DNA of 64,000 nt. It comes from a virus. The notes under the pieces are model-generated. The model saw nothing but the letters and a program-made list of their open reading frames with translations. It had not been told where the DNA came from and made no database searches. The DNA is taken from the IMG/VR virus record IMGVR_UViG_3300045988_092126. One strand, given 5' to 3'. A program made the translations under genes and the position numbers. The first letter of the stretch is position 1. Each line of letters starts with the position of its first letter. Shown here piece after piece: positions 1-64,000 of this stretch.

Positions 1-2
1 CA

Positions 3-482
3 ACAATAGAAAGCGGAGAAACGAAACGAGAATACATCCAGACTCAATTTTATGACAAATATCTGGATGTAATTGCTTCGTATATGCTTATAGATACATA
101 TATCAAGCAATATGCCACTGATATAACAAAGCAAATTATTGATATAACATTCGAAAGGCTTTCTTCTGAAGATAAAAGCATTACTGATGATTATTACCTG
201 TCAAATGACCGGGCAATGTTTATTTCAGAGTGCGAAGCTAATTCGATGCTGAACTACAGACAGTATTCGAAAGCTGTGAAATCAGGAAAGACCAAAAAGA
301 AATGGATTGACGTAGGAGACAAAAGAGAACGAAAAACACACCTCGAAGTCGGAGGAACCACGCTTCCGATTGGCGAACCGTTCTCAGTTGGAGATAGCTT
401 GCTACAATTTCCAAAAGATACCTCATTAGGAGCTTCGGCAGACGAGATTGTGAATTGCCGGTGCTCAATTCAATACAGTTAA
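3..482 (+). CDS. head morphogenesis / minor head protein (SPP1 gp7 - Mu F family), C-terminal part; 5' end outside window
   Basis: Frame is open from the window edge to TAA 480-482. C-terminal DKRERKTHLEVGG...IVNCRCS signature of gp7/MuF proteins. Directly precedes scaffold and capsid genes. Confidence 0.7.
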   Translation, partial: TIESGETKREYIQTQFYDKYLDVIASYMLIDTYIKQYATDITKQIIDITFERLSSEDKSITDDYYLSNDRAMFISECEANSMLNYRQYSKAVKSGKTKKKWIDVGDKRERKTHLEVGGTTLPIGEPFSVGDSLLQFPKDTSLGASADEIVNCRCSIQYS

Positions 483-606
483 TTTAGAGACGAGTAAAAT
501 CGTCTCTTTTTTATTAAAAAAATATGCACCCCGATAGCGTAATCATGGGAGACACCTTGAGCTGAGCGAACAGCGTAAAAAAGCGTATTGGTGACAGGAG
601 ATTTCA

Positions 607-1233
607 ATGACAAGAGAAGATGTTAAAAGGATTTTTCCAGATGCAACCGATGACCAGATTACTTCTTTTCTGAATCAGTCAAATTCTGATGTGGCTAAAG
701 AGAAAGCAAAAGCCCAGAAAGCAAAAGAACAGGCTGATAAAGCAGAAGCACTGGAAAAAGAACTGGAAGAATTAAAAAAACAGAACATGACTGAAGCTGA
801 GAAAGCAGAACTGGAACGTCAGAAAGAAAAAGCTGCAAACGAAAAAAGAATTTCTGACCTTGAATCTGCACTTGCAACTTCCCAGAAAGAAGCTCTGACA
901 GGCAAAATTACTTCTATTTTTGCTAATGCAGGAATGAAAGGAGATGCCTATGCAGGAGCAATCAAAGCGTTTTCCAACATGAACGCAGAGGATGCTCTCA
1001 AAGAAGCCCAGACATTTGTCGATGGAATTTCCGTAGAAAATAAAAACGCTCTTGATACCGCAAAAGCAGCTTGGGAGAAAGAAGCACTTGAAAATACACC
1101 TAATCCCGGTGGCGGTAAATCTGGTGGAGAACCAGAAAAGAAAAGCGAAGCATCTGAATACGCAAAAGCGTACTCAGCAAAAATGTGTCCAGAAAATAAA
1201 CCGGCAGACGATAATGCCCCAGTAAATATTTAA
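607..1233 (+). CDS. capsid scaffolding protein
   Basis: 208 aa, E/K/A-rich predicted coiled coil (KEKAKAQKAKEQADKAEALEKELEELKK). AGGAG RBS. Sits between the MuF-like and capsid genes. Confidence 0.65.
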   Translation: MTREDVKRIFPDATDDQITSFLNQSNSDVAKEKAKAQKAKEQADKAEALEKELEELKKQNMTEAEKAELERQKEKAANEKRISDLESALATSQKEALTGKITSIFANAGMKGDAYAGAIKAFSNMNAEDALKEAQTFVDGISVENKNALDTAKAAWEKEALENTPNPGGGKSGGEPEKKSEASEYAKAYSAKMCPENKPADDNAPVNI

Positions 1234-1251
1234 GAAAAGGAGATTTAGATT

Positions 1252-1596
1252 ATGGCTTTTATGAAAACAGAGCAATACGAATCCACACCTAATATCCTCG
1301 AATCTGAGGTAGGACTGGTACTTAAAACCTATACAGCAGAACAGACAAATGCTGAAACCGTTGGAACTAAGAAGATTATCAAAGCAGGTTCTGTATATCC
1401 GACAAACGCAACTGGTGCTAAAGGCATCGTGTTTGAAGATGTTGATATGACAGACGATGCTAAGAGACCGATTTCCGTTATTGTTGCAGGACGTGTTCTT
1501 GAAAAAAGACTTCCGGTAACAGTAGAAACCACTGCAAAAACAGAGCTTGAAAAAGCAGGTATCGTTTTTGTGACTACTACAGACCCAGAATTTTAA
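1252..1596 (+). CDS. head decoration-like protein (assigned by size and synteny)
   Basis: 114-aa ORF with AAGGAG RBS immediately upstream of a gpE-type capsid gene, as for lambda gpD-type decoration proteins. No diagnostic motif seen. Confidence 0.4.
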   Translation: MAFMKTEQYESTPNILESEVGLVLKTYTAEQTNAETVGTKKIIKAGSVYPTNATGAKGIVFEDVDMTDDAKRPISVIVAGRVLEKRLPVTVETTAKTELEKAGIVFVTTTDPEF

Positions 1597-1609
1597 GGAG
1601 GTACAGCAG

Positions 1610-2647
1610 ATGCCATTTAATATTTTAGAATCAATCACACCGGAAGAAAGACTTAACTTTTCTCAGGATTTCAGCGTAAAAAGGCCGGGCATTCTTGACA
1701 CCATCTTCCCGGATGTCAAAACACAGTTTCTGAAAGCTGAATACTACAGACTTATGGCTGGACAGAGACTTCCAGAGGTAGCATTCGTTCATGCACTTGA
1801 TACTGAAGCAGAAATCGGAACAAGACCGGGCTTCGAAAAAGTCCTGACTGAAAAGCTCTTTATTAAGAGAAAAATCAATCAGTCTGAGAGATTACAGCAG
1901 GCAATTGAAAATGGTGTGCCGGATGATGAGAATTTAAAGAAATTTGTATTTGATGATGCAGCTAATCTGTTTGAAGGAGTTGTTGCTAGAGCAAATGTCA
2001 TGAAAGGCCAATTTCTTAGCACAGGTGTTGTAAAAATTAAAGAAAACAATGTGGATATGAGCATTGATTATGGCGTTCCGTCCGATGCAAAAGTAGAAAT
2101 GACAGACTGGTCTAAACCAGATGCAGATATCATGGGTGATATCCAGAAGATGGTCGCTATTGCAGAAGATAATGGATTTGTGGTAAACAAAGCCCTTACC
2201 TCTCTCAAAATGATTAACTATATGAGAAATAACACTGCAATGCAGACCGCAGTTTTAGGAGCAGCTAACAAACGTCTTCTGACCAAACAGGAACTCGCTA
2301 ATCTGCTTATGCAGGAATACGGAATCACAATTGATCGCTGCGACGAGAAATTCAAATTCAGAAAAGCGGATGGTTCTCTCAAAACAGGAAGATACTTCAA
2401 AGAAGATGTATTCACACTGTATGAAGCAGAGCCAAACGGTTCATTTGGTACTGGACTCTGGGGCGTAACACGAGAGGAACTTGAATACAGACAGTTTATA
2501 CAAGAAGAGAACCGTTCTTTCGTAACACTGTCTATGTGGGCCACTCCAGACCCTGTGGCAGTATGGACAAAAGCATCCGGTATGTTTGTTCCAGTAGCAG
2601 CAAAAGCTAATGGCGGTATCGTAATCGGTACCAAAGCGGGGGAATAA
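1610..2647 (+). CDS. major capsid protein (lambda gpE-like family)
   Basis: 345 aa with GGAGG RBS. Length and N-terminus (MPFNILESITPEERLNF...) fit the E-type capsid family. Position after scaffold/decoration genes. Confidence 0.8.
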   Translation: MPFNILESITPEERLNFSQDFSVKRPGILDTIFPDVKTQFLKAEYYRLMAGQRLPEVAFVHALDTEAEIGTRPGFEKVLTEKLFIKRKINQSERLQQAIENGVPDDENLKKFVFDDAANLFEGVVARANVMKGQFLSTGVVKIKENNVDMSIDYGVPSDAKVEMTDWSKPDADIMGDIQKMVAIAEDNGFVVNKALTSLKMINYMRNNTAMQTAVLGAANKRLLTKQELANLLMQEYGITIDRCDEKFKFRKADGSLKTGRYFKEDVFTLYEAEPNGSFGTGLWGVTREELEYRQFIQEENRSFVTLSMWATPDPVAVWTKASGMFVPVAAKANGGIVIGTKAGE

Positions 2648-2835
2648 ACGGGCATAGTCTCGACAAGAACAGCCAGTCACCATCTGTAGCAAGTGTTAAA
2701 CACAAGTATACAGAAAGCGAGCTGTCAAGCATGACAGTGGTTCAGTTGAAACAGCTCGCAAGTGACAATGGCTATGCCCTGACATCGACAAACAAGGCTG
2801 GTATTATCTCAGAAATTTTATCTCAGCAAGGGTAG
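2611..2835 (+). CDS. start-less ORF encoding a linker plus HeH/SAP-like motif; candidate -1 frameshift extension of the capsid protein (or a 34-aa peptide from ATG 2731)
   Basis: The -1 frame relative to the capsid gene is open for 74 codons from 2611 and overlaps the last 12 capsid codons. No ATG/GTG/TTG occurs before 2731. It ends ELSSMTVVQLKQLASDNGYALTSTNKAGIISEILSQQG. A G5 run at 2638-2642 sits just before the capsid stop. Confidence 0.4.
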   Translation, partial: WRYRNRYQSGGINGHSLDKNSQSPSVASVKHKYTESELSSMTVVQLKQLASDNGYALTSTNKAGIISEILSQQG

Positions 2836-2845
2836 GTGATCTTAA

Positions 2846-3172
2846 ATGGACGAACGGCTTGTAAATGATCTGAAAGAGTATCTATCCGATGATGCGGAAA
2901 CTGACGGTATGATTTCTTTGTCTGTGAAGCGTGCAATTCGTTCGTTCAAAAAGAAACGCAACTATCCGTCTGGATATACAGATGAAAAAATCAATACCGA
3001 TATGGAATACTGTTATGATTGCATATTTGATCTGGCTCTCTATTTCCTTGTGAAACAGGGGGCCGAGTTCCAAGAATCGCACTCTGAAAATTCAGTAAGT
3101 CGAAAATGGGAATCCGAAACGGAAATATATATCAATCATGGCGTTTTTCCGTTTGCAGGAAGTTTAATTTAA
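2846..3172 (+). CDS. head-tail connector protein (gp6-like)
   Basis: 108 aa. N-terminal LVNDLKEYL..DD.ETDGMI..SVKRAI pattern is typical of gp6-like connectors. Position after the capsid gene. Confidence 0.55.
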   Translation: MDERLVNDLKEYLSDDAETDGMISLSVKRAIRSFKKKRNYPSGYTDEKINTDMEYCYDCIFDLALYFLVKQGAEFQESHSENSVSRKWESETEIYINHGVFPFAGSLI

Positions 3173-3284
3173 TAAGATGGTTGGGTCACGTGGCACAGTA
3201 TTTTTGTCCTCCCGGAGTGCCGCTGGGTTGCTTATATTCAGTAGGGAAAAGCAAATGTTAAGGGAGTGAAGAAAGGAACTGGCG

Positions 3285-3596
3285 ATGGGATGTGAACATG
3301 AATGTTTTAATGAACACCGCATAGAAGAATTAGAGAATAGTCTTCGACAGATGCAAGAGAGACAATCCGACCGCCATAAAGAGTTTTATGAGCGTATCGG
3401 GGAACTGGAAAGAAAGACAGCATTAAGTGAGAATGACTTGAACCATATCAAGTCAACTGTGGATGAGATGAATAACAATATAAAGACTCTCATGGCAGTT
3501 CCAGGAAAGCGCTATGATACAATTATTGTATGTGTTATTACGGCAATTGTCGGCGCGGTTATCGGATTTATGTTAAACGGCATTCTTCCAGTTTGA
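3285..3596 (+). CDS. XhlA-like membrane protein
   Basis: 103 aa with an N-terminal heptad region (IEELENSLRQMQERQSDRHKEFYERIGELERK) and one C-terminal TM helix (TIIVCVITAIVGAVIGFMLNGIL). This is the architecture of PBSX XhlA. Confidence 0.5.
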   Translation: MGCEHECFNEHRIEELENSLRQMQERQSDRHKEFYERIGELERKTALSENDLNHIKSTVDEMNNNIKTLMAVPGKRYDTIIVCVITAIVGAVIGFMLNGILPV

Positions 3597-3625
3597 TTCC
3601 ACTTGTAAGGGAGGACGGTGGAAAT

Positions 3626-3880
3626 ATGAATTATACAGACTTTTCAGAAGATGAAAGAAAATTTTACTTAAAAGAAGCAGGATTCGATTCCAGAGAAGAA
3701 AAACTGTTTCGTTTACGGGTTTATGGCGAGAAAACACTATGGGAAGCAGCTGAACTTATGGGGTATAGTCCAAGAACCATAGACCGAATTAATAAAAGAA
3801 TAAAGAAGAAAATTTCTAAAGTTGCCCCGATGTACTGTCGGGGCTTTTCTTTGTATTGTGGCGAAAACGTGGCGAAATAG
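3626..3880 (+). CDS. sigma-70 region-4-like HTH regulator
   Basis: 84 aa from ATG 3626 (GGGAGGA RBS at 3609-3615). EEKLFRLRVYGEKTLWEAAELMGYSPRTIDRINKRIKKKI resembles a region 4.2 HTH. Confidence 0.5.
   Translation: MNYTDFSEDERKFYLKEAGFDSREEKLFRLRVYGEKTLWEAAELMGYSPRTIDRINKRIKKKISKVAPMYCRGFSLYCGENVAK
3824..3852 (+). terminator. intrinsic terminator
   Basis: GCCCCGA-tgtactg-TCGGGGC followed by TTTTCTTT. Lies inside the 3' end of the preceding ORF. Confidence 0.6.
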
Positions 3881-4035
3881 TGACGTTCAAAAACAGAGTT
3901 CCTTCCTATATAATATAATCATAGGAGAAAACACAATGATTATGTTAAGAAACCCTTACGAGGGTATATGGGAAAAGCATCGTTCTATAGATGATATGGA
4001 TATGATTCTTGAATCCCGGACAGGAGGAACAGATT

Positions 4036-4533
4036 ATGGCAGGTTATCCGTATTATCCGCAACAACCAATAATAAACAATCCATACGGACAGATACAGCC
4101 GTATCAGGACAGGCTGGCGCAATTGCAGAATAATTACCAACAGGCAATGCCTTATGGTCAAATACAGATGCAACAGTTACAGCCGGTTCCACAATCACCT
4201 ATGCTTCAAGGACAGATGGTGGATGGGATTGATACTGTAAAGGCTAAAGATGTGGATATGTCCGGCAATCCTGTTTACTATCCAAAAACAGACGGAACTG
4301 AAATTTACAGAAAACAGCTTCAATCCGATGGAAGGAGCAGAATTTTTGTTTACCGACTCGTAAATCCAGATGAACAGCAATCTAAGCAAGATGAAAAGCA
4401 GATTGATATTGAAGCAATGTTTAATCAGCTTCGGAATGATGTTTGTTCGGAGATTTCTGAAATAAAGAATATGTTTCCGACGCAGATGTCGGGGACATCG
4501 GAACCTAAGCAGAATGGAGGTAGGCAGAGATGA
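4036..4533 (+). CDS. Gln/Pro/Tyr-rich protein, unknown function
   Basis: Start chosen at ATG 4036 behind a GGAGGA RBS. N-terminus MAGYPYYPQQPIINNPYGQIQPYQDRLAQLQNNYQQAMPYGQIQMQQLQPVPQ, followed by an ordinary globular C-terminal half. Confidence 0.5.
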   Translation: MAGYPYYPQQPIINNPYGQIQPYQDRLAQLQNNYQQAMPYGQIQMQQLQPVPQSPMLQGQMVDGIDTVKAKDVDMSGNPVYYPKTDGTEIYRKQLQSDGRSRIFVYRLVNPDEQQSKQDEKQIDIEAMFNQLRNDVCSEISEIKNMFPTQMSGTSEPKQNGGRQR

Positions 4534-4775
4534 CATTCAATCCAAACGCCATGATGAAAAAGCAATTTGAGAAAATGATCTCTCAGAGGTTCGGAAGTGT
4601 TGACAACATGATGAACGATATGAGCAAATTTGCAGGTAACAATCCAACATTGAAAAATGCTTTGGATTTATATAAAAAAGGTGATACAGACCAGTTACAT
4701 CAAATACAGCAAAATGTATTTAATGAAAAGCACTTATCTCCAGATGGAATTATACAAAAATTCCTTGGATTATAA
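4530..4775 (+). CDS. hypothetical protein
   Basis: 81 aa with GGAGG RBS. ATGA start/stop overlap with the upstream gene. Confidence 0.45.
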   Translation: MTFNPNAMMKKQFEKMISQRFGSVDNMMNDMSKFAGNNPTLKNALDLYKKGDTDQLHQIQQNVFNEKHLSPDGIIQKFLGL

Positions 4776-4871
4776 CACTTCCCCACAATTGGGTGATTAA
4801 AAATCGCTACAATTCGGGACGACAGCCGCGGATGTCTCCTATTGTAAATAAAATTTAAGGAGACTAAAAAC

Positions 4872-5681
4872 ATGATGAATGGTTCAAATTATAGTCTTAG
4901 CGACATTGCTGCCGCTACAGGCTCTAATAATCGCGCCAATGATATGTGGGGCGGTGATGGCTTTTCACTTATCTGGCTCGTCCTGATCTTCGCAATCTTC
5001 GGCTGGGGAGGTTTTGGCGGCTGGGGCGGCGGCTTTGGCGGTAACGGTGGAAACGGTGCGAACGGTGCCGGTTTCCAAGGATGGGCTACCCGTTCAGATA
5101 TTAATGAGGAATTCGCCCTTAATGATATTCAGAATGGTATCAGAGGTATTCAGCAGGGTATCTGCGACAGCACGTATTCTCTTAACAATACCATGCAGAG
5201 TGGCTTTAATGGTATGAATGTCGGAATGCTTCAAGGCTTCAACGGCGTTCAGCAGGCAATCAATGCTGATACTGTAGCCGGTATGCAGAATACCAACGCA
5301 TTACAGTCTCAGTTAGCAAACTGTTGCTGTGAAACAAGAGAAGCTATACAGGGTATCAACTACAACCTTGCTACCAACACTTGTGCTCTCCAGAACACAA
5401 TGAACAACAACACCAGAGATCTTCTGGAAAACCAGAACAGCAACACAAGAGCAATCCTTGACTTCCTGACTAACGATAAGATTGCAACATTACAGGCAGA
5501 AAATACTGATCTGAAACGTGCTGCGTCTCAGGATCGTCAGTCTGCACTGCTTACAACTGCTATGGCTTCACAGACTCAGCAGTTAATCAATGCAATTAAT
5601 CCGGCGGCTATTCCGGCATATGTTGTTCCGAATCCGAATACCTATTACGGTGGATGCGGATGTAACAGCGGATGCTGCTAA
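4872..5681 (+). CDS. membrane-anchored Gly-, Asn/Gln- and Cys-rich protein, unknown function
   Basis: 269 aa with AAGGAG RBS. One TM helix flanked by Gly runs (GGDGFSLIWLVLIFAIFGWGGFGGWGGGFGGNGGNGANG), a long N/Q-rich helical region with CCC and C motifs, and a C-terminus YYGGCGCNSGCC. Confidence 0.6.
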   Translation: MMNGSNYSLSDIAAATGSNNRANDMWGGDGFSLIWLVLIFAIFGWGGFGGWGGGFGGNGGNGANGAGFQGWATRSDINEEFALNDIQNGIRGIQQGICDSTYSLNNTMQSGFNGMNVGMLQGFNGVQQAINADTVAGMQNTNALQSQLANCCCETREAIQGINYNLATNTCALQNTMNNNTRDLLENQNSNTRAILDFLTNDKIATLQAENTDLKRAASQDRQSALLTTAMASQTQQLINAINPAAIPAYVVPNPNTYYGGCGCNSGCC

Positions 5682-5711
5682 GTAACTCACCCTTAGAGGT
5701 TGACTAATTCT

Positions 5712-5743
5712 AAGAGGTGGGTTGCGGCTCACCTCTTATTTTG
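5712..5743 (+). terminator. intrinsic terminator
   Basis: AAGAGGTG-ggttgcggct-CACCTCTT followed by ATTTT. Confidence 0.6.
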
Positions 5744-5759
5744 ATTGAGAGGTAAAGAT

Positions 5760-6185
5760 ATGAGTTGTAAAAATGTTTGTAAGCTCTGCAACCATCTTGT
5801 AATCAGCCAAGCCGTTGCGTTTACAGGAGGCAATCTTGTAATCACACTTCCGGCAGGCAGTTACAACAATGGAGAGAAATATTGTATTGTTGTTGCGCAA
5901 AGCATACCGGAAGCCACTACAATTACTGCTCCGGTAATGATTCAGATAGGAACAGGAACAACTTTGTATCCGCTAGAGAATCGTTGCTGCGCACAGGTTA
6001 CGGCTTGCGGAATAAGAACCAGAACAAAGTACGCAACCAGAGTAGCTACAAGTGCAACCGGCGGAGTATTCAAGATGTTAGGAAATCCGGCTTGTAGTCC
6101 AAGTAACAATTTAACAGCAATTGATGGTACAGCCCCAACGACAGACACACCTGTTACACAGGCTGCCAGAAAGGGGGCAATGTAA
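5760..6185 (+). CDS. Cys-rich small protein, unknown function
   Basis: 141 aa from ATG 5760 (GAGAGG RBS). MSCKNVCKLCNH..., internal CC and four further Cys residues, and a Thr/Ala-rich, beta-like composition. Confidence 0.5.
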   Translation: MSCKNVCKLCNHLVISQAVAFTGGNLVITLPAGSYNNGEKYCIVVAQSIPEATTITAPVMIQIGTGTTLYPLENRCCAQVTACGIRTRTKYATRVATSATGGVFKMLGNPACSPSNNLTAIDGTAPTTDTPVTQAARKGAM

Positions 6186-6811
6186 TGCATAAAGTTGCAA
6201 TGGAAATGGGAAAATGGGCTATGGAAAAAGCCAAAGCACATGGATTTGACAATCTTAGTTCTCAGGACTGGGATGATCTGAAAGATTGCTTAGAAGCGGT
6301 AAAATGCGCAATCTGTGCAGATAAAGATTACAGAATCGTAGAAGCTATGGACGAATGTGAACAGGAAGAGAAGTATCTTGGACGCATGGGATATGACAAC
6401 TATCGTTACGCAAACGGCAGATTTGCACCAAAAGGCAGAGGAAGCCGAATGGGATATATGCCGTATCTCCATATGCAGGATGACGACTGGGTAAGTGAAT
6501 ATCCGAGCAATCCAGAGTTTGAACGTAATATGTACCGCATGGGCTATCATCCAGACCGTAGTGATATGAGAATGGACGGTATGAACAATAGGCAATCCAG
6601 ATATGGTGAAACCTACGACAGATACAGCGAGAATCGCAGACATTACCATGATTCCAAAGATGCTGAATCTAAGAGAAAAATGGACGATTCCATGAAAGAG
6701 TATACAGAAGATATCATCCGCAATATGAAAGAAATGTGGGATGATGCAGACGCATCAATCAGACAGCAGATGAAAACTGACTTAACACGTTTCATACAGC
6801 AGATGAATTGA
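6185..6811 (+). CDS. hypothetical protein with RMGY repeats
   Basis: 208 aa with TAATG overlap with the upstream gene. Has four (G)RMGY motifs, an Arg/Tyr/Asp/His-rich centre and a Cys cluster (CLEAVKCAIC) near the N-terminus. Confidence 0.5.
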   Translation: MHKVAMEMGKWAMEKAKAHGFDNLSSQDWDDLKDCLEAVKCAICADKDYRIVEAMDECEQEEKYLGRMGYDNYRYANGRFAPKGRGSRMGYMPYLHMQDDDWVSEYPSNPEFERNMYRMGYHPDRSDMRMDGMNNRQSRYGETYDRYSENRRHYHDSKDAESKRKMDDSMKEYTEDIIRNMKEMWDDADASIRQQMKTDLTRFIQQMN

Positions 6812-6827
6812 ATATGAAATGAATTTT

Positions 6828-6860
6828 GCCCTTGTTACAGGAATGTAGCAGGGGCTTTTT
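6828..6860 (+). terminator. intrinsic terminator
   Basis: GCCCTTG...CAGGGGC stem (one G-U pair) followed by TTTTT. Confidence 0.5.
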
Positions 6861-6886
6861 AGTTGAGAAAAGGATGGTGATAAGCC

Positions 6887-7273
6887 ATGCTAAGACAATT
6901 TTACATGAACGGCGACCTATGGAGGGTGCAGTTTGTATCTCCGCATGACAGCGTGTTAATTGACCGTACAGGCAATAGAACACTTGGAGTATCGGATTAT
7001 TCCACACATATTATTTCAATCGCAAATAACCTGTATGGAGAACTTCTGAACCGTGTATTTATTCATGAGCTAGGGCATTGCGTGATGTTCAGTTATGGTC
7101 TATTGCCAGAACTTCATCGTATGGTCAAGAAACGGTATTGGGTGGATGCAGAGGAATTTGTATGCAATATTCTGGCAGACTATGGACAGTTTGTTATTGG
7201 CACAGCCAGAGATATTTTAGGAAACCAGTTCACATATGTAGCTCCCATTGGGGCAGAAAGGATGATTGCATAG
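6887..7273 (+). CDS. putative zinc metallopeptidase (HExxH)
   Basis: 128 aa with FIHELGHCV (HExxH) at the centre. Size and layout resemble small SprT/ImmA-type phage peptidases. Confidence 0.5.
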   Translation: MLRQFYMNGDLWRVQFVSPHDSVLIDRTGNRTLGVSDYSTHIISIANNLYGELLNRVFIHELGHCVMFSYGLLPELHRMVKKRYWVDAEEFVCNILADYGQFVIGTARDILGNQFTYVAPIGAERMIA

Positions 7274-7516
7274 ATGGCAAAAGCAGAAAACACAATTATT
7301 TTTGATGGCATTCAGTACAATCCCGGTGATGAATTGCCGGATTTAGGCAGTTGGGTATGTACAGATGCAAGAGGTATGGTTCGTGATTACGAGGGACTTT
7401 CAAAAGACGTGTCAAAGCTCCCGCATTATGTACAGAGTGGTTCTTCGGCGTTGTGCCTTGATACTTCTGAATTATACGAATATCACAAACCTACTGATAC
7501 ATGGTACAAACTGTAA
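7274..7516 (+). CDS. hypothetical protein
   Basis: 80 aa. The ATG abuts the upstream stop. GAAAGGA RBS. Confidence 0.4.
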   Translation: MAKAENTIIFDGIQYNPGDELPDLGSWVCTDARGMVRDYEGLSKDVSKLPHYVQSGSSALCLDTSELYEYHKPTDTWYKL

Positions 7517-7529
7517 AGGAGAAGCGCAT

Positions 7530-9773
7530 ATGGCATTAACAGCAAAGAAAGTATATGCAATATTAAAACGCCAGATTTCCGATATGGAAGCAAAATTAAA
7601 TAGCCCTGTAAGATACAGAGGTACAGTTGCGACTGCTGATTTGCTTCCATTAAATCCAGACATTGGCGATATGTACAATATCGAGTCTAAATCTATTTAC
7701 GGCGAAGCAGGAATGAATGTGGCATGGAACGGCGTAGTATGGGACACTATGGGCGCCCCGATTGATATGTCACTTTACATTAAATCAAACGAATTAGCGG
7801 ATTGGGTAAAACAGCAGAACAAGCCGACATATACAGCTGAAGAAGTTGGAGCGTTGCCGGCTGATACAAAGATTCCAAGCAAAACCAGTGAATTGCAGAA
7901 TGACTCTGGATTCTTGACTAAAATTCCAGACAATTATCTTTTCGAAACAGACAAAACACTGAACGTATCTGGAAAAGCTGCTGACGCAAAGGCTACCGGA
8001 GATAAAATCACAGAATTGTCAGCTGATATATCAAATAAATTGAATAAGAACCAAGGTTCGGAAAACTCTGGCAAGATTGCCGGAATTAACGAATCTGGCG
8101 ATATCGTTCCGATGTTTCCAGTAAGCGTAGATTACAACGAAGAAACAAACTGCCTTGAGTTTGGGTCTGATCAAAAAATGGAGCTTAATAAAGGTATCAA
8201 CCTTGATAGCACTCTCACGAAGACTGGATATGCCGCTGATGCAGGCGCAGTTGGAGAAATAACTAATTCACTAAAGGAAGATTTGTATGTTAAAACTTAC
8301 AACATTTTTGATGTTAATTTTTTACCTCGAGCATTCATTCCTCTCACAGGCTCTCACGGCGGTGAACTGTTTCTTGATAATAATGATAATTATTCGGCAA
8401 CAAATGAAACTATTAATGTTCTTCCGAATACTCAATACACCTTTTCAAATGGTAGTGAATCTATCCCTTATGAGTTACAGTTAAGTGTTATTTTTTATGA
8501 CAAAGATATGAGGTTCTTAGGTTATGCAAGTAACACCATTAATAATTTTTCAAAATTTTTTAAATTTACAACTATTGAAAACACTAATCATCTAAGATTT
8601 CAACTTCGTTCCACAGGAAAAGGCTCGGATATTCCTAATATAAAAAAATGGCAGTTAAACGAGGGTAATCTATTACCTTATTTGGATAATTATGTGTTAA
8701 ATTGTTCAACGGATAATATTGGAAATGAATTAACCGATATAAACATTGATAATCCACAGGTCAGAGATTTTGTTGAAGATGTTGATTACACAAATCAAGA
8801 ATACACAATAACACAAGTTGGTACATATTCTGCACCATCTGTTTATTATAGAAAAGATTGTGGTTTTCCAATGGTTGTTAAATGGAAATTAAATAGAGAT
8901 ATAAAAAATCAAATATTATATATTTCTACAAACAAATTAATTCCTATTGCTGATACAGTTGCTGTGAAATCATATGATATTCCTTGTGGAATAAGTGATT
9001 TTGCTGTATATAATTTAATCCCAAATGCAACATATTACTATAAAGTTTGTGGTACTGATTTTGACAACAATTTAATTGTAATTAAAGAAGGGTGTTTTAC
9101 CACTATTGGACAAGTGCATATGTTAAAAATTGACGGATTAAAAAATGTTCGTGATTTAGGTGGTTGGCTTACGCCAAATGGTAAAATTAAATACGGATTA
9201 TTATTTAGAGGTTGCGAACTTGATGATACCGGAGTCGGTGTGGAATTAACACATGAAGGTAAAAAAGAACTTTTTGATAGAATAAGAATAAAAACTGACA
9301 TTGATTTAAGAACGGATGTTGGTAATACAAAATCGCCTATCGGTACTCTTGTTGATTATAATTGTTATCCTATTCAACCATATGATACAGGTTTGAAAGA
9401 CACTATAACAAAAGGATTAATAAAATCTATTTTTGAAAAAATTGAAGAAAAGTTATCAAAAAGTAATGCGATATATTTCCATTGCCAAGGTGGTAGAGAT
9501 AGAACTGGAACACTTGCTTTTTTGATTCTAGGTGTTTTAGGTGTGAGCGAATCCGATATAGCAAAAGATTATGAACTTACAGAATTTGCGTATGCAAGTT
9601 ATAAGGCTGATAATCCGAATACGTCTAGGAAGTTTGCTCAATATGTATCTATGGTAAGTTATATTAAAACTTTCAATGGGGCAACATTTAATGATAAGAT
9701 TATTAGTTATCTTTTGAGCATCGGAATTAGTCAAGCCACTATTAACAATATTAAGTCGTATATGGTTGCTTAA
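7530..9773 (+). CDS. fiber-like structural protein fused to a C-terminal protein-tyrosine-phosphatase (CX5R, Y_phosphatase3-like) domain
   Basis: Start at ATG 7530 (AAGGAG RBS). The N-terminus YRGTVATADLLP..GDMYN and the SGKAADAKATGDK / TGYAADAGAVGE motifs are typical of prophage fibers. The C-terminus has NVRDLGGW (about 9143) and the P-loop HCQGGRDRTG (9480-9509). Confidence 0.7.
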   Translation: MALTAKKVYAILKRQISDMEAKLNSPVRYRGTVATADLLPLNPDIGDMYNIESKSIYGEAGMNVAWNGVVWDTMGAPIDMSLYIKSNELADWVKQQNKPTYTAEEVGALPADTKIPSKTSELQNDSGFLTKIPDNYLFETDKTLNVSGKAADAKATGDKITELSADISNKLNKNQGSENSGKIAGINESGDIVPMFPVSVDYNEETNCLEFGSDQKMELNKGINLDSTLTKTGYAADAGAVGEITNSLKEDLYVKTYNIFDVNFLPRAFIPLTGSHGGELFLDNNDNYSATNETINVLPNTQYTFSNGSESIPYELQLSVIFYDKDMRFLGYASNTINNFSKFFKFTTIENTNHLRFQLRSTGKGSDIPNIKKWQLNEGNLLPYLDNYVLNCSTDNIGNELTDINIDNPQVRDFVEDVDYTNQEYTITQVGTYSAPSVYYRKDCGFPMVVKWKLNRDIKNQILYISTNKLIPIADTVAVKSYDIPCGISDFAVYNLIPNATYYYKVCGTDFDNNLIVIKEGCFTTIGQVHMLKIDGLKNVRDLGGWLTPNGKIKYGLLFRGCELDDTGVGVELTHEGKKELFDRIRIKTDIDLRTDVGNTKSPIGTLVDYNCYPIQPYDTGLKDTITKGLIKSIFEKIEEKLSKSNAIYFHCQGGRDRTGTLAFLILGVLGVSESDIAKDYELTEFAYASYKADNPNTSRKFAQYVSMVSYIKTFNGATFNDKIISYLLSIGISQATINNIKSYMVA

Positions 9774-9868
9774 CTAAAGAGGGCTTTAGTTAACTATTAA
9801 AACCACAGGCACAGCGCATTTAATCATTATAAACAGTTGACAATAAATAACAGATATGGAGGAATCAC

Positions 9869-11071
9869 ATGAAAACGCAGAAAACAAAAGGATTTTATGA
9901 CCGTGAAAATGATACGGTACATATTTTTATTCCGCCTGCTCCGACAGAATCGGAGAGAGGTGGAATTACTGCAAAAGAAAAAACAACGGAATCCCTCGAA
10001 GTTACTATTGATTCAGCTACGGGGAAAGCATATGTAGCACTCGACAAAACACTTTCAAAGACAGGCGAGGCGGCGGATGCAGCAGTTGTAGGCGAAAAAC
10101 TCACATCAATGGGTGTCGCAATTGAAAATGTAAAGGAAGATAAAGCCGATAAAACATCTCTTGCACAAACCGACAGAAAGCTTGATGCACTCTGGAAACT
10201 CAATCAGGGTATCAGCTATGAATTTCAGACAGATGAAGCAGAAGCATATCAGAAAACGGTTCCGAGTGGTGCAAAGATGGTAAGCATTAAAAGTATTGGC
10301 GGTAAGACGATTGTCTGGAATCAGTTAAATTTGAATAACGAAAATTCTGTTACGAAAAACGGTATTTCTTTTATAAACAATAAGGACGGTTCGTGGACAA
10401 TAACTGGAACTTGTAGTACATCTAATGGCGGCAGTGCTGACGTACTAATATACGGATTTGCAGTTAAATATGTATCAGGTCATAAATATTTAGTTAAAGC
10501 CGATAAATATTCTGATGGAAATTATGGTTTTGCAATTAACGGCAGGTCTTACCCACTAAAAAAAGCAATAATTATTAATTACGCTTTTAATCCAGTAATA
10601 TTTGTAAACGACAAGGCAACCGTGGATAACGTTACGATGCGAATGAATATTTTCGACCTCACCCAAATGTTCGGCGCAGGTAACGAACCATCCACCCCAG
10701 AGGAATTCGAAGCTATGTTTCCAGCAGACTATTATCCGTACAATGCAGGCGAGTTGATGAGCGCACCTGTGAATGAAGTTGTATATTTAGATACCAAAAA
10801 TCAAGAAACATCATATCCAATCCCACAAGCCATTCTTGACCTAGAGGGTTATGGAGAGAGTGGGAATTTTGTTGATTTTGTGGAAAAGAAATACCACAAA
10901 GGGGACAGGACGATTGATATATCAGACATTATGGGAGATACATTCCAACAACCTCTTGAAGTTGAAGTAGGCGGTACACTGACGTTCAAAAACAGCAACG
11001 GTAATGATTACAGAATCCCTGTACCAAGCTCAGAGGAATATGTAATATCTTTAGCGGAGGTAGCAAAATGA
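9869..11071 (+). CDS. fiber / receptor-binding-like protein
   Basis: 400 aa with GGAGGA RBS. Shares the LSKTGEAADAAVVGEK fiber motif with the preceding gene. AT-rich central part. Confidence 0.55.
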   Translation: MKTQKTKGFYDRENDTVHIFIPPAPTESERGGITAKEKTTESLEVTIDSATGKAYVALDKTLSKTGEAADAAVVGEKLTSMGVAIENVKEDKADKTSLAQTDRKLDALWKLNQGISYEFQTDEAEAYQKTVPSGAKMVSIKSIGGKTIVWNQLNLNNENSVTKNGISFINNKDGSWTITGTCSTSNGGSADVLIYGFAVKYVSGHKYLVKADKYSDGNYGFAINGRSYPLKKAIIINYAFNPVIFVNDKATVDNVTMRMNIFDLTQMFGAGNEPSTPEEFEAMFPADYYPYNAGELMSAPVNEVVYLDTKNQETSYPIPQAILDLEGYGESGNFVDFVEKKYHKGDRTIDISDIMGDTFQQPLEVEVGGTLTFKNSNGNDYRIPVPSSEEYVISLAEVAK

Positions 11072-11220
11072 CTGAAATGCAGAAGAAAATGATAGAGAAA
11101 CTTGGTCTGGCTGAATCAGACTTTGAGAAAAAAGAAACGGTGGTAAGCAATGAAGAACGTATCAATGACCTTGAGATTGCTGTCTGCGAACTGCTTGAAA
11201 CACTTGGGAATGCTGAATAA
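11068..11220 (+). CDS. small protein downstream of fiber genes (XkdW/X-position)
   Basis: 50-aa ORF (MTEMQKKMIEKLGLAESDFEKKE...) with ATGA overlap with the fiber gene. Below the ORF-track length cutoff. Confidence 0.35.
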   Translation: MTEMQKKMIEKLGLAESDFEKKETVVSNEERINDLEIAVCELLETLGNAE

Positions 11221-11236
11221 GAAAAGGAGAAATAAA

Positions 11237-11413
11237 ATGATGGCAAAAGTATATTTTAACAGATTGATCGTAGGAACTATTACATATGATGCAATTCCTG
11301 AGAAATATCAGGATAAAGTAAGAGAATATGGTATTGAGTATGTGAAAAAAGGAAAACTTCCTGTAGAAGAATATGAAATGCTGTATAAAGAGGAATATCC
11401 AGAGGGTAAGTAA
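11237..11413 (+). CDS. XkdX-like small phage protein
   Basis: 58 aa from ATG 11237 (AAGGAGA RBS). ...YVKKGKLPVEEYEMLYKEEYPE matches the V.KGKIT.EEY..ITG pattern of the XkdX family. Confidence 0.5.
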   Translation: MMAKVYFNRLIVGTITYDAIPEKYQDKVREYGIEYVKKGKLPVEEYEMLYKEEYPEGK

Positions 11414-11554
11414 TTAACACCAGTTTAAAAAATTGAACAAACAGGAGAAAATCAAAATGGAATTTAATATCAAGACCAGGCTTGCTCATGCTTGGAGGGC
11501 GTTAATTATTGACTATTGGACACCAATAATATATAATGATTATAAATTCATTAT

Positions 11555-11746
11555 ATGGAGGTGAGTTCGATAAAAGTAGAAAGAAATATCATGATTAACA
11601 AAGCTGGTGGAAACGCAGGAAAAGAATCTGTCAACTATAAAATATCACTTCCGTCAGAAGCAGTTCGGATGATAGGTGTTACCAAAGAAGACAGAAAAGT
11701 AATTCTCGAATATGATGAAGAGAAAATAACAATCAAAAAAGCATAA
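11555..11746 (+). CDS. AbrB/SpoVT-like (MazE-fold) DNA-binding protein
   Basis: 63 aa. ISLPSEAVRMIGVTKEDRKVILEYDEEKITIKK fits a swapped-hairpin AbrB-type domain. Start uncertain (11555 or 11591). Confidence 0.45.
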   Translation: MEVSSIKVERNIMINKAGGNAGKESVNYKISLPSEAVRMIGVTKEDRKVILEYDEEKITIKKA

Positions 11747-11867
11747 TAAAAAGGAGTTAGGTTCCCGACTACCAATCAAAAAAAACCTAACTCCAACACC
11801 ACAAAGGGTACAGTATTATTATAACATGGTACTCTCCCTTTGTGAACCCAAAAGGAGGGTATTTTTT

Positions 11868-12863
11868 ATGAGAGATAAATTCGTGAATGGGTTCATGACA
11901 AAACTGTATGGAGAAATTCCGGAAGAGTATCTGGAAACGATCAGAAACAAACTGGCGTTGTATGTAAATGATTTTGATATCAGTCAAAGAGAAACAGCAG
12001 TTGTAAAGTATACTGGATATTTGCCGGATTTTTACAAAACTTACATTGTAAGTAGAAAAATCGAGGGTTTGAGTAAAAAGACGCTCGAACTCTACAATCT
12101 TTATCTGAATGATTTCTTTTTCACATTCAATAAAAAAGCTGAAGATATTACCTCAAATGACATTCGTGTATATCTGTATAATGCTCAGGAAAGCAGAAGT
12201 CTAAGTAATCGAACACTTGATAGCCGCAGAACTGCCATTCATGCATTTTTCGAATGGGCTGCAAACGAGGGATATGTGGGCAAAAACCCATGCAGATCAA
12301 TCAAAAATATCAAATATGAGCGTATAGAAAAACAACCTCTGACAGATATGGAACTGGAAAGAATCAGGCAAGCTTGCGAAACCGTACGTGAAAAAGCACT
12401 GGTTGAATTTCTGTATAGTACCGGAGCCAGGGTTACAGAAGTGTGTGGTGTAAAGAAAACAGATATAGACATTTACAAAGGTGAAGTAGTTGTTTTGGGG
12501 AAAGGCAACAAGCATAGAACAACATACCTAAACGCTCGTTGTAAATTACTTTTAAAACAATACTTTGCAATTAGAGATGATGAATCGGAATATCTTTTTG
12601 TAAGTGAAAGGAAACCACATAAGGTACTCAAAAAAGAAGCAATTGAAAGAATTGTACGAATAATCGGTGAACGGGCAGAACTGGACAGACCTCTAACACC
12701 GCATCTATTTAGGCATACTCTTGCGACTCTTATGCTTCAAAGAGGTACGCCGATTACTGAGGTGCAGAAGATTCTTGGACATGTCAACATTAACACGACA
12801 ATGATCTATGCAAAGGTATCTGATGAAGATGTAAAAGTGTCTCATATGAAATATGCAATATAA
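11868..12863 (+). CDS. tyrosine recombinase, XerC/XerD-like
   Basis: 331 aa from ATG 11868 (AGGAGGG RBS). SAM-like N-domain, ARVTEV (Arg I), HLFRHT (H-x-x-R) and GHVNINTTMIYAKV (His plus catalytic Tyr). Confidence 0.85.
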   Translation: MRDKFVNGFMTKLYGEIPEEYLETIRNKLALYVNDFDISQRETAVVKYTGYLPDFYKTYIVSRKIEGLSKKTLELYNLYLNDFFFTFNKKAEDITSNDIRVYLYNAQESRSLSNRTLDSRRTAIHAFFEWAANEGYVGKNPCRSIKNIKYERIEKQPLTDMELERIRQACETVREKALVEFLYSTGARVTEVCGVKKTDIDIYKGEVVVLGKGNKHRTTYLNARCKLLLKQYFAIRDDESEYLFVSERKPHKVLKKEAIERIVRIIGERAELDRPLTPHLFRHTLATLMLQRGTPITEVQKILGHVNINTTMIYAKVSDEDVKVSHMKYAI

Positions 12864-12886
12864 GATTTTTGAAGGGAGAAATCGCT

Positions 12887-13285
12887 ATGAGAGGATTGAA
12901 ACGCCAAAAACAGGCAGTGTATTGGTCAAGGGTAACTGAAGACCTTGACGGGATAGACACAATCAAAACGTACCAAAAGCCAGAATTACATCACCTCTCC
13001 GTATCTGCGACTGCCGGAACGCCAGAGGAATTATCCGCCGGGTACGTCCCTGATTACGATAGGTACATCACGAATTTTGACCGTAGCTTCAAACCGCAAA
13101 TTGCAGATGTGTTCTGGATAGACTGCAAACCGGAATTGAACGAATCTGGAGAACTTATCTTAGGCGAAGGCGGGGAGCCTACAGTTCCGCCAGATTACCG
13201 TCTGAAAAAGATTCTCGATACCCAGAAAGGCAATGTGGCACGATACGGTATTAAGTACACAGGAGATGGCTCAGATGGCGAATAA
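12887..13285 (+). CDS. head-closure / head-tail adaptor-like protein (by position)
   Basis: 132 aa with GAAGGGAG RBS. First gene of the resumed head-tail joining series. No diagnostic motif. Confidence 0.35.
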   Translation: MRGLKRQKQAVYWSRVTEDLDGIDTIKTYQKPELHHLSVSATAGTPEELSAGYVPDYDRYITNFDRSFKPQIADVFWIDCKPELNESGELILGEGGEPTVPPDYRLKKILDTQKGNVARYGIKYTGDGSDGE

Positions 13286-13793
13286 GACTATCAAAATGGA
13301 ACTGTCGCATAAATCTATACAGGACACAATAAAACAGCTCAGGCAGTACCAAAACAGCCTTAAAAGTAAGAATGAATTATTTGTTCGTCGACTGTCTGAA
13401 CTTGGAATCCCTGTCATTGATCAGAATATTTCACTGTCGCAGGGCGATTCCGATAAAAATCACAGCACCTACATCAAAATCAATTCGTTCGGCGATTACT
13501 CACAAGCAACTTTAGTATGTGAGGGCGCAGGTCTGTTGTTCATAGAGTTTGGTGCCGGAATCCATTACAATACCCCGGCAGGCTCAAGCCCGCACCCGAA
13601 AGGGCAGGAACTTGGATATACAATCGGTTCTTACGGTCATGGTAAAGGAAAAAACGATTCTTGGACATACACGTCTGAAACTGGCGAATGGGTAAGATCA
13701 TATGGTACCGAAGCCACTATGCCGGTTTATAAAGCAAGCATGGAAATCATACAGAACATTCGGAAAATCGCAAAAGAGATATTTTCTACTTAA
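13275..13793 (+). CDS. HK97 gp10-like tail-component protein (tentative)
   Basis: 172 aa from ATG 13275 (AGGAG RBS 9 nt upstream). Overlaps the upstream gene. Size and position fit gp10-family neck proteins. Confidence 0.4.
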   Translation: MANKTIKMELSHKSIQDTIKQLRQYQNSLKSKNELFVRRLSELGIPVIDQNISLSQGDSDKNHSTYIKINSFGDYSQATLVCEGAGLLFIEFGAGIHYNTPAGSSPHPKGQELGYTIGSYGHGKGKNDSWTYTSETGEWVRSYGTEATMPVYKASMEIIQNIRKIAKEIFST

Positions 13794-13843
13794 ACTTCAT
13801 ACTGAAACATACTATTCAAAATGGTATACTATAACATATAAAA

Positions 13844-13871
13844 GCATCTGCAAACAAGCAGGTGCTTTTTT
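13844..13871 (+). terminator. intrinsic terminator
   Basis: GCATCTGC-aaacaa-GCAGGTGC followed by TTTTTT. Confidence 0.6.
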
Positions 13872-13903
13872 CATGCAAAAACATAGAAAAGGAGAATGTA
13901 AGC

Positions 13904-14542
13904 ATGTTAGTAGAAACAATGATTATCAGAAAAGTAGAAACGAGCATTGTCACAAGCCTAGATGTCGCGGAGACTTTTGGAAAAGAACATAAAAGAGTAT
14001 TGCAGGACATTAGAGAATTAGGATGCAGTGAAGAATTCGGACAGCACAATTTCGTGCCTTCCTCATATACAAGTATTCAGAATAAAAAGCAACCTATGTA
14101 CTGTATGACAAGAGATGGGTTCACACTTCTTGTTATGGGATACACTGGCGAAAAAGCCATGAAATTCAAAGAAGGATATATCCGCCAGTTCAATGCAATG
14201 GAAAAAGTTCTTTTAGGGAAAATAAGAGAACGAGACAAAGGCATTGCAGTGAGACAGGCGTTGACCAATGCACTTAAAGAATCTCAAGAAAATGAGAGAA
14301 TACATGGTCATGCGTATTCGACATATACAGATATGGTATATCGTACATTGTTTGGCAAAACTGCAAAACAACTTAGAGAAGAAAAGGGAATCTCTACCAA
14401 GGACAATCTGAGAGATTTCCTCACTGAAGAAGAATTAAAAGCAGTTCAATCAAAAGAAATGCTTGTTAGCGGATTGATTGACTGTGGATGGGGATATTCT
14501 CAAATAAGAGATTTCCTAAAGGACAGTCTCAAAATATGTTAG
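13904..14542 (+). CDS. Rha-family phage regulatory protein
   Basis: 212 aa from ATG 13904 (AAGGAGA RBS). VTSLDVAETFGKEHKRVLQDIREL... is the characteristic Rha N-terminal domain. Confidence 0.8.
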   Translation: MLVETMIIRKVETSIVTSLDVAETFGKEHKRVLQDIRELGCSEEFGQHNFVPSSYTSIQNKKQPMYCMTRDGFTLLVMGYTGEKAMKFKEGYIRQFNAMEKVLLGKIRERDKGIAVRQALTNALKESQENERIHGHAYSTYTDMVYRTLFGKTAKQLREEKGISTKDNLRDFLTEEELKAVQSKEMLVSGLIDCGWGYSQIRDFLKDSLKIC

Positions 14543-14560
14543 AACAGGCGAGGTGATTCT

Positions 14561-14968
14561 ATGCCAGACACGATCAATAACCCAGTATCAGAAGTATTTT
14601 CTAGGTGGAGTAAAGATATTCAACCAGCAGTCGGCAAAGGCAATTTTTCCATGGAGAAAAGCCAGACAATAGCATCTGGCAAAACGAAATACGCCAGATT
14701 GTTCATGATGGGGAATCCCACGCAGTCGACAAGTCTTGAAGGTCACGAATGTGCAACAATTCTTTCGTTTCAAGTGGAAAGTTACGCATCTGGAACGAAG
14801 GCTTTATCGACTGCATATGAAATCGACAGCAAGAGCCATCAGGCTATGGTTTCAATGGGATTTCGCCGGACATACGGGCCAGAAGAGGTTGCAAACTCTG
14901 AAAAGAGTTTTAAACGAATCATAAGCCGGTACAGCAGAATTTACACCGGGCAATTATTGGAAGCGTAA
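14561..14968 (+). CDS. tail completion / terminator-like protein (by position)
   Basis: 135 aa, placed between the gp10-like and major tail genes. No diagnostic motif. Confidence 0.3.
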   Translation: MPDTINNPVSEVFSRWSKDIQPAVGKGNFSMEKSQTIASGKTKYARLFMMGNPTQSTSLEGHECATILSFQVESYASGTKALSTAYEIDSKSHQAMVSMGFRRTYGPEEVANSEKSFKRIISRYSRIYTGQLLEA

Positions 14969-15009
14969 CAGCTTCTATTTTTTATACCAAAAAGAAAGGA
15001 GAGTGTCCT

Positions 15010-15222
15010 ATGAGTAAAGATAAATTACAATGGCTGAAAGCTGCGGGAATCAGAGCTGTTAAGACAATTGCTCAGACAGCAGTTGCAACAATCGGAACCG
15101 CGACAGTCCTTGGAAGCGTTGACTGGAAGATGGTCGTATCCGCGTCCGTTCTTTCCGGCGTTTTATCCTTGCTTACATCTGTAGCAGGGCTTCCAGAACT
15201 GAAAACAAGCGCAGATGAATAG
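15010..15222 (+). CDS. holin, r1t / LL-H-like family
   Basis: 70 aa. IRAVKTIAQTAVATIG....VDW......LSGVLSLLTSVAGLPE matches the r1t-type holin pattern (AIKTFAQ...VDW...LTS.A.G.P). Two hydrophobic helices. Confidence 0.65.
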   Translation: MSKDKLQWLKAAGIRAVKTIAQTAVATIGTATVLGSVDWKMVVSASVLSGVLSLLTSVAGLPELKTSADE

Positions 15223-15267
15223 AAAGGACGGTGATCCTTTTATCTCCCGGATGCAGGGTTACGCATC

Positions 15268-15288
15268 AGAGCCACATGGCTCTTTTTT
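15268..15288 (+). terminator. intrinsic terminator
   Basis: GAGCC-acat-GGCTC followed by TTTTTT. A weaker hairpin lies at 15223-15240. Confidence 0.55.
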
Positions 15289-15327
15289 ATTGTGATTTTA
15301 TAGCTGAAAAGCAGAAAGGAGCCGAAT

Positions 15328-15822
15328 ATGGCAGATAAAGGAAATATAGCAGGCGTAAGTACCGTTGGTTCGCTTACCGGATATGCAGTTGAAACAACAG
15401 CAGGTACTAAACCGACAGCTTTTAAACTTCTTCACAGAATCAATGCTTCTGATGAAATTAAAATTGATGTAGAAACAATCGACGCTTCCGCACTTGAAGA
15501 TGAAGTTGAAAGAACTATTGCAGGACGTGGTTCTACAGGTGGCACATTCAACGTAACTGTGAACGTAACTGATGAAACTATCACTGAATGGGAAACCTTA
15601 ATCAGCGAATACAAAACAGCAAAAACAGATGGAAAATCTATGTGGTATGAAGAGTACTTCCCGTCTCTTAAGAAAGCGTTCTTCACAAAAATCGAGCCAC
15701 CGACAATCATTCCTAAACCGGCAAGAGATCAGAACGGTCTGTTAACCGTCGAAATGTCTCTTACTATCAATGAGTACGTCGGACCGGGCGACGCAATAGT
15801 TCCAACTGACAGCGGCATTTAA
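15328..15822 (+). CDS. major tail protein
   Basis: 164 aa with AAGGAG RBS. Immediately upstream of the chaperone pair and tape measure. Composition is typical of siphovirus tube proteins. Confidence 0.65.
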   Translation: MADKGNIAGVSTVGSLTGYAVETTAGTKPTAFKLLHRINASDEIKIDVETIDASALEDEVERTIAGRGSTGGTFNVTVNVTDETITEWETLISEYKTAKTDGKSMWYEEYFPSLKKAFFTKIEPPTIIPKPARDQNGLLTVEMSLTINEYVGPGDAIVPTDSGI

Positions 15823-15845
15823 ACATATTTGGGAGGACAAATAAT

Positions 15846-16331
15846 ATGTATAAAGTTTTAAAAATCGGCGGCAAAGACTACAAACTTGAATATGGGATTG
15901 AAGCATCACTGTTTGATGATTGCGTGAAATCTGTGATGAATATGTTAGTTTCCGCAAGCGGCGGAACGGACAAAAGTCTCAGGGAGATGGTTTCTGGAAT
16001 GAGTAGCATCCCGAATACTGCACTCAATGCGTTTTATGCCGGATTACTTCAATATCATGGCAATCATCCTGATGGTGATGGTACTGTCCCGGATTTAGAT
16101 ACTGCCAAAAAACTTGCAGCGCAGTATATGTCTGAGCATAAAGATGATGAGCAGGGCAACTTCTACGGTATCTTTTCTATGTGCATCGAACAAATGGAGG
16201 AAGACGGTTTTTTCAAGTTAACAGGTCTGGAAACGTTCATGGACAACTTGAATGCGGCGATGGACTCTGTGAAAGCGAAGAAAACACCGAAGAAGCCGAC
16301 AGATCATTTGAAAAAAGCTACAGCGAAATAA
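15846..16331 (+). CDS. tail assembly chaperone (G-like)
   Basis: 161 aa between the major tail and tape measure genes. The downstream -1 frame ORF overlaps it. Confidence 0.7.
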   Translation: MYKVLKIGGKDYKLEYGIEASLFDDCVKSVMNMLVSASGGTDKSLREMVSGMSSIPNTALNAFYAGLLQYHGNHPDGDGTVPDLDTAKKLAAQYMSEHKDDEQGNFYGIFSMCIEQMEEDGFFKLTGLETFMDNLNAAMDSVKAKKTPKKPTDHLKKATAK

Positions 16332-16732
16332 TCTGGGATGAATTATATCCAATGGCTGTGCGCATTGGAATGTCAAAAAAAGAATTTCTCAGGAGCACTC
16401 TTAAGGACTTGAGAATCCGTATAGAACAATACGGAATCTCAAAAAATGAAGAAATTCAGTCGCAGTTAATAAACATGGACTATCAGGCATGGCTGACCGG
16501 ATTGTATGTCAAGACGAGTATTTCGTGCGCATTATTTCCGAGAAAGGTTAGTTATCCGAGCAAACCAATTACGCAGGAAAAACAAAATAATTGGGTCAAA
16601 CACAATCCAAATACGCCAAAGAAATCAGAAGCAGAACTAAGACAAGAAGAACGTTACTACGAACTTCTTATCAGGCAGGCAAATGCAAATATATCTGAAA
16701 TAGGCAATAAAGAGGGCAAGCAGGATGAATAG
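15846..16732 (+). CDS. tail assembly chaperone G-T fusion made by -1 programmed frameshift near 16310-16317
   Basis: The ORF in frame -1 (track 16181..16732) overlaps the 3' end of the G gene. An A-run, TTG AAA AAA GCT (16308-16319), sits 4 codons before the G stop. After the slip the sequence reads ...KSYSEIIWDELYPM... Confidence 0.55.
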
Positions 16733-16758
16733 TAGTCTTGCTTGCCCTTTATTTTTTT
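16714..16758 (+). terminator. intrinsic terminator / attenuator before the tape measure gene
   Basis: GGGCAAGCA...TGCTTGCCC followed by TTTATTTTTTT. Confidence 0.6.
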
Positions 16759-16778
16759 GAAATAAAGGAGGTGCTTAT

Positions 16779-19700
16779 ATGCCTGACAACACAATAGATA
16801 GCCTTGCGATAGAGGTCAGCAGTAACGTATCAAATGCAAGTAAATCCATTGATGATTTATGCAATAAACTGAATCGTCTGAGTAGCCGTATGTCTGAGAG
16901 TATCAAGCATCTTAGAGACTTTTCAGCTTCCGTAGGTACGGTCAATTCTGCTGTTCAAGCACTTAAATTAGACAGGCTTGATTTATCAACGATAAACAGT
17001 CAATTGCAACAGTTTGTTCAGTCTATGAGTGCGCTCGGTAGCCTGAACTTGAGAAACAACGGATTAAACTCATTCGTAAATGCAATCCGCAGACTGAACG
17101 AAACATTAAACTCCACAGGTGATGTGTCTGGAAAGATTCAGAACATGATTTCCGAATTATCTGGTCTTAGCAGTATTCCAGACGTATCAAACAACGTGAA
17201 CCGGTTTGTTTCTTCATTGGCAAGATTGGCGAATGCAGGTGGCTCTATTGATGCAGTTACATCAAAACTTCCAAATCTTGGTGAAGAACTCAGAAAAATC
17301 ATAGTTTCGTTCTCTGGAATAGGTAATATCTCTCAACCAATTAATACATTTGTTCAGTCAATTTCACAGTTGGCAAATGCAGGAGATAAAACTGGAAAGA
17401 CTGCAACTCAGCTTAATGATTTGGCTAATAGCTTAAAATTATTCTTTCAGACAATGAGTACTGCTCCAAGAATTAGTAACAGCACAATTCAAATGACACA
17501 GGCTATTGCTCAATTGGCAAACTCTGGGGCAAATGCTGGTAGGGCGGCAAGGTTTACTGCGAGTGCTTTTTCCAGACTGGGACAGGGTGCGGCTGCTTCG
17601 ACGGGAAAAGTTAGAAGACTCGGTAATGCCGTTGGAAATGTAGGAAGTAAAGCTAAAAAAAGCTTACCTAGCATTATGTCCTTGGTTGCGAAGTTCTGGA
17701 CGTTGAAATTTGTTGTTGGAAAATTCGGTAGCGCAATTGAAAGTTCCATGAACTTCCTCGAAGATTATAACTACTTTCAAGCGGCGTTCCGTCAGGTAGC
17801 AGATAAAGCAGGAAAAACTTGGTCGGAAGCAGGGTATGACTCCGCAGAAGCATACGCAGATTCATTCAGCCAGAGAGCCAGAGAACTTACATCTAAAATG
17901 TCTGGATTTGATGTTTCTGACAATGCGATTCTGACCTCAAATAAAACCGGTAAGTCACTTGGTATGGACCCGTCCATGCTTTTAAATTATCAAGGCCAGT
18001 TTGCACAGTTATCATCATCTATGGGAACGACTTCTGAACAGGCTTTAAAGCTGTCGAATGCGTTAACTATGATCGGCGCAGACCTTGCATCTGTTAAAAA
18101 TCTTGATTTTAAAACAGTTTACGAAAACTTATCCTCTGGATTAGTAGGAATGAGCCGTGCTGTAGATAAATATGGCGCGAATATTCGTGTGGCAAACTTA
18201 CAGCAATACGCTTCGAATCTCGGACTGCAAACAGCTGTATCAAAGATGGACCAGGCAAGCAAAGCAATGCTGAGGACAATAGTGATACTGGATTCTACAC
18301 GGTACGCATGGGCGGATATGGCAAATACGATAAATATGCCAGCCAACCAGTTACGTATACTTCGTGCAAATTTAGTATCCTGCGCCAGAGCATTAGGGAA
18401 CATCTTTATGCCTGTAGTTGCGGCAGTGCTTCCATACATCAATGGTCTCGTAATCGCATTTCAAAGACTTTTGACATACATTGGTTCACTTCTTGGAGTT
18501 GATACCAAAATTGGAAATATGTTCGGTTCTATCGGTAGCGGAAGTGAAAATCTCTCAAACGCACTTGATACTATAGACGATTCTAGTCTTTCAGATGTTG
18601 ATGATACTACAAAAGATACCAGTGACAATCTGAAAAATGCGACTAAAAACGCAAAGAAGCTCAAACAGTTCCTTGCATCCTATGATGAATTAGAGGTTAT
18701 GAGCAAAGACGACAGTTCTCTGTCAAACCTTGCAAATTCTAAGATTAAAACGCCTGCTCTTGACACATCTGCCCTTGACGCAGGAATGCTCAATGATGCG
18801 TTGGATAAGCTTCTGAATGAATACCAGAAGAAATGGGATGCCGCCTACAACTCAATGGAAAATAAGGCCATGGCGTTCGCGAATAAGGTTACAGACACAT
18901 TTAAGAAACTTGCAAAAGCCGCAGAGCCTACTACAAAAGCTTTGAAAAATCTCTGGAATAACGGATTGAAACAGCTCAGAGACTTCACATGGACAGCATT
19001 AAAAGATTTCTGGGAACATTTTCTAAAACCACTTGGGAAATGGACATTAGGAGAAAAAGGATTACCACGATTAATCAATGCTTTTAACGATTTTCTTGTA
19101 AAAATTAACTGGGATAAAATCAATGCTTCCCTTGTGCAATTATGGGATGTATTAGAGCCATTCGCTGAGAATGTCGGAACAGGATTGCTTGATTTCTTTG
19201 ACGATTTCTTTGACAAGGCGGCAGACGGAGTGAACAAACTCCCTGATCTGATTGACAAGTTTAAAGAGTTTATCGCGGGATTCTCACCAAAGCAAGCACA
19301 ATCTATCGGTTATTTCCTCGGACAGCTTCTGACTGCATTTATGGCGTTCAAAGGACTTACATGGTTCGGGGGCATTTTCGGTAAAGATGGAGTGATAGGC
19401 AAAGGCATTACCATGTTAGCGGCACATCCATACGCTTCGATAGCGGCAGGGCTGGGACTTACCGTCGCCGCGCTTGATAAGTTTGGAGTGATTGATGTTG
19501 ATTGGGACGGATTATGGACAAGAATTGGAAATCTCAAAGACGTAATTGTGAATTTCATCAAAAATATTGATTGGGATTCATTGGTAAAAACAATCGGTGA
19601 TGTATGGGATGTATTTCAGCCGTTTGCTGAGGGATTCGCAGACGCATTTATAAATTTCTTTGACATAATGCTCAATGACATTGGAGCACCACTAATTAAT

Positions 19701-21755
19701 ACATTAGTAAAAGTACTGGATGCATTTGCAAAAGTGTTAGGAAAACTTTCTCCTGAGTCAATATCTGCAATAGGAAATGCGCTTGGAATTTTCTTCGCAG
19801 TAAAAGGAACTATTAAATTTTCGAAAAATATATGGAGTGTGGTTAGTTCAATTAGTGGACTACGAACGATATTCAACGGTCTTGGCTCTGTATTATCTAC
19901 AGCTAGTGGTGCGTTACAGACATTTTTTGGTTCTGGACTCGGTTCTACACTTGCGGCAGGATTCGCAGACAGTATGGTTGTCTTAGGCACTGCAATGGCG
20001 GGATTCAACCTTGGGAAATGGATAAGCGTTAATCTGTTCGGCGGCGAAGATAAAACCTTCGGGGAATTTTTGGAAGATAATGTATTCGGTTATCAAAAAG
20101 GGGATTTTACCGGAGCTATCAACGAATGGATGAAAGATATATTCGGAGTTGGAAATAAGCTTACAGAGGACGACTTAAAAGTATTCCAGGAATATGAAGA
20201 TGCCATTCTTAGTCTGGTTCACGCAAGCCAGATTTCGGGTGAACAAGCATATCCTTTATTAACATTCCTTTCTGAATTAAAAGACAATGGATATAGCACA
20301 GAACAGGCATTGCATGAACTTGAACTTAAACTCAATAATCTAGGGGTTTCATCAGAAGATTTTGAGAATGCGATAGCAGGAGTAAATAAACCGGTCAAAG
20401 ACCTTGGAGACACAGCGGAAGCATCCTCTAATCAGTTTTCAAATATGGCTGACCGGATTAACAATGTTTCATTTGAGGATATCTCAGAACAGCTTACGGG
20501 ATTCCAGACACTTATCCAGACCGTTGACTTTGCGACTCTGGTAACAGATACAGCAAATGCAATTGATGAAATGGGCGGCATCTGGGAAAACGGAAAACAG
20601 ATTCTCGGCGAAAAAGCATTGCAGATTTATCAAGAAATCGCAAAGGGATTAGAGCCAGACGACAACGGTTACTATACTTTAGCAAACGGTCAGATGGTGC
20701 AGTTCGGGAAAGGTATTTCTGACTATGAAAGCACTCTACAAAGTACAATGGATTCAACTCTGCAAGGAGCAATCAACGGTGTTCTGGACAACAACTCCGG
20801 GTTTGAATTACTTGCAGAACTTGGAAAAAATCAAATTGTGGCATGTGGTGATGGAATTACTCAGAATGGTGGTCAGCTTACCAGCAAGCTAAACGAAACC
20901 ATTACAACCGCAAGTTTAGAAGCAGGAAGTACAGCAAAAACCAGTGGAAAAGAAATAGGTGAAAATTCTGTAAAGGGAGTTATGCTGGGATACGAAAGTC
21001 AAAAAGATGCACTTGGTGTTGCAACTCAAAGCTTGTTTGATGATTATGTCAAGAAGAAAGCGCAAGAGTCTCTTGAATCTCATTCTCCGTCCAGATGGTT
21101 CAAGCAGCTTGCAGAATATTGCGGTCAAGGATTCCAAAACGGATTAGAGCCGGGCTTTTCCTCGTCATTTACATGGTTTGGAAGAATCCGAACCAGAATC
21201 AGCAGTTCTATTGGAAACTTATATAATATCGGCTGGAACTCTATTATCGGTTTGAATAACGGAATCGTAGGCGCGGCACAACAGCTTTATGCGAATGTGC
21301 AAAAAATCGCTCAAAACATATCAAATACGTTCCGCAGAGTCCTTAAGATTCACAGTCCATCACAGGTAATGATGGAACTCGGTGGATTCACCGTTGAGGG
21401 ATTCCAGCTCGGTATGCAAAATATGCTTCCAAAAGTCGAATCAACCATCAATGACATAAGCGCAGAAGTGCAAAAGATTAACACGCCATCCGCAGACATT
21501 ATTACAAAGAGTACATCCTATCAGGAAGTAAAAAGCAGAATGTCTGTTGATACAGATGATTTTGTGGACGACATTCGGAAAGAAGTCATGGCAATCAGCA
21601 GTAACACGTTTGACAATAACCAGATGATCGGGCAGGCGGTCAAAAACGCTCTGAACGGCATGGCAATCTATGCAGACGGACATCTGATTGGATATCTGAA
21701 AGAAGAAAATCAGCAGTTCAGAAATCGTAATGGATACGGAATATTTGAAGGGTAG
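16779..21755 (+). CDS. tail tape measure protein
   Basis: 1658 aa with Ala/Ser/Leu/Asn-rich helical repeats and internal hydrophobic Gly-rich segments. Position after the chaperone pair. Confidence 0.9.
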   Translation: MPDNTIDSLAIEVSSNVSNASKSIDDLCNKLNRLSSRMSESIKHLRDFSASVGTVNSAVQALKLDRLDLSTINSQLQQFVQSMSALGSLNLRNNGLNSFVNAIRRLNETLNSTGDVSGKIQNMISELSGLSSIPDVSNNVNRFVSSLARLANAGGSIDAVTSKLPNLGEELRKIIVSFSGIGNISQPINTFVQSISQLANAGDKTGKTATQLNDLANSLKLFFQTMSTAPRISNSTIQMTQAIAQLANSGANAGRAARFTASAFSRLGQGAAASTGKVRRLGNAVGNVGSKAKKSLPSIMSLVAKFWTLKFVVGKFGSAIESSMNFLEDYNYFQAAFRQVADKAGKTWSEAGYDSAEAYADSFSQRARELTSKMSGFDVSDNAILTSNKTGKSLGMDPSMLLNYQGQFAQLSSSMGTTSEQALKLSNALTMIGADLASVKNLDFKTVYENLSSGLVGMSRAVDKYGANIRVANLQQYASNLGLQTAVSKMDQASKAMLRTIVILDSTRYAWADMANTINMPANQLRILRANLVSCARALGNIFMPVVAAVLPYINGLVIAFQRLLTYIGSLLGVDTKIGNMFGSIGSGSENLSNALDTIDDSSLSDVDDTTKDTSDNLKNATKNAKKLKQFLASYDELEVMSKDDSSLSNLANSKIKTPALDTSALDAGMLNDALDKLLNEYQKKWDAAYNSMENKAMAFANKVTDTFKKLAKAAEPTTKALKNLWNNGLKQLRDFTWTALKDFWEHFLKPLGKWTLGEKGLPRLINAFNDFLVKINWDKINASLVQLWDVLEPFAENVGTGLLDFFDDFFDKAADGVNKLPDLIDKFKEFIAGFSPKQAQSIGYFLGQLLTAFMAFKGLTWFGGIFGKDGVIGKGITMLAAHPYASIAAGLGLTVAALDKFGVIDVDWDGLWTRIGNLKDVIVNFIKNIDWDSLVKTIGDVWDVFQPFAEGFADAFINFFDIMLNDIGAPLINTLVKVLDAFAKVLGKLSPESISAIGNALGIFFAVKGTIKFSKNIWSVVSSISGLRTIFNGLGSVLSTASGALQTFFGSGLGSTLAAGFADSMVVLGTAMAGFNLGKWISVNLFGGEDKTFGEFLEDNVFGYQKGDFTGAINEWMKDIFGVGNKLTEDDLKVFQEYEDAILSLVHASQISGEQAYPLLTFLSELKDNGYSTEQALHELELKLNNLGVSSEDFENAIAGVNKPVKDLGDTAEASSNQFSNMADRINNVSFEDISEQLTGFQTLIQTVDFATLVTDTANAIDEMGGIWENGKQILGEKALQIYQEIAKGLEPDDNGYYTLANGQMVQFGKGISDYESTLQSTMDSTLQGAINGVLDNNSGFELLAELGKNQIVACGDGITQNGGQLTSKLNETITTASLEAGSTAKTSGKEIGENSVKGVMLGYESQKDALGVATQSLFDDYVKKKAQESLESHSPSRWFKQLAEYCGQGFQNGLEPGFSSSFTWFGRIRTRISSSIGNLYNIGWNSIIGLNNGIVGAAQQLYANVQKIAQNISNTFRRVLKIHSPSQVMMELGGFTVEGFQLGMQNMLPKVESTINDISAEVQKINTPSADIITKSTSYQEVKSRMSVDTDDFVDDIRKEVMAISSNTFDNNQMIGQAVKNALNGMAIYADGHLIGYLKEENQQFRNRNGYGIFEG

Positions 21756-21763
21756 GTGATAGA

Positions 21764-22189
21764 ATGAGCGACTTTATTGCAGGAAGTAGTTTCCAAGGTT
21801 ATTTTTTAAAGTTCGGGGGAAGCGTTCTCCCGAACAAATTCTTAGCCTACGATGATTATTCCGCAACTCCAAACCAGAGAACAGAGATAGAAGCATACAG
21901 GGACTTGAACAATCTCTTGCATAGGGACACAAGCCCGAATTTTAAGACAAAAATAGACTTCAACACGCGCCCTATGTGGTTGCCAGATAAAATTAAAATG
22001 CAGTCTATTTTTAAATCAGGCTTAGTCAATAAGGCGCAGCGGAAGTACAAGGTCACATACTGGGACGACGAAGAAAACACCTACAAAACAGGTGTTTTTT
22101 ATATGCCTGATGTTGAGTATAAACCTATCAGAGTTGTAGGAAATAACATTTTATATAACAAAATCAGAATCGCACTGATCGAATACTAG
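21764..22189 (+). CDS. distal tail protein-like (small)
   Basis: 141 aa immediately after the tape measure gene. Assigned by position only. Confidence 0.4.
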   Translation: MSDFIAGSSFQGYFLKFGGSVLPNKFLAYDDYSATPNQRTEIEAYRDLNNLLHRDTSPNFKTKIDFNTRPMWLPDKIKMQSIFKSGLVNKAQRKYKVTYWDDEENTYKTGVFYMPDVEYKPIRVVGNNILYNKIRIALIEY

Positions 22190-22251
22190 CAACCAGAGTG
22201 CATGGGTGCCACAGCTCATGTGCTCTTTATTTTATATATGGGAGGACAGAT

Positions 22252-25200
22252 ATGGCAACATACACGTTTGAATCATTACTAAATAAAGCGGATGGGATGA
22301 CTAAAGTCAATGAATATGTTGTGCAGGAAAAGACTTTGGAAATAGAAGGAGCGTCTTGGTATCATTACGCCGGAAATGCTGTGAATAAACTTTATATAAA
22401 CGGTAAAGGATATATTGGATTCGGGGCAGATGTGGAACACTTAAAGATGTTCTGGGCTAAAGCGGCGAACAACATAAATGACGTATATAGGCAAGAAGGA
22501 GTTCTTGACACAGGAGCTAAATTCCTGAAATTGAAGTTAAAAGGAATATATAATCATTATTATGACAAATACGCATATGAATACGAAGTTTTTCTATTTG
22601 ATGACGGGAATATATTTGTATATATAATTAAAAGTGCGAAGAATGAATACAATACGCTATTTGGAGATTGTGAAGTCACAAATGGAAAGACCACAGATAT
22701 TGTGTTAGCAGAATACCATAGCGATTTTAAAAAATATCCTATCAGTAGACTTATTAGCAATGCTGGAATAAAGCCAAAAGTAATCCGCTCGAAATACACA
22801 CCGATAAAAGAAGCAGGGGTAAGAATTAAGACAAACCCTGCAGCAGTATACGTCCCAAACGCATTAGATTGGTCGGAATTGTCGGTAGAATCCTATGACT
22901 CATCAGGAAACACGAATGCAGTAAGTAATTTTACATTTCCCGATGTTGATGTATCTACAGTTGGAACAAAAACTGTAAAATTATCATATAAAACTTATAG
23001 CGTGCCTGTTGAAATCACTGTAAAAGAGGATACAGTCTTAGAACTTACAAAGTTCAATCTTCGCGATCATTATCTTCTAAATGAAACACTAGAGATATAT
23101 TCCGTAACGGCAGTATGGGATAGTGGAAAGAATGAAACATTGACTTCTGGATTTGATGTTTCTGGATTTGACAGCGCTACTCCCGGCACAAAGGAACTGA
23201 CGATTTCATATAAAGGAGCAGCCACAACAAAAAGTATATATGTCGCAGCTACCGCTGCGTTAACCATTGATGGTGCCAAGACCGAATACTATATAGGTGA
23301 TGATTTTGAAAGTGCTAACGGCATTATTACATACGATGATGGAGAAGAAGAGAGTGTTTATGAATTAATATATTCTGGATTTGATAACACGATTGCCGGA
23401 GAACAGGTTATCACAGCGACTGTAAGAGGATTAAGCACCACATACACAGTACACGTATCCGATACGGTTACTGCAAATATTGGGGCAAATGTAGAAACAG
23501 ATGCCATAGCTTCGCTTAACCTGATTACTGGTCTATTAACGGTTTCGGGAACGGGCGATACAAAAGATATAGACACCCCAAGTTATTTTGGCGGTGGAAT
23601 TTTTGACGGAAAAGGAGATCACTCTAGTCAAGTCAAAAAAATCGTAGTCCAAGAAGGTATTACTGGATTAATTGGAGCTTGCTTTTATGGCATGTCAAAT
23701 GTTACAGAAGTGTCACTTCCATCTACATTAAAGACAATAGGGCAAAGCTGCTTTTCCGGTTGCTCACTAATTACAACATTATTACTTCCAGAGGGACTGG
23801 AAACATTGCAAGATGGATGCTTCTATAACTGTAGCGGATTGACAGAATTAACATTGCCATCGTCATTGAAAGAAATAACAGGAACCATAATCGACAATAA
23901 AAACGCAGTATTAACCATTCTGAGCAGAACTGTTCTGATTGGCGAATACTCGATTTATGTAAAGACAATTCGCGGATATATTGGTTCAACAGCAGAGACT
24001 TATGCAAATAGCAACAATATCCCATTTGAAGCAATTAATAATATTTTAAAGATTGAAATAGTCAACTATCCATCAAAAACTTATCATGTCGGAGAAACGA
24101 TCTCCAAAGCAGATTTAACTGTACAGATGACCCTTGAAGATGGAACTGTACAGGAAACAGATTTATATGAATTAAGCTATGATTTCAGTTCGACCGGGAC
24201 AAAAACTGTAACGGTATTTATAGGAGATAAAAGTGATACGTTCAACGTTGATGTAACAACGTATAAACTTTCTGAGGTCGTTAATACTTTAACCGGGATG
24301 CAACTAATAGAGAATTCCGGACGGGATGAAGGAACAGACATACTGGATGGCGTTAGCTGGTTTAGATTCAACAATGTAATCACAGATAAACTCTATGTTA
24401 ATGGAAACAACTGGATTGGATTTGGGGTATCTTCAGAGCAATTGAAAATTTGTAACCGCGATGGAGCTACGCATAATATTTACAGGATGGAAACTGAATT
24501 AGACGGAGGTATAAAACTTCTTAAAATCCGAGTAGAAGGATATACATATTTTGCAGCCTCTGAAGCGCACGAAAGTCAGATAAAATATGAATTATTCTTA
24601 TTTGACAATGGTGATATGTACCTGAACGTAATTCAGTCTCCTATAGATACAAGCATCTATGCCGGAATATCCAGCTTGACTAGCAATGGCAAGACTACAA
24701 ATTTGTCCTTGAATGGAGCTACGCCGGAAAGCCCAGTACAGGTGTCATTCATACACCAGGACGAATCTGGACTTGATTGGAATATTTCTTATAGGCCATA
24801 TAGTCTTGCAACACTTGTCGGAATCAAAGTAGCACAGTTGCCCGATAAAACTAGGTATATGGTTAATGAAACGTTTAAGTCTTCTGGGCTTATCGTTAAT
24901 GTTGTCTATGATGATGGTAGCTCAGGAGTAATCAAAAAATATGCCTTGTCATCCCCAGATATGACATCGTACGGTAGCAAAAGTATAACGGTGACATTTG
25001 AGAGTTTCACGACCACATTCGACATTATGGTTGTAGATGTAACTGGAATTGAAATAACAAGTCTACCAACAAAAACGCGATATTACGAAGATGACGAATT
25101 TTTAGCCAGTGGAATAATTGTGTCTCAGGTATATACGGATGGGATTAAAGAAGAAATTACGGGCTATTCTCTTTCGAGCCCAGATATGTCATCTGGTGGA

Positions 25201-27264
25201 GAGAAGACAATAACAGTAACTTACAATAAGTTTACGACAACATTTACAATCTCGGTAATTGGTATATCTGGGATAGAAGTCTCCAAAATGCCAACAAAGA
25301 CAGAATATTACACAGGTGACAGTCTCGATACGTCCGGTCTCGAAGTAATATCCAAATATACAGATGGAGCATCGAGGAAGTTGACAGATTATAGCGTATC
25401 AAAACTTGATAGTTCTTCTGCTGGCGAGAAAGAAATTTCCGTAACGTATAAAAATCATACATCCACATTCAAAGTGACTGTGTATGAACTAAAAGGAATC
25501 CGAATTTCACATTATCCAAACAAGATTTATTATAAAATCGGAGAAACGTTCGACCCATCAGGGTTAACTGTTGTGGAAGTAAGGCAGGACGGAACCGAGA
25601 AAGAAATTACAGATTATGATATTTCAGGCTTCGATAGTTTCACCGCAGGTTCTAAGACCATCACAGTTTCTTATAATGTCACAGACAACGGAGCTTCCAA
25701 ATTTGTTGGTTCTGACAGTTTTCAAATCAAAGTCACAAACGACGGGAAAAACCCATTTGATGATAGTTCAAGTGGCGGTTCTGGCGGCGGCTCTGGCGAA
25801 GTTGAAGAAGAAAAAACTGAACCAATCAATGTTACAGTACACTGGATTAATGGCGAATTTGCTGACCTTACAAATGAAAATATCGACCAGAATACGCTTA
25901 CTTTGCAGGAGTCTATTTGCTCTGAACAGTATTTCATTTTTGGCGGTTGTGTCTGCAATCAGATAACGTTTCAGGCTCACCACGACCAGTTTAACGGTAC
26001 CTCGGAAGAGTTTTATCCCTCTGGCAAAATCGAAGTTTACATCGAGAGAAAAGGAACAAAAATTAAAATTTTCACAGGTGAAATCGACAGTGCAGAGCGA
26101 AAAGCAAACTCCCTGACACGTAATTTTATCGCGTATGATTATCTGTATAAATTACGAAATACTGACATTGCTCGATGGTATAAAAACCAGACGACTGATA
26201 AGAAGAAAAAGCTGACTCAAAAGCAATTTAGAGATAAATTATTTGAGTTTTTGGGACTCGAACAAGTTAGTACAAAACTGCATTGGGACGACACTTATGT
26301 GCCCGATACGAATAACTCAAATGAGATGAACGTAGTGAATATTCTGAAAGATTTATGCTTGCAAAATGACCGCTTTGGATGGATGAATAGGGATGGTAAA
26401 TTTGAGTATTTGAAGCTTCGCCAGAACAGCTATAAATACGGGCAGACCACCGGTAATCAGAACATTTATAAATACTACAACAATGAGGAAGTGCATCTTG
26501 ATACATTCAAAAGTTTTACCGCAAAAGAGGGTAGAATTTGGTTCCCGAATGTTATATTTTGTGACCCCGACCCGAATAGAGCCTTTGGATTTATACAAGG
26601 TGACTACACAGCGCAGGAAGCATATGATAACAATGTTTATTACAACAGAAATAGTTTCTTTGTCGGGAATGAAGATTGGCTGAATTACGTTTGGGATGCC
26701 AACGAATACGGCGGTATTTCAAGAGCTGAGCCGATTATGAAAATTTGCTATGGCGTGTTCGTAAATCAAGATTTGCGGAAATATTATCGTGCGCAGGGAT
26801 ATACCGCCGAGGTTCAGGGAAACCCACTGAACATGGTTGGACAGGCAGTCGAACTTTACTATAAAAAGCAGATTCAGCACGACGATCAGGAGCCTACAGA
26901 ACTGCAATGGTACGTCCATTCATACATCATGAGCAGGACGCTCAAAATCGGCGCTACAGACATGATTGACACCTATTCTGCCAACAATGCACCGTTTAAT
27001 AGTAATAGTCAGCAGTTAGGAAAATACACTCCTGAGATATCCGCAACCGTAAACCGCACCCGATCAGAAATGCCAGTAGTGAGCTATGGATTCTCAGACG
27101 GTACGAGCGATTTTACCCCGGCTGCTGTTTCTACTTCTGGAGGCACTATAAAAAAGACGGCATTACGTTGCATGAAGCGCATCAAAAAAGACGATTACGA
27201 TAACCTTCCCGCAGCAGCTCGTACTAGGGGCGATACTATTTTCATGACATATAAGGAGAACTAA
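22252..27264 (+). CDS. giant tail-tip protein: duplicated N-terminal domain, 8 Big_3-type Ig-like repeats, BspA-type LRRs, Gly linker, Tal-like C-terminal region
   Basis: Start at ATG 22252 (GGGAGGA RBS). Ig-like repeats follow the pattern P.KT.Y..GE.....GL.V...Y.DG....IT.Y......S.G.K.ITV.Y; four tandem copies lie at about 24820-25735. LRRs at about 23630-23900 (VSLPSTLKTIGQSCFSGCSLITTLLLPEGLETLQDGCFYNCSGLTELTLPSSLKEI). Linker SSSGGSGGGSG at about 25765-25800. Confidence 0.75.
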   Translation: MATYTFESLLNKADGMTKVNEYVVQEKTLEIEGASWYHYAGNAVNKLYINGKGYIGFGADVEHLKMFWAKAANNINDVYRQEGVLDTGAKFLKLKLKGIYNHYYDKYAYEYEVFLFDDGNIFVYIIKSAKNEYNTLFGDCEVTNGKTTDIVLAEYHSDFKKYPISRLISNAGIKPKVIRSKYTPIKEAGVRIKTNPAAVYVPNALDWSELSVESYDSSGNTNAVSNFTFPDVDVSTVGTKTVKLSYKTYSVPVEITVKEDTVLELTKFNLRDHYLLNETLEIYSVTAVWDSGKNETLTSGFDVSGFDSATPGTKELTISYKGAATTKSIYVAATAALTIDGAKTEYYIGDDFESANGIITYDDGEEESVYELIYSGFDNTIAGEQVITATVRGLSTTYTVHVSDTVTANIGANVETDAIASLNLITGLLTVSGTGDTKDIDTPSYFGGGIFDGKGDHSSQVKKIVVQEGITGLIGACFYGMSNVTEVSLPSTLKTIGQSCFSGCSLITTLLLPEGLETLQDGCFYNCSGLTELTLPSSLKEITGTIIDNKNAVLTILSRTVLIGEYSIYVKTIRGYIGSTAETYANSNNIPFEAINNILKIEIVNYPSKTYHVGETISKADLTVQMTLEDGTVQETDLYELSYDFSSTGTKTVTVFIGDKSDTFNVDVTTYKLSEVVNTLTGMQLIENSGRDEGTDILDGVSWFRFNNVITDKLYVNGNNWIGFGVSSEQLKICNRDGATHNIYRMETELDGGIKLLKIRVEGYTYFAASEAHESQIKYELFLFDNGDMYLNVIQSPIDTSIYAGISSLTSNGKTTNLSLNGATPESPVQVSFIHQDESGLDWNISYRPYSLATLVGIKVAQLPDKTRYMVNETFKSSGLIVNVVYDDGSSGVIKKYALSSPDMTSYGSKSITVTFESFTTTFDIMVVDVTGIEITSLPTKTRYYEDDEFLASGIIVSQVYTDGIKEEITGYSLSSPDMSSGGEKTITVTYNKFTTTFTISVIGISGIEVSKMPTKTEYYTGDSLDTSGLEVISKYTDGASRKLTDYSVSKLDSSSAGEKEISVTYKNHTSTFKVTVYELKGIRISHYPNKIYYKIGETFDPSGLTVVEVRQDGTEKEITDYDISGFDSFTAGSKTITVSYNVTDNGASKFVGSDSFQIKVTNDGKNPFDDSSSGGSGGGSGEVEEEKTEPINVTVHWINGEFADLTNENIDQNTLTLQESICSEQYFIFGGCVCNQITFQAHHDQFNGTSEEFYPSGKIEVYIERKGTKIKIFTGEIDSAERKANSLTRNFIAYDYLYKLRNTDIARWYKNQTTDKKKKLTQKQFRDKLFEFLGLEQVSTKLHWDDTYVPDTNNSNEMNVVNILKDLCLQNDRFGWMNRDGKFEYLKLRQNSYKYGQTTGNQNIYKYYNNEEVHLDTFKSFTAKEGRIWFPNVIFCDPDPNRAFGFIQGDYTAQEAYDNNVYYNRNSFFVGNEDWLNYVWDANEYGGISRAEPIMKICYGVFVNQDLRKYYRAQGYTAEVQGNPLNMVGQAVELYYKKQIQHDDQEPTELQWYVHSYIMSRTLKIGATDMIDTYSANNAPFNSNSQQLGKYTPEISATVNRTRSEMPVVSYGFSDGTSDFTPAAVSTSGGTIKKTALRCMKRIKKDDYDNLPAAARTRGDTIFMTYKEN

Positions 27265-27969
27265 ATGGCAATAGAGTATAAAGCTTTTTCCGGCGGAAAA
27301 GAAATAGATGGTTTCTATTCCGGTGGAAAAGAGATACAGGAAATATGGGGCGGCGACACACTTTTGTGGAGAAAGAAAGAAGAGGTAGTTGAAGAAGATC
27401 AGTGGTGGGGAGAATATGACCTGTACGCCCGATTTAAAAACCCTGCACCGTACAAGAGAGCAGAAGTTTGTTTCTCGGTACAATCTAAATATGGAGTTCA
27501 ATATGCTAATTTAGCATATGGATTTTGTGTGCGGGTGGTAAACGGAATATATATGGTTACAGCGGCGGCTGTGGACAATTCCAAGCTGGAAGGGAGATAT
27601 TACAATGGTGATACATCAATGGTTCCAACATGGAGACTTACAACAGATACTGGCGATACGGAATTCGCGTATTCTGATTCTGCAAATTGGGATGACATCT
27701 TAAAAAAATACAGCCTTTATAATACCAATCCGGAAAACGTACCGTTTTACTCATGGGGCGGGGCATTTGAAGAGAAACCGTTTTGGTTTAAGGATAGTGA
27801 CAAACAGGCAGGGGTGCTTGATGTAACTCCTCCTAAAATAGCGGGCAGTGATGAACCAGAAGGTAAATATTATTATTATCCATCCAGACTTTTCAGCAGC
27901 GTGGGTGCTATGAAAAGATGGCTACTTGACATGTATAATAATCCGGATAAATGGTGGACAGACAAATAG
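27265..27969 (+). CDS. hypothetical tail-associated protein
   Basis: 234 aa. The ATG abuts the stop of the giant tail gene. Trp/Tyr-rich. Confidence 0.4.
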   Translation: MAIEYKAFSGGKEIDGFYSGGKEIQEIWGGDTLLWRKKEEVVEEDQWWGEYDLYARFKNPAPYKRAEVCFSVQSKYGVQYANLAYGFCVRVVNGIYMVTAAAVDNSKLEGRYYNGDTSMVPTWRLTTDTGDTEFAYSDSANWDDILKKYSLYNTNPENVPFYSWGGAFEEKPFWFKDSDKQAGVLDVTPPKIAGSDEPEGKYYYYPSRLFSSVGAMKRWLLDMYNNPDKWWTDK

Positions 27970-28050
27970 TTATGTATAAGGAGGAGGATAAATATGATGA
28001 ATTCGAGTAGAACCATAATAGGCTCTTTTTGCTTATTTCAACATTAATTT

Positions 28051-28140
28051 CGCCAAATAAGAACCCCAAAAACCGCAAATAAGAGCGCATTTTCCATAAA
28101 AACCGAAATAAGTCCTTATTTTCCCAAAAACCATCAAAAT
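28051..28140. repeat. three to four copies of AAAAACC(G)-AAATAAG-like motif at about 30-bp spacing
   Basis: cgccaaataag (28051), aaaaaccgcaaataag (28068), aaaaaccgaaataag (28098), aaaaaccatcaaaat (28126). Confidence 0.5.
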
Positions 28141-28307
28141 CCAAGCCCTGACCGTACTAAAATGTAACTATATTAAAAATAAAAAATGAATAATTTGTAA
28201 ACGTAAATTTTGCTTGTTTTCAGAATAAATCAATTATCTAAGAAAATAATAAAATCCAGAAATAAATATTCTGTCAATGGGCAATTTTCGTTTACATAAT
28301 ATCTCAA

Positions 28308-28380
28308 TGTAACGTTACAATAACGTTACCAGTAACGCAATGTAACGCAATAGAATAAGAATAAGAAATAGAATAAGAAT
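28308..28380. repeat. phased 10-11 bp repeat array
   Basis: TGTAACGTTACA palindrome (28308-28319). AACGTTAC at 28311 and 28322. GTAACGCAA at 28332 and 28342. Then agaataaga / ataagaaat / agaataaga. Confidence 0.6.
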
Positions 28381-28384
28381 ATAA

Positions 28385-28434
28385 TTAATATATATACGAG
28401 ATATATATTAATCGTCAAATAAGCTTTATTTGAC
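28385..28434. repeat. two adjacent inverted repeats
   Basis: TTAATATATAT-acgag-ATATATATTAA (28385-28411) and GTCAAATAA-gct-TTATTTGAC (28414-28434). Confidence 0.7.
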
Positions 28435-28613
28435 CCTGATATTCTTAATTCATTTCAGCCCAAAATGAACCATTTTTATTAACGACCTCGTATTTGACTC
28501 ATATGACGATTTTACTTGTAATTCGATAAAATCCTCGAATGATATATAAAAATTGATTCTAGGAGCAGATACGGAGCCTACAAGGTATATTTAACAGAAA
28601 GGAGCAACGCGAT

Positions 28614-30005
28614 ATGACAAACGAACAGAAAACAGTTCTCAGGAAGATTATTTACGCAGTCGAAACCGGCGGACAGGTTTACGGACAGCAGGATTATTCG
28701 GACTTCACGGAAGCCTACACTAATTCTTCTGAAGAACACGCAATTACAATCGGTGCCGGACAGTGGTACGCAGGAGAAGCAAAAGAACTGTTATACCGGA
28801 TTCAGAGAGCAAACCCGAAGCTATTCAAAGACATGGATAATGCAGGTATGGAAAAAGACCTGCTGATGAAGAGCTGGGATACATACGCCGTAACAGCGGA
28901 ATCTGCGAAAGGACAGTGCATTGTAAGTATCATCAGCACTGACCTCGGGAAGAAATGCCAGGACGAGTATATGGAAGACCAGATACGAACATACACCCCG
29001 ACTATCGAAAAAGCCTACGGAACCATGCCAGACACCGCAATGATGGAATGCATCAATATTCTACATCAGGGTGGTTTTGATGCACTGAAGAGGATCTTGT
29101 CTAAAACTCCGGAACCATATACCGCAGATAAGATTTACACAACACTGCGTCAGGATCCTGCAGACCCGACACCGAACCAGGTTGGTGACTATGAAGGCAG
29201 ACAGAAAGCGGTAATCAACATGATTCGGAAGTATGCTGTGACTGCGGAAAGAAAGGAAGATACGACAATGACAAAAACAGAAAAAGCAATCAAACAAATG
29301 GAATCATGGGCACAGGACAGCTCTCATGGGTACGATCAGGATTATCGCTGGGGAGAAAAAGGAGATTTTGACTGTTCTTCAGCGGTGATTCAGGCGTGGC
29401 AGAACGCCGGAGTTCCGGTCAAAGCAAAAGGAGCCACCTATACTGGTGATATGAGAACTGTATTTCTTTCATGCGGGTTCAAAGACGTGACCAGCAAAGT
29501 TAATCGTTCAACTGGTTCTGGACTTTTAAGAGGAGATGTGCTACTTAATGAAACACACCATGTCGCAATGTACTGTGGAAATGGAAAAGAAGTAGAAGCC
29601 AGTATCAACGAAAAAGGTACTGCTCATGGCGGACAGCCGGGAGACCAGACAGGAAAAGAGTTCCTGATTAGAAGCTACAGAAATTACCCGTGGGATTGCG
29701 TTTTGCGATATTCCGAAAGCAGCGCAGCAGACAATGCAGTTGTCAAAAAACAGAACACCAGAGCCTACATTGCACAGATTAAAAAAGACACAAAATGTTA
29801 TACAAAATCAAACAAAAATAGCCCATCTAAACTGTTTCCAAAGCTGAAAAAAGGCGCAGTTGTAGAGGTGATGAAGTACACAGAAACAGACGATTCCGGG
29901 CTGAAATGGTACTTCATTCGCATCCCTTATCCGAATGACGACGGGTTCGTTTTTGAATTTATTCCAAAAGGAACATTCACCAGAATTACAAAAATGGCCA
30001 AATGA
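28614..30005 (+). CDS. endolysin: N-terminal domain of unclear type, NlpC/P60-like cysteine peptidase, C-terminal SH3-like binding domain
   Basis: 463 aa with AAGGAG RBS. Central GDFDCSSAVIQAWQNAG...THHVAMYCGNGKEVEASINEKG..GGQPGDQTGKE is the conserved phage NlpC/P60-type motif set. C-terminus VVEVMKYTETDDSGLKWYFIRIP. Confidence 0.8.
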   Translation: MTNEQKTVLRKIIYAVETGGQVYGQQDYSDFTEAYTNSSEEHAITIGAGQWYAGEAKELLYRIQRANPKLFKDMDNAGMEKDLLMKSWDTYAVTAESAKGQCIVSIISTDLGKKCQDEYMEDQIRTYTPTIEKAYGTMPDTAMMECINILHQGGFDALKRILSKTPEPYTADKIYTTLRQDPADPTPNQVGDYEGRQKAVINMIRKYAVTAERKEDTTMTKTEKAIKQMESWAQDSSHGYDQDYRWGEKGDFDCSSAVIQAWQNAGVPVKAKGATYTGDMRTVFLSCGFKDVTSKVNRSTGSGLLRGDVLLNETHHVAMYCGNGKEVEASINEKGTAHGGQPGDQTGKEFLIRSYRNYPWDCVLRYSESSAADNAVVKKQNTRAYIAQIKKDTKCYTKSNKNSPSKLFPKLKKGAVVEVMKYTETDDSGLKWYFIRIPYPNDDGFVFEFIPKGTFTRITKMAK

Positions 30006-30073
30006 CACTTGTAGCATATCGTGTAGAGTGCTATAATAAATACGTTCCATACATTATTCACCTTTAGCATACA

Positions 30074-30115
30074 AAAACCGCCAGATCGTTAATCCCCTGT
30101 GGGTCTGGCGGTTTT
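30074..30115. terminator. bidirectional intrinsic terminator between the convergent endolysin and response-regulator genes
   Basis: AAAACCGCCAGA...TCTGGCGGTTTT, a 12-bp stem with A/T tracts on both sides. Confidence 0.75.
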
Positions 30116-30117
30116 GC

Positions 30118-30819
30118 TTATCTCATTATGTAATTTTCATATTTTTCTTTGATTTCCTTTGCTCCATTTTGCCTTATTCGAACAATGTCCCCGGAATCCA
30201 TGACGAAATTATCACCCGCCGACTGAATGTGATCCATGTTTACCAGATAGCTCTGATGGCAGCGCAAGAATCGCTTATCAGACAGCTTTTCTTCCAGATC
30301 GTTCAGCTTGCAAGCGGTCACGAAACATCGGTTATTTATAGCGAAAATGTGGCAGACTCTCGCCTGACTCTCGACGTACTCGATTTCATCGTATTTGAGC
30401 CGGTTAATCTGTCCGCGGAATTTGAACGTCAATGTTTCATCCTTCATCTGTGACAGAATCTCGTCAATAGCCCGGTATATTCTGCCGTATTCCTTGCCCT
30501 TGACTACATACTGCATAGCGCCGACATCGAATGCCTCTTGTAGATGAGAATCGTCGGCTGTCCAGAATATAATCTTTCCATCATATCCAATATCCCGGAG
30601 CTGGTTTGCAATTTCCAGACCGTTCTCCTTTTCCAGAACCATATCCAGTACAATTACATCGTACCATTTACCCTCTTTCACATCTTCAACAAGCGGATAG
30701 CCCGCCGAATATTCGCTAATTTCATACCGGTAATCTCCTTTGCGCCGCAAGAATCCCGATATGTGCTCTTTGAACAAGTCAACTTCAAGCTGATTATCGT
30801 CACATATGGCTATTCTCAT
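30118..30819 (-). CDS. LytTR/AgrA-family response regulator (orphan)
   Basis: Start at the ATG on the minus strand at 30819 (AAGGAGG RBS). Receiver domain MRIAICDDN...VIVLDMVLEKENGLE. C-terminal LytTR domain ...IEYVESQARVCHIFAINN...FLRCHQSYLVNMDHI. No kinase gene nearby. Confidence 0.85.
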   Translation of the reverse strand: MRIAICDDNQLEVDLFKEHISGFLRRKGDYRYEISEYSAGYPLVEDVKEGKWYDVIVLDMVLEKENGLEIANQLRDIGYDGKIIFWTADDSHLQEAFDVGAMQYVVKGKEYGRIYRAIDEILSQMKDETLTFKFRGQINRLKYDEIEYVESQARVCHIFAINNRCFVTACKLNDLEEKLSDKRFLRCHQSYLVNMDHIQSAGDNFVMDSGDIVRIRQNGAKEIKEKYENYIMR

Positions 30820-31040
30820 ATGCGCGCCCTCCTTTCGTAGTCTCAATTTTGTCAAAATACGCAATGATTTTGACAGTACACACATTTTTCTTCCTGTTTG
30901 TGGTATTATTGTCCCACAAACAAAGTGTAGCACTTAAAATTGTTAGTGTAAAGCATTAAAGTTTGACAAAATTCGCAAAATATGGTTTCTGTGTCCGAAA
31001 GGATGTGTGAATAAAGAAACTGCCTGTAAGAACGACAGGC

Positions 31041-31068
31041 AAAGAGAAAGAGGGGCAACCGCCCCTCT
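31041..31068 (-). terminator. intrinsic terminator of the secreted-protein gene
   Basis: AGAGGGGC-ggtt-GCCCCTCT followed by TTCTCTTT when read on the minus strand. Confidence 0.6.
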
Positions 31069-31071
31069 TGT

Positions 31072-31875
31072 TTATTTCGCTAAATACAAAACTGAAACAG
31101 TATCTATTTTTACGCACATTCCATTCTCTAACGGTAGATTACCAATTTCACTGGAATATAAAGAATTAATGCTTTCTAAGTCAGAACCAAGACTTTCTTT
31201 ATATTTTTTTGAAGCGACATGGTATTCTTCTGAATGTTCGTAATCATCATTCTTATAATCATCGTAGCTGTCATATACGCTGATAATTCCTGCTCCGTCG
31301 GTTATTGAAAAGGTGTACTTTCCGGCAGGAATATCTTCGCCAATAATATAAACACCTGGATTTAGCCTGCCGACATCATCAAGAGAATCGCTTGATTTAG
31401 AATCAGATTCGCTGCTTTCCTGAATATCTTCCAAAACACCTTTTTTTAATATTTGACCATCGGAAATTCTGTCTTCATAGATGGCAGTACCCCATGCAGC
31501 CCATGAACGAGAATCATTTGTTAAATCGTTAATGGACGTGGCAATAACTCCGTTATATCCGACTTTTAAGGCATCCTCAATCACATAATCATAATCGTAC
31601 CAATTCTGACTAGGAAAACTATTGAGTATGTTCGAGACGTTATCGCAAAAAGTGCTGGTATCTCCATTGCCCTCGTTTTCGTTTTGAACAACCATTAAGT
31701 GTAAAACCTTAGAAGTTTCATCCAAGACGCATTCAGAAGCTTCGACGTGCCCGCCATTGCCATTGATCGGAGCAAATGCGGCGTTTACATCATCTATACT
31801 GCCTGCACTCACACTGACAGGAAAGGCGCTCAAAGTAACAGCACAAGTTAAAAGTAAACAAATTATATTTTTCAT
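31072..31875 (-). CDS. secreted protein, unknown function
   Basis: 267 aa with an N-terminal signal peptide MKNIICLLLTCAVTLSAFPVSVSA/GS. Acidic, Ser/Asp-rich linker. Confidence 0.6.
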   Translation of the reverse strand: MKNIICLLLTCAVTLSAFPVSVSAGSIDDVNAAFAPINGNGGHVEASECVLDETSKVLHLMVVQNENEGNGDTSTFCDNVSNILNSFPSQNWYDYDYVIEDALKVGYNGVIATSINDLTNDSRSWAAWGTAIYEDRISDGQILKKGVLEDIQESSESDSKSSDSLDDVGRLNPGVYIIGEDIPAGKYTFSITDGAGIISVYDSYDDYKNDDYEHSEEYHVASKKYKESLGSDLESINSLYSSEIGNLPLENGMCVKIDTVSVLYLAK

Positions 31876-31888
31876 AGCAACCTCTTTT

Positions 31889-32140
31889 CTAAGAAATAAA
31901 ACTCATATACTGTGTGGTAATAAAAATCACCTCAATGATTCCTACTATAACACCAAACCATGCCCCTAAATGCCTGTATTCTTTTTTCTTTGTACCAATA
32001 TCAACAAGTCCTACGATTGCCCCTGCCAAAGCTAACGGAAACGACAAGATGATTGGCAACGGAAGAATGAACGCTACGCCTGCCAGAATGCAAGAAATCA
32101 CACTTAGGGTAGAATCCTTTTTCTTTTCTCTATTGCCCAT
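31889..32140 (-). CDS. small integral membrane protein
   Basis: 83 aa with two or three hydrophobic helices (VISCILAGVAFILPLPIILSFPLALAGAIVGLV; WFGVIVGIIEVIFI). Co-oriented with the secreted-protein gene. Confidence 0.5.
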   Translation of the reverse strand: MGNREKKKDSTLSVISCILAGVAFILPLPIILSFPLALAGAIVGLVDIGTKKKEYRHLGAWFGVIVGIIEVIFITTQYMSFIS

Positions 32141-32321
32141 ACTATTTCCCTCCCTTGTAAAAGTTTTACAATATTATACCACCTCATACAAAGTGTGCAT
32201 AGTAAAATATCAAAAAAGTAGATTATTTTTGCAGAAAAACTCCATGATTTTGCACTTACCAGAAAAACTACACAAATTCGTGCTATAATGTGTGATATAT
32301 TTTTAGAAAGAGTTGGTAATA

Positions 32322-32648
32322 ATGGAGAAGAATAACAAATATAGGATAGTCGTACTCATCCTGATATTATGCGAAATATTCTGTGCGGTGCATATACCGT
32401 CACATGATATGGCAGAGTACCACCGCAGAGATGCGCAGATCACAAAAGAAGATGCGAAACAAATTTGGCCCGTCCAGATGCAGGAGCTGAGCGAAATCAA
32501 GGAAGTTTGCAATGTCGCATGTTATATTCGCGAAAGCACAAGTTTCTTCGAGATTGCGAAGTTTTCCTACGAAATAGCAAAAGTCCATGTGTATATTTGG
32601 CAGTTGCCACGGGGAAATATCGGTGGTATAATGATTAAAACGAACTGA
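32322..32648 (+). CDS. small N-terminally anchored protein, unknown function
   Basis: 108 aa from ATG 32322. TM segment IVVLILILCEIFCAV. Extended -10 TGCTATAAT about 35 nt upstream. Confidence 0.4.
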   Translation: MEKNNKYRIVVLILILCEIFCAVHIPSHDMAEYHRRDAQITKEDAKQIWPVQMQELSEIKEVCNVACYIRESTSFFEIAKFSYEIAKVHVYIWQLPRGNIGGIMIKTN

Positions 32649-32718
32649 TGTTCGGTTCTATTTCCCACAAGCCGGACATATACTGTTATCAGGAGACCAC
32701 TGATCGGAGGTATGCTTT

Positions 32719-32829
32719 ATGGATTATAAGAAGGAAATTATTGAGATGATACAGAAGATAGATAGCGAAAAATTTATGAAATTCTTATACAATATGATTA
32801 TTTCGTTCAAGAGCCAATGGGGATATTAG
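32719..32829 (+). CDS. small helical protein (36 aa)
   Basis: MDYKKEIIEMIQKIDSEKFMKFLYNMIISFKSQWGY with a GGAGG RBS at 32706-32710. Ends at a bidirectional terminator. Below the ORF-track cutoff. Confidence 0.3.
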   Translation: MDYKKEIIEMIQKIDSEKFMKFLYNMIISFKSQWGY

Positions 32830-32860
32830 AAAAAGCAGGGAATTAATCCCTGCCTTTTTT
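32830..32860. terminator. bidirectional intrinsic terminator
   Basis: AAAAA-GCAGGGA-attaa-TCCCTGC-CTTTTTT. Overlaps the stop of the repressor gene. Confidence 0.7.
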
Positions 32861-33196
32861 GTGAAGAAATTCAATCATGTCGAAAACGCTTTTCTTATCA
32901 GATTCGCTTAATTCAATTAGCAACTTAACATGTTCAACGACATTTGAATTTGACATCAATTTTGGAATAAAATCTGTGTCTGTTTCTAAATTTTCCTCCC
33001 ATCCCATTAAACAAGCGGGTGTCGTACTAAGTGCTTTTGCTAATACATTCATATATTCGGCAGGAACTTTATCAATATCGCCTTTTTCATATCTGAATAT
33101 AGTAGACCTTGACACTCCCAATTTTTCTGCCAACTCATCAGCGCTCATATTAAGTTGTTTTCTTCTTTCTTTTATTCGTTCGCCAGTTTCCGACAT
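32843..33196 (-). CDS. CI-like repressor (XRE-family HTH)
   Basis: 117 aa. IKERRKQLNMSADELAEKLGVSRSTIFRYEKGD is a canonical XRE HTH. Divergent from a Cro-like gene. Confidence 0.8.
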   Translation of the reverse strand: MSETGERIKERRKQLNMSADELAEKLGVSRSTIFRYEKGDIDKVPAEYMNVLAKALSTTPACLMGWEENLETDTDFIPKLMSNSNVVEHVKLLIELSESDKKSVFDMIEFLHKKGRD

Positions 33197-33236
33197 TTTT
33201 CACACCTCCTTTCTGAATACATAATAACACTAATGA

Positions 33237-33334
33237 TGCAAAAATGCAACAAAAATAATTGCAAAAATGCGATTTTATATGTTGACACATGCGACACTTT
33301 GGTGTAATATATAATCACAAAGTTGCATTAATGC
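33237..33334. promoter_or_regulatory. immunity switch: three TGCA(A/T)(A/T)AATGC operators and a rightward promoter
   Basis: Operators TGCAAAAATGCA (33237-48), TGCAAAAATGCG (33260-71) and TGCATTAATGC (33324-34). TTGACA (33282-87), 17 nt, TG-T-TAATAT (33303-10). Confidence 0.6.
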
Positions 33335-33355
33335 TACTGGAAAGGAGGAACGCGA

Positions 33356-33568
33356 ATGGTTGTTAATATAGCTAGACTTAAAGGAAAAATCGTTGAACGT
33401 GGAAACACTCAGGAAGCTGTTGCAAATGCAATTGGAATGGACAGAAGCACATTCTACAGAAAACTAAAAGATGGCGGAGAGAAATTTACAATCGGAGAAA
33501 TCCACGGAATCGTAAATGCAGTTCCTTTAAGCAAGGAGGAAGCTATAGATATTTTTTTTACATCATAG
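33356..33568 (+). CDS. Cro-like HTH regulator
   Basis: 70 aa. QEAVANAIGMDRSTFYRKLKDG is an HTH. First gene of the rightward early operon. Confidence 0.7.
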   Translation: MVVNIARLKGKIVERGNTQEAVANAIGMDRSTFYRKLKDGGEKFTIGEIHGIVNAVPLSKEEAIDIFFTS

Positions 33569-33610
33569 TCGCAATAATGCGACTTAAATATATTACACGA
33601 AAGGAGATAA

Positions 33611-34327
33611 ATGAACAGCTTACAAATTTTTAACTCAGAAGAGTTCGGAGAAATCCGAACAATAGAAATTGACGGGAAACCGTATTTTGTTGGAACAGAT
33701 GTTGCGAAAGCACTTGGATACAGCAATCCGAGAAAAGCCATTCTTGACCATTGCAAGGGAGTAACGAAACGTGACACCCCTACATCTAGTGGCGTTCAGT
33801 CAATGTCATACATAAATGAGGGAGATTTGTACCGCCTGATTATGAAATCAAAACTTCCGTCAGCGGAGAAATTCGAGTCATGGGTTATGGACGAAGTTCT
33901 CCCGGCAATCCGCAAGACGGGTTCATACCAGAAACCGATGACCTTGGAAGAACAACTTCAAATCGTCGCAAAAGGAACGCTCGAAGTAAAGGAAGAAATC
34001 CGAAAGGTCAACGAAGATTTACAGGAATTCAAAAAAGATATGCCACTTCTGGCACTGGAATGTCAGAAAATCACAAAGGCGAAGAATCAGAAAGTTGTCC
34101 CGCTACTGGGCGGCAAGGATTCTCCGGCATACAAGGATAATTCCATCCGTCAGCAGGTTTACAGCGACATTGATGCGCAGCTTCGAAGAGAATTTGGCGT
34201 GAACACTTACAAGGCAATCAAGAGAAACCAGTGCGATCTGGCGGTGAAAATCATCAATGAATATGAATTGCCAATGTATCTGAAAGACCAGATTGACAGT
34301 TCTAATGCGCAGGAAAGTTTCTTATAA
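33611..34327 (+). CDS. antirepressor (Bro-N domain plus C-terminal ORF6C-like region)
   Basis: LQIFNSEEFGEIRTIEIDGKPYFVGTDVAKALGYSNPRKAI..H...... is a Bro-N/AntA-type N-terminal domain. Confidence 0.8.
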   Translation: MNSLQIFNSEEFGEIRTIEIDGKPYFVGTDVAKALGYSNPRKAILDHCKGVTKRDTPTSSGVQSMSYINEGDLYRLIMKSKLPSAEKFESWVMDEVLPAIRKTGSYQKPMTLEEQLQIVAKGTLEVKEEIRKVNEDLQEFKKDMPLLALECQKITKAKNQKVVPLLGGKDSPAYKDNSIRQQVYSDIDAQLRREFGVNTYKAIKRNQCDLAVKIINEYELPMYLKDQIDSSNAQESFL

Positions 34328-34344
34328 GAAAGAGAGGTGAAAAA

Positions 34345-34593
34345 GTGACAGAATTAAAAGTTGTCAGAAATCTCGAATCAGGAAAACTGATGCGTGGAGA
34401 TAATGAACTCGGAAACGCAAAGTATTTCTTGCGGAAAGAAAACGGCGAAGAAGTGTATTTGGAAGATATAATCGCAAGCCTGGCATTCAGCCTTGGAGAA
34501 CAGGTGGAAGAAAATATTAAAAAGGGCATAGATGAACCATATCTTGCCTATGCCCTTGATGTTTTGTCTAATGCACGCAGATTAGGCATTTGA
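34345..34593 (+). CDS. hypothetical protein
   Basis: 82 aa with a GTG start behind a GAGAGGTGA RBS. Confidence 0.35.
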   Translation: MTELKVVRNLESGKLMRGDNELGNAKYFLRKENGEEVYLEDIIASLAFSLGEQVEENIKKGIDEPYLAYALDVLSNARRLGI

Positions 34594-34610
34594 AACACTG
34601 GATGAACATT

Positions 34611-34787
34611 TTATTTCTTTCCCAAATTTAAGAAAAAGTGTTCATCGTGTGTTTCCAGAAGTTCAGAGAACTCTTTGCGAATTTGAAAATACTTTTGGCA
34701 AATATGACCATCGTCAAAATAAGCATGTTCCAATTCGCGACTTAACTTCAAAATAGCTAAATCATGAGCAATTTGTAACTTGTCCAT
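34611..34787 (-). CDS. hypothetical small protein (opposite strand)
   Basis: 58 aa from MDKLQIAHDL... with an AGGAGGTG RBS on the minus strand. The only leftward ORF in this block. Confidence 0.3.
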   Translation of the reverse strand: MDKLQIAHDLAILKLSRELEHAYFDDGHICQKYFQIRKEFSELLETHDEHFFLNLGKK

Positions 34788-35015
34788 AAAAACACCTCCT
34801 TTCATAAGGAGAGTATATCACATAAAAAATCGGAGGGACATAAAAACGGTAAAAGCATTAATCCTGTCAGCTTTGATCGGCGGTATGTCACCGTACCTGC
34901 CGTTCTGGAGATTTGACAGAGCATCACAGCCGGTTGCAGTAGCAATCATAATGTTTATCTTATCATTCGTGGTTATTTACCCGGATGAAGCAAAGAAAAT
35001 AGGAGGAAAAGAAAG

Positions 35016-35288
35016 ATGATTAATACAAGATTAGGAGAACTTACACTCAAAGGCAGTAAAAAAGAATTAATAGCTGACTTAGCTGTTATCGTTCGGGGAA
35101 TCAAAGAATCTATTATGGAAGGCGAAAAAGAAACAGAGGAATCTGCAAAACAGGAGATTGACGAAGCAGTCAAAATCGGGTTAATGAATGAAGAAGAATT
35201 TCGAACTTTTCAAAAAGAAAAAATCAAAGAAGCTGCATCAGCGTTTATTGATGGTTTGCTTGGAGGGATTTTCAATGAAGATAAATGA
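35016..35288 (+). CDS. hypothetical protein
   Basis: 90 aa, Glu/Lys-rich and helical. AGGAGGA RBS. Confidence 0.4.
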   Translation: MINTRLGELTLKGSKKELIADLAVIVRGIKESIMEGEKETEESAKQEIDEAVKIGLMNEEEFRTFQKEKIKEAASAFIDGLLGGIFNEDK

Positions 35289-35571
35289 TTTTGATAAGAC
35301 TGTAGATGAACTGTACCAGTTATGCAGACGGGTTCAGAAAGAAACCGGTAGAACGGTAGCATTTCATTTCGCAAACTACAAGATCGGATGCAGCCTGCAC
35401 ATCAATATATATAAGAAAGAATCATTAAGAGAGTTTGATATGTATAGCATTACAGAGGGCGGTTATCAGCAGGAAGAAAATGTGAAGAAAGCAACTGACC
35501 ATTTAAACAAAATTTTGATGGACAACAAATGTCCGTATTGTGAGGAGGATTGTGATGGAGAAAGAAAATAA
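35275..35571 (+). CDS. hypothetical protein with C-terminal CxxCxxxC
   Basis: 98 aa from ATG 35275. Overlaps the upstream gene. Ends ...KCPYCEEDCDGERK. Confidence 0.4.
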   Translation: MKINDFDKTVDELYQLCRRVQKETGRTVAFHFANYKIGCSLHINIYKKESLREFDMYSITEGGYQQEENVKKATDHLNKILMDNKCPYCEEDCDGERK

Positions 35572-35719
35572 GATGGATTTCAGAGCAGAGACCGTAGCCG
35601 AGGAATACGCCGAATTAGTTGGCAGACTAAAGGCATTCAAAGCATACCTCGATTCTAGCGAGAGCGTAATCATTGACAAGAAAATTTGTATCGCTATGTT
35701 AGGTCTCGACTCAGATTAA
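35555..35719 (+). CDS. hypothetical small protein (54 aa)
   Basis: MEKENKMDFRAETVAEEYAELVGRLKAFKAYLDS... with a GAGGAGGA RBS. Below the ORF-track cutoff. Confidence 0.3.
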   Translation: MEKENKMDFRAETVAEEYAELVGRLKAFKAYLDSSESVIIDKKICIAMLGLDSD

Positions 35720-35724
35720 AAGTT

Positions 35725-35820
35725 GGCTCCATGGGTACCGGAAATACCACACGGAGCCGCGTATCTAACTTAATTGGCTAAGTTAAATACAGGACAAGTA
35801 TAACACACCTTCCTGTATTT
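35725..35820 (+). other. three consecutive stem-loops in an intergenic gap (candidate sRNA or attenuator)
   Basis: GGCTCC...GGAGCC (35725-58, inner GGTA/TACC). TAACTTA-attggc-TAAGTTA (35766-85). AAATACAGGA-15 nt-TCCTGTATTT (35786-820). Confidence 0.35.
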
Positions 35821-35850
35821 ATCAAATAAATAATTAGGAGGGCATTTTTT

Positions 35851-36036
35851 ATGTCAAAAACACACATCCAGAACGCAGAAACATCAACACTTGCAAGCGA
35901 GATCATTTCCGACCTTGAGAAAGAAAGAAAGAAACTTAAAGTCGAAAACAAGAATCTCAGAGAAACAGTAGTAACACTCGGCTTAATGCTGACAAAAATT
36001 TTGAAAGAGGGCGATTCGGAAAATGAAAATGCGTAG
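35851..36036 (+). CDS. hypothetical coiled-coil protein
   Basis: 61 aa with AGGAGGG RBS. LEKERKKLKVENKNLRETV. Confidence 0.35.
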   Translation: MSKTHIQNAETSTLASEIISDLEKERKKLKVENKNLRETVVTLGLMLTKILKEGDSENENA

Positions 36037-36643
36037 CGAAAACCAGGTTCTTTTGTCCGGAGATATTCCGCAGGGATTTATCCAGACACATGAAAACCAT
36101 AATGGCAGGAAGATGTATACCGGAGAAATGCACATTTTCCGAGACAACTGTATTTACGACGTTATTCCTGTAATTACCACAGAAGAAATGGTGAAAAGAG
36201 GAACTGATTTTACCGTTTCCGTGTATGGAGAAATGAGAAGCCGGAAGGACCATAAACTTACAGTAGATTATGTCACGGCGTTGGGAATAGATTATCTTGA
36301 CAGACCGGAAGAAAAGGATGCAAACGAAGTATACCTGATCGGAGATGTGATTAATATTATCCCGCTGAAAGTAGTAAAAGAAGAGGGAGAAGAAAAAGTA
36401 AACTGGATTCTCGCCAGAGTTCTGTTAAGCGTTAAGAGAGCTAAGAGACGTAACGGGCACCAGAAATCAGACTGTATTTCATGCCTTGTCTGGGACGAGA
36501 ACGCTGAGACCGTTAGAAACCTTGAAAAAGGACAGAAGCTAAAGGTATTCGGAAGATTCCAGAGCCGAGAAAGATGGTGTTCAGAGAAACAGGAGAGAAT
36601 CACGGAACTGGATGTATCGGTAAAGAGATTGGAGATTTTGTAA
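36023..36643 (+). CDS. OB-fold ssDNA-binding-like protein (tentative)
   Basis: 206 aa upstream of the ATPase and RecT genes. ...GQKLKVFGRFQSRERW resembles SSB beta-strand motifs. No acidic tail. Confidence 0.35.
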   Translation: MKMRSENQVLLSGDIPQGFIQTHENHNGRKMYTGEMHIFRDNCIYDVIPVITTEEMVKRGTDFTVSVYGEMRSRKDHKLTVDYVTALGIDYLDRPEEKDANEVYLIGDVINIIPLKVVKEEGEEKVNWILARVLLSVKRAKRRNGHQKSDCISCLVWDENAETVRNLEKGQKLKVFGRFQSRERWCSEKQERITELDVSVKRLEIL

Positions 36644-36644
36644 T

Positions 36645-38672
36645 ATGAAAAAAATCGAAGTAAGAGAGATTAGATTGACCGACTTTAAAGGTCAGTCGGA
36701 AAAGAAAATAGAGTTTGGACACAGAACAGTCGTTTCCGGGAAGAACGGATGCGGGAAAACCACACTGGCAGATGCGTTTATGTGGGTATTCTGCGACAAG
36801 GATTACAGTTTAAAGAGCAACCCGGATATCAGACCTGATGATGGTAGAGAATGTCTACCAAGAGTCGATATTGACCTTGTAATTGATGGAAAGTCAGTAA
36901 GCGTAGCGAAATTCCAGAAGCGCACAGAAAGTAAAACAAAGGACGGGAAGCCGGGCAAGGTTGCATTATCCAACAAATACGAAATCAACGGTGTTCCGAA
37001 AGCTGAAAGAGATTTTAAAGTTGATTTAAAAGAGCGAGGATTTGACTTTGATAATTTTCTTATGCTGTCGCATATGGAAATCTTCACAGACTTAAAAGAT
37101 GCAGATGCCAGAAAAATTCTGTTTTCCATGTCAGACGGTGCCGGAAAATCAGATTTAGAGATTGCCAAGACAGTTTCAGATTGTGCCGAGTTGGTACCGC
37201 TTCTGGAAACCTACAAGGCAGACGAAATCAAAGCCATGAACAGCGCGACACTGAAAAAAGCAGAGGAACAGTTGAAAGCTATTCCAAACCAGATTATCGG
37301 CATGGAAAATTCAAAAGTTGATGCTGATGTTGCGGAACTGGAATTGCAGAAGAACGCCTTGCAGGAACAGATTTCTGACCTTGAAAAGCAGATTGCACAG
37401 GCAGGAAACGAGCGAATCAGAAAGCTCAGAGCGGAACTTTCGGACTTAGGCGTTCGGAAATATTCTTTCGAGTCAAAAGCATATGAAGAAGTCTCAACGA
37501 GAAAAACTGCAATTCAAATTAAAATCAATGAGTTGCAGTCAGAAAGGAATCTGAAAACAGCCGAATTAAACAGAAAGACTTCTGCTTTGGAGAGTTTGAG
37601 ATCGCAGAAGAAAGAGTTGCTCGAAAAATTACAGAACGCTAGAACACAATATCCCAAAATCAAGGATGCAGAATGGGACAACACAGTTCTGGAAAATATT
37701 GAATCTGAGACATTCAAGGATGCAGAGACTATTTGCCCGACTTGCGGTCAGAATCTTCCATCAGAGCAGATTGAGCAGTTAAAGAGCAGATTCGAGCAGA
37801 AGAAGCAGGAAAGAATCAATCAGCAGTTAAAAGCTAAGGAAGAATGGGAACAGGACAAGAAGCGTAAACTTGATGAAGTTATTCAGGCTGGTAATAAAGC
37901 GTCTGCCGGAATGAAAGAAGCGCATAAGCAGGAAGAAGCTCTCACATCTGAAATTTCTAAACTAACAGATGAATTAGAGCAGATCAAAACTTCGTTGGAT
38001 GCAGAAAACAAGAATATGGAAGCTATACCAGAAAAGCCAGACTTCTCAGGGAATGCCGAATATCAGCAGATTCTTACATCAATCAAAGAGAAAGAGCAGG
38101 AGATTAATTCTCTGGACGATGGCGAAGAAGCAAAGAAGCAGCTTTCAGAACAGTTATCCGGCAAGAAACAGGAATTGGCAGCAGTTAATCAGAGAATCGG
38201 AGAAGCCAACAACAACGTCCGAATTGACGAACAGATCGAGAAGCTTCAGGAAAGCCAGAAACAGTACGCGCAGAGCAAGGCTGACGCACAGATGATTCTG
38301 GACGAACTGAAATCCCTGAGCATGGCGAAGAATACAGCCATTGAAGATGCAGTAAACCAGTATTTTAACGGAGTTAAAGTGAAGCTGTTTGATACACAGA
38401 AGAACGGCGAAGTCGTAGATGCTTGCATCTGGTACGTACAGGACAAGTACGGTAACTGGAAGAAATTAATTGGAAACGCCAATACAGCCCTTATGATGAA
38501 AGGAAAAATTGCCATCATGGACGGCTTACAGAAATTTTACGGCGTGAGTTATCCGATATTCGTAGACTGCGCAACAGAACTGGACAACAGCAGTCTGGCA
38601 AGTATTAAGGCAGACGCGCAGTTGATATTCTTGAAAGTTGCCGAGGGGGATATGACAGTAACGGAAGTTTAA
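36645..38672 (+). CDS. SMC/Rad50/SbcC-like ATPase with long coiled coil and CxxC hook
   Basis: 675 aa. Walker A VSGKNGCGKTT at the N-terminus, about 350 aa of heptad repeats with a central ICPTCGQ, and a C-terminal Walker-B-like PIFVDCATELD. Confidence 0.75.
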   Translation: MKKIEVREIRLTDFKGQSEKKIEFGHRTVVSGKNGCGKTTLADAFMWVFCDKDYSLKSNPDIRPDDGRECLPRVDIDLVIDGKSVSVAKFQKRTESKTKDGKPGKVALSNKYEINGVPKAERDFKVDLKERGFDFDNFLMLSHMEIFTDLKDADARKILFSMSDGAGKSDLEIAKTVSDCAELVPLLETYKADEIKAMNSATLKKAEEQLKAIPNQIIGMENSKVDADVAELELQKNALQEQISDLEKQIAQAGNERIRKLRAELSDLGVRKYSFESKAYEEVSTRKTAIQIKINELQSERNLKTAELNRKTSALESLRSQKKELLEKLQNARTQYPKIKDAEWDNTVLENIESETFKDAETICPTCGQNLPSEQIEQLKSRFEQKKQERINQQLKAKEEWEQDKKRKLDEVIQAGNKASAGMKEAHKQEEALTSEISKLTDELEQIKTSLDAENKNMEAIPEKPDFSGNAEYQQILTSIKEKEQEINSLDDGEEAKKQLSEQLSGKKQELAAVNQRIGEANNNVRIDEQIEKLQESQKQYAQSKADAQMILDELKSLSMAKNTAIEDAVNQYFNGVKVKLFDTQKNGEVVDACIWYVQDKYGNWKKLIGNANTALMMKGKIAIMDGLQKFYGVSYPIFVDCATELDNSSLASIKADAQLIFLKVAEGDMTVTEV

Positions 38673-38697
38673 TAATTAATAGAAAAGGAGAATTGTT

Positions 38698-39645
38698 ATG
38701 GCAAGCAAAACACAGTTAGCAACAGCAGGAGAACAACAGGCAGCAGTCGTAATCAATAATTCATTCATTGATGGTCTGACTAAACAACTTGAAGAAAAAT
38801 GCAAATATGGTCTTTCTTTTCCAAAAGACTATAATCTCAGCAATGCACTTATGGGAGCATATCTGGTTTTGAAAGAAACAAAAGATAGAAACAATAAACC
38901 AGTTTTGGAATCTTGCACATCTACTAGCATAGCAAACAGTCTTATGAATATGGCAACCCTTGGTTTGTCAGTTCAGAAAAAACAGGGTTATTTTATCGCT
39001 TACGGCGGTCAATGCCAGTTCCAGAGGTCGTATTTCGGAAATATCACAATCGCCAGAAGGTATGGAATGAAAGATATCCATGCCGAGATCATCTATGATG
39101 GTGACAAGTTCAAGTACCACATTGAAGATGGGGATAAAGTTCTTGATATTCACGAGCAGGACTTTATGAATATCGACAATGATAAAATTCTTGGGGCTTA
39201 TGCAGTCGTTCAGATGGAAGACGGAACGAAGCATCTGGAAGTAATGAATATCAAGCAGATTAAGCAGGCTTGGAAACAGGGATTCGGATTCAAAGAAGAC
39301 GGAAATGGAACACATCAGAAATTTACTGACCAGATGGCAAAGAAAACCGTTATCAATCGCGCATTGAAACAGATCATTAATAGCCACGGAGATATTTTTA
39401 CGCAGGAAGCCGAAGAATTTACAGAAGAAATCCAAAAACAGGACATCATCGAACATGAAGTTGCTTATGAAGTCGAGCAGAACGCCAATGCAGAAGAATT
39501 TATCCCAGACGAGCCAGTAGCAATCGAAGAACAGCCTAAACAGCCAACGGTCGCAGAAGTCGTAAAGACTTCCGAGAAAGAACCGGTTCCGGCAGCAGGA
39601 CAGGAATCAAGTATTCCAGATTTTATGAAGCAGGAGGAAATGTAG
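38698..39645 (+). CDS. recT: RecT-family single-strand annealing protein
   Basis: 315 aa. ...SIANSLMNMATLGLSVQKKQGYFIAYGGQCQFQRSYFG... and the KKTVINRALKQI motif are typical of RecT/Bet. Acidic C-terminal tail. Confidence 0.8.
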   Translation: MASKTQLATAGEQQAAVVINNSFIDGLTKQLEEKCKYGLSFPKDYNLSNALMGAYLVLKETKDRNNKPVLESCTSTSIANSLMNMATLGLSVQKKQGYFIAYGGQCQFQRSYFGNITIARRYGMKDIHAEIIYDGDKFKYHIEDGDKVLDIHEQDFMNIDNDKILGAYAVVQMEDGTKHLEVMNIKQIKQAWKQGFGFKEDGNGTHQKFTDQMAKKTVINRALKQIINSHGDIFTQEAEEFTEEIQKQDIIEHEVAYEVEQNANAEEFIPDEPVAIEEQPKQPTVAEVVKTSEKEPVPAAGQESSIPDFMKQEEM

Positions 39646-39663
39646 AAGGGAAGCTACATTAAT

Positions 39664-40062
39664 ATGGTAGGAACATTAGCAGAAGCGTTCAAAAATATGG
39701 AGAATGGTCTTTATGACTACACAGAGAATGGAAGATGTGTAGGGTGCGGTGCTTGCTGTTCTATCCTACTCCCGGTTTCTGGTAAAGAGATAAAAGAAAT
39801 CAGACGGTACATCAAAAAGAATCATATACAGGAACAGCAACACAATTATCCAGTCAAGAATCTTGGGCTTGACCTGACCTGTCCGTTTTTGAATGACTCA
39901 AAAAGGAATAATAAATGTGAGATTTATCCGGTCAGACCGGAGATATGCAGAAACTTCATGTGTAATGACCCACACGGGGCGAGACAGAATAAGAAGTTAT
40001 TGCATAAGAAATACGAACCGGTTGACATGAGAGAATTATTCTTCGGAGATGATCGAACATGA
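39664..40062 (+). CDS. YkgJ-family cysteine-cluster protein
   Basis: CVGCGACCS (CxxCxxCC) plus downstream CPF...C.IY..RP..CR.F.C, the YkgJ/UPF0153 signature. Confidence 0.7.
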   Translation: MVGTLAEAFKNMENGLYDYTENGRCVGCGACCSILLPVSGKEIKEIRRYIKKNHIQEQQHNYPVKNLGLDLTCPFLNDSKRNNKCEIYPVRPEICRNFMCNDPHGARQNKKLLHKKYEPVDMRELFFGDDRT

Positions 40063-40241
40063 TGTACTTTGACTGCATCAATTTTGATCGGTGCGATTCT
40101 GGAAAGTTCGGAAAATATATGGCTTGTATCGGGCGGTGTGAAAACTGCCCGTACTATGAGCCAGTAAAAGACTATTTCAAGAAACGGGGTGAGAACTATG
40201 AGGGTTATATCTCAGGATGGAACAGTCAATCTCCCATATGA
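40059..40241 (+). CDS. small Cys-rich protein
   Basis: 60 aa with ATGA overlap with the upstream gene. Five Cys residues in DCINFDRCDSG...ACIGRCENCPYY. Confidence 0.3.
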   Translation: MMYFDCINFDRCDSGKFGKYMACIGRCENCPYYEPVKDYFKKRGENYEGYISGWNSQSPI

Positions 40242-40554
40242 AATGACAACATTGATTGTTTTGGAAAATTACATACTGGCGGAATTTGCGGGTGGAACGA
40301 AGAAAATCCCGTATTTGATGGCAAGTTATTCTACAAAAAAGAATTGCGAAAAAGCTTTGAACATGCTTAATAACGCATACACAGGAGCATTCTATGGGCT
40401 GAATATAGATATTTCAAGTGAAAGTGTAGAAGAATTAGAAAAAATCGCTGCAACAAAAGGATTTGGAATTATCAAAGTTTATCAAGGTAATCAAGAAGTA
40501 AAGTTTGAACCTGCAAATATTATATTTAGATTTCCAGAGGATTACGAGGTATAG
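40198..40554 (+). CDS. hypothetical protein (paralog of 45659..45946)
   Basis: Start at ATG 40198 (GGGGTGAGAA RBS). MRVISQDGT...KALNMLNNAY...FRFPEDYEV parallels MLIRSQDKS...KALKVLDMIQEAY...FQMPEDSEVEV. Confidence 0.4.
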   Translation: MRVISQDGTVNLPYEMTTLIVLENYILAEFAGGTKKIPYLMASYSTKKNCEKALNMLNNAYTGAFYGLNIDISSESVEELEKIAATKGFGIIKVYQGNQEVKFEPANIIFRFPEDYEV

Positions 40555-40557
40555 AAA

Positions 40558-41178
40558 ATGAGCCATAGCAGTTTATATGGAATTGATAGGGATTACAAAG
40601 GAAAGGTTATTAAAGAGTTCAAAAATTTATGGCTGTTCGCACCTGCTATATGGGATGTTTTGACAGAAAAATATATTCCACTACGCAAATTGATAAGCCA
40701 TGGATTTAAGAGAAATATCATTTTTGATGCTTCTCTTTGGCACGAAATAAGCAATGAAATCAATAATTGCGACAATACAGCAGACAGGATTTGCTGGGAA
40801 ATTTCTGTCGGGCATGTTTTCTTCACAAAAGATAAGAGCTGTGTGGCAAATGCAATAAGAGACTTTATTAAGCAAAATAATAATTATTGCAGAGACATTG
40901 AGGATAATGTCGCGGTGTTGGAAAGGGAGCACATCATTGAAAGATTCGAAGAGATTGCTAGTGAAATAGAACTGTTATCGGAAGATACACCGTATTTTGT
41001 AATGAAGAACACTTCTGTTGATGACAGCGTAGAAAGATGGTTTGAAAAATACGATGATAAGCAAGATGAATATATAGAAACTGGTCTTAATCAGGTTGAT
41101 GAATTTGTTACAGAATTTGTAGTGATCGAAGATGGAAAAATCGTGAATTTCATAAATAATTTGGAATTTGAATATTGA
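40558..41178 (+). CDS. hypothetical protein
   Basis: 206 aa, same strand, tightly packed. Confidence 0.4.
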   Translation: MSHSSLYGIDRDYKGKVIKEFKNLWLFAPAIWDVLTEKYIPLRKLISHGFKRNIIFDASLWHEISNEINNCDNTADRICWEISVGHVFFTKDKSCVANAIRDFIKQNNNYCRDIEDNVAVLEREHIIERFEEIASEIELLSEDTPYFVMKNTSVDDSVERWFEKYDDKQDEYIETGLNQVDEFVTEFVVIEDGKIVNFINNLEFEY

Positions 41179-41195
41179 AAGTGAGGTGATGAAAA

Positions 41196-41943
41196 ATGTT
41201 CATGAGAGTGATAAACACAGGCAGTCAACCGGGAAACTGCTATGCGCTTAAATCCGAATCCGGCGAAATCTTACTTTTGGATTGCGGATGTAGATACTCG
41301 GAAATTCTAAAAGGAATTTCTTATAGGATATCGGACGTTTTGGGGTGTTTAATAAGTCATGAACATGGTTGATTAAGGTGACCATAAGAAGTCGTACAAA
41401 GAAATATTGAACGCAGGCATTCAAATTTACACTAACGACGAGACAGTTGAGAGTGTAAACACAATCTCTGGTGAGCTGATGAGTGGCTTACCAGAAAAGA
41501 AACCAAAGGACATAGGTTCGTTCCGTGTAACACCGTTTTACGTCCCGCACGACAAGACACCAAACTTCGCGTACCTGATATCTCATGAAGAATGTGGACG
41601 ACTGATATATGCGACAGACTTCTCATATTTGCCGTTCACATTCAAGAACATGAGAATAAATCACTTCCTTATAGAATGCAATCATCTGGACGAATCACCG
41701 GAACAGGATTCGTTTAAGTTTGAGCACTCCGTCCGGGGGCACAGCAGCTTATCTACTGTAAAAGAGATTATTCGAGTGAACAAGACCGCTTCGCTCAGAA
41801 CCATAACGCTGTGTCACCTGTCAGAGGGATGGGGAAATCCGGAAGTGATGCAGAATGAGATACAGGACGTTGCCGGGGATGATGTTCTGGTGCAGATCGC
41901 AAGACCGGGACTGAATGTTGATTTGAATTTATGCCCGTTTTGA
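41196..41943 (+). pseudogene. MBL-fold metallo-hydrolase interrupted by 10 nt inside the HxHxDH motif
   Basis: 41196-41369 encodes ...LLDCG...LISHEHG, then TGA. 41380-41943 (+1 frame) continues DHKKSYKEILNAGIQIY...VPHD...H. Deleting 41370-41379 (TGATTAAGGT) restores HEHGDH. Confidence 0.75.
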
Positions 41944-41954
41944 AAGGAGAAAAA

Positions 41955-42521
41955 ATGGAAATTGATAAATCAAAATTAAAGTTGGGAATTTGGTATGAGG
42001 ATGAAAACGGAAATTTAATTAAGCCAGAAGATGATTTGGCGTGTGAAGCACCAGAAGGAGCGAGAACGTACCATTCCTGCTTTCCGTTACAAATAACAGA
42101 ACACGTTTATGTAGTGCATGGCAAAGCTGAGAAAGAAGCGTGCAAGCACAAACGGAAATATTGGAAAAAGGATACAGGTCTGATAAGGGGATTAAAAGGC
42201 CATATATGCACTAATTGTGGGTGTAGCCAAACAAGAAAGTGGTGGCAGCCATGGGGAAGAAAATGGGATTACGGAACGGATACCACACCACTTATTGACT
42301 TTCATACAAGTATTGGAGGTGGAAATCAAGATGTCATAATGGCAATGGTAAACAGCGGAGATTATACATTACAGGAAGCACTTGTTGTTTTTTCTACGGC
42401 CTGCGAAAGATGTATGAATGTGCTTGCATACAAGTATTTGAACGGAGCAGATGGGTACGAAGAATATTCAGATGAGTGGAAAAAATGCAATACTGAATGC
42501 GATTTTTGCAAGAATAGTTAA
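41955..42521 (+). CDS. hypothetical Cys-rich protein
   Basis: 188 aa from ATG 41955 (AAGGAGA RBS). CTNCGCS and CERC...CNTECDFC clusters. Confidence 0.4.
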   Translation: MEIDKSKLKLGIWYEDENGNLIKPEDDLACEAPEGARTYHSCFPLQITEHVYVVHGKAEKEACKHKRKYWKKDTGLIRGLKGHICTNCGCSQTRKWWQPWGRKWDYGTDTTPLIDFHTSIGGGNQDVIMAMVNSGDYTLQEALVVFSTACERCMNVLAYKYLNGADGYEEYSDEWKKCNTECDFCKNS

Positions 42522-42556
42522 ATTGAGATTCACGAACCATACAGGGAGGAAACAAA

Positions 42557-42967
42557 ATGAAACAGTGGACAGAAGAAGAACTTATTAATGACGGAAACAG
42601 ATTAAGAAATGCTGAAATCACAAATGTATCATTAAATTTCAAAGATCACGGAGTACTTACCCTTGACCTCACTCTTTCTGGCGGTGGATGGGGAGTTGTA
42701 TTCGGAGGATATGTTTTAGGACATGGTTACCTTGGCTCGGAAAACTTTAAAGGTTCAAAGGCAGGGCTTGAAGTGATTATGAGAATCATGGACGTTGTTG
42801 GCGTAGATGACCTAATAGAAATGAAAGGAAAGCATGTCAGAGTTGCTATGAAAGGACTTGGACATTCAGTGAAAATTATCGGAAATTTCATTAAAGATGA
42901 ATGGTTTGATTATGAAAGCTTCTTCGAAGATGAGAAGCCACTTCCAGAACCATATAAGGGAAATTAA
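42557..42967 (+). CDS. hypothetical protein
   Basis: 136 aa with GGGAGGA RBS. The C-terminal ...PLPEPYKGN is shared at the DNA level with the gene ending at 46852. Confidence 0.4.
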   Translation: MKQWTEEELINDGNRLRNAEITNVSLNFKDHGVLTLDLTLSGGGWGVVFGGYVLGHGYLGSENFKGSKAGLEVIMRIMDVVGVDDLIEMKGKHVRVAMKGLGHSVKIIGNFIKDEWFDYESFFEDEKPLPEPYKGN

Positions 42968-42977
42968 AAAGCACCGA

Positions 42978-43130
42978 CTATTTATCGGCACTTTTTACAA
43001 AATCTTGGAGAATGGTAATAACCAGATTATTGAAACTTCTGTTCTCCTGCTTGGCAATCTGCTCAAGTTGTTCTTTAAGCTGTATCGGGAACGTGATATT
43101 AGTTCTGGTCTTATCAGAATTGCTAGCCAT
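42978..43130 (-). CDS. ribbon-helix-helix (CopG/Arc-like) regulator
   Basis: 50 aa from MASNSDKTRTNITFPIQLKEQLEQIAKQENRSFNNLVITILQDFV (beta-alpha-alpha pattern). GGGAGGG RBS. Confidence 0.6.
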   Translation of the reverse strand: MASNSDKTRTNITFPIQLKEQLEQIAKQENRSFNNLVITILQDFVKSADK

Positions 43131-43196
43131 ATGAAATCCCTCCCTTGTTTTTAGAACATTGTAGCATTTTTGTCTATCGGTGTCAATTAGATGCCA

Positions 43197-43277
43197 AAGT
43201 GATACCAAAGTGATACCATTTTATCTTGCAATATAGGTGTTGAAGTGGTATCATAGTGGTATCATAATGGTATCAAA
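43197..43277. repeat. five 11-bp GTGATACC/GGTATCAC-type repeats in a 2+3 inverted arrangement
   Basis: aaagtgatacc x2 (43197-43218), and gtggtatcata x2 plus atggtatcaaa (43245-43277), flanking a 26-bp AT-rich centre between divergent genes. Confidence 0.75.
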
Positions 43278-43290
43278 AATACACCAAAGA

Positions 43291-43917
43291 ATGAATCGAG
43301 GTGATAAGTTTTTGAATAACAACTATAAAAATTTTGTAAAAGCTAAGGCGATTGAAGCTGAGAATAAAAAAAGACTGTTGAAAATCAATCCGAGACTTGA
43401 CAATAAAAGCGGAATCTATTTTCTGACTAGAATTGATGAAAATGGAATCCAGTATTTTTATATCGGACAGGCAGTTCATATAATTCAGAGGATGTGCTCG
43501 CACCTCACAGGTTATCAACATATTGATCTGTCTATAAAAAAACGAGGTTTTTTCAGCATAGATAACCCGTATGGATGGATGATTAACTTTATACATTATC
43601 CAGCGGATAAGTTGGATGAAATGGAGCAGTTTTGGATTCTGGAATATACCAAAAAGGGGTATCAATGCAGGTACAACAAAACATCTGGTAGCCAAGGCGA
43701 AGGAAAGGAGAAGATAAATGAATTTAAGCCTGCTAAAGGCTATAGGGACGGCATACAGCAAGGCAAGAAAGCCCTCGCCAGAGAACTGTCGCATATCATA
43801 GATACGCACCTGCAAGTTTCTTTGAAGCCAGAGAAACAGAATAACAAAGTATCAATTCGGGCTTTTGAAAAATTCCAGAACTTGATTGATGAAAAAACAT
43901 ATGAAAAGGAATCGTGA
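43291..43917 (+). CDS. GIY-YIG nuclease-domain protein
   Basis: SGIYFLTRIDENGIQYFYIGQAVHIIQRMCSH (GIY...YIG...R) and E in WILEY. Start uncertain (ATG 43291 or TTG 43312). Confidence 0.6.
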   Translation: MNRGDKFLNNNYKNFVKAKAIEAENKKRLLKINPRLDNKSGIYFLTRIDENGIQYFYIGQAVHIIQRMCSHLTGYQHIDLSIKKRGFFSIDNPYGWMINFIHYPADKLDEMEQFWILEYTKKGYQCRYNKTSGSQGEGKEKINEFKPAKGYRDGIQQGKKALARELSHIIDTHLQVSLKPEKQNNKVSIRAFEKFQNLIDEKTYEKES

Positions 43918-44177
43918 ATATGGACGCATTAAGGCATCAAAAACACATGCAATGGATGCAGAACCGTAAGGATATTTATTATTTCATCCGTAAATACGCA
44001 ATGTCTCACAAAGGGACTCCAACAACCAAGAAGATATCTGAGGAACTAGATATCAGTAGGAGTGCAGTTCAAAGGCATCTAAGGCAGTTCGAGGACGATG
44101 GATTGATCGTATTTCACGGAACCAGTTCGCACAGGACATACGAACTGATAGGAGTAAAGAAACATGAAACTGTATGA
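43914..44177 (+). CDS. winged-helix DNA-binding protein
   Basis: 87 aa. TTKKISEELDISRSAVQRHLRQFEDDGLIVF is a MarR/LexA-N-like wHTH. Confidence 0.5.
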   Translation: MNMDALRHQKHMQWMQNRKDIYYFIRKYAMSHKGTPTTKKISEELDISRSAVQRHLRQFEDDGLIVFHGTSSHRTYELIGVKKHETV

Positions 44178-44421
44178 CGTATACGACGGTTCAAAGTATA
44201 TCGGGGAGCTAACGCTTGCTGAAATATCAGAATTGACAGGAAAGACAAGATGTCAGATATCGCAGGCAATCAGCGGGGCATATGACATTAACGGAAGATA
44301 TGCGGTCATATATGATGGGCAACAAACAATCGCATACTCAAACAAGAATGACCGCAGGATGTTAATGGAATTTGACATTCTGACTCAGAAGATAAGGAGG
44401 GCTGTCGGTTGGGAAAGTTAA
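44164..44421 (+). CDS. hypothetical protein
   Basis: 85 aa. Overlaps the upstream gene. Possible HTH LTLAEISELTGKTRCQISQAI. Confidence 0.35.
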   Translation: MKLYDVYDGSKYIGELTLAEISELTGKTRCQISQAISGAYDINGRYAVIYDGQQTIAYSNKNDRRMLMEFDILTQKIRRAVGWES

Positions 44422-44789
44422 AAATCAAGCAGAAAAAGAAAGCATTCATTCCGTATACGAATCAGCAGGCTCATATATTTGCGCAGTCTATCCAGAACTG
44501 CCAGAAAGAGCTTAAGGAAATGGAAAAGAAAGCCTATGAAGATGGTTTTACCGTTGGTGAAGATTGGAGCAATACGATCAACACCGTCACAACCATGATG
44601 GCCCTGAGACGTTTATATGGCTTTTCTACGAAGCGATTGCTTGATGTGATAAAGACTGCCAATGAGTATGTTGAAATGGCAAATGAGGGCAAAATGAGCG
44701 TTCTGAGCATGATACAAGACATTGAAGAGAACACAGATATAAGATTTGACGAGATGAATAAGAATCTGGTTAAGAAGATGGGAGTATAA
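44409..44789 (+). CDS. hypothetical protein
   Basis: 126 aa with a TTG start per the ORF track. Start uncertain. Confidence 0.3.
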   Translation: MGKLKIKQKKKAFIPYTNQQAHIFAQSIQNCQKELKEMEKKAYEDGFTVGEDWSNTINTVTTMMALRRLYGFSTKRLLDVIKTANEYVEMANEGKMSVLSMIQDIEENTDIRFDEMNKNLVKKMGV

Positions 44790-44850
44790 AATCATGGAGG
44801 ACTGCACAATAGCATGTCAGTTGCTTACATGGGGAAAGTGAGGATGAAAA

Positions 44851-45138
44851 ATGAAATTTAAAAGTAACGCCAAGTATGACGAAGAACCTAAAACTGGAAG
44901 TATTTTTGCCTTGAAATACAATTCTTTAAGAATCGTTATTCACAAATACGTCGGCTGTGGAGATACGCTGTTTCTCAACTGTAGTACATTGGGTATTTAC
45001 AACTACGATCTCAGAACAGAGGATTTTGAGGAAGCTGTCAGTAAAGCAAAAGAAATTATCATGCGTGAAGTTAAGAAAATCAGAGAGGATTCATACATAT
45101 TCTATTCAGACAACAATATTGAATTTGACAGATATTAG
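44851..45138 (+). CDS. hypothetical protein
   Basis: 95 aa with GAGGATGA RBS. Confidence 0.35.
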   Translation: MKFKSNAKYDEEPKTGSIFALKYNSLRIVIHKYVGCGDTLFLNCSTLGIYNYDLRTEDFEEAVSKAKEIIMREVKKIREDSYIFYSDNNIEFDRY

Positions 45139-45147
45139 GAGGACGCA

Positions 45148-45504
45148 ATGACAGAGCAGGAAAAGAAAGAACTTCTGGATGAACTTGAAAAACGTATGGA
45201 TGAAAAATACAAAGGGTGTCTTACCAGAGAAGATGTCGGAACCACACTAAAAGCGCCGAGAGAAAAGTGGTTCAGAGACGAGAATGGAAATGGAAGATAT
45301 TCTCTGATGGCAGATGCTTTTGATTCCACCATTATTTCATGGCAGGTCTGGGAAACAATCAGAAAGTTGACTTGTGTTATCTGCGGTAAGCAGTATGTTA
45401 GACAGCTTGCAAATGTAGAGAATGCGGATGAGATTGCAGAGAAACTTTGCCAGTTTGTTTATGATTTGAAGATGGAATTTAAAAAGAAGGAGGACGTAAA
45501 ATGA
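45148..45504 (+). CDS. hypothetical protein
   Basis: 118 aa with AGGAGGA RBS. Confidence 0.4.
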   Translation: MTEQEKKELLDELEKRMDEKYKGCLTREDVGTTLKAPREKWFRDENGNGRYSLMADAFDSTIISWQVWETIRKLTCVICGKQYVRQLANVENADEIAEKLCQFVYDLKMEFKKKEDVK

Positions 45505-45665
45505 GCTACTGTGACGGAACCTGTAAGTATCTGAATGTAAGAAAACACAAATGCGAATTGACAGGAGAAAAACTCACATACATGAAACAGAGTTGTGGAA
45601 TCGAGTATTCAGTGCATGAACACATAGGATTCTGTGAGAAAGATAAGGAGGACGCAAAATGTTAA
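45501..45665 (+). CDS. small Cys-rich protein (54 aa)
   Basis: MSYCDGTCKYLNVRKHKCELTGEKL... with ATGA overlap and AAGGAGGA RBS. Below the ORF-track cutoff. Confidence 0.3.
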   Translation: MSYCDGTCKYLNVRKHKCELTGEKLTYMKQSCGIEYSVHEHIGFCEKDKEDAKC

Positions 45666-45946
45666 TCAGAAGTCAAGATAAAAGCCGATTAATAAATTTT
45701 AACAATATACGAGAACTGCGATTCTGGGAATGTGCACAAGGGTTTGATATAACGGATTGCGTGTGCCCAATTGGTCATTATTCCACCAGAGAAAAAGCCC
45801 TTAAAGTACTGGATATGATTCAGGAAGCTTATAGTGAATATCAAATCATGTTGAACTTCAGCGTAAGTTATCTTCACGAATTTAAAGAAAAAACAGATGG
45901 ATTTGCTATCTTTCAGATGCCAGAGGATAGCGAGGTGGAAGTATGA
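45659..45946 (+). CDS. hypothetical protein (paralog of 40198..40554)
   Basis: 95 aa with AAGGAGGA RBS. Shared N- and C-terminal motifs with 40198..40554. Confidence 0.4.
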   Translation: MLIRSQDKSRLINFNNIRELRFWECAQGFDITDCVCPIGHYSTREKALKVLDMIQEAYSEYQIMLNFSVSYLHEFKEKTDGFAIFQMPEDSEVEV

Positions 45947-46509
45947 AAAGATATGAAACAACAAAATTTCTTGGTCAATTGATGGAAAAAAGCTGTTTTT
46001 CCGGCCCAGGTAAATACTGGGCTAGAGAAGTAAGCCTTGATTATGGCTACGCAGCAGGAAAGCCAAGAAGAGTAAATTACATGCAGTTTATTCCGGAAAA
46101 CCAGTGTTCTATCTCATCAATCGAAAAAGGAATATTTACATGCTATGAAATCAAAAGCTGCAAAGAGGATATTTACAGCGGAAATGGATTAAATTTTATT
46201 GGCGAAAAAAACTATCTTGTAACAACAATGGAGTGCTACAAAGAGATTTTACCTGATTTAAAAAATGGAAAATTTGCCCAACACATACGTGAGAATTTTC
46301 CAGAATGTTACGCGGAAATAGGTAACATGGGAGTAATGGTTGCAGTTCCGTATCAGAGAGATGTTGCCGAAGAATTTGAAAACCCAACACCACTAGATGG
46401 AGATGTGGAAAAATGGAGATTATCAGTTATTTTGAAGTGTGGACACAATGGGTCAAGAAAAAGATCCATGACAGAACTGTTGTTTCACATGGTAAGAAGC
46501 TGGAATTGA
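45943..46509 (+). CDS. PD-(D/E)xK-like nuclease (tentative)
   Basis: 188 aa. ...FTCYEIKSCKEDIYSG contains an E-x-K element after a conserved acidic region. Weak call. Confidence 0.3.
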   Translation: MKRYETTKFLGQLMEKSCFSGPGKYWAREVSLDYGYAAGKPRRVNYMQFIPENQCSISSIEKGIFTCYEIKSCKEDIYSGNGLNFIGEKNYLVTTMECYKEILPDLKNGKFAQHIRENFPECYAEIGNMGVMVAVPYQRDVAEEFENPTPLDGDVEKWRLSVILKCGHNGSRKRSMTELLFHMVRSWN

Positions 46510-46525
46510 GAAAGGATGGAATAAT

Positions 46526-46852
46526 ATGAGCCATATCAAAGACAGATTATCGGATTATCATGATTTTGTGAAGAAACTTGCGGATGACCACCAGATGGTT
46601 TTAGCAAGCGATGTTATGGATATGATAGAACAGATTAAGGATGATCTGGAACAGGACGAGAAAGAAAATGGTTGGATTCCTGTCAGTGAGAGATTACCGG
46701 AAGACGGAACATATATCACTACTTTAGACGGAGAGCTTGTCGGACAGGAAGAACCATTCACGGGAATGTGCGGTATCGAAAATGGAAAATGGGATGATGA
46801 AGACTGTGTTATTGCCTGGATGCCACTTCCAGAACCATATAAGGAGGACTAA
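46526..46852 (+). CDS. DUF551-like protein
   Basis: GWIPVSERLPEDGTY...AWMPLPEPYK is the characteristic DUF551 pattern. Confidence 0.5.
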   Translation: MSHIKDRLSDYHDFVKKLADDHQMVLASDVMDMIEQIKDDLEQDEKENGWIPVSERLPEDGTYITTLDGELVGQEEPFTGMCGIENGKWDDEDCVIAWMPLPEPYKED

Positions 46853-46854
46853 AC

Positions 46855-46956
46855 ATGATTACATTCTTATTAGGATTCACTCTTGGAATCATAGTCGGAG
46901 TGGTTGGTATTATATGTATAGCGATCATGTACGACAAGCATCACCCAGACGATTAG
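46855..46956 (+). CDS. tiny single-TM protein (33 aa)
   Basis: MITFLLGFTLGIIVGVVGIICIAIMYDKHHPDD with an AAGGAGGA RBS at 46841-46848. Confidence 0.35.
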   Translation: MITFLLGFTLGIIVGVVGIICIAIMYDKHHPDD

Positions 46957-46969
46957 AAAGGAGAACGGT

Positions 46970-47284
46970 ATGCTGACAAGGAATAAAAAGCTGAAAGACT
47001 ACGGTATTCCGGCAGAAGACATAGAAAAACTGAATACGATGCTGAAAGACTTCCCGGCAGAGTACGGATACCTGCTTTCTAGTGCCGCCTTGTCAGCTTG
47101 CCCGAAAAACACGGTGATAGCGGATATGGTTATTGAGAATATCCTACACCGGAAAAGTTACAGGAAAATCAGCAAAGAAAGATATATCCCGATGAACCCG
47201 AAAGACTTCTACGGATACAGACGCAAGACCGTCGCTGTACTGTATGAGAGGATGAGGCTGTTGGGAATGTGGGAGGATGAATAA
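46970..47284 (+). CDS. hypothetical protein
   Basis: 104 aa with AAGGAGA RBS. Confidence 0.4.
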   Translation: MLTRNKKLKDYGIPAEDIEKLNTMLKDFPAEYGYLLSSAALSACPKNTVIADMVIENILHRKSYRKISKERYIPMNPKDFYGYRRKTVAVLYERMRLLGMWEDE

Positions 47285-47515
47285 ATGCGTTTAATTGATG
47301 CAGACAAAATAATTGACTCTCTTGGAAATTCGGATATGGATTTTGCAATAGGTGCGGTTATTGACGAACAGCCGACAGCTTTTGATGTGGATGAAGTTGT
47401 TCAACAGTTGGAAATGTTAATCGAAGATAAATGTTCAGAATCAGGTGACGATTGGTATACAGCCCAATGCTTGAATGAAGCAGTTGAAATTGTAAAAGGT
47501 GGTGGAGTTGAATGA
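47285..47515 (+). CDS. hypothetical protein
   Basis: 76 aa. The ATG abuts the upstream stop. Confidence 0.4.
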   Translation: MRLIDADKIIDSLGNSDMDFAIGAVIDEQPTAFDVDEVVQQLEMLIEDKCSESGDDWYTAQCLNEAVEIVKGGGVE

Positions 47516-47940
47516 GAGAAATTCTTTTTAAGGCAAAGCGGATTGATAATGGAGAATGGGTTGAGGGATGTTACGCGGAATGCAATGGCAAGACATTCAT
47601 TGGAATTGATATATCCATTGGCATTGATGATATATTTGAGGTTTTTTGTACTCATGTAATTAGGTGGCTTGAAGTCGATCCAGAAACCCTCTGCCAGTTC
47701 ACGGGGGAGACTGACAAGAACGGTAAGAGGATCTGGGAGAGCGATGTTGTTTGGCTTGTTTATGATGGTGAAGAACATATTTATCAGATAGTTTGGGATA
47801 ACTCTGAATTAGATTTTAAAGCGACCAATGGTGAAGAAAATTACGGATTGAATTTTGAATATTTACTATGTTGCGATGAAATTGAAGTTATTGGAAACAT
47901 TTTCGACAATCCAGAATTATTACAGGAGGAACACAAATGA
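47512..47940 (+). CDS. YopX-family protein
   Basis: MREILFKAKRIDNGEWVEG...CQFTGETDKNGKRIWESDVV...EVIGNIFDNPELL is a classic YopX pattern. Confidence 0.75.
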   Translation: MREILFKAKRIDNGEWVEGCYAECNGKTFIGIDISIGIDDIFEVFCTHVIRWLEVDPETLCQFTGETDKNGKRIWESDVVWLVYDGEEHIYQIVWDNSELDFKATNGEENYGLNFEYLLCCDEIEVIGNIFDNPELLQEEHK

Positions 47941-48179
47941 GTAGTGCAAGCGTAAGATTCGGAACAAAAGCGTATGTATGCGCAAGGTACTTCCTTAGAC
48001 CGGGAAAGTGCTTCAAATACATCGATCAGTGTGGCGAAGACGCCGCAGAACACGTCTATGAGGTCATGGCATTATATCCTTATTGCGTATTGTTAAGAGA
48101 TACCAGAAACGGAGTCAGAACTTGCCCGGGATATAATACTTTGAGCCTGATGCTGAGAGGAAGTGAAGTGAGTGATTAA
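47937..48179 (+). CDS. hypothetical protein
   Basis: 80 aa with ATGA overlap. Confidence 0.35.
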   Translation: MSSASVRFGTKAYVCARYFLRPGKCFKYIDQCGEDAAEHVYEVMALYPYCVLLRDTRNGVRTCPGYNTLSLMLRGSEVSD

Positions 48180-48323
48180 AGGAAAAGACATTTCGACTAT
48201 GTTTACAAGAGAAGAAAACAAAAAGAACGGAAGGCTTGGATATTGTCAGGCTACAAGAGAAAAAGACACTATCATTAGTCCTTCACAATATGGAGCATTC
48301 TTGCAGAAAAGAGGTAAGAGAAG

Positions 48324-48578
48324 ATGGGTAAATCAGTATTAATCATGAGCACACCAAAAGGATGTTTTGCTTGCCCATTTCATATGGCGGATTTCAATTT
48401 TAATTTATGCCTTGCAACAAGAAATGATTCAATCAGAACTATTTCTAAAGTAAGCCATGAAGGATTCAAAAAACTGGCCGGAAGACCCGAATGGTGTCCA
48501 CTGAAAGAATTGCCAGAAAAATTGGAAACAAGCACACGTGATAATGAAAGATGCGGTCAAGACGCGGCAAATAAGTGA
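48324..48578 (+). CDS. hypothetical protein
   Basis: 84 aa. Cys pairs CFACPF...C. Confidence 0.35.
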   Translation: MGKSVLIMSTPKGCFACPFHMADFNFNLCLATRNDSIRTISKVSHEGFKKLAGRPEWCPLKELPEKLETSTRDNERCGQDAANK

Positions 48579-48595
48579 TAAGGGAGGAAACGCGG

Positions 48596-49132
48596 ATGAT
48601 TGATTTAACGAATACATGTGTTCTGGTTAGAACAAAAGAAGAAAATGAAATGCTTCTCAAAGAAGCTGAGAAACAGGGATTTCATTGGTATAGAGAAGAC
48701 CATTGTGAGCCATTACAAGCACAATATTTTCCAGACATTTTAAAATTTTATGAACATGATATAACTTATGCGACAAGTGTCAAATCAGACTTTGCTTTCT
48801 ATGAGGCATCAGAACTCCTCGGGACAAAAGAAATGACAGCAAGAGAATTTGCTGAACGGATTGCAGATGTAAGCAATTGTTGCGAACGTGAATGTATAGA
48901 ATGTGTGTTGAATAAAAGAAATAATAAGTGTAACAATGATTTGTGCGATACCCGTAATTGGGGAAATAATATAGATAAACTTCTTGAAATTGTGAAAACA
49001 GGCATTCAATCCCGGAGTAAAGCAATTGACATTTTTGAAAAATTTATCGAGAATCCAGACCGCGCAGCATTAAATGATGAATTTGTTGAGTCTTTGAAGC
49101 TAGCGGTGGAGAAGCTGAAAGAGGTGGAATGA
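48596..49132 (+). CDS. hypothetical protein
   Basis: 178 aa from ATG 48596 (GGGAGGA RBS). Confidence 0.4.
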   Translation: MIDLTNTCVLVRTKEENEMLLKEAEKQGFHWYREDHCEPLQAQYFPDILKFYEHDITYATSVKSDFAFYEASELLGTKEMTAREFAERIADVSNCCERECIECVLNKRNNKCNNDLCDTRNWGNNIDKLLEIVKTGIQSRSKAIDIFEKFIENPDRAALNDEFVESLKLAVEKLKEVE

Positions 49133-49665
49133 TGGAAAAGATAATAATTGACGATATGATAAAAGCCCTTAAATGCGTTGCCAGCCAGGATACTATAGGT
49201 GATTGCTATGCAGGCCACGAAAACTTCATGCATAGGAATGATGAGCATAAACGCATTGTCTGTGGAACTGGCGAGGATTTAAGAGATTATATAAGCGGGA
49301 AGGAAGCGGTTGGATGCCCGTATTATCAAAATACTTATGGATGTTGTTTTGAAAATGGGGAATTATCTTGGTTGAAAGATGTTGCAGAGCTGTTGGAAGA
49401 ATTGAAGTCTTACAAAGACCTAGAAGAACAGGGATTACTTGTGAGATTGCCGTGTAAGGTTGGCGATTCTGTCTTCATCATTGTTGGTAAAGATGTTTCA
49501 AAACAGAAAATAATAAAGGTAGAAATTTCTGATAATGGAATTATCTTTAAAACGAATAGGCAGAAAAGAATATTTAGCATTGCCGGGCTTGGAGAAAACG
49601 TATTTCTCACCCTTGAAGAAGCTGAGAAGAAGCTGGAGGAGATGCAGAATGCTAAAAATGCCTAA
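49129..49665 (+). CDS. hypothetical protein
   Basis: 178 aa with ATGA overlap. Confidence 0.4.
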   Translation: MMEKIIIDDMIKALKCVASQDTIGDCYAGHENFMHRNDEHKRIVCGTGEDLRDYISGKEAVGCPYYQNTYGCCFENGELSWLKDVAELLEELKSYKDLEEQGLLVRLPCKVGDSVFIIVGKDVSKQKIIKVEISDNGIIFKTNRQKRIFSIAGLGENVFLTLEEAEKKLEEMQNAKNA

Positions 49666-49831
49666 GTCAATGAAATATAATAAGATTCCCGAAATGTGTG
49701 GAACATGTATTTATCGCAAATGGGTTCGTGAGTTTCTGGATTATGTGTGCACGAATCCGGACCCAGAATTACATGGAACAGCAGTTGATTTCGATGATTA
49801 TTGCGGAAAATGGAAGGAAAAACATGCATAG
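49649..49831 (+). CDS. small Cys-rich protein
   Basis: 60 aa from ATG 49649. MCGTCIYRKW...C...YCGKW. Confidence 0.3.
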   Translation: MLKMPKSMKYNKIPEMCGTCIYRKWVREFLDYVCTNPDPELHGTAVDFDDYCGKWKEKHA

Positions 49832-49949
49832 ACATCAATGGATTAAATACCATCATCACAGAAGAGGATGGGTGTACAGATGTAGATTTTGTGGAAAGCT
49901 TTGCAGATAGAAGAAAGTGAGTAAAAATATTTGGAATGGGAGGATTAAC

Positions 49950-50255
49950 ATGAAACCAGAAGAAGCAATTAAAATCTTACAGGAACGTATTGGCTTAACT
50001 AAAAAGGTCTGGTCGAATGTACCAGAAATTATTAAGTACCGTGAAGCATTAGAATTAGCAGTTAAAGCGTTAGAAAATCAGACCCCAATGAAACCAAATA
50101 ACATGAAAACTATTTTCGATTTTTCTGGCAGATATTATGCAACAAAAGGTAACTGCCCAGTTTGTAATAGTGAGGGACTTTATAAATCGGATTTTTATTG
50201 CAATAAGTGTGGACAGAGATTAGATTGGAGCGGAAAAGATGGCGTACAACATTGA
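49950..50255 (+). CDS. hypothetical protein with C-terminal zinc-ribbon-like CxxC...CxxC
   Basis: 101 aa from ATG 49950 (GGGAGGA RBS). CPVCNSEG...YCNKCGQ. Confidence 0.4.
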   Translation: MKPEEAIKILQERIGLTKKVWSNVPEIIKYREALELAVKALENQTPMKPNNMKTIFDFSGRYYATKGNCPVCNSEGLYKSDFYCNKCGQRLDWSGKDGVQH

Positions 50256-50517
50256 TGAAAGTATTATTGCCAAAAGCATCAAGCATTACGGAGCGGAAAT
50301 CCAGGGCACTGTCTGTATGGAAGAATGCGCAGAACTGATACAGGCGATCAGTAAAGCAAAGCGCGGAAAGTTTGATGAAAACAATATGACAGAAGAAATC
50401 GCAGACGTACTGATATGTATTGAGATATTAAAACAAATTTACAATATTCCGGATTACTCAATCAAAAACTGGATTGAACGAAAGCAGAAAAGAATACTTG
50501 ACAGAATGGAGAAATAG
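50239..50517 (+). CDS. MazG-like nucleotide pyrophosphohydrolase
   Basis: 92 aa. CMEECAELIQAISKAKRG......MTEEIADVLICIEIL is the EExxE...EExxD pattern of small phage MazG proteins. Confidence 0.6.
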   Translation: MAYNIDESIIAKSIKHYGAEIQGTVCMEECAELIQAISKAKRGKFDENNMTEEIADVLICIEILKQIYNIPDYSIKNWIERKQKRILDRMEK

Positions 50518-50519
50518 AT

Positions 50520-50675
50520 ATGGGAGACAAAATATGCAAAACTTGCATTGAAAACGATAACGGGCTGTGTGACCGCAAAGGCATCCTGATAGAGGAAGAT
50601 GATACCTGTGAAAAGCACACAGAAAATTGGATGGACTCTTTAATGGAGAAATTCATTCGAAAATCAATGTGGTAA
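50520..50675 (+). CDS. small Cys-rich protein (51 aa)
   Basis: MGDKICKTCIENDNGLCDRKGILIEEDDTCEKH... Below the ORF-track cutoff. Confidence 0.3.
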   Translation: MGDKICKTCIENDNGLCDRKGILIEEDDTCEKHTENWMDSLMEKFIRKSMW

Positions 50676-50712
50676 GGGTGGAAACGCCCTTACTAGACGG
50701 GAAGGTGGCTAA

Positions 50713-51522
50713 ATGACAAAAGTGAGTTGGATTCGATTAGAAATAGATATGTTCGACAACAAGAAAATCCGGCATATCAGAAAACTTCCAGAGGGAAACA
50801 ATATCGTGCTGATCTGGATGATGCTCCTGACAATGGCAGGGCGTTGTAATTCAAACGGAATTATTTTTCTGACAGAGAATATTCCATATACAAACAAGAT
50901 GCTGGCTGACGAGCTGGACTTTGACGAGAGCGTGATCGAACTTGCACTTACAATTCTTGAAAAGTTCGGCATGATAACCAGAGACGGAACAATGCTTTCA
51001 ATTCCCGGATGGGAAGAACACCAGAACATTGATGGACTTGAAAAAATCAGAGAGCAGACAAGAAAACGAGTTGCTGAGCATAGAAAGCGCCAGAAAGAAT
51101 TGTCGGAAGAAGAGATTCCAGAACAAATTTCTTGCGAAAAAGATTTAGTCAAGCCCGGTGATGTGCAGAAAGTAGTCGATGAATGGAATAAGCTTCAGCA
51201 GTTCGGTATTCAGCCGATTGCAAGAATGACAGCAAGAAGAACGCAGATGTTGAAAGCAAGAATCCGTGAATACGGCATGGACAAGGTAATGGAAGCGTTG
51301 AAAAATGTACAAAACAGTGACTTCCTCATGGGAAAGAAAACTGATTTTATAATAAGCTTTGAATGGTTCGTGAAACCGAACAACTTCTTAAAAATACTCG
51401 AAAATAAATACCATAACAGGGAGGATATGCGAAATGGAACTGGCACAGCTCAAAGAAATGTCGAACCAATCATCCCACTTGGAGAATGGAACGGAGAAGA
51501 ATCAGACACCCCGTTCGCTTGA
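50713..51522 (+). CDS. phage replisome organizer (DnaD-like)
   Basis: VSWIRLEIDMFDNKKIRHIRKLPEGNNIVLIWMMLLTMAGRCNSNG.IFL is the replisome-organizer N-terminal domain. Confidence 0.75.
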   Translation: MTKVSWIRLEIDMFDNKKIRHIRKLPEGNNIVLIWMMLLTMAGRCNSNGIIFLTENIPYTNKMLADELDFDESVIELALTILEKFGMITRDGTMLSIPGWEEHQNIDGLEKIREQTRKRVAEHRKRQKELSEEEIPEQISCEKDLVKPGDVQKVVDEWNKLQQFGIQPIARMTARRTQMLKARIREYGMDKVMEALKNVQNSDFLMGKKTDFIISFEWFVKPNNFLKILENKYHNREDMRNGTGTAQRNVEPIIPLGEWNGEESDTPFA

Positions 51523-52264
51523 ATGCCCTGAATGCGGGGACAGCGGGTGGAGATGGGTAAGAGATGCAAGTGGTATTCCTTATTGTGAGGAATGCCCTTG
51601 CGGAATCAGGAAGAAAACAATCCTTGAAAATCAATTGAAATTTGCAGAGCTTCCAAACGTGTTTAAAGACTCAAATTTTAACGATTTGAAGTCAAGTGTA
51701 TATTTGAACGCCGAGAGTCGAAAAGTATTTTCTCAGGCAGCTCAGGCGGTAAATTATTGGTTTAAAAACCTTCCTGATATGCAGAAGAAAGGAATAGGAT
51801 TATATCTTTTTTCAAATGCAAAAGGTTCTGGCAAAACCAAAACAGTATGCAGTTTGTCAAATGAGATCATGAAAAAATACCAGAAGCCTGTCAAATTCAC
51901 CACGTCTCTCAGAATCCTTGATGAAATCAAGAACACATGGGGAGCCAAAGAGAACGCAGAGGGAAAGTTAATAGAGGATTTGTCCAGAACAGAAGTCCTT
52001 ATCATTGACGACTTCGGTGCCGATTCTGGCAAGGACTGGATTAATGAAAGATTCTATAGCATTATTAATGGACGGTATGTCGATAGGAAAATTACTATAT
52101 TCACAAGTAACTGCCAGATATCAGAATTGAAATACGATGAGAGGATCACAAATAGGATTCTGGAACGGTCGCTTGAAATTCCATTTCCGGAAGAATCCGT
52201 CAGGGAGCACATCGCGGAACATTTGAGAATGAAGATGATTCAAGGAATGGGAGTAGCAAAATGA
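51434..52264 (+). CDS. DnaC/IstB-like helicase loader ATPase with N-terminal zinc finger
   Basis: CPECGDSGW...CEECPCG, then Walker A SNAKGSGKTK and Walker B VLIIDDFG. Overlaps the organizer gene. GGGAGGA RBS. Confidence 0.75.
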   Translation: MELAQLKEMSNQSSHLENGTEKNQTPRSLECPECGDSGWRWVRDASGIPYCEECPCGIRKKTILENQLKFAELPNVFKDSNFNDLKSSVYLNAESRKVFSQAAQAVNYWFKNLPDMQKKGIGLYLFSNAKGSGKTKTVCSLSNEIMKKYQKPVKFTTSLRILDEIKNTWGAKENAEGKLIEDLSRTEVLIIDDFGADSGKDWINERFYSIINGRYVDRKITIFTSNCQISELKYDERITNRILERSLEIPFPEESVREHIAEHLRMKMIQGMGVAK

Positions 52265-52446
52265 GAATAAAAAGATGGAAAGAAATGTCAGAGAGGGAAG
52301 TAGTTGAGCTGAAACGTAATCAATGCATGAAATGCGTATATCTTTCTAAAAGCAGTCCGTCATCTATATCGAATGCTACCTGTGATTATATTCTTATTGT
52401 TGGTCATTCAAGAGGCTGTCCGCCTACGGAATGCGTACAGAAATGA
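52261..52446 (+). CDS. hypothetical protein
   Basis: 61 aa with ATGA overlap. Confidence 0.35.
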   Translation: MRIKRWKEMSEREVVELKRNQCMKCVYLSKSSPSSISNATCDYILIVGHSRGCPPTECVQK

Positions 52447-52486
52447 ATTTTAAAGCGTGGTAAGAGAAAAGGTGGAGAGAGTGAAT

Positions 52487-52669
52487 ATGGATTATGACAT
52501 CACACCCGAAATGGTAGGAACGTGTGTAAACATCATCATGGATTACTGCAAAGCGACAGATAATAAATGTGAGAGCTGTGCGCTTCGAGTTACCTGCCAA
52601 CACAGCTTTAAAATCCCGCCGTTTGCATGGAAGAGGGAAGAACATGAGAACAATAAGCGAAATGTATAA
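52487..52669 (+). CDS. hypothetical protein
   Basis: 60 aa from ATG 52487 (GGTGGAGAG RBS). Confidence 0.35.
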   Translation: MDYDITPEMVGTCVNIIMDYCKATDNKCESCALRVTCQHSFKIPPFAWKREEHENNKRNV

Positions 52670-52856
52670 GCGTTCTGGAGGAACAGCATATCAGCATAAA
52701 TGCGCTGAATGCCGATTCTATAGGGACGGAAAGAGAGGAAAATGTCTGATGTACGGCGGTGATCGGGATTGGCATGGAAATTTCATTGCCTGTAAATTCT
52801 TTAATCTCGAAGATGATATGCCGGAAGGACAGATGAATATTTTTGATTATGTGTGA
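52644..52856 (+). CDS. hypothetical Cys-rich protein
   Basis: 70 aa from ATG 52644. HKCAECRFYRDGKRGKC. Confidence 0.4.
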   Translation: MRTISEMYKRSGGTAYQHKCAECRFYRDGKRGKCLMYGGDRDWHGNFIACKFFNLEDDMPEGQMNIFDYV

Positions 52857-52861
52857 AAGAA

Positions 52862-52919
52862 AGGAGGAACGAGGAACCGCTGGCCAGCGAAAGGATATCC
52901 CGGTTCCTCCTTATTTTTT
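52862..52919 (+). terminator. intrinsic terminator of the early operon
   Basis: AGGAGGAAC...GTTCCTCCT (alternative inner arm GAGGAACC) followed by TATTTTTT. Confidence 0.65.
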
Positions 52920-54149
52920 ATGAATAATGACGACTTGAAATATGCTATAGAGAATGGTATTATCGACTTATCTCACATACAAGAAAACATAGAGATGAGC
53001 AAAAGAAGGGACATATTGGAACAATATGAAGCTAGTATTTGGGAGGCTTCGGACGGATATTGGAAAATCCGTATTTATGATGATGAAACTAAGAAAAGAA
53101 GACTGATTAAGAGGAGAAACAGGGAAGACCTGGAAGATGAAATAGTCAGAATCTATAAGGAAAAGATTGAGAATCCTAAAATAAGTGAAATCTTTGATGA
53201 ATGGCTTGAACGCCGTCAGGAACTGGGCAAGATATCAATGTCCACAAAGCAGAGATACCAACAGGTTTTTGACCGCCATTTCAAAGAATTTGGTACTGAA
53301 AGAATACGAGATGTTGACTCGGAGGATTTTAGTAGTTTCCTTGAAGAGCAGACGGGGAAATACAATCTGACAGCAAAGGGATTCTCAAACCTCAAGACAA
53401 TAGCCAGAGGCACATTGAAATGGGCGAAGAGAAAGAAACTGATAGATTGGAACGTGGAAGAGCTTTTTTATGATCTGGACGTGAGCGACCGTGAATTTAA
53501 GAAGAATGTTAAGGAAGAATTAGAAGAGGTATTCAGCGACGCCGAAATGAAAAGAATCGTTGATTATCTCAAAGACAATCTTGATATGGTAAATCTTGGA
53601 ATTCTGCTTATGTTTGTGACTGGAATAAGAGTCGGCGAATTAAGTTCGCTAAAGTGGGAAGACTGGGTTTATAGCAGCAACGTGGAAAGTCCAAGCATAT
53701 TAAAGATACGCCGTACGGAGACACGGTACACTGTTGATCATAATTTAGTTTTCGATGTGAAGAACTTTCCGAAATCGGAAGCAGGTGTGAGAAATATAGT
53801 AATTCCACGTGGATGTGTCTGGATTCTGCAAAGACTAAGATGCATGTCAGCATTCTACGAGTACATATTTTTCATGGATGGTCACAGGCTTAATACATCT
53901 GTATTTAGACGGCGACTATACAAGGCTTGCAAAGAAACAGGATGTGTTCAGAAATCACCGCACAAAATCAGAAAAACTTACTGTTCAATTCTTCTCGATC
54001 ACAGTATTGACAACCAGATGGTAATATCTCAGATGGGACATTCAAATATAAAATGTTCCGAGAATTTCTACCACAGAGACAGAAAAACACTTGCAAAAAA
54101 GCAGGAAATCATGGATAATATTCAGGAATTTTCGGTTATAGCAAAATAA
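52920..54149 (+). CDS. int: tyrosine integrase
   Basis: 409 aa. GIRVGELSSLKWED (Arg I), HKIRKTY (H-x-x-R), MGHSNIKCSENFYHRD (His plus catalytic Tyr). Followed by an att-like site. Confidence 0.85.
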   Translation: MNNDDLKYAIENGIIDLSHIQENIEMSKRRDILEQYEASIWEASDGYWKIRIYDDETKKRRLIKRRNREDLEDEIVRIYKEKIENPKISEIFDEWLERRQELGKISMSTKQRYQQVFDRHFKEFGTERIRDVDSEDFSSFLEEQTGKYNLTAKGFSNLKTIARGTLKWAKRKKLIDWNVEELFYDLDVSDREFKKNVKEELEEVFSDAEMKRIVDYLKDNLDMVNLGILLMFVTGIRVGELSSLKWEDWVYSSNVESPSILKIRRTETRYTVDHNLVFDVKNFPKSEAGVRNIVIPRGCVWILQRLRCMSAFYEYIFFMDGHRLNTSVFRRRLYKACKETGCVQKSPHKIRKTYCSILLDHSIDNQMVISQMGHSNIKCSENFYHRDRKTLAKKQEIMDNIQEFSVIAK

Positions 54150-54185
54150 AAATCTGATCTAAAGTATGGTTGTTTTTTACTGACA

Positions 54186-54359
54186 GGGAACAGCTAGGGA
54201 ACAAAAGGGAACACCTTGAAAATCCCGAAAGCCCTTGATTTTACTGGAAAATAAGGGTTCTATAAACGGGTTCGATTCCCGTACTGGCTGCTAAGAAAAC
54301 CTTGATTTTATGCGGGTTTCGGGACTTCTGGAATCCGCAAGGGAACACCCTAGGGAACA
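54186..54359 (+). other. attP-like site: tRNA 3'-end mimic flanked by symmetric repeats and GGGAACA arm-type sites
   Basis: GGGAACA at 54186, 54197, 54207 | TCCCGAAA 54223 | CCTTGATTTTA 54233 | T-arm ACGGG-TTCGATT-CCCGT plus acceptor ACTGGCT-G (54266-54290) | CCTTGATTTTA 54300 | TTTCGGGA 54317 | GGGAACA at 54341, 54353. Confidence 0.6.
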
Positions 54360-54501
54360 CAAACAAATATTCGATAATAAGACATGGAGGAATCTTGTAT
54401 GCGAGATATAAGAAAACTTCAGATAAAATCGCTGAAAGGCGATTATTTTTTTGCACTTTTTTAATGAATACAGTATAATGTATTCAAAGGAGTGAGACAG
54501 T

Positions 54502-55254
54502 ATGATACATACCGCATACGATGTAATGAAAGAATATCTGATAACCGGCGCAGAGTTGGATGGTCCGTACCAGATACCGGTTATTCCGCCGATACAGCTG
54601 GTACCGAAGAAAAGCATAGACTTTGTTTCTTCAAAATCCAGATCATTAAAAGGGCACAAGGATTTGACGGTGAATTTTTATATTGACGACAAGAGTTTCT
54701 TACAGATATGGAATCAGCCAGACCAGTACATTGAGCATCTGAAATGCTTTCATTCAGTTTGCGGCCCAGATTTCACAATTGCTTCCGGGATGTCTACGGC
54801 ACTAAATATATACAACCTATACAGGAATCATGCTCTGGGCTTCTATTTTGCAATTTTAGGCGTTAATATCATACCGTCAGTAAATGTTATCAGCCCAAAG
54901 GAAATGCCTTGGATTTTCGATGGTACGCCGCACAGAAGCACTGTATCATGTTGCACTAATGGGAGAGTACGGTCTAAGTCTGCCAGAATGGAATTTTGCG
55001 AGAATTTTAAAGAAATGTTAGACGTAATAGAACCAACAAAGGTTGTGATCGTGGGTATCGTGCCGGACGAACTCAATGTGGATGTACCAATTATAAACCT
55101 CAATTCGCGTAGCCAGAACATGAAGGAGATGTTCAGAAAGGAAGGACCATGGGAACAGTCAGTAGCGGATCAGCAAAACGAAGAAATAAAGAAACCGGTC
55201 GGCAGAAGAAGCGCCGAAGCAGACTTTTCAGTATTGTGGGGCGAAGAAACATGA
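54502..55254 (+). CDS. DUF4417-like protein
   Basis: 250 aa. ...VNFYIDDKSFLQIWNQP......L......CGPDF.......N.YN.YRNHALGFYF...GVNIIPSV fits the DUF4417 pattern as I recall it. Confidence 0.5.
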   Translation: MIHTAYDVMKEYLITGAELDGPYQIPVIPPIQLVPKKSIDFVSSKSRSLKGHKDLTVNFYIDDKSFLQIWNQPDQYIEHLKCFHSVCGPDFTIASGMSTALNIYNLYRNHALGFYFAILGVNIIPSVNVISPKEMPWIFDGTPHRSTVSCCTNGRVRSKSARMEFCENFKEMLDVIEPTKVVIVGIVPDELNVDVPIINLNSRSQNMKEMFRKEGPWEQSVADQQNEEIKKPVGRRSAEADFSVLWGEET

Positions 55255-55351
55255 CTGGAAAAGATGAATTGAATGTGATGAAGTGAAAAATTTACATCAC
55301 GCCGAGCTACGTTATAGAAAATTATATACAGAATGCACAAAAATAAAAAAG

Positions 55352-55392
55352 TCGCAGGTCTAAATTAGTTTCAGATTTCTGCGATTTTTTTT
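55352..55392 (+). terminator. intrinsic terminator
   Basis: TCGCAG...CTGCGA with a long loop, followed by T9. Confidence 0.45.
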
Positions 55393-55699
55393 CAGATTTT
55401 CCTAGTTCAAACCGACCCGGTTTTGATGCTGCTTCTGACTTGTCGTGCATTCCCTTGGTGCCCTTATCCCACCTCAGGACGGTCCCGGCAACCGCCAGCC
55501 GATTAGCAACGGACCACTACAGGAACCCGTGAAAGCCCCACCACCCTGCACGATCTGGAATAGCACAACCCGCCGGGGATAACCCGGAAGCAGGCTGGGA
55601 GCATCTACGGAAGCGTAAAGCCAGCGCCAGACACCGCCAGAGCCAAAGCTAATTCTAGTGCAACGTTGTAAAATGCGTTTAAAAACGTTTTTGCGCAGT

Positions 55700-55729
55700 T
55701 GTGGTAAAATATACAGAAATCACATAAAA
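55700..55729 (+). repeat. copy 1 of an approximately 30-bp direct repeat containing an extended -10 (TGGTAAAAT)
   Basis: tgtggtaaaatatacagaaatcacataaaa. Compare with 55991-56021. Confidence 0.6.
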
Positions 55730-55990
55730 CGCGCTCAAAAATCCAAATACGGCGTTATATGAGTATTTAAGGCACAACCGTCCAAGCAAAACGCCTAAAA
55801 GCGTACAGAAATAAGACCGCCGGAGCGATCACAAACAAAGTCCGCATAGCTTCGCGCAGTCCGGATGTATAAAGACCAGACCGGGCGAAGTGTCCGCGCA
55901 ACTATACACAGTAATAATAACCCTGTTGCGTTCTGCCGTCAATCCCTGTTATCAATTTGTATTTGACGTTTTAAGGTGATTTTATATGAC

Positions 55991-56021
55991 TGTGATAAAA
56001 TATACCAGAATCACGATAAAA
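55991..56021 (+). repeat. copy 2 of an approximately 30-bp direct repeat containing an extended -10 (TGATAAAAT)
   Basis: tgtgataaaatataccagaatcacgataaaa. About 290 bp from copy 1. Confidence 0.6.
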
Positions 56022-56151
56022 GCTGTTAAAACGTCGAACAGAAGACAATACAGCTATATATAATTGTCAATGTGCATCAAACCAGGGCACAAGCCTCGGA
56101 GAAGTCCCACACAGGTCACGAACCACCGCCGCCCGAAGTGGATGCAGGATA

Positions 56152-56180
56152 CAAGAAAAAGAACAGCGTTTTACTGCTCT
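56152..56180 (-). terminator. intrinsic terminator of the leftward operon
   Basis: On the minus strand: GAGCAG-uaaaacg-CUGUUC (one G-U pair) followed by UUUUUCUUGU. Overlaps the stop of 56171..56554. Confidence 0.5.
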
Positions 56181-56554
56181 AAATAATTTATATTCGTGAT
56201 CTGCGGCAAGTCCCGGAAGAACTCAGGAAAACCGCCGTCAGTAATATTGTACTGGCGGTCAGATGTTGAAATCATGCGGCCATCTTTTATCTCCATGCAG
56301 GAAAGTTGTAAATATCCCGATTTTTTAGTAGATTTATGCAGCGCGTACCGCATAACAGACACCACTCCAGACTGACAGCGCACCGGTGGTAAGTCGTACC
56401 AGATCAGCGGGACAGCACCGGAAGCAACCGCATTAAACACTTGCGCAGCGTCCTTTTTTGCAGCTGCTCTGATTTTATCAACGGTGGAAAAATCCCCGCT
56501 CAAAACGGCGTCAACGGTCTGCTCTGACGTTGGTTTTATAATTCTATCTATCAT
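56171..56554 (-). CDS. hypothetical protein
   Basis: 127 aa. Last gene of a GC-richer leftward operon. Confidence 0.45.
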   Translation of the reverse strand: MIDRIIKPTSEQTVDAVLSGDFSTVDKIRAAAKKDAAQVFNAVASGAVPLIWYDLPPVRCQSGVVSVMRYALHKSTKKSGYLQLSCMEIKDGRMISTSDRQYNITDGGFPEFFRDLPQITNINYLEQ

Positions 56555-56611
56555 ATAAAAGCCCCTTTCTAATTGAAAAAAGCAGGCGGGAAAGCCCCGC
56601 CCGAAATTGGT

Positions 56612-56980
56612 TTATTTTCTTTCCACAAACTCGATTTCTGTATAATTTTTCCCGGTCACCTCGTTTATAAATGCCAAAATTCCGGTTCTTGTGAAATCGA
56701 AACGCGAAAAATCAAATCCCTTTTGCGCAAGCCTATATTCATAAGAGCGCCCGTAGCCCTCAGTGTCGTAATATGTGCCATCGACATGTAATGCGTTAGG
56801 CTGCACCACTGGGCACCCTTTTTTATTTGCGTCGCGTCTCTGGTAGCTTCCAAAATCCGCGATAACGTGCAGGCCATCCAGCGTATCAAATTCTGTTCGA
56901 ACTCTACAATTTGGAACGTCTGAGCCGTTTCTATAGCCTGTTCCCGTGCAACCGTATTCTACTAATGTTAATTTTTTCAT
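56612..56980 (-). CDS. hypothetical protein
   Basis: 122 aa with AGGAGGA RBS on the minus strand. Confidence 0.45.
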   Translation of the reverse strand: MKKLTLVEYGCTGTGYRNGSDVPNCRVRTEFDTLDGLHVIADFGSYQRRDANKKGCPVVQPNALHVDGTYYDTEGYGRSYEYRLAQKGFDFSRFDFTRTGILAFINEVTGKNYTEIEFVERK

Positions 56981-57050
56981 GGTTTAATCCTCCTGATTTT
57001 ATTTTAAAAGGCCGCCGGGGAAATGCTCCCCGGTACGCTTGCCGGCCTGA

Positions 57051-57260
57051 TTATACTTCTATTGTTCGACCGTGGTTGTCCATGAAGACCTCACCGGCAG
57101 GCCACTGACAAAGCTTCGCGCGACCTTCTTTTACAACGCGCTCGTTATATCGTCCGGCGTGCTGAATCACCTTGTATGTGATTGTTTTAGCGGTTTTGTT
57201 CGTGATTTCGAACGTTAAACCGCTTTCATAGTATCTTTTTCCGATTTCAAATTTTTTCAT
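57051..57260 (-). CDS. hypothetical protein
   Basis: 69 aa with AGAGG RBS. Confidence 0.4.
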   Translation of the reverse strand: MKKFEIGKRYYESGLTFEITNKTAKTITYKVIQHAGRYNERVVKEGRAKLCQWPAGEVFMDNHGRTIEV

Positions 57261-57334
57261 ATTTTTACCTCTTTTCTTATTTTTTGAAATCCGGCGGTCG
57301 CGTTGGGGCTACGGATTGACCGCCGCCGGAGGTG

Positions 57335-57544
57335 TTAATCAGTCATTAGCGAAAACCGTTTCTGGCGTCCGATTCTTCGAAGTGTCAAGAATTCGTTTTC
57401 TGTGATCTTCCCGGATACTCTCATTTCTTCTGCGACTGCCAAATAAAAGTCGCAGGTCTCGAATGAGGTAACAACCTCAAAGAAGTCTTTTAAATTTTTG
57501 AATCCGGTTGACTGTTGAACCGGGAAATTGATCACTTTTGCCAT
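57335..57544 (-). CDS. hypothetical protein
   Basis: 69 aa from the ATG at 57544 (GAGGGAGGAAAC RBS). First gene of the leftward operon. Confidence 0.45.
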   Translation of the reverse strand: MAKVINFPVQQSTGFKNLKDFFEVVTSFETCDFYLAVAEEMRVSGKITENEFLTLRRIGRQKRFSLMTD

Positions 57545-57576
57545 TTTGTTTCCTCCCTCGTTCTTTATGTGATTAT

Positions 57577-57749
57577 AATAACACGTTAGCGATACATTTG
57601 CAAGACGGAATAGTGCATAAAATAAAGACTTTTTGAAAATACAAATTTGTGCAATATATAACACGATAACGATATTACGATAACGTGTTATTCCGAAATA
57701 CTCTGAAATAAATGGATGTTGACACGATAACGATATTATGATAACGTGT
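57577..57749. promoter_or_regulatory. divergent control region with two 28-bp operators and one inverted half-site
   Basis: ACACGATAACGATATTACGATAACGTGT (57661-88) and the same with one mismatch (57722-49). The second overlaps TTGACA at 57719-24. Half-site AACACGTTA at about 57580. Confidence 0.6.
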
Positions 57750-57776
57750 TAATATAGAATGATGGGAGGGTATAAA

Positions 57777-58172
57777 ATGGCTACGACAAAAGCACACATG
57801 AAAGCAACTGCAAAATATGAGAAAAATAATTATTTCAAAACCTTAGTGCGATTTAAAAAAGAAGACGAGGAACGCATAAGAGCCGCCGCAGGCGACAGCT
57901 TAAACGGATTTATTGTTAATTGTGTATTAGATGTAATTAACAAGGCGGAAGAACGGCAGACCTCCACACAAGCCCCAGAAATGCCCGCAGAACTGTCCAA
58001 ACCTGCAAGTCGGGACTATTTACCGCTTACATCGGAAAATATCGAAAAAGTCGATTTAGACGCATTGTTGACCGGCGGCACAAAGTATCAAATAGATATT
58101 TTTGACTTGTACGGTCCTGACGGGTTCAATAAACTTTTAGAGATGGCGGAAGAAAAGCGAAGCCGGGGTTGA
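57777..58172 (+). CDS. ribbon-helix-helix regulator with extended C-terminal region
   Basis: 131 aa from ATG 57777 (GGGAGGG RBS). KTLVRFKKEDEERIRAAAGDSLNGFIVNCVLDVI is a CopG/Arc-like beta-alpha-alpha pattern. Confidence 0.55.
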   Translation: MATTKAHMKATAKYEKNNYFKTLVRFKKEDEERIRAAAGDSLNGFIVNCVLDVINKAEERQTSTQAPEMPAELSKPASRDYLPLTSENIEKVDLDALLTGGTKYQIDIFDLYGPDGFNKLLEMAEEKRSRG

Positions 58173-58187
58173 TTTCCTCGGCTTCGC
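58157..58187 (+). terminator. intrinsic terminator
   Basis: GCGAAGCCG...CGGCTTCGC followed by TTGTT. A second hairpin, AGCCCCAG...CTGGGGCT-TTTT, lies at 58248-58275. Confidence 0.5.
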
Positions 58188-58274
58188 TTGTTATAATTGT
58201 TTTACGGACGTTTATTAAAATATCAGCAAATATTTAATATCCGCAGGAGCCCCAGCGTTTTACTGGGGCTTTTT

Positions 58275-58433
58275 CTATGCAGCATACATTTTCGAGATAA
58301 TCAGAAACCGGAGGGCTTCATATTGCCTGCCGTTAATCCCGGCGAAGTCATCCGCAATCTGGTCTAATAGCTTCTCTAATTTCTTTCTGCCGCTGGTGAT
58401 CTCGACCAGCTGTAAATATTTCTCATATCTCAT
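58275..58433 (-). CDS. small helical protein (52 aa)
   Basis: MRYEKYLQLVEITSGRKKLEKLLDQIADDF... with ATGA overlap with the J-domain gene. Below the ORF-track cutoff. Confidence 0.3.
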   Translation of the reverse strand: MRYEKYLQLVEITSGRKKLEKLLDQIADDFAGINGRQYEALRFLIISKMYAA

Positions 58434-59458
58434 TTTTTAGCACCTCCCAAGGCCTCCGACGGGTCAAAACGGAAAATAAACCCATGTTTAAACTTGCTGT
58501 AATATCCGCCGCGGTCTTTCATATTCTTATTTTCTGCTATGTATTCGTCACGTGTCAAAGTCTCATTAATTCGGACAATCCACAGTGTGGAGCCGTCGCG
58601 GGTGTCATCTCCTTGCGTGATTTTGTATGTGTAGCCGGTTTTTTTCGCGATTGCTTCCGGTTCCGGTGCTGATTCTTTAGCAGTTTCCTTTTTCACAGCC
58701 GGCTTGCTTGATTTATTCTTAATTCTGGCAGTTTTCTGAACGATTTTGACATCCGCGCCGTTATTTCGGCAACATCCGAAATAATAGAAATCTACATCAA
58801 AATAGTCAATCATTCCGTCGCAATCGTGATAGTTATAAGATTTTACAAAAGTGTCCACGTCGTCAATAACTGACCGTGTTACTTCATTCAGAACGAATCT
58901 ATAACTATTATTAGATTCGTCAATTATTTTTGCTTTTTCTTCTTCCGGAAGGTCCAGAAAATCCATTCTTTTTTCACCGTCAAAAGGATATAACCGGCGG
59001 GAAATCTCAAGAAAGTCGTTGCTTGTAAGCTCTTCAAAAGGCTTATAAACTGCAATCGGGCTCTCCTTTAATTCAACGTGCAATTCCTGGCACATAGAAG
59101 CGTATGAGGTGCGTACACTGAATTTATATGTCGGGTATTTCTCTTTTACATATTTACGGACAATCTGCGCAACCTCTTTCAGTGAACGGCTCCAGTCGTG
59201 GTTGACTCCTTCCCAGCCGAAAGCAGTATAAAAATTACTTCTTGTGCTGCTGGCAGTCTCTGACTTTTCCTCTTCTGTCAGATCGTTGTTGACTTCTGCG
59301 CGGTCTTTCCATATTTTGAAAAACGCATCATATTCCACATTAATTTCCTTCATAGTTTCCAAATCGCCGCCGTTATCTGGATGATTCTCCTTCAGAAGCT
59401 TTTTATACTGGTTTTTTAAATCTTTGTAACTTTCTACGCTTTTAAAATATTTGCTCAT
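58430..59458 (-). CDS. J-domain (DnaJ-like) protein
   Basis: 342 aa. N-terminal YKDLKNQYKKLLKENHPDNGGDLETMKEINVEYDAF carries the HPD tripeptide and J-domain helices II/III. No Gly/Phe or zinc-finger region. Confidence 0.7.
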   Translation of the reverse strand: MSKYFKSVESYKDLKNQYKKLLKENHPDNGGDLETMKEINVEYDAFFKIWKDRAEVNNDLTEEEKSETASSTRSNFYTAFGWEGVNHDWSRSLKEVAQIVRKYVKEKYPTYKFSVRTSYASMCQELHVELKESPIAVYKPFEELTSNDFLEISRRLYPFDGEKRMDFLDLPEEEKAKIIDESNNSYRFVLNEVTRSVIDDVDTFVKSYNYHDCDGMIDYFDVDFYYFGCCRNNGADVKIVQKTARIKNKSSKPAVKKETAKESAPEPEAIAKKTGYTYKITQGDDTRDGSTLWIVRINETLTRDEYIAENKNMKDRGGYYSKFKHGFIFRFDPSEALGGAKK

Positions 59459-59700
59459 TTTTTAACCCTCCTTAAACTTAATACAGCATCATCTTTCATG
59501 TCGTATGTGCCGCGGCTGTCGAAAGTTATTACTACTTTCGTGCCGTTTTTTAATTTTGCGTCAAATCCCCATTCTTCGCCGCGAATGTCGGCTACTGTCT
59601 GGGTTCTTGCGTGATATACGCCCGGCATTGTGTAAACGTTGGAGTTCTGTGGAGCATGTGCTAAGGCTGCGATCATTGTCACAATTATTAATTTCTTCAT
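59455..59700 (-). CDS. small protein with N-terminal hydrophobic signal-like segment
   Basis: 81 aa. MKKLIIVTMIAALAHA... ATGA overlap with the J-domain gene. Confidence 0.4.
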   Translation of the reverse strand: MKKLIIVTMIAALAHAPQNSNVYTMPGVYHARTQTVADIRGEEWGFDAKLKNGTKVVITFDSRGTYDMKDDAVLSLRRVKK

Positions 59701-59715
59701 AATGGTTTTTTCTCC

Positions 59716-59871
59716 TTATTTGTTTTCTTCCATGATTGCCTGAATGTGTGGCGCGTAAAGTGTGCTCCACAATTCCTCTGCGGAAATACCACATTCTGCG
59801 GCACCCTGGATGTTTTCATCGTAGCTGTTTAATAACTCAATTACTCTTTTTATTCTTTCTTCTCTGCTCAT
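59716..59871 (-). CDS. small hypothetical protein
   Basis: 51 aa from the ATG at 59871 (AAGGAGAAAAAG RBS). MSREERIKRVIELLNSYDENIQG... Confidence 0.4.
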   Translation of the reverse strand: MSREERIKRVIELLNSYDENIQGAAECGISAEELWSTLYAPHIQAIMEENK

Positions 59872-59940
59872 GCTTTTTCTCCTTCTTTCTCCCGGCTTGA
59901 TGACCGGGTTGCTTGTTCTCTGTTGATGGTTATATATTAG

Positions 59941-60086
59941 CATAGTTTAATAATAATGTCAATAGCATAGTTTAATAAATGCATTATTTTTAAAATAGTG
60001 TTTTTTCTCCACATATAATAGGAAATAAAAAATATCGAAATAAAAACCCATAGCCGATTGACGCATAGTTTAATAAATGATATAAT
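59941..60086. promoter_or_regulatory. divergent control region with three CATAGTTTAATAA(A/T) boxes and a rightward promoter
   Basis: Boxes at 59941-58, 59965-82 and 60063-80. TTGACG (60058-63), 17 nt, TATAAT (60081-86), with box 3 filling the spacer. Confidence 0.65.
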
Positions 60087-60116
60087 CAAAGCAAACAATA
60101 ACAGGAGGGTTTAAAA

Positions 60117-60311
60117 ATGGCATTTAAAGAGAAAGAAAAGGAACTTTCATATATTGCACAATATCAAAAAGACAAGTACGACCGTATAACAGTAATGGCA
60201 CCAAAAGGAACCAAGGAAGACGTAAAAAGAGCAGCCGATCTAAAAGGCGTCAAGATGTCTGCATTCGTTCTGGAGTGTATACAGAAAGAATTGGAAAGAA
60301 TGAAAAAATAG
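60117..60311 (+). CDS. ribbon-helix-helix regulator
   Basis: 64 aa. DRITVMAPKGTKEDVKRAADLKGVKMSAFVLECIQKEL is a CopG-like pattern. GGAGGG RBS. Confidence 0.6.
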   Translation: MAFKEKEKELSYIAQYQKDKYDRITVMAPKGTKEDVKRAADLKGVKMSAFVLECIQKELERMKK

Positions 60312-60313
60312 CA

Positions 60314-60361
60314 GAATAGTTTAATAAATTACTTGACGCATAGTTTAATAAATGCTATACT
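60314..60361 (+). promoter_or_regulatory. second copy of the same promoter-operator cassette
   Basis: Box GAATAGTTTAATAAATTA (60314-31). TTGACG (60333-38) plus box GCATAGTTTAATAAATGC (60338-55) plus TATACT (60356-61). A 22-nt stretch is identical to 60058-60079. Confidence 0.65.
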
Positions 60362-60390
60362 GTAATCATAGAAAAGGAAGTGGTTACAGT

Positions 60391-60864
60391 ATGGCAAACT
60401 TAGAAAAATTTTATATTCCGCAATATGATAAGGCTGGAATATATGCAGTTGTCAACAGAACAAAAATGATGGCGTATGTTGGGCAAAGCACGAATATTAA
60501 AAAGAGAGCATTACAACATAAAACAGGGATTCAAAACGGCACTCATAACGTAAAAGAAATTAACGAAGACAAAGAAGACGAATTTACTTTTCTAGTACTT
60601 CATAAATTTTATAGCGAAGAAGTTGCAAAAAATAAATTGGATTTTTGCGAAAAAATTTATATGTTCACATTGGCAAAAGCTGGTTTTAAGTTATATAACA
60701 AAAATGATGTTGGATATTATAAAAATACTCTTGATATTGCAACATATATTTGCAATGATATAGCGTTCGAGCTTGGGACAGATGAGAATTTAAAAGACGC
60801 ATATTTTGAAAAATACGGAAAACATTATTGCTATGATATAAAAATAGCAAATAATTGCAAGTAA
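60391..60864 (+). CDS. GIY-YIG nuclease-domain protein
   Basis: 157 aa from ATG 60391. AGIYAVVNRTKMMAYVGQSTNIKKRALQH (GIY...YVG...R). Confidence 0.55.
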   Translation: MANLEKFYIPQYDKAGIYAVVNRTKMMAYVGQSTNIKKRALQHKTGIQNGTHNVKEINEDKEDEFTFLVLHKFYSEEVAKNKLDFCEKIYMFTLAKAGFKLYNKNDVGYYKNTLDIATYICNDIAFELGTDENLKDAYFEKYGKHYCYDIKIANNCK

Positions 60865-60953
60865 ACAAATAACCAGAGGGGCGAGAAATCGCCCCGATCA
60901 TGAATTAAGAAAACCAATTACACAGCCCCGGACAGGGGCGGACAGGGGGAAAG

Positions 60954-61241
60954 ATGAATATTAAAATTTATTGTAATTATGGTTGCTTATCAGCAGAAAA
61001 AAGAAACGTTTACACATACGGAATGCCACATCCCACAGCTACTTGCTGGGACGAAATGACAGTAGAAATCCCAGACGGCTGGGAAGTTTTCGAAAATTCC
61101 ATGGGAAGCTTAATGGTAACAGCTCCTTGGGGCTTTGTTTACGGGATAAATGAAGTACTTCAGGGCAACGAAAAACCATGCTTTTATGCATTAGATAAAA
61201 ACATGAACGGACACCGCCAGTATTTAAAAGTTTTGGATTGA
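60954..61241 (+). CDS. hypothetical protein
   Basis: 95 aa with GGGGGA RBS. Confidence 0.4.
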   Translation: MNIKIYCNYGCLSAEKRNVYTYGMPHPTATCWDEMTVEIPDGWEVFENSMGSLMVTAPWGFVYGINEVLQGNEKPCFYALDKNMNGHRQYLKVLD

Positions 61242-61256
61242 TAGGAGGAATAAAAA

Positions 61257-61490
61257 ATGATAAAATTAAACACATTATCTTACGTTTACGGACAGAACGA
61301 CACAATAGAGGTCGGAGAGGAATACTATTTCGGTCAGCTCTGGTACGGAGACGGGGACGGGGAAGAGCTGTTAGAGTCCGGAGCAATCGCCGTATATCAG
61401 GACGGCGAGGAGCTTATCGTTGACTTTGAAATCCTGGAGCCCACGGAGGATATTTTACAGACCCGAGTCAAAGTTATCGGGATTAACTAG
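61257..61490 (+). CDS. hypothetical acidic protein
   Basis: 77 aa with AGGAGGA RBS. Confidence 0.4.
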   Translation: MIKLNTLSYVYGQNDTIEVGEEYYFGQLWYGDGDGEELLESGAIAVYQDGEELIVDFEILEPTEDILQTRVKVIGIN

Positions 61491-61501
61491 GAGGCAGGAA
61501 A

Positions 61502-61717
61502 ATGAAGTATATAATTATGGATTATACAGACGGTGATTGTTTCACCGATGAATTTGACAACAAGGAAGAAGCCATTCTGGAAGCGGAGGGGAAATGGTCA
61601 AATCTGACAAGGTTTGAAAAGAAACACAGATCGGAGTTTTACGTGCTGGAAAGCATCAATCCAGATGAAGACGCGCCCAATCATTACGATGGGGACATCG
61701 TAAAACGTTGGAAATAA
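61502..61717 (+). CDS. hypothetical protein
   Basis: 71 aa with AGGAGG RBS. Followed by an AAGCCC...GGGCTT-TTATT hairpin. Confidence 0.4.
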   Translation: MKYIIMDYTDGDCFTDEFDNKEEAILEAEGKWSNLTRFEKKHRSEFYVLESINPDEDAPNHYDGDIVKRWK

Positions 61718-61803
61718 AAACAAGCCCTAGGAGATAATCCCGGGGCTTTTATTGTCTTATTTTGGCGGCGTAATATGAGGGGGAACAACCCCGCCGCCGA
61801 AGT

Positions 61804-62011
61804 TGTTAAAATACATTTAGCACAAAACCGTCGAAGTTGTCAAGCAAAATTTTTTTATTTTAAGGCTTGATTTTTAAAACTGATGTGGATAAAATAAAAT
61901 CAACGACAGGCGACGGAACTCAGGAGGGGAGCGATAGCCAGAACGCGAAAAGAATAAGAATTTAGCAGCCAGATCACGCCGGACAAGGTCCCGGAAGGGT
62001 CTGGCTTTTTG
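61804..62011 (+). ncRNA. candidate approximately 190-nt non-coding transcript
   Basis: Extended -10 TGTTAAAAT (61804-12), no ORF, and a strong terminator AGCCAGA...TCTGGCT-TTTT (61967-62011) with an inner CCGG/CCGG hairpin. Confidence 0.3.
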
Positions 62012-62119
62012 TGTTTAATAACCGGAAAATTACAGTATTACAAGGCGTATAAATATATAATAACTATATATAATCCCCTCCAAGATTCCAAAGCCCTAGA
62101 GTTTATTAATATATATATG

Positions 62120-62137
62120 CTATACAGTACTGTATAG
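62120..62137. repeat. perfect 18-bp palindrome in the AT-rich leader of the terminase gene
   Basis: CTATACAGTACTGTATAG, flanked by (AT)n runs. Confidence 0.8.
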
Positions 62138-62394
62138 ATATAATATATATAATTACTATGGGGAGTAATAAGAGAATAAAAGAAAATAAAATATGGTATT
62201 GACAAGGGTATATTATCTTTGCTATAACAGAGATACAGAGAAAAACAGAATAATTTATTATAACTTTTAATTATGCTACCGAGTCTGGCTTTACTATGAC
62301 TTTACTTTTACGATCACATAAGTGATATGTATGTTTGTATTGTCGTAGTAGGTCCAGGCTTTTTTATTTATATTAATTATCTGGAGGTGATACA

Positions 62395-63003
62395 GTGAAA
62401 AAGAGTAATACAACAGTAACAGAACAGGGAATAGAGGTATATGAGAATGATATATATAGACTCGTGGATGAATATATAAACACTGTGTTACAAGTAACTC
62501 CTGAGGAATTTGATACACAGAAAGAATATAAAGCTGTTGTTGCGGATAGTTTTGTAGATATGATCTTTTATATTCATGACAGAATACCTAAACCAAGTAA
62601 CGACGATATAGAGCTGCTTGATAAGATATTTAATATATTTGTCAGGATATGCAGTAAGTACAGTGTATTGCCAACGCTGGAGGTGTTTAGTTTTCTAGTT
62701 GGTATTAACCGTTCAACGTTTAGCGATTGGATGCGTGGAGACTATAGAGCAAGCTCATCGCATGGCACCACGGTTAAAAAATGGTTCGATATCTGCAAGA
62801 ATTGCACAGTTAACAGGCTTAACAATCAGCCCGGCACAAATGCCAACTTGATATTTATTGCCAAAGCAGCTTATGGAATGGCAGAGACGGCACCAGTGCA
62901 GACAGCGCAGCAAGACGGCATACCACACCAGACAGCACAGCAGATTGCGGACAAACACAGGGCAGCGCTTGAACTTCCAGAGATGGAAAAGCCGGAGTTG
63001 TAA
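62395..63003 (+). CDS. terminase small subunit (tentative)
   Basis: 202 aa with a GTG start behind a GGAGGTGA RBS. PTLEVFSFLVGINRSTFSDWMRG (HTH) and NANLIFIAKAAYGMAE fit the small-terminase pattern. Confidence 0.55.
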   Translation: MKKSNTTVTEQGIEVYENDIYRLVDEYINTVLQVTPEEFDTQKEYKAVVADSFVDMIFYIHDRIPKPSNDDIELLDKIFNIFVRICSKYSVLPTLEVFSFLVGINRSTFSDWMRGDYRASSSHGTTVKKWFDICKNCTVNRLNNQPGTNANLIFIAKAAYGMAETAPVQTAQQDGIPHQTAQQIADKHRAALELPEMEKPEL

Positions 63004-63179
63004 CACAATAAAACGTGGAAAACGTTCGTGAACTGCGGACAAAAGGGCATAAATTCAGATAAATAGTGCAAACTGTATATCATGCACAATTTATACAAGC
63101 GGTATTTGTACAATGTGTATGTCAATCTATATAAGAAACTAAAGTTTGTTGTATAGATACATATGTTCGTGTTAAATAG

Positions 63180-63350
63180 CGCCCCTACGTGCACTTCCTT
63201 GATCACTGCCGCAGGCCTTTCAGAGTCAGCGTTAAGCCAGGGAAGCGGGAACCCATGGGGCGGCGGGCTTCCCTGGTAGCGTCCGGCATGGATACCGGGG
63301 ACCCCCTCTATATAAGTATTAGAATGGGACGAGTGAGTACCCGAAACGCC
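63180..63350 (+). other. GC-rich structured element between the terminase small-subunit gene and the HNH/AP2-like gene
   Basis: 10-bp stem CCAGGGAAGC / GCTTCCCTGG (63238-47 / 63268-77). GTCCGG...CCGGGGAC hairpin (about 63283-63304). No credible ORF. Confidence 0.4.
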
Positions 63351-63390
63351 CGAAAAAACAAAAAAGGAGTTACGCAGAAAGGAACACTAA

Positions 63391-63945
63391 ATGGTATTTG
63401 GTAAAGGAAACAGTAATAACCATTCAAACCCCAAAGATCAATGTTTCTTAACTTGGAGAAATATGTTGAAAAGGTGTTATTCAAGCGAACAGAAATACAA
63501 AAATTACAAAAAACAAGAAATTGTAGTGTGCGATGAATGGCTGGACTTTTTAACATTTAAAAGTTGGTATGACAGAAACTTTTATCGAGTTGATAACGAA
63601 GAAATGAATCTTGACAAAGATATATTGTGCCATGGAAATAAAATGTATTGTCCGGAATACTGTATTTTTGTTCCAAAACGAATAAACACTTTGTTTGTTA
63701 GGTCCAGAAACAGAAGAGGAGATTTACCTATTGGAGTATACAGAGGAAAAGAGTGTTTTATTTCATCATGCAGCGTAAATGGAAAAAATGTTAAAGACAA
63801 ACACAAAGACCAAATATCAGCTTTCCTTAGATATAAGGAAATAAAGGAAAAACATGTAAAAGAAATTGCTAATCAATATAAAGGGAAAATTCCTCAAAGA
63901 CTTTATGAGGCAATGATAATGTTTGAGGTAAAAATAGATGATTAA
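63391..63945 (+). CDS. HNH-like / AP2-domain homing-endonuclease-like protein
   Basis: W.NMLKRCY......YKNY....I.VCDEW.DF..FKSW, then LDKD...GNK.YCPE.C.FV....N (degenerate His-Me finger), then an IGVYR...NGK...AFLRYKE AP2-like segment. Confidence 0.5.
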   Translation: MVFGKGNSNNHSNPKDQCFLTWRNMLKRCYSSEQKYKNYKKQEIVVCDEWLDFLTFKSWYDRNFYRVDNEEMNLDKDILCHGNKMYCPEYCIFVPKRINTLFVRSRNRRGDLPIGVYRGKECFISSCSVNGKNVKDKHKDQISAFLRYKEIKEKHVKEIANQYKGKIPQRLYEAMIMFEVKIDD

Positions 63946-64000
63946 TGGTTGCCTACAAACAAACCTGTGATTTAATTTTTTCCCAAAAAACAAAAAAAAG

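Follow-up and report, generated by a model that had tools for sequence, protein, structure and literature searches.

How can a gene whose catalytic motif is cut by a stop codon and a change of reading frame still specify an enzyme? The question is raised by an MBL hydrolase gene in the window, a stretch of 64,000 nucleotides of viral DNA (IMG/VR record IMGVR_UViG_3300045988_092126) in which the coding sequence lies in two pieces. The 5' coding segment (41196..41369, + strand) comprises 58 codons, MFMRV...CLISHEHG, ends with the first half of the HxHxDH motif and is preceded by an SD-like GAGGTGA at 41183-41189, 6 nt ahead of the ATG. The 3' coding segment (41380..41943, + strand), of 187 codons and a stop, is in the +1 frame relative to the first and reads DHKKSYKEIL...CPF, beginning with the second half of the motif (DH). 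Only when the 10 nt between them, TGATTAAGGT, are taken out does HEHGDH appear with the exact HxHxDH spacing, and their deletion in silico gives a 245-aa protein with which both PHROG 392 (E 7e-58, residues 4-241) and Pfam Lactamase_B (PF00753; 28.2 bits, curated cut-off 22.7 bits; residues 12-142) align colinearly through the junction. Intact alleles of the window subfamily carry the motif as HGHGDH, and the later His/Asp/His of the MBL pattern are presumably those at the PHD, ATD and CHL positions of the 3' segment. Judged by this homology, the segments each encode one half of a single MBL-fold hydrolase of PHROG 392; the initial annotation had described the gene as intact in two pieces that are rejoined by excising exactly 41370-41379, and its coordinates were verified. 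It had also seen no other damage in either half, and indeed the gap is the only lesion in the gene. An AlphaFold single-sequence model of the spliced protein has a mean pLDDT of 35, too low to inform on the fold, and a phmmer search of the hydrolase against the PDB gave no match. Upstream lies a recombination module (36645..39645, + strand) with an SbcC-like ATPase (36645-38672) and RecT (38698-39645), the usual neighborhood of this hydrolase family. Near-identical annotated phages were not found, the best DNA match covering 23% of the query at 67% identity.

The reading first proposed for this gap was a programmed translational bypass, and the codons on which it was based are in place. The putative take-off codon GGT (Gly58; 41367..41369, + strand) is the last codon of the 5' segment, and an identical GGT, the putative landing codon (41377..41379, + strand), stands immediately 5' of the resume codon GAC (41380-41382). 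Besides the landing codon, the untranslated coding gap (41370..41379, + strand) holds TGA (41370-41372), the zero-frame stop that would occupy the A site at take-off, and TAA (41374-41376), a stop in the +1 frame. This TAA blocks a plain +1 shift in the window, where the site reads GGT TGA T and not the prfB-type CUU UGA C. In the zero frame, the first TGA is followed by another TGA and a TAA, and readthrough cannot restore the reading frame. These closed frames bear on the possibility of some other decoding event, be it readthrough or reassignment of the stop, a simple +1 or -1 shift, editing, or slippage during transcription. Events of this kind would suit some relatives, in which the 1-nt gap variants are true +1 frameshift sites and gaps of 6 or 12 nt preserve the frame, so that readthrough would add two or four residues. 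These residues would sit within HxHxDH, however, no homopolymer run is present for slippage and the window has no tRNA gene, so that we regard other decoding as hardly credible.

The layout of the site is less telling than was first thought. Matched codons and an adjacent stop are present as described, but the combination is not rare by itself: a sense codon followed by a stop, with a synonymous or near-synonymous triplet no more than 12 nt further on, occurs at 49 places in the window, all with long ORFs on both sides. A scan of the window for other hop sites yielded no other convincing case, the bare pattern being common by chance. What sets the 41367 site apart in sequence comparison is homology across the junction together with the comparative data, not the layout alone. 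The hairpin that had been named as a further hallmark fared worse. ATGGTT can pair with GACCAT as proposed (five Watson-Crick pairs and one G.U), but the local fold at the gap is no better than that of shuffled sequences (z = 0.76; 161/200 shuffles fold as well) and the pairing is absent from other gap variants. Since this hairpin is neither significant nor conserved, and no downstream RNA sequence shared across subfamilies was found, no stimulatory element was identified, which counts against a hop. The peptide ahead of the take-off codon is a conserved (G/A)C(L/I)(L/I/V)(S/T)HEHG, a stretch that catalysis requires in any case.

The same gap was looked for in related phages, as had been suggested, and it was found. 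Contigs of at least six metagenome datasets (IMG 3300045988, 3300030381, 3300029540, 3300029679, 3300029560, and 3300029455) share the identical 10-nt gap, which stands in six distinct sequence contexts, with TAATTAAGGC and TAATTAAGGA as sister variants. Related gaps are present in assemblies from ENA and JGI as well as in isolate genomes, and a cultured phage has one too. This recurrence refutes the view that the gap arose through faulty sequencing or assembly, or as a private indel of very recent date, one of the mundane explanations offered at the outset, and leaves it a negligible chance. The relatives are a sample (one subfamily alone has at least 424, and HNH loci, discussed below, number at least 348), and the classification of gap sites was confirmed by blastp. 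Some of these sequences were retrieved by DNA patterns demanding GGT, a stop-like TR and GGN, whereas the protein-anchored and HNH-anchored sets are free of this bias; in a pattern scan of genome contigs, 7/51 matches were true MBL sites and the others were mostly chance. Among the relatives of the window subfamily, fetched by protein similarity, 25/81 have a gap at this site, of 6 nt in 8 and of 10 nt in 17, and all 25 splice to a 245-aa ORF. The take-off codon is GGT in each of these gapped alleles and GGA or GGG in the intact ones. Over all fetched loci, 207 distinct complete genes were obtained, 72 intact and 135 gapped, which together display 29 take-off/gap variants of 1-12 nt at one codon boundary in MBL proteins down to ~30% identical.

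Across these variants the sequence of the gap is constrained in the manner expected of a decoded site. A stop codon directly follows the take-off codon in 135/135 distinct gapped genes, and the DH codons just past the gap are kept in frame in every variant. In 24 of the 29 variants the landing triplet, which precedes the resume codon GAY, is synonymous with the take-off codon, giving Gly>Gly, Leu>Leu (CTC>CTA/CTT/CTG and CTT>CTT), Gln>Gln (CAA>CAG) and His>His (CAT>CAC/CAT) sets, of which GGU>GGA is the commonest variant; in the other five, landing and take-off differ at codon position 1 only. Take-off amino acids across the family include Gly, Leu, Gln, His, Tyr, and Phe. Many landing triplets allow pairing at only two of three anticodon positions, which counts against a hop. 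In variants of the window gap, the landing codon at 41377-41379 appears as GGT, GGC, or GGA, with the first two bases fixed and the third free. Changes inside the window-type gap comprise TAA>TGA, GGC>GGT and the duplication of TTAA by which the 6-nt form becomes the 10-nt one, all of which read as function-preserving drift. At the short end of the range, five distinct relatives (L423, L424, L427, L429, and L446) read CAU CUU UGA C and so contain the RF2 +1 frameshift core CUU UGA C, the shifty stop of prfB with its fourth C; the three codons inspected ahead of this shift site hold nothing SD-like. The gaps at this one homologous codon thus grade without a break from a +1 frameshift into a hop of 12 nt. 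The assorted, unrelated disruptions by which decay was to be recognized in homologs did not turn up; there is one class of disruption, at one codon boundary, with the stop always adjacent.

A stop in all gapped genes would also be expected if translation simply ended at the TGA at 41370, and the 58-aa fragment were functional alone or together with a separately initiated C-terminal fragment. Many gaps contain an SD-like AAGG(A/T)G, and the T4 topoisomerase, which is split by mobA, still assembles (bioRxiv 10.1101/2022.08.31.505936). Termination followed by reinitiation was nevertheless rejected, for no in-frame codon close to the gap could serve as a start: the first such codon in the window, TTG at 41407, comes nine codons after DH, and both fragments would thus lack the Asp and His of HxHxDH. 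None of the landing triplets (GGN, CTN, CAG, and CAY) is a start codon, and a split enzyme offers no account of DH codons that stay in frame after every gap. We therefore hold a split or truncated product to be very unlikely.

If the gap were a recent insertion that had turned the hydrolase into a pseudogene, the second of the mundane explanations, the 3' segment should have been released from selection. Gapped alleles have dN/dS values of 0.064 upstream and 0.113 downstream of the gap, compared to 0.052 and 0.088 in intact alleles, and their private downstream polymorphisms (15 synonymous, 20 non-synonymous, 0 stops) are 43% synonymous, against a neutral expectation of 22% (p = 0.004). In the intact-allele control the private polymorphisms are 54% synonymous, somewhat more than in gapped alleles. 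A second lesion is present in only one gapped allele (L181), as against 135 distinct complete gapped genes. By these measures both halves of the gene are under purifying selection in gapped alleles, and with a downstream ratio of 0.11 as opposed to 0.09 in intact genes the pseudogene explanation was set aside. The GGT-to-GGT hop over the stop as originally proposed thus gains support, as far as sequence comparison reaches, from the invariant stop, the co-variation of the landing triplet and dN/dS. Divergence linked to the gap is confined to a patch of ~60 nt (41345..41415, + strand; nt 150-210 of the spliced CDS), outside which gapped and intact alleles are indistinguishable and recombine freely. 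The L119 subfamily has an analogous, synonymous-rich patch just 5' of its gap.

The relatives also point to a possible origin of the gap. In related Lachnospiraceae phages and, further afield, in other metagenomes, a free-standing homing endonuclease gene of the NUMOD4/HNH_3 type immediately precedes the MBL hydrolase gene, so closely that the stop codon of the one adjoins the start codon of the other, and the endonuclease scores above the Pfam cut-offs for both NUMOD4 and HNH_3. Among scorable loci, this HNH gene is directly upstream in 35/96 gapped but 0/110 intact loci. The adjacent MBL site was gapped in every one examined of 30 viral loci fetched via the HNH protein, and each HNH lineage retains its own gap type. 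Against a cassette stand five loci at which the MBL gene next to a distant HNH is intact. A profile search (E <= 10) revealed no HNH relative in the window, and the endonuclease part of the argument consequently rests on the relatives, the window copy being filed as an orphan remnant. The gap-linked patch, sharply bounded and synonymous-rich, bears on the specificity of the endonuclease only indirectly. Other ORFs near the hydrolase (41931-42521, 42557-42967, 42978-43208 on the minus strand, and 43237-43917) were rejected as a linked element because their presence is uncorrelated with the gap state; 43237-43917, which has no more than a weak GIY-YIG match (E = 0.013), occurs in gapped and intact genomes alike. 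Neither the HNH link nor the continuum from +1 shift to 12-nt hop had been part of the initial annotation.

An endonuclease offers a further way to account for the gap as a selfish scar, in which the insert protects against the enzyme or hitch-hikes with it at the cost of the hydrolase, and homing or recombination moves patch and gap into functional alleles. By planting the gap into fresh functional alleles, homing would mimic purifying selection. The restriction of gap-linked divergence to ~60 nt in a gene that otherwise recombines freely with intact alleles, the linkage of HNH to gapped alleles only, the slightly less synonymous private polymorphisms of gapped alleles and the doubly damaged L181 allele are all in line with such a scar. 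It leaves unexplained, however, why the stop follows the take-off codon without exception, why take-off and landing co-vary over four amino acids and why the prfB heptamer appears. Moreover, 61 of the 96 scorable gapped loci, including whole clades (the 6-nt and TGATTAAGGT types), have no adjacent HNH gene, so there is no drive there. These HNH-free clades still constitute ~30% of the window subfamily, although the hydrolase gene matters, as the dN/dS of intact alleles implies, and drift in the orphan gap spared both the stop and the landing codon. For these reasons we consider a selfish scar unlikely.

The reading that we favor, and think probable, is a cassette like that of gene 60 and mobA, in which the insert would shield the target of the endonuclease and ribosomal hopping would rescue the enzyme, with the window copy as an orphan. 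By analogy with T4 mobA and gene 60, the endonuclease would attack the conserved HxHxDH-coding DNA of endonuclease-free phages, and its own genome would be shielded by the 1-12-nt insert and a recoded patch of ~50-60 nt; both the target and the protective role of the insert are inferred from this parallel. The insert would be left untranslated. With the x codon of HxHxDH (GGU in the window) in the P site and the stop codon in the A site, termination would be slow, the peptidyl-tRNA would release, the mRNA would slide and the tRNA would re-pair with the synonymous triplet just 5' of GAY-CAY, from where decoding would restart to give the intact HEHGDH enzyme. In the window this would be a 10-nt hop from GGU 41367 to GGU 41377, for which the predicted tryptic junction peptide across the gap is ISDVLGCLISHEHGDHK. 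The window lineage would have lost the endonuclease gene and retained the gap, like several gene 60 relatives. Hopping would presumably yield a useful amount of full-length protein, against which it counts that unassisted stop-hops in E. coli constructs reportedly reached only ~1% (Weiss et al., 1987). Chances seem to us about even for the wider proposition that Lachnospiraceae and Bacteroidota ribosomes decode natural 1-12-nt stop-then-hop or shift sites to a useful extent, that a sense codon, a stop and a re-pairing triplet suffice, and that homing endonucleases repeatedly exploit this, making their own genome immune while the target enzyme is kept.

To our knowledge, the gene 60 bypass has long been regarded as essentially unique. 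In T4, bypass in the mobA/gene 60 cassette protects against nicking, and some relatives have lost the endonuclease and kept the bypass (bioRxiv 10.1101/2022.08.31.505936, which cites Bonocora et al., 2011); a 2022 survey concluded that this cassette "remains unique" (bioRxiv 10.1101/2022.08.31.505936). The MBL site resembles gene 60 in its untranslated insert within the conserved metal-binding part of an enzyme gene, its matched Gly take-off and landing codons with a stop right after take-off, the diverged patch adjoining the insert, comparable to homR, and the lineages that keep the gap without an endonuclease. It differs in its gap of 1-12 nt instead of 50 nt, its many take-off codons (Gly, Leu, Gln, His, Tyr, Phe), its target, an MBL hydrolase and not a topoisomerase, and its hosts, Lachnospiraceae and Bacteroidota, and it has no detected take-off stem-loop and no known nascent-peptide signal. 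The linked NUMOD4/HNH_3 endonuclease, of ~190 aa, differs from MobA (269-279 aa) in architecture and length, and unlike mobA its gene precedes the target gene and does not split it. Shorter inserts are represented by the terminase of Streptomyces phage phiHau3, a candidate bypass with two 10-nt inserts after UUA; mass spectrometry revealed its junction peptide in E. coli, demonstrating that 10-nt hops are feasible (PMC10732093). Both systems have a short (7-10 nt in phiHau3) frame-breaking insert in a conserved phage gene and a slow-to-decode A-site codon, which in phiHau3 is the rare sense codon UUA, with a proposed regulatory role, and at the MBL site a stop; phiHau3-type inserts are known from few genomes with no mention of an endonuclease (PMC10732093), whereas the MBL site is endonuclease-linked and found in hundreds of genomes. 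As in the prfB (RF2) +1 frameshift, peptidyl-tRNA would re-pair while a stop waits in the A site (bioRxiv 10.64898/2026.01.08.698412), and the exact CUU UGA C stands at the same position in the five relatives named above, but the MBL site has no autoregulatory logic and the window copy cannot use +1. The mitochondrial byps of Magnusiomyces capitatus tolerate two-out-of-three pairing at landing, as MBL sites would, but use an unassigned codon and mitochondrial ribosomes (PMC5009743). Stop-hops in E. coli are synthetic and known from constructs only, unlike the natural MBL sites, and a 2016 recoding review knew of no natural in-frame stop-hop, with shorter counterparts of bypass "long presumed" (PMC5009743). 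A literature search found no earlier description of this MBL hydrolase site, which does not prove that there is none.

The site is common in human-gut phages, and at its one position the natural variants number in the dozens, spanning 1-12 nt and six take-off amino acids. Cultured material exists in Cellulophaga phage phi18:3, which is gapped while phi19:3 is intact, and in the isolate Faecalicatena contorta JCM 6483, whose prophage has both HNH and a gapped MBL gene. Gapped genes are now called as two ORFs or as pseudogenes, as in phi18:3, where the hydrolase is annotated as two CDS (gp020 and gp019). If the hop is real, the MBL site would be a natural equivalent, on a shorter scale, of the bypass in T4 gene 60 and would provide a natural allelic series for take-off, sliding and landing as a function of distance, and the hop yield could determine how much hydrolase is made or vary with release-factor activity. 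Should these genes be decoded as their sequence grammar implies, they would represent a second, independent and far more diverse endonuclease-bypass system.

The MBL-fold hydrolase gene of the window consists of two pieces on the plus strand, as the initial annotation had described. The 5' coding segment (41196-41369) starts at the ATG at 41196 and encodes 58 residues ending in ...CLISHEHG, while the 3' segment (41380-41943; 187 codons, stop at 41941-43) resumes 10 nt further on in the +1 frame with GAC CAT at 41380 and continues as DHKKSYKEIL.... The other elements claimed for the site can likewise be read from the sequence: the take-off codon GGT (41367-69), the last one before the gap, is directly followed by a zero-frame TGA (41370-72), a TAA lies in the +1 frame at 41374-76, and the landing codon GGT (41377-79) directly precedes GAC. 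Ribosomes that merely shifted by +1 at GGT_T would terminate at this TAA. The product without 41370-41379 has 245 aa; its residues 4-241 match PHROG 392 ("metal-dependent hydrolase", E 7e-58) and its residues 12-142 match Pfam Lactamase_B above the cut-off, with both alignments continuous across the junction. A split enzyme assembled from the two pieces is unlikely, as there is no in-frame start codon near the gap downstream and the Asp-His of the motif would belong to neither piece.

Layout and hairpin had both been taken as hallmarks of ribosome hopping. The layout is present at 41367, but in its bare form it is common: a scan of the window for sense codons that are followed by a stop and, no more than 12 nt on, by a synonymous or near-synonymous triplet, with long ORFs on the flanks, returned 49 places. 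The hairpin ATGGTT/GACCAT carries less weight than claimed, since its fold is no better than that of shuffled sequence (z = 0.76), and folding against shuffles found no stimulatory RNA structure at the gap. Among the 49 places, obtained with chance-level criteria, TAT TGAC GAC at 54681 (+) and TTT T(stop) at 1591 (+) resemble Tyr- and Phe-type sites of relatives; neither layout shows any sign of split genes.

A protein-anchored search of viral contigs, unbiased for the gap, yielded 80 relatives and thus, with the window, 81 genes, 25 of which are interrupted at the identical codon boundary. The insert is 6 nt long in eight of these (GGT-TAAGGC-GAC or GGT-TAAGGA-GAT) and 10 nt in 17 (GGT-TGATTAAGGT-GAC, the form of the window, or GGT-TAATTAAGG followed by C or A and GAC), and splicing restores a clean 245-aa ORF in all 25. 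The gap that the initial annotation had proposed to seek in related phages therefore exists, and its mundane explanation, an artefact or private indel, is ruled out by the presence of the window's exact insert in contigs of six IMG datasets. The insert variants are connected by a TTAA duplication (6 to 10 nt), TAA>TGA and GGC>GGT, all of which preserve the stop after GGT and the Gly triplet before GAC. In this subfamily, the glycine codon at the site is GGA or GGG in intact alleles and always GGT in gapped ones. For the window, the reading frames and the recurrence together exclude readthrough, recoded stops, simple frameshifting and an artefact.

Further loci were collected by DNA-pattern scans, searches anchored on the HNH protein (the NUMOD4/HNH_3 endonuclease described below), a bacterial-genome scan and tblastn of annotated phages, giving 207 distinct complete genes among all fetched (72 intact, 135 gapped), the proteins of the gapped genes ranging down to ~30% identity. 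The 135 comprise 29 take-off/gap variants with gaps of 1, 2, 4, 5, 6, 7, 8, 10, 11 and 12 nt. A stop codon stands directly 3' of the take-off codon in 135 of 135, and the landing triplet is synonymous with the take-off codon in 24 of the 29 variants: Gly (GGT/GGC/GGA to GGN), Leu (CTC to CTA/CTT/CTG; CTT to CTT), Gln (CAA to CAG) and His (CAT to CAC/CAT, where the gap lies a codon further 5'). The other five differ only at codon position 1 (CTT>TTT, TAT>GAC, GGT>AGC, CAT>TAC, CAC>TAC). Part of the sample was fetched by patterns demanding GGT...GGN; the protein-anchored and HNH-anchored sets, fetched without this requirement, follow the same rules. The CTT>TTT variant reads CAU CUU UGA C, matching the shifty stop and fourth C of the programmed +1 frameshift in RF2, for which CUU UGA C is the site in prfB (bioRxiv 10.64898/2026.01.08.698412), so that one homologous position spans everything from the classical +1 shift to a 12-nt hop. 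This heptamer context occurs outside prfB in the metagenome loci L423, L424, L427, L429 and L446, ~150-200 nt past the HNH stop; another metagenome locus, L404, has CAC UUU UGA C, again a +1 shifty stop of RF2 type, at the same MBL position and distance.

A different subfamily has, at its gapped loci, additional DNA immediately 5' of the hydrolase gene that 80 intact loci lack. At some of these gapped loci it consists of a 191-aa ORF whose NUMOD4 and HNH_3 scores exceed the Pfam cut-offs, a domain arrangement shared with the homing endonucleases that phages carry as free-standing genes. The ORF ends flush with, or overlapping, the start codon of the hydrolase (TAAATG or TAATG). Full-length homologs (45-99% identity) lie at this position beside gapped genes in many subfamilies, including that of the window (L077 and L080, insert TAATTAAGGC), and each HNH lineage retains its own gap type. 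With duplicates removed, an HNH adjoins 35 of 96 gapped and none of 110 intact genes (Fisher p = 4e-14); the sampling carries some bias, 30 loci having been retrieved by way of the HNH. In these 30 viral loci, every adjoining MBL site examined is gapped. Most of 80 metagenome loci are gapped as well, four have no readable site, and five are intact, all with an HNH at only 47-51% identity. These five (L428, L436, L442, L444, L447; e.g. CAT TCT CAT CTT GAT CAT) may have a different HNH target or immunity through substitutions alone. The patch linked to the gap in the L119 subfamily lies in the 50 nt immediately before the gap and has many synonymous changes (including Ser TCA vs AGC), the appearance to be expected if an endonuclease recognition site had been recoded. 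In L139 and L146, a 354-aa ORF ~0.6-1.6 kb upstream of the gapped MBL gene appears reverse-transcriptase-like by eye (...KCDIHKYFYSIDHEIMKDVL...) and could belong to a retron or group II intron.

Searched by profile in all six frames (E <= 10), the window has no relative of the linked HNH, which makes its gap an orphan. The gap-linked patch is common to the window and the HNH-bearing L077/L080 alleles, from whose insert that of the window differs by TAA>TGA and GGC>GGT. Upstream of the hydrolase lie an unrelated ORF (40558-41178) and the hydrolase's usual recombination module, namely an SbcC-like ATPase (36645-38672) and RecT (38698-39645); no tRNA genes were found in the window. A 226-aa ORF at 43237-43917 (+; GIYFLTR...YFYIGQA; PHROG 19106, unknown function, E 6e-103) matches Pfam GIY-YIG weakly, below the cut-off (E 0.013); as it occurs in gapped relatives and in intact ones, it is not linked to the gap. 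Two tyrosine-integrase-like ORFs (11826-12863 and 52920-54149, +; PHROG 1, E 2e-60 and 2e-35) would fit a temperate phage, two copies in 64 kb being notable, and two very large ORFs (1658 and 1688 aa) stand back to back at 16779-21755 and 22198-27264 (+).

Differences linked to gap state are limited to a ~60-nt patch (nt 150-210 of the spliced CDS; window 41345-41415), outside of which gapped and intact alleles of the window's subfamily are indistinguishable, and therefore recombine freely. Pairwise dN/dS (synonymous diversity ~0.2-0.4) is 0.052 upstream and 0.088 downstream of the gap in 50 intact alleles and 0.064 and 0.113 in 23 gapped ones, although some of this apparent constraint could, given such recombination, be borrowed from intact alleles. 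Variants private to gapped alleles downstream of the gap comprise 15 synonymous and 20 non-synonymous changes and no stops, against a neutral expectation of 22% synonymous (p = 0.004) and 54% in intact-allele samples of equal size. A second lesion occurs in one gapped allele only, the viral contig L181 (TAAGGT), whose downstream ORF ends after 41 codons (...KAVAEAFV*); this allele may be a genuine pseudogene or the result of misassembly. The main rival to hopping is a selfish scar, in which the insert protects or hitch-hikes and the hydrolase gene is dead. It accounts for the endonuclease linkage and the narrow patch, but leaves unexplained the universal adjacent stop, a landing triplet that tracks the take-off codon through four amino acids, the prfB heptamer, and the abundance of orphan gaps (~30% of the window's subfamily) with their conservative drift in a gene otherwise strongly constrained.

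Under hopping, termination at the UGA in the A site would be slow enough to let the peptidyl-tRNA-Gly unpair from GGU in the P site, the mRNA would slide 10 nt, and the tRNA would re-pair at GGU 41377-79, with decoding restarting at GAC; insert and patch would have arisen to guard against the HNH. In E. coli, synthetic stop-hops were reportedly inefficient (~1%; Weiss et al. 1987). A 10-nt bypass of phage phiHau3, expressed in E. coli, has been detected by mass spectrometry (PMC10732093). Anatomy, recurrence, stop and landing grammar, co-variation, constraint and endonuclease linkage are direct observations; with high confidence, the gap in the window is genuine and conserved and descends from an endonuclease-linked cassette, and, judging from sequence, it is probably a recoding site that has been conserved and is read by hopping.

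The site is also present in cultured sources. The marine Cellulophaga phage phi18:3 (L315, NC_021794, 1501-2250) carries CAC CAA-TGACAG-GAC CAT, which has the layout of a 6-nt in-frame stop-hop from one Gln codon to another, and its hydrolase is annotated as two CDS (gp020 and gp019); phi46:3 is likewise interrupted, and the sister phage of phi18:3, phi19:3 (L316), is intact (CAC CAA GAT CAT). GGT-TAGGC occurs in prophages of Lacrimispora xylanisolvens and Faecalicatena contorta JCM 6483, the latter (L334, 718-1471, minus strand) with the full cassette, its HNH (74% identical to the reference) lying directly upstream of the MBL gene, which makes this isolate usable experimental material.

In T4 mobA/gene 60, an HNH endonuclease spreads together with the bypass insert, which keeps the genome that carries it from being nicked and is adjoined by a diverged homR patch, and some relatives have lost the endonuclease but still have the bypass (bioRxiv 10.1101/2022.08.31.505936). 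The MBL site similarly has a linked HNH, an insert, a gap-linked patch and orphan gaps, but differs from gene 60 in target gene, very short gaps, many take-off codons and hosts, and the architecture of its endonuclease is not that of MobA. The gene 60 cassette has been regarded as unique (bioRxiv 10.1101/2022.08.31.505936), and natural short stop-hops have been described as unknown but expected (PMC5009743); no prior description of this MBL site was found in the recoding literature searched. The MBL site is probably an endonuclease-linked translational bypass, of a form previously undescribed as far as that literature goes.
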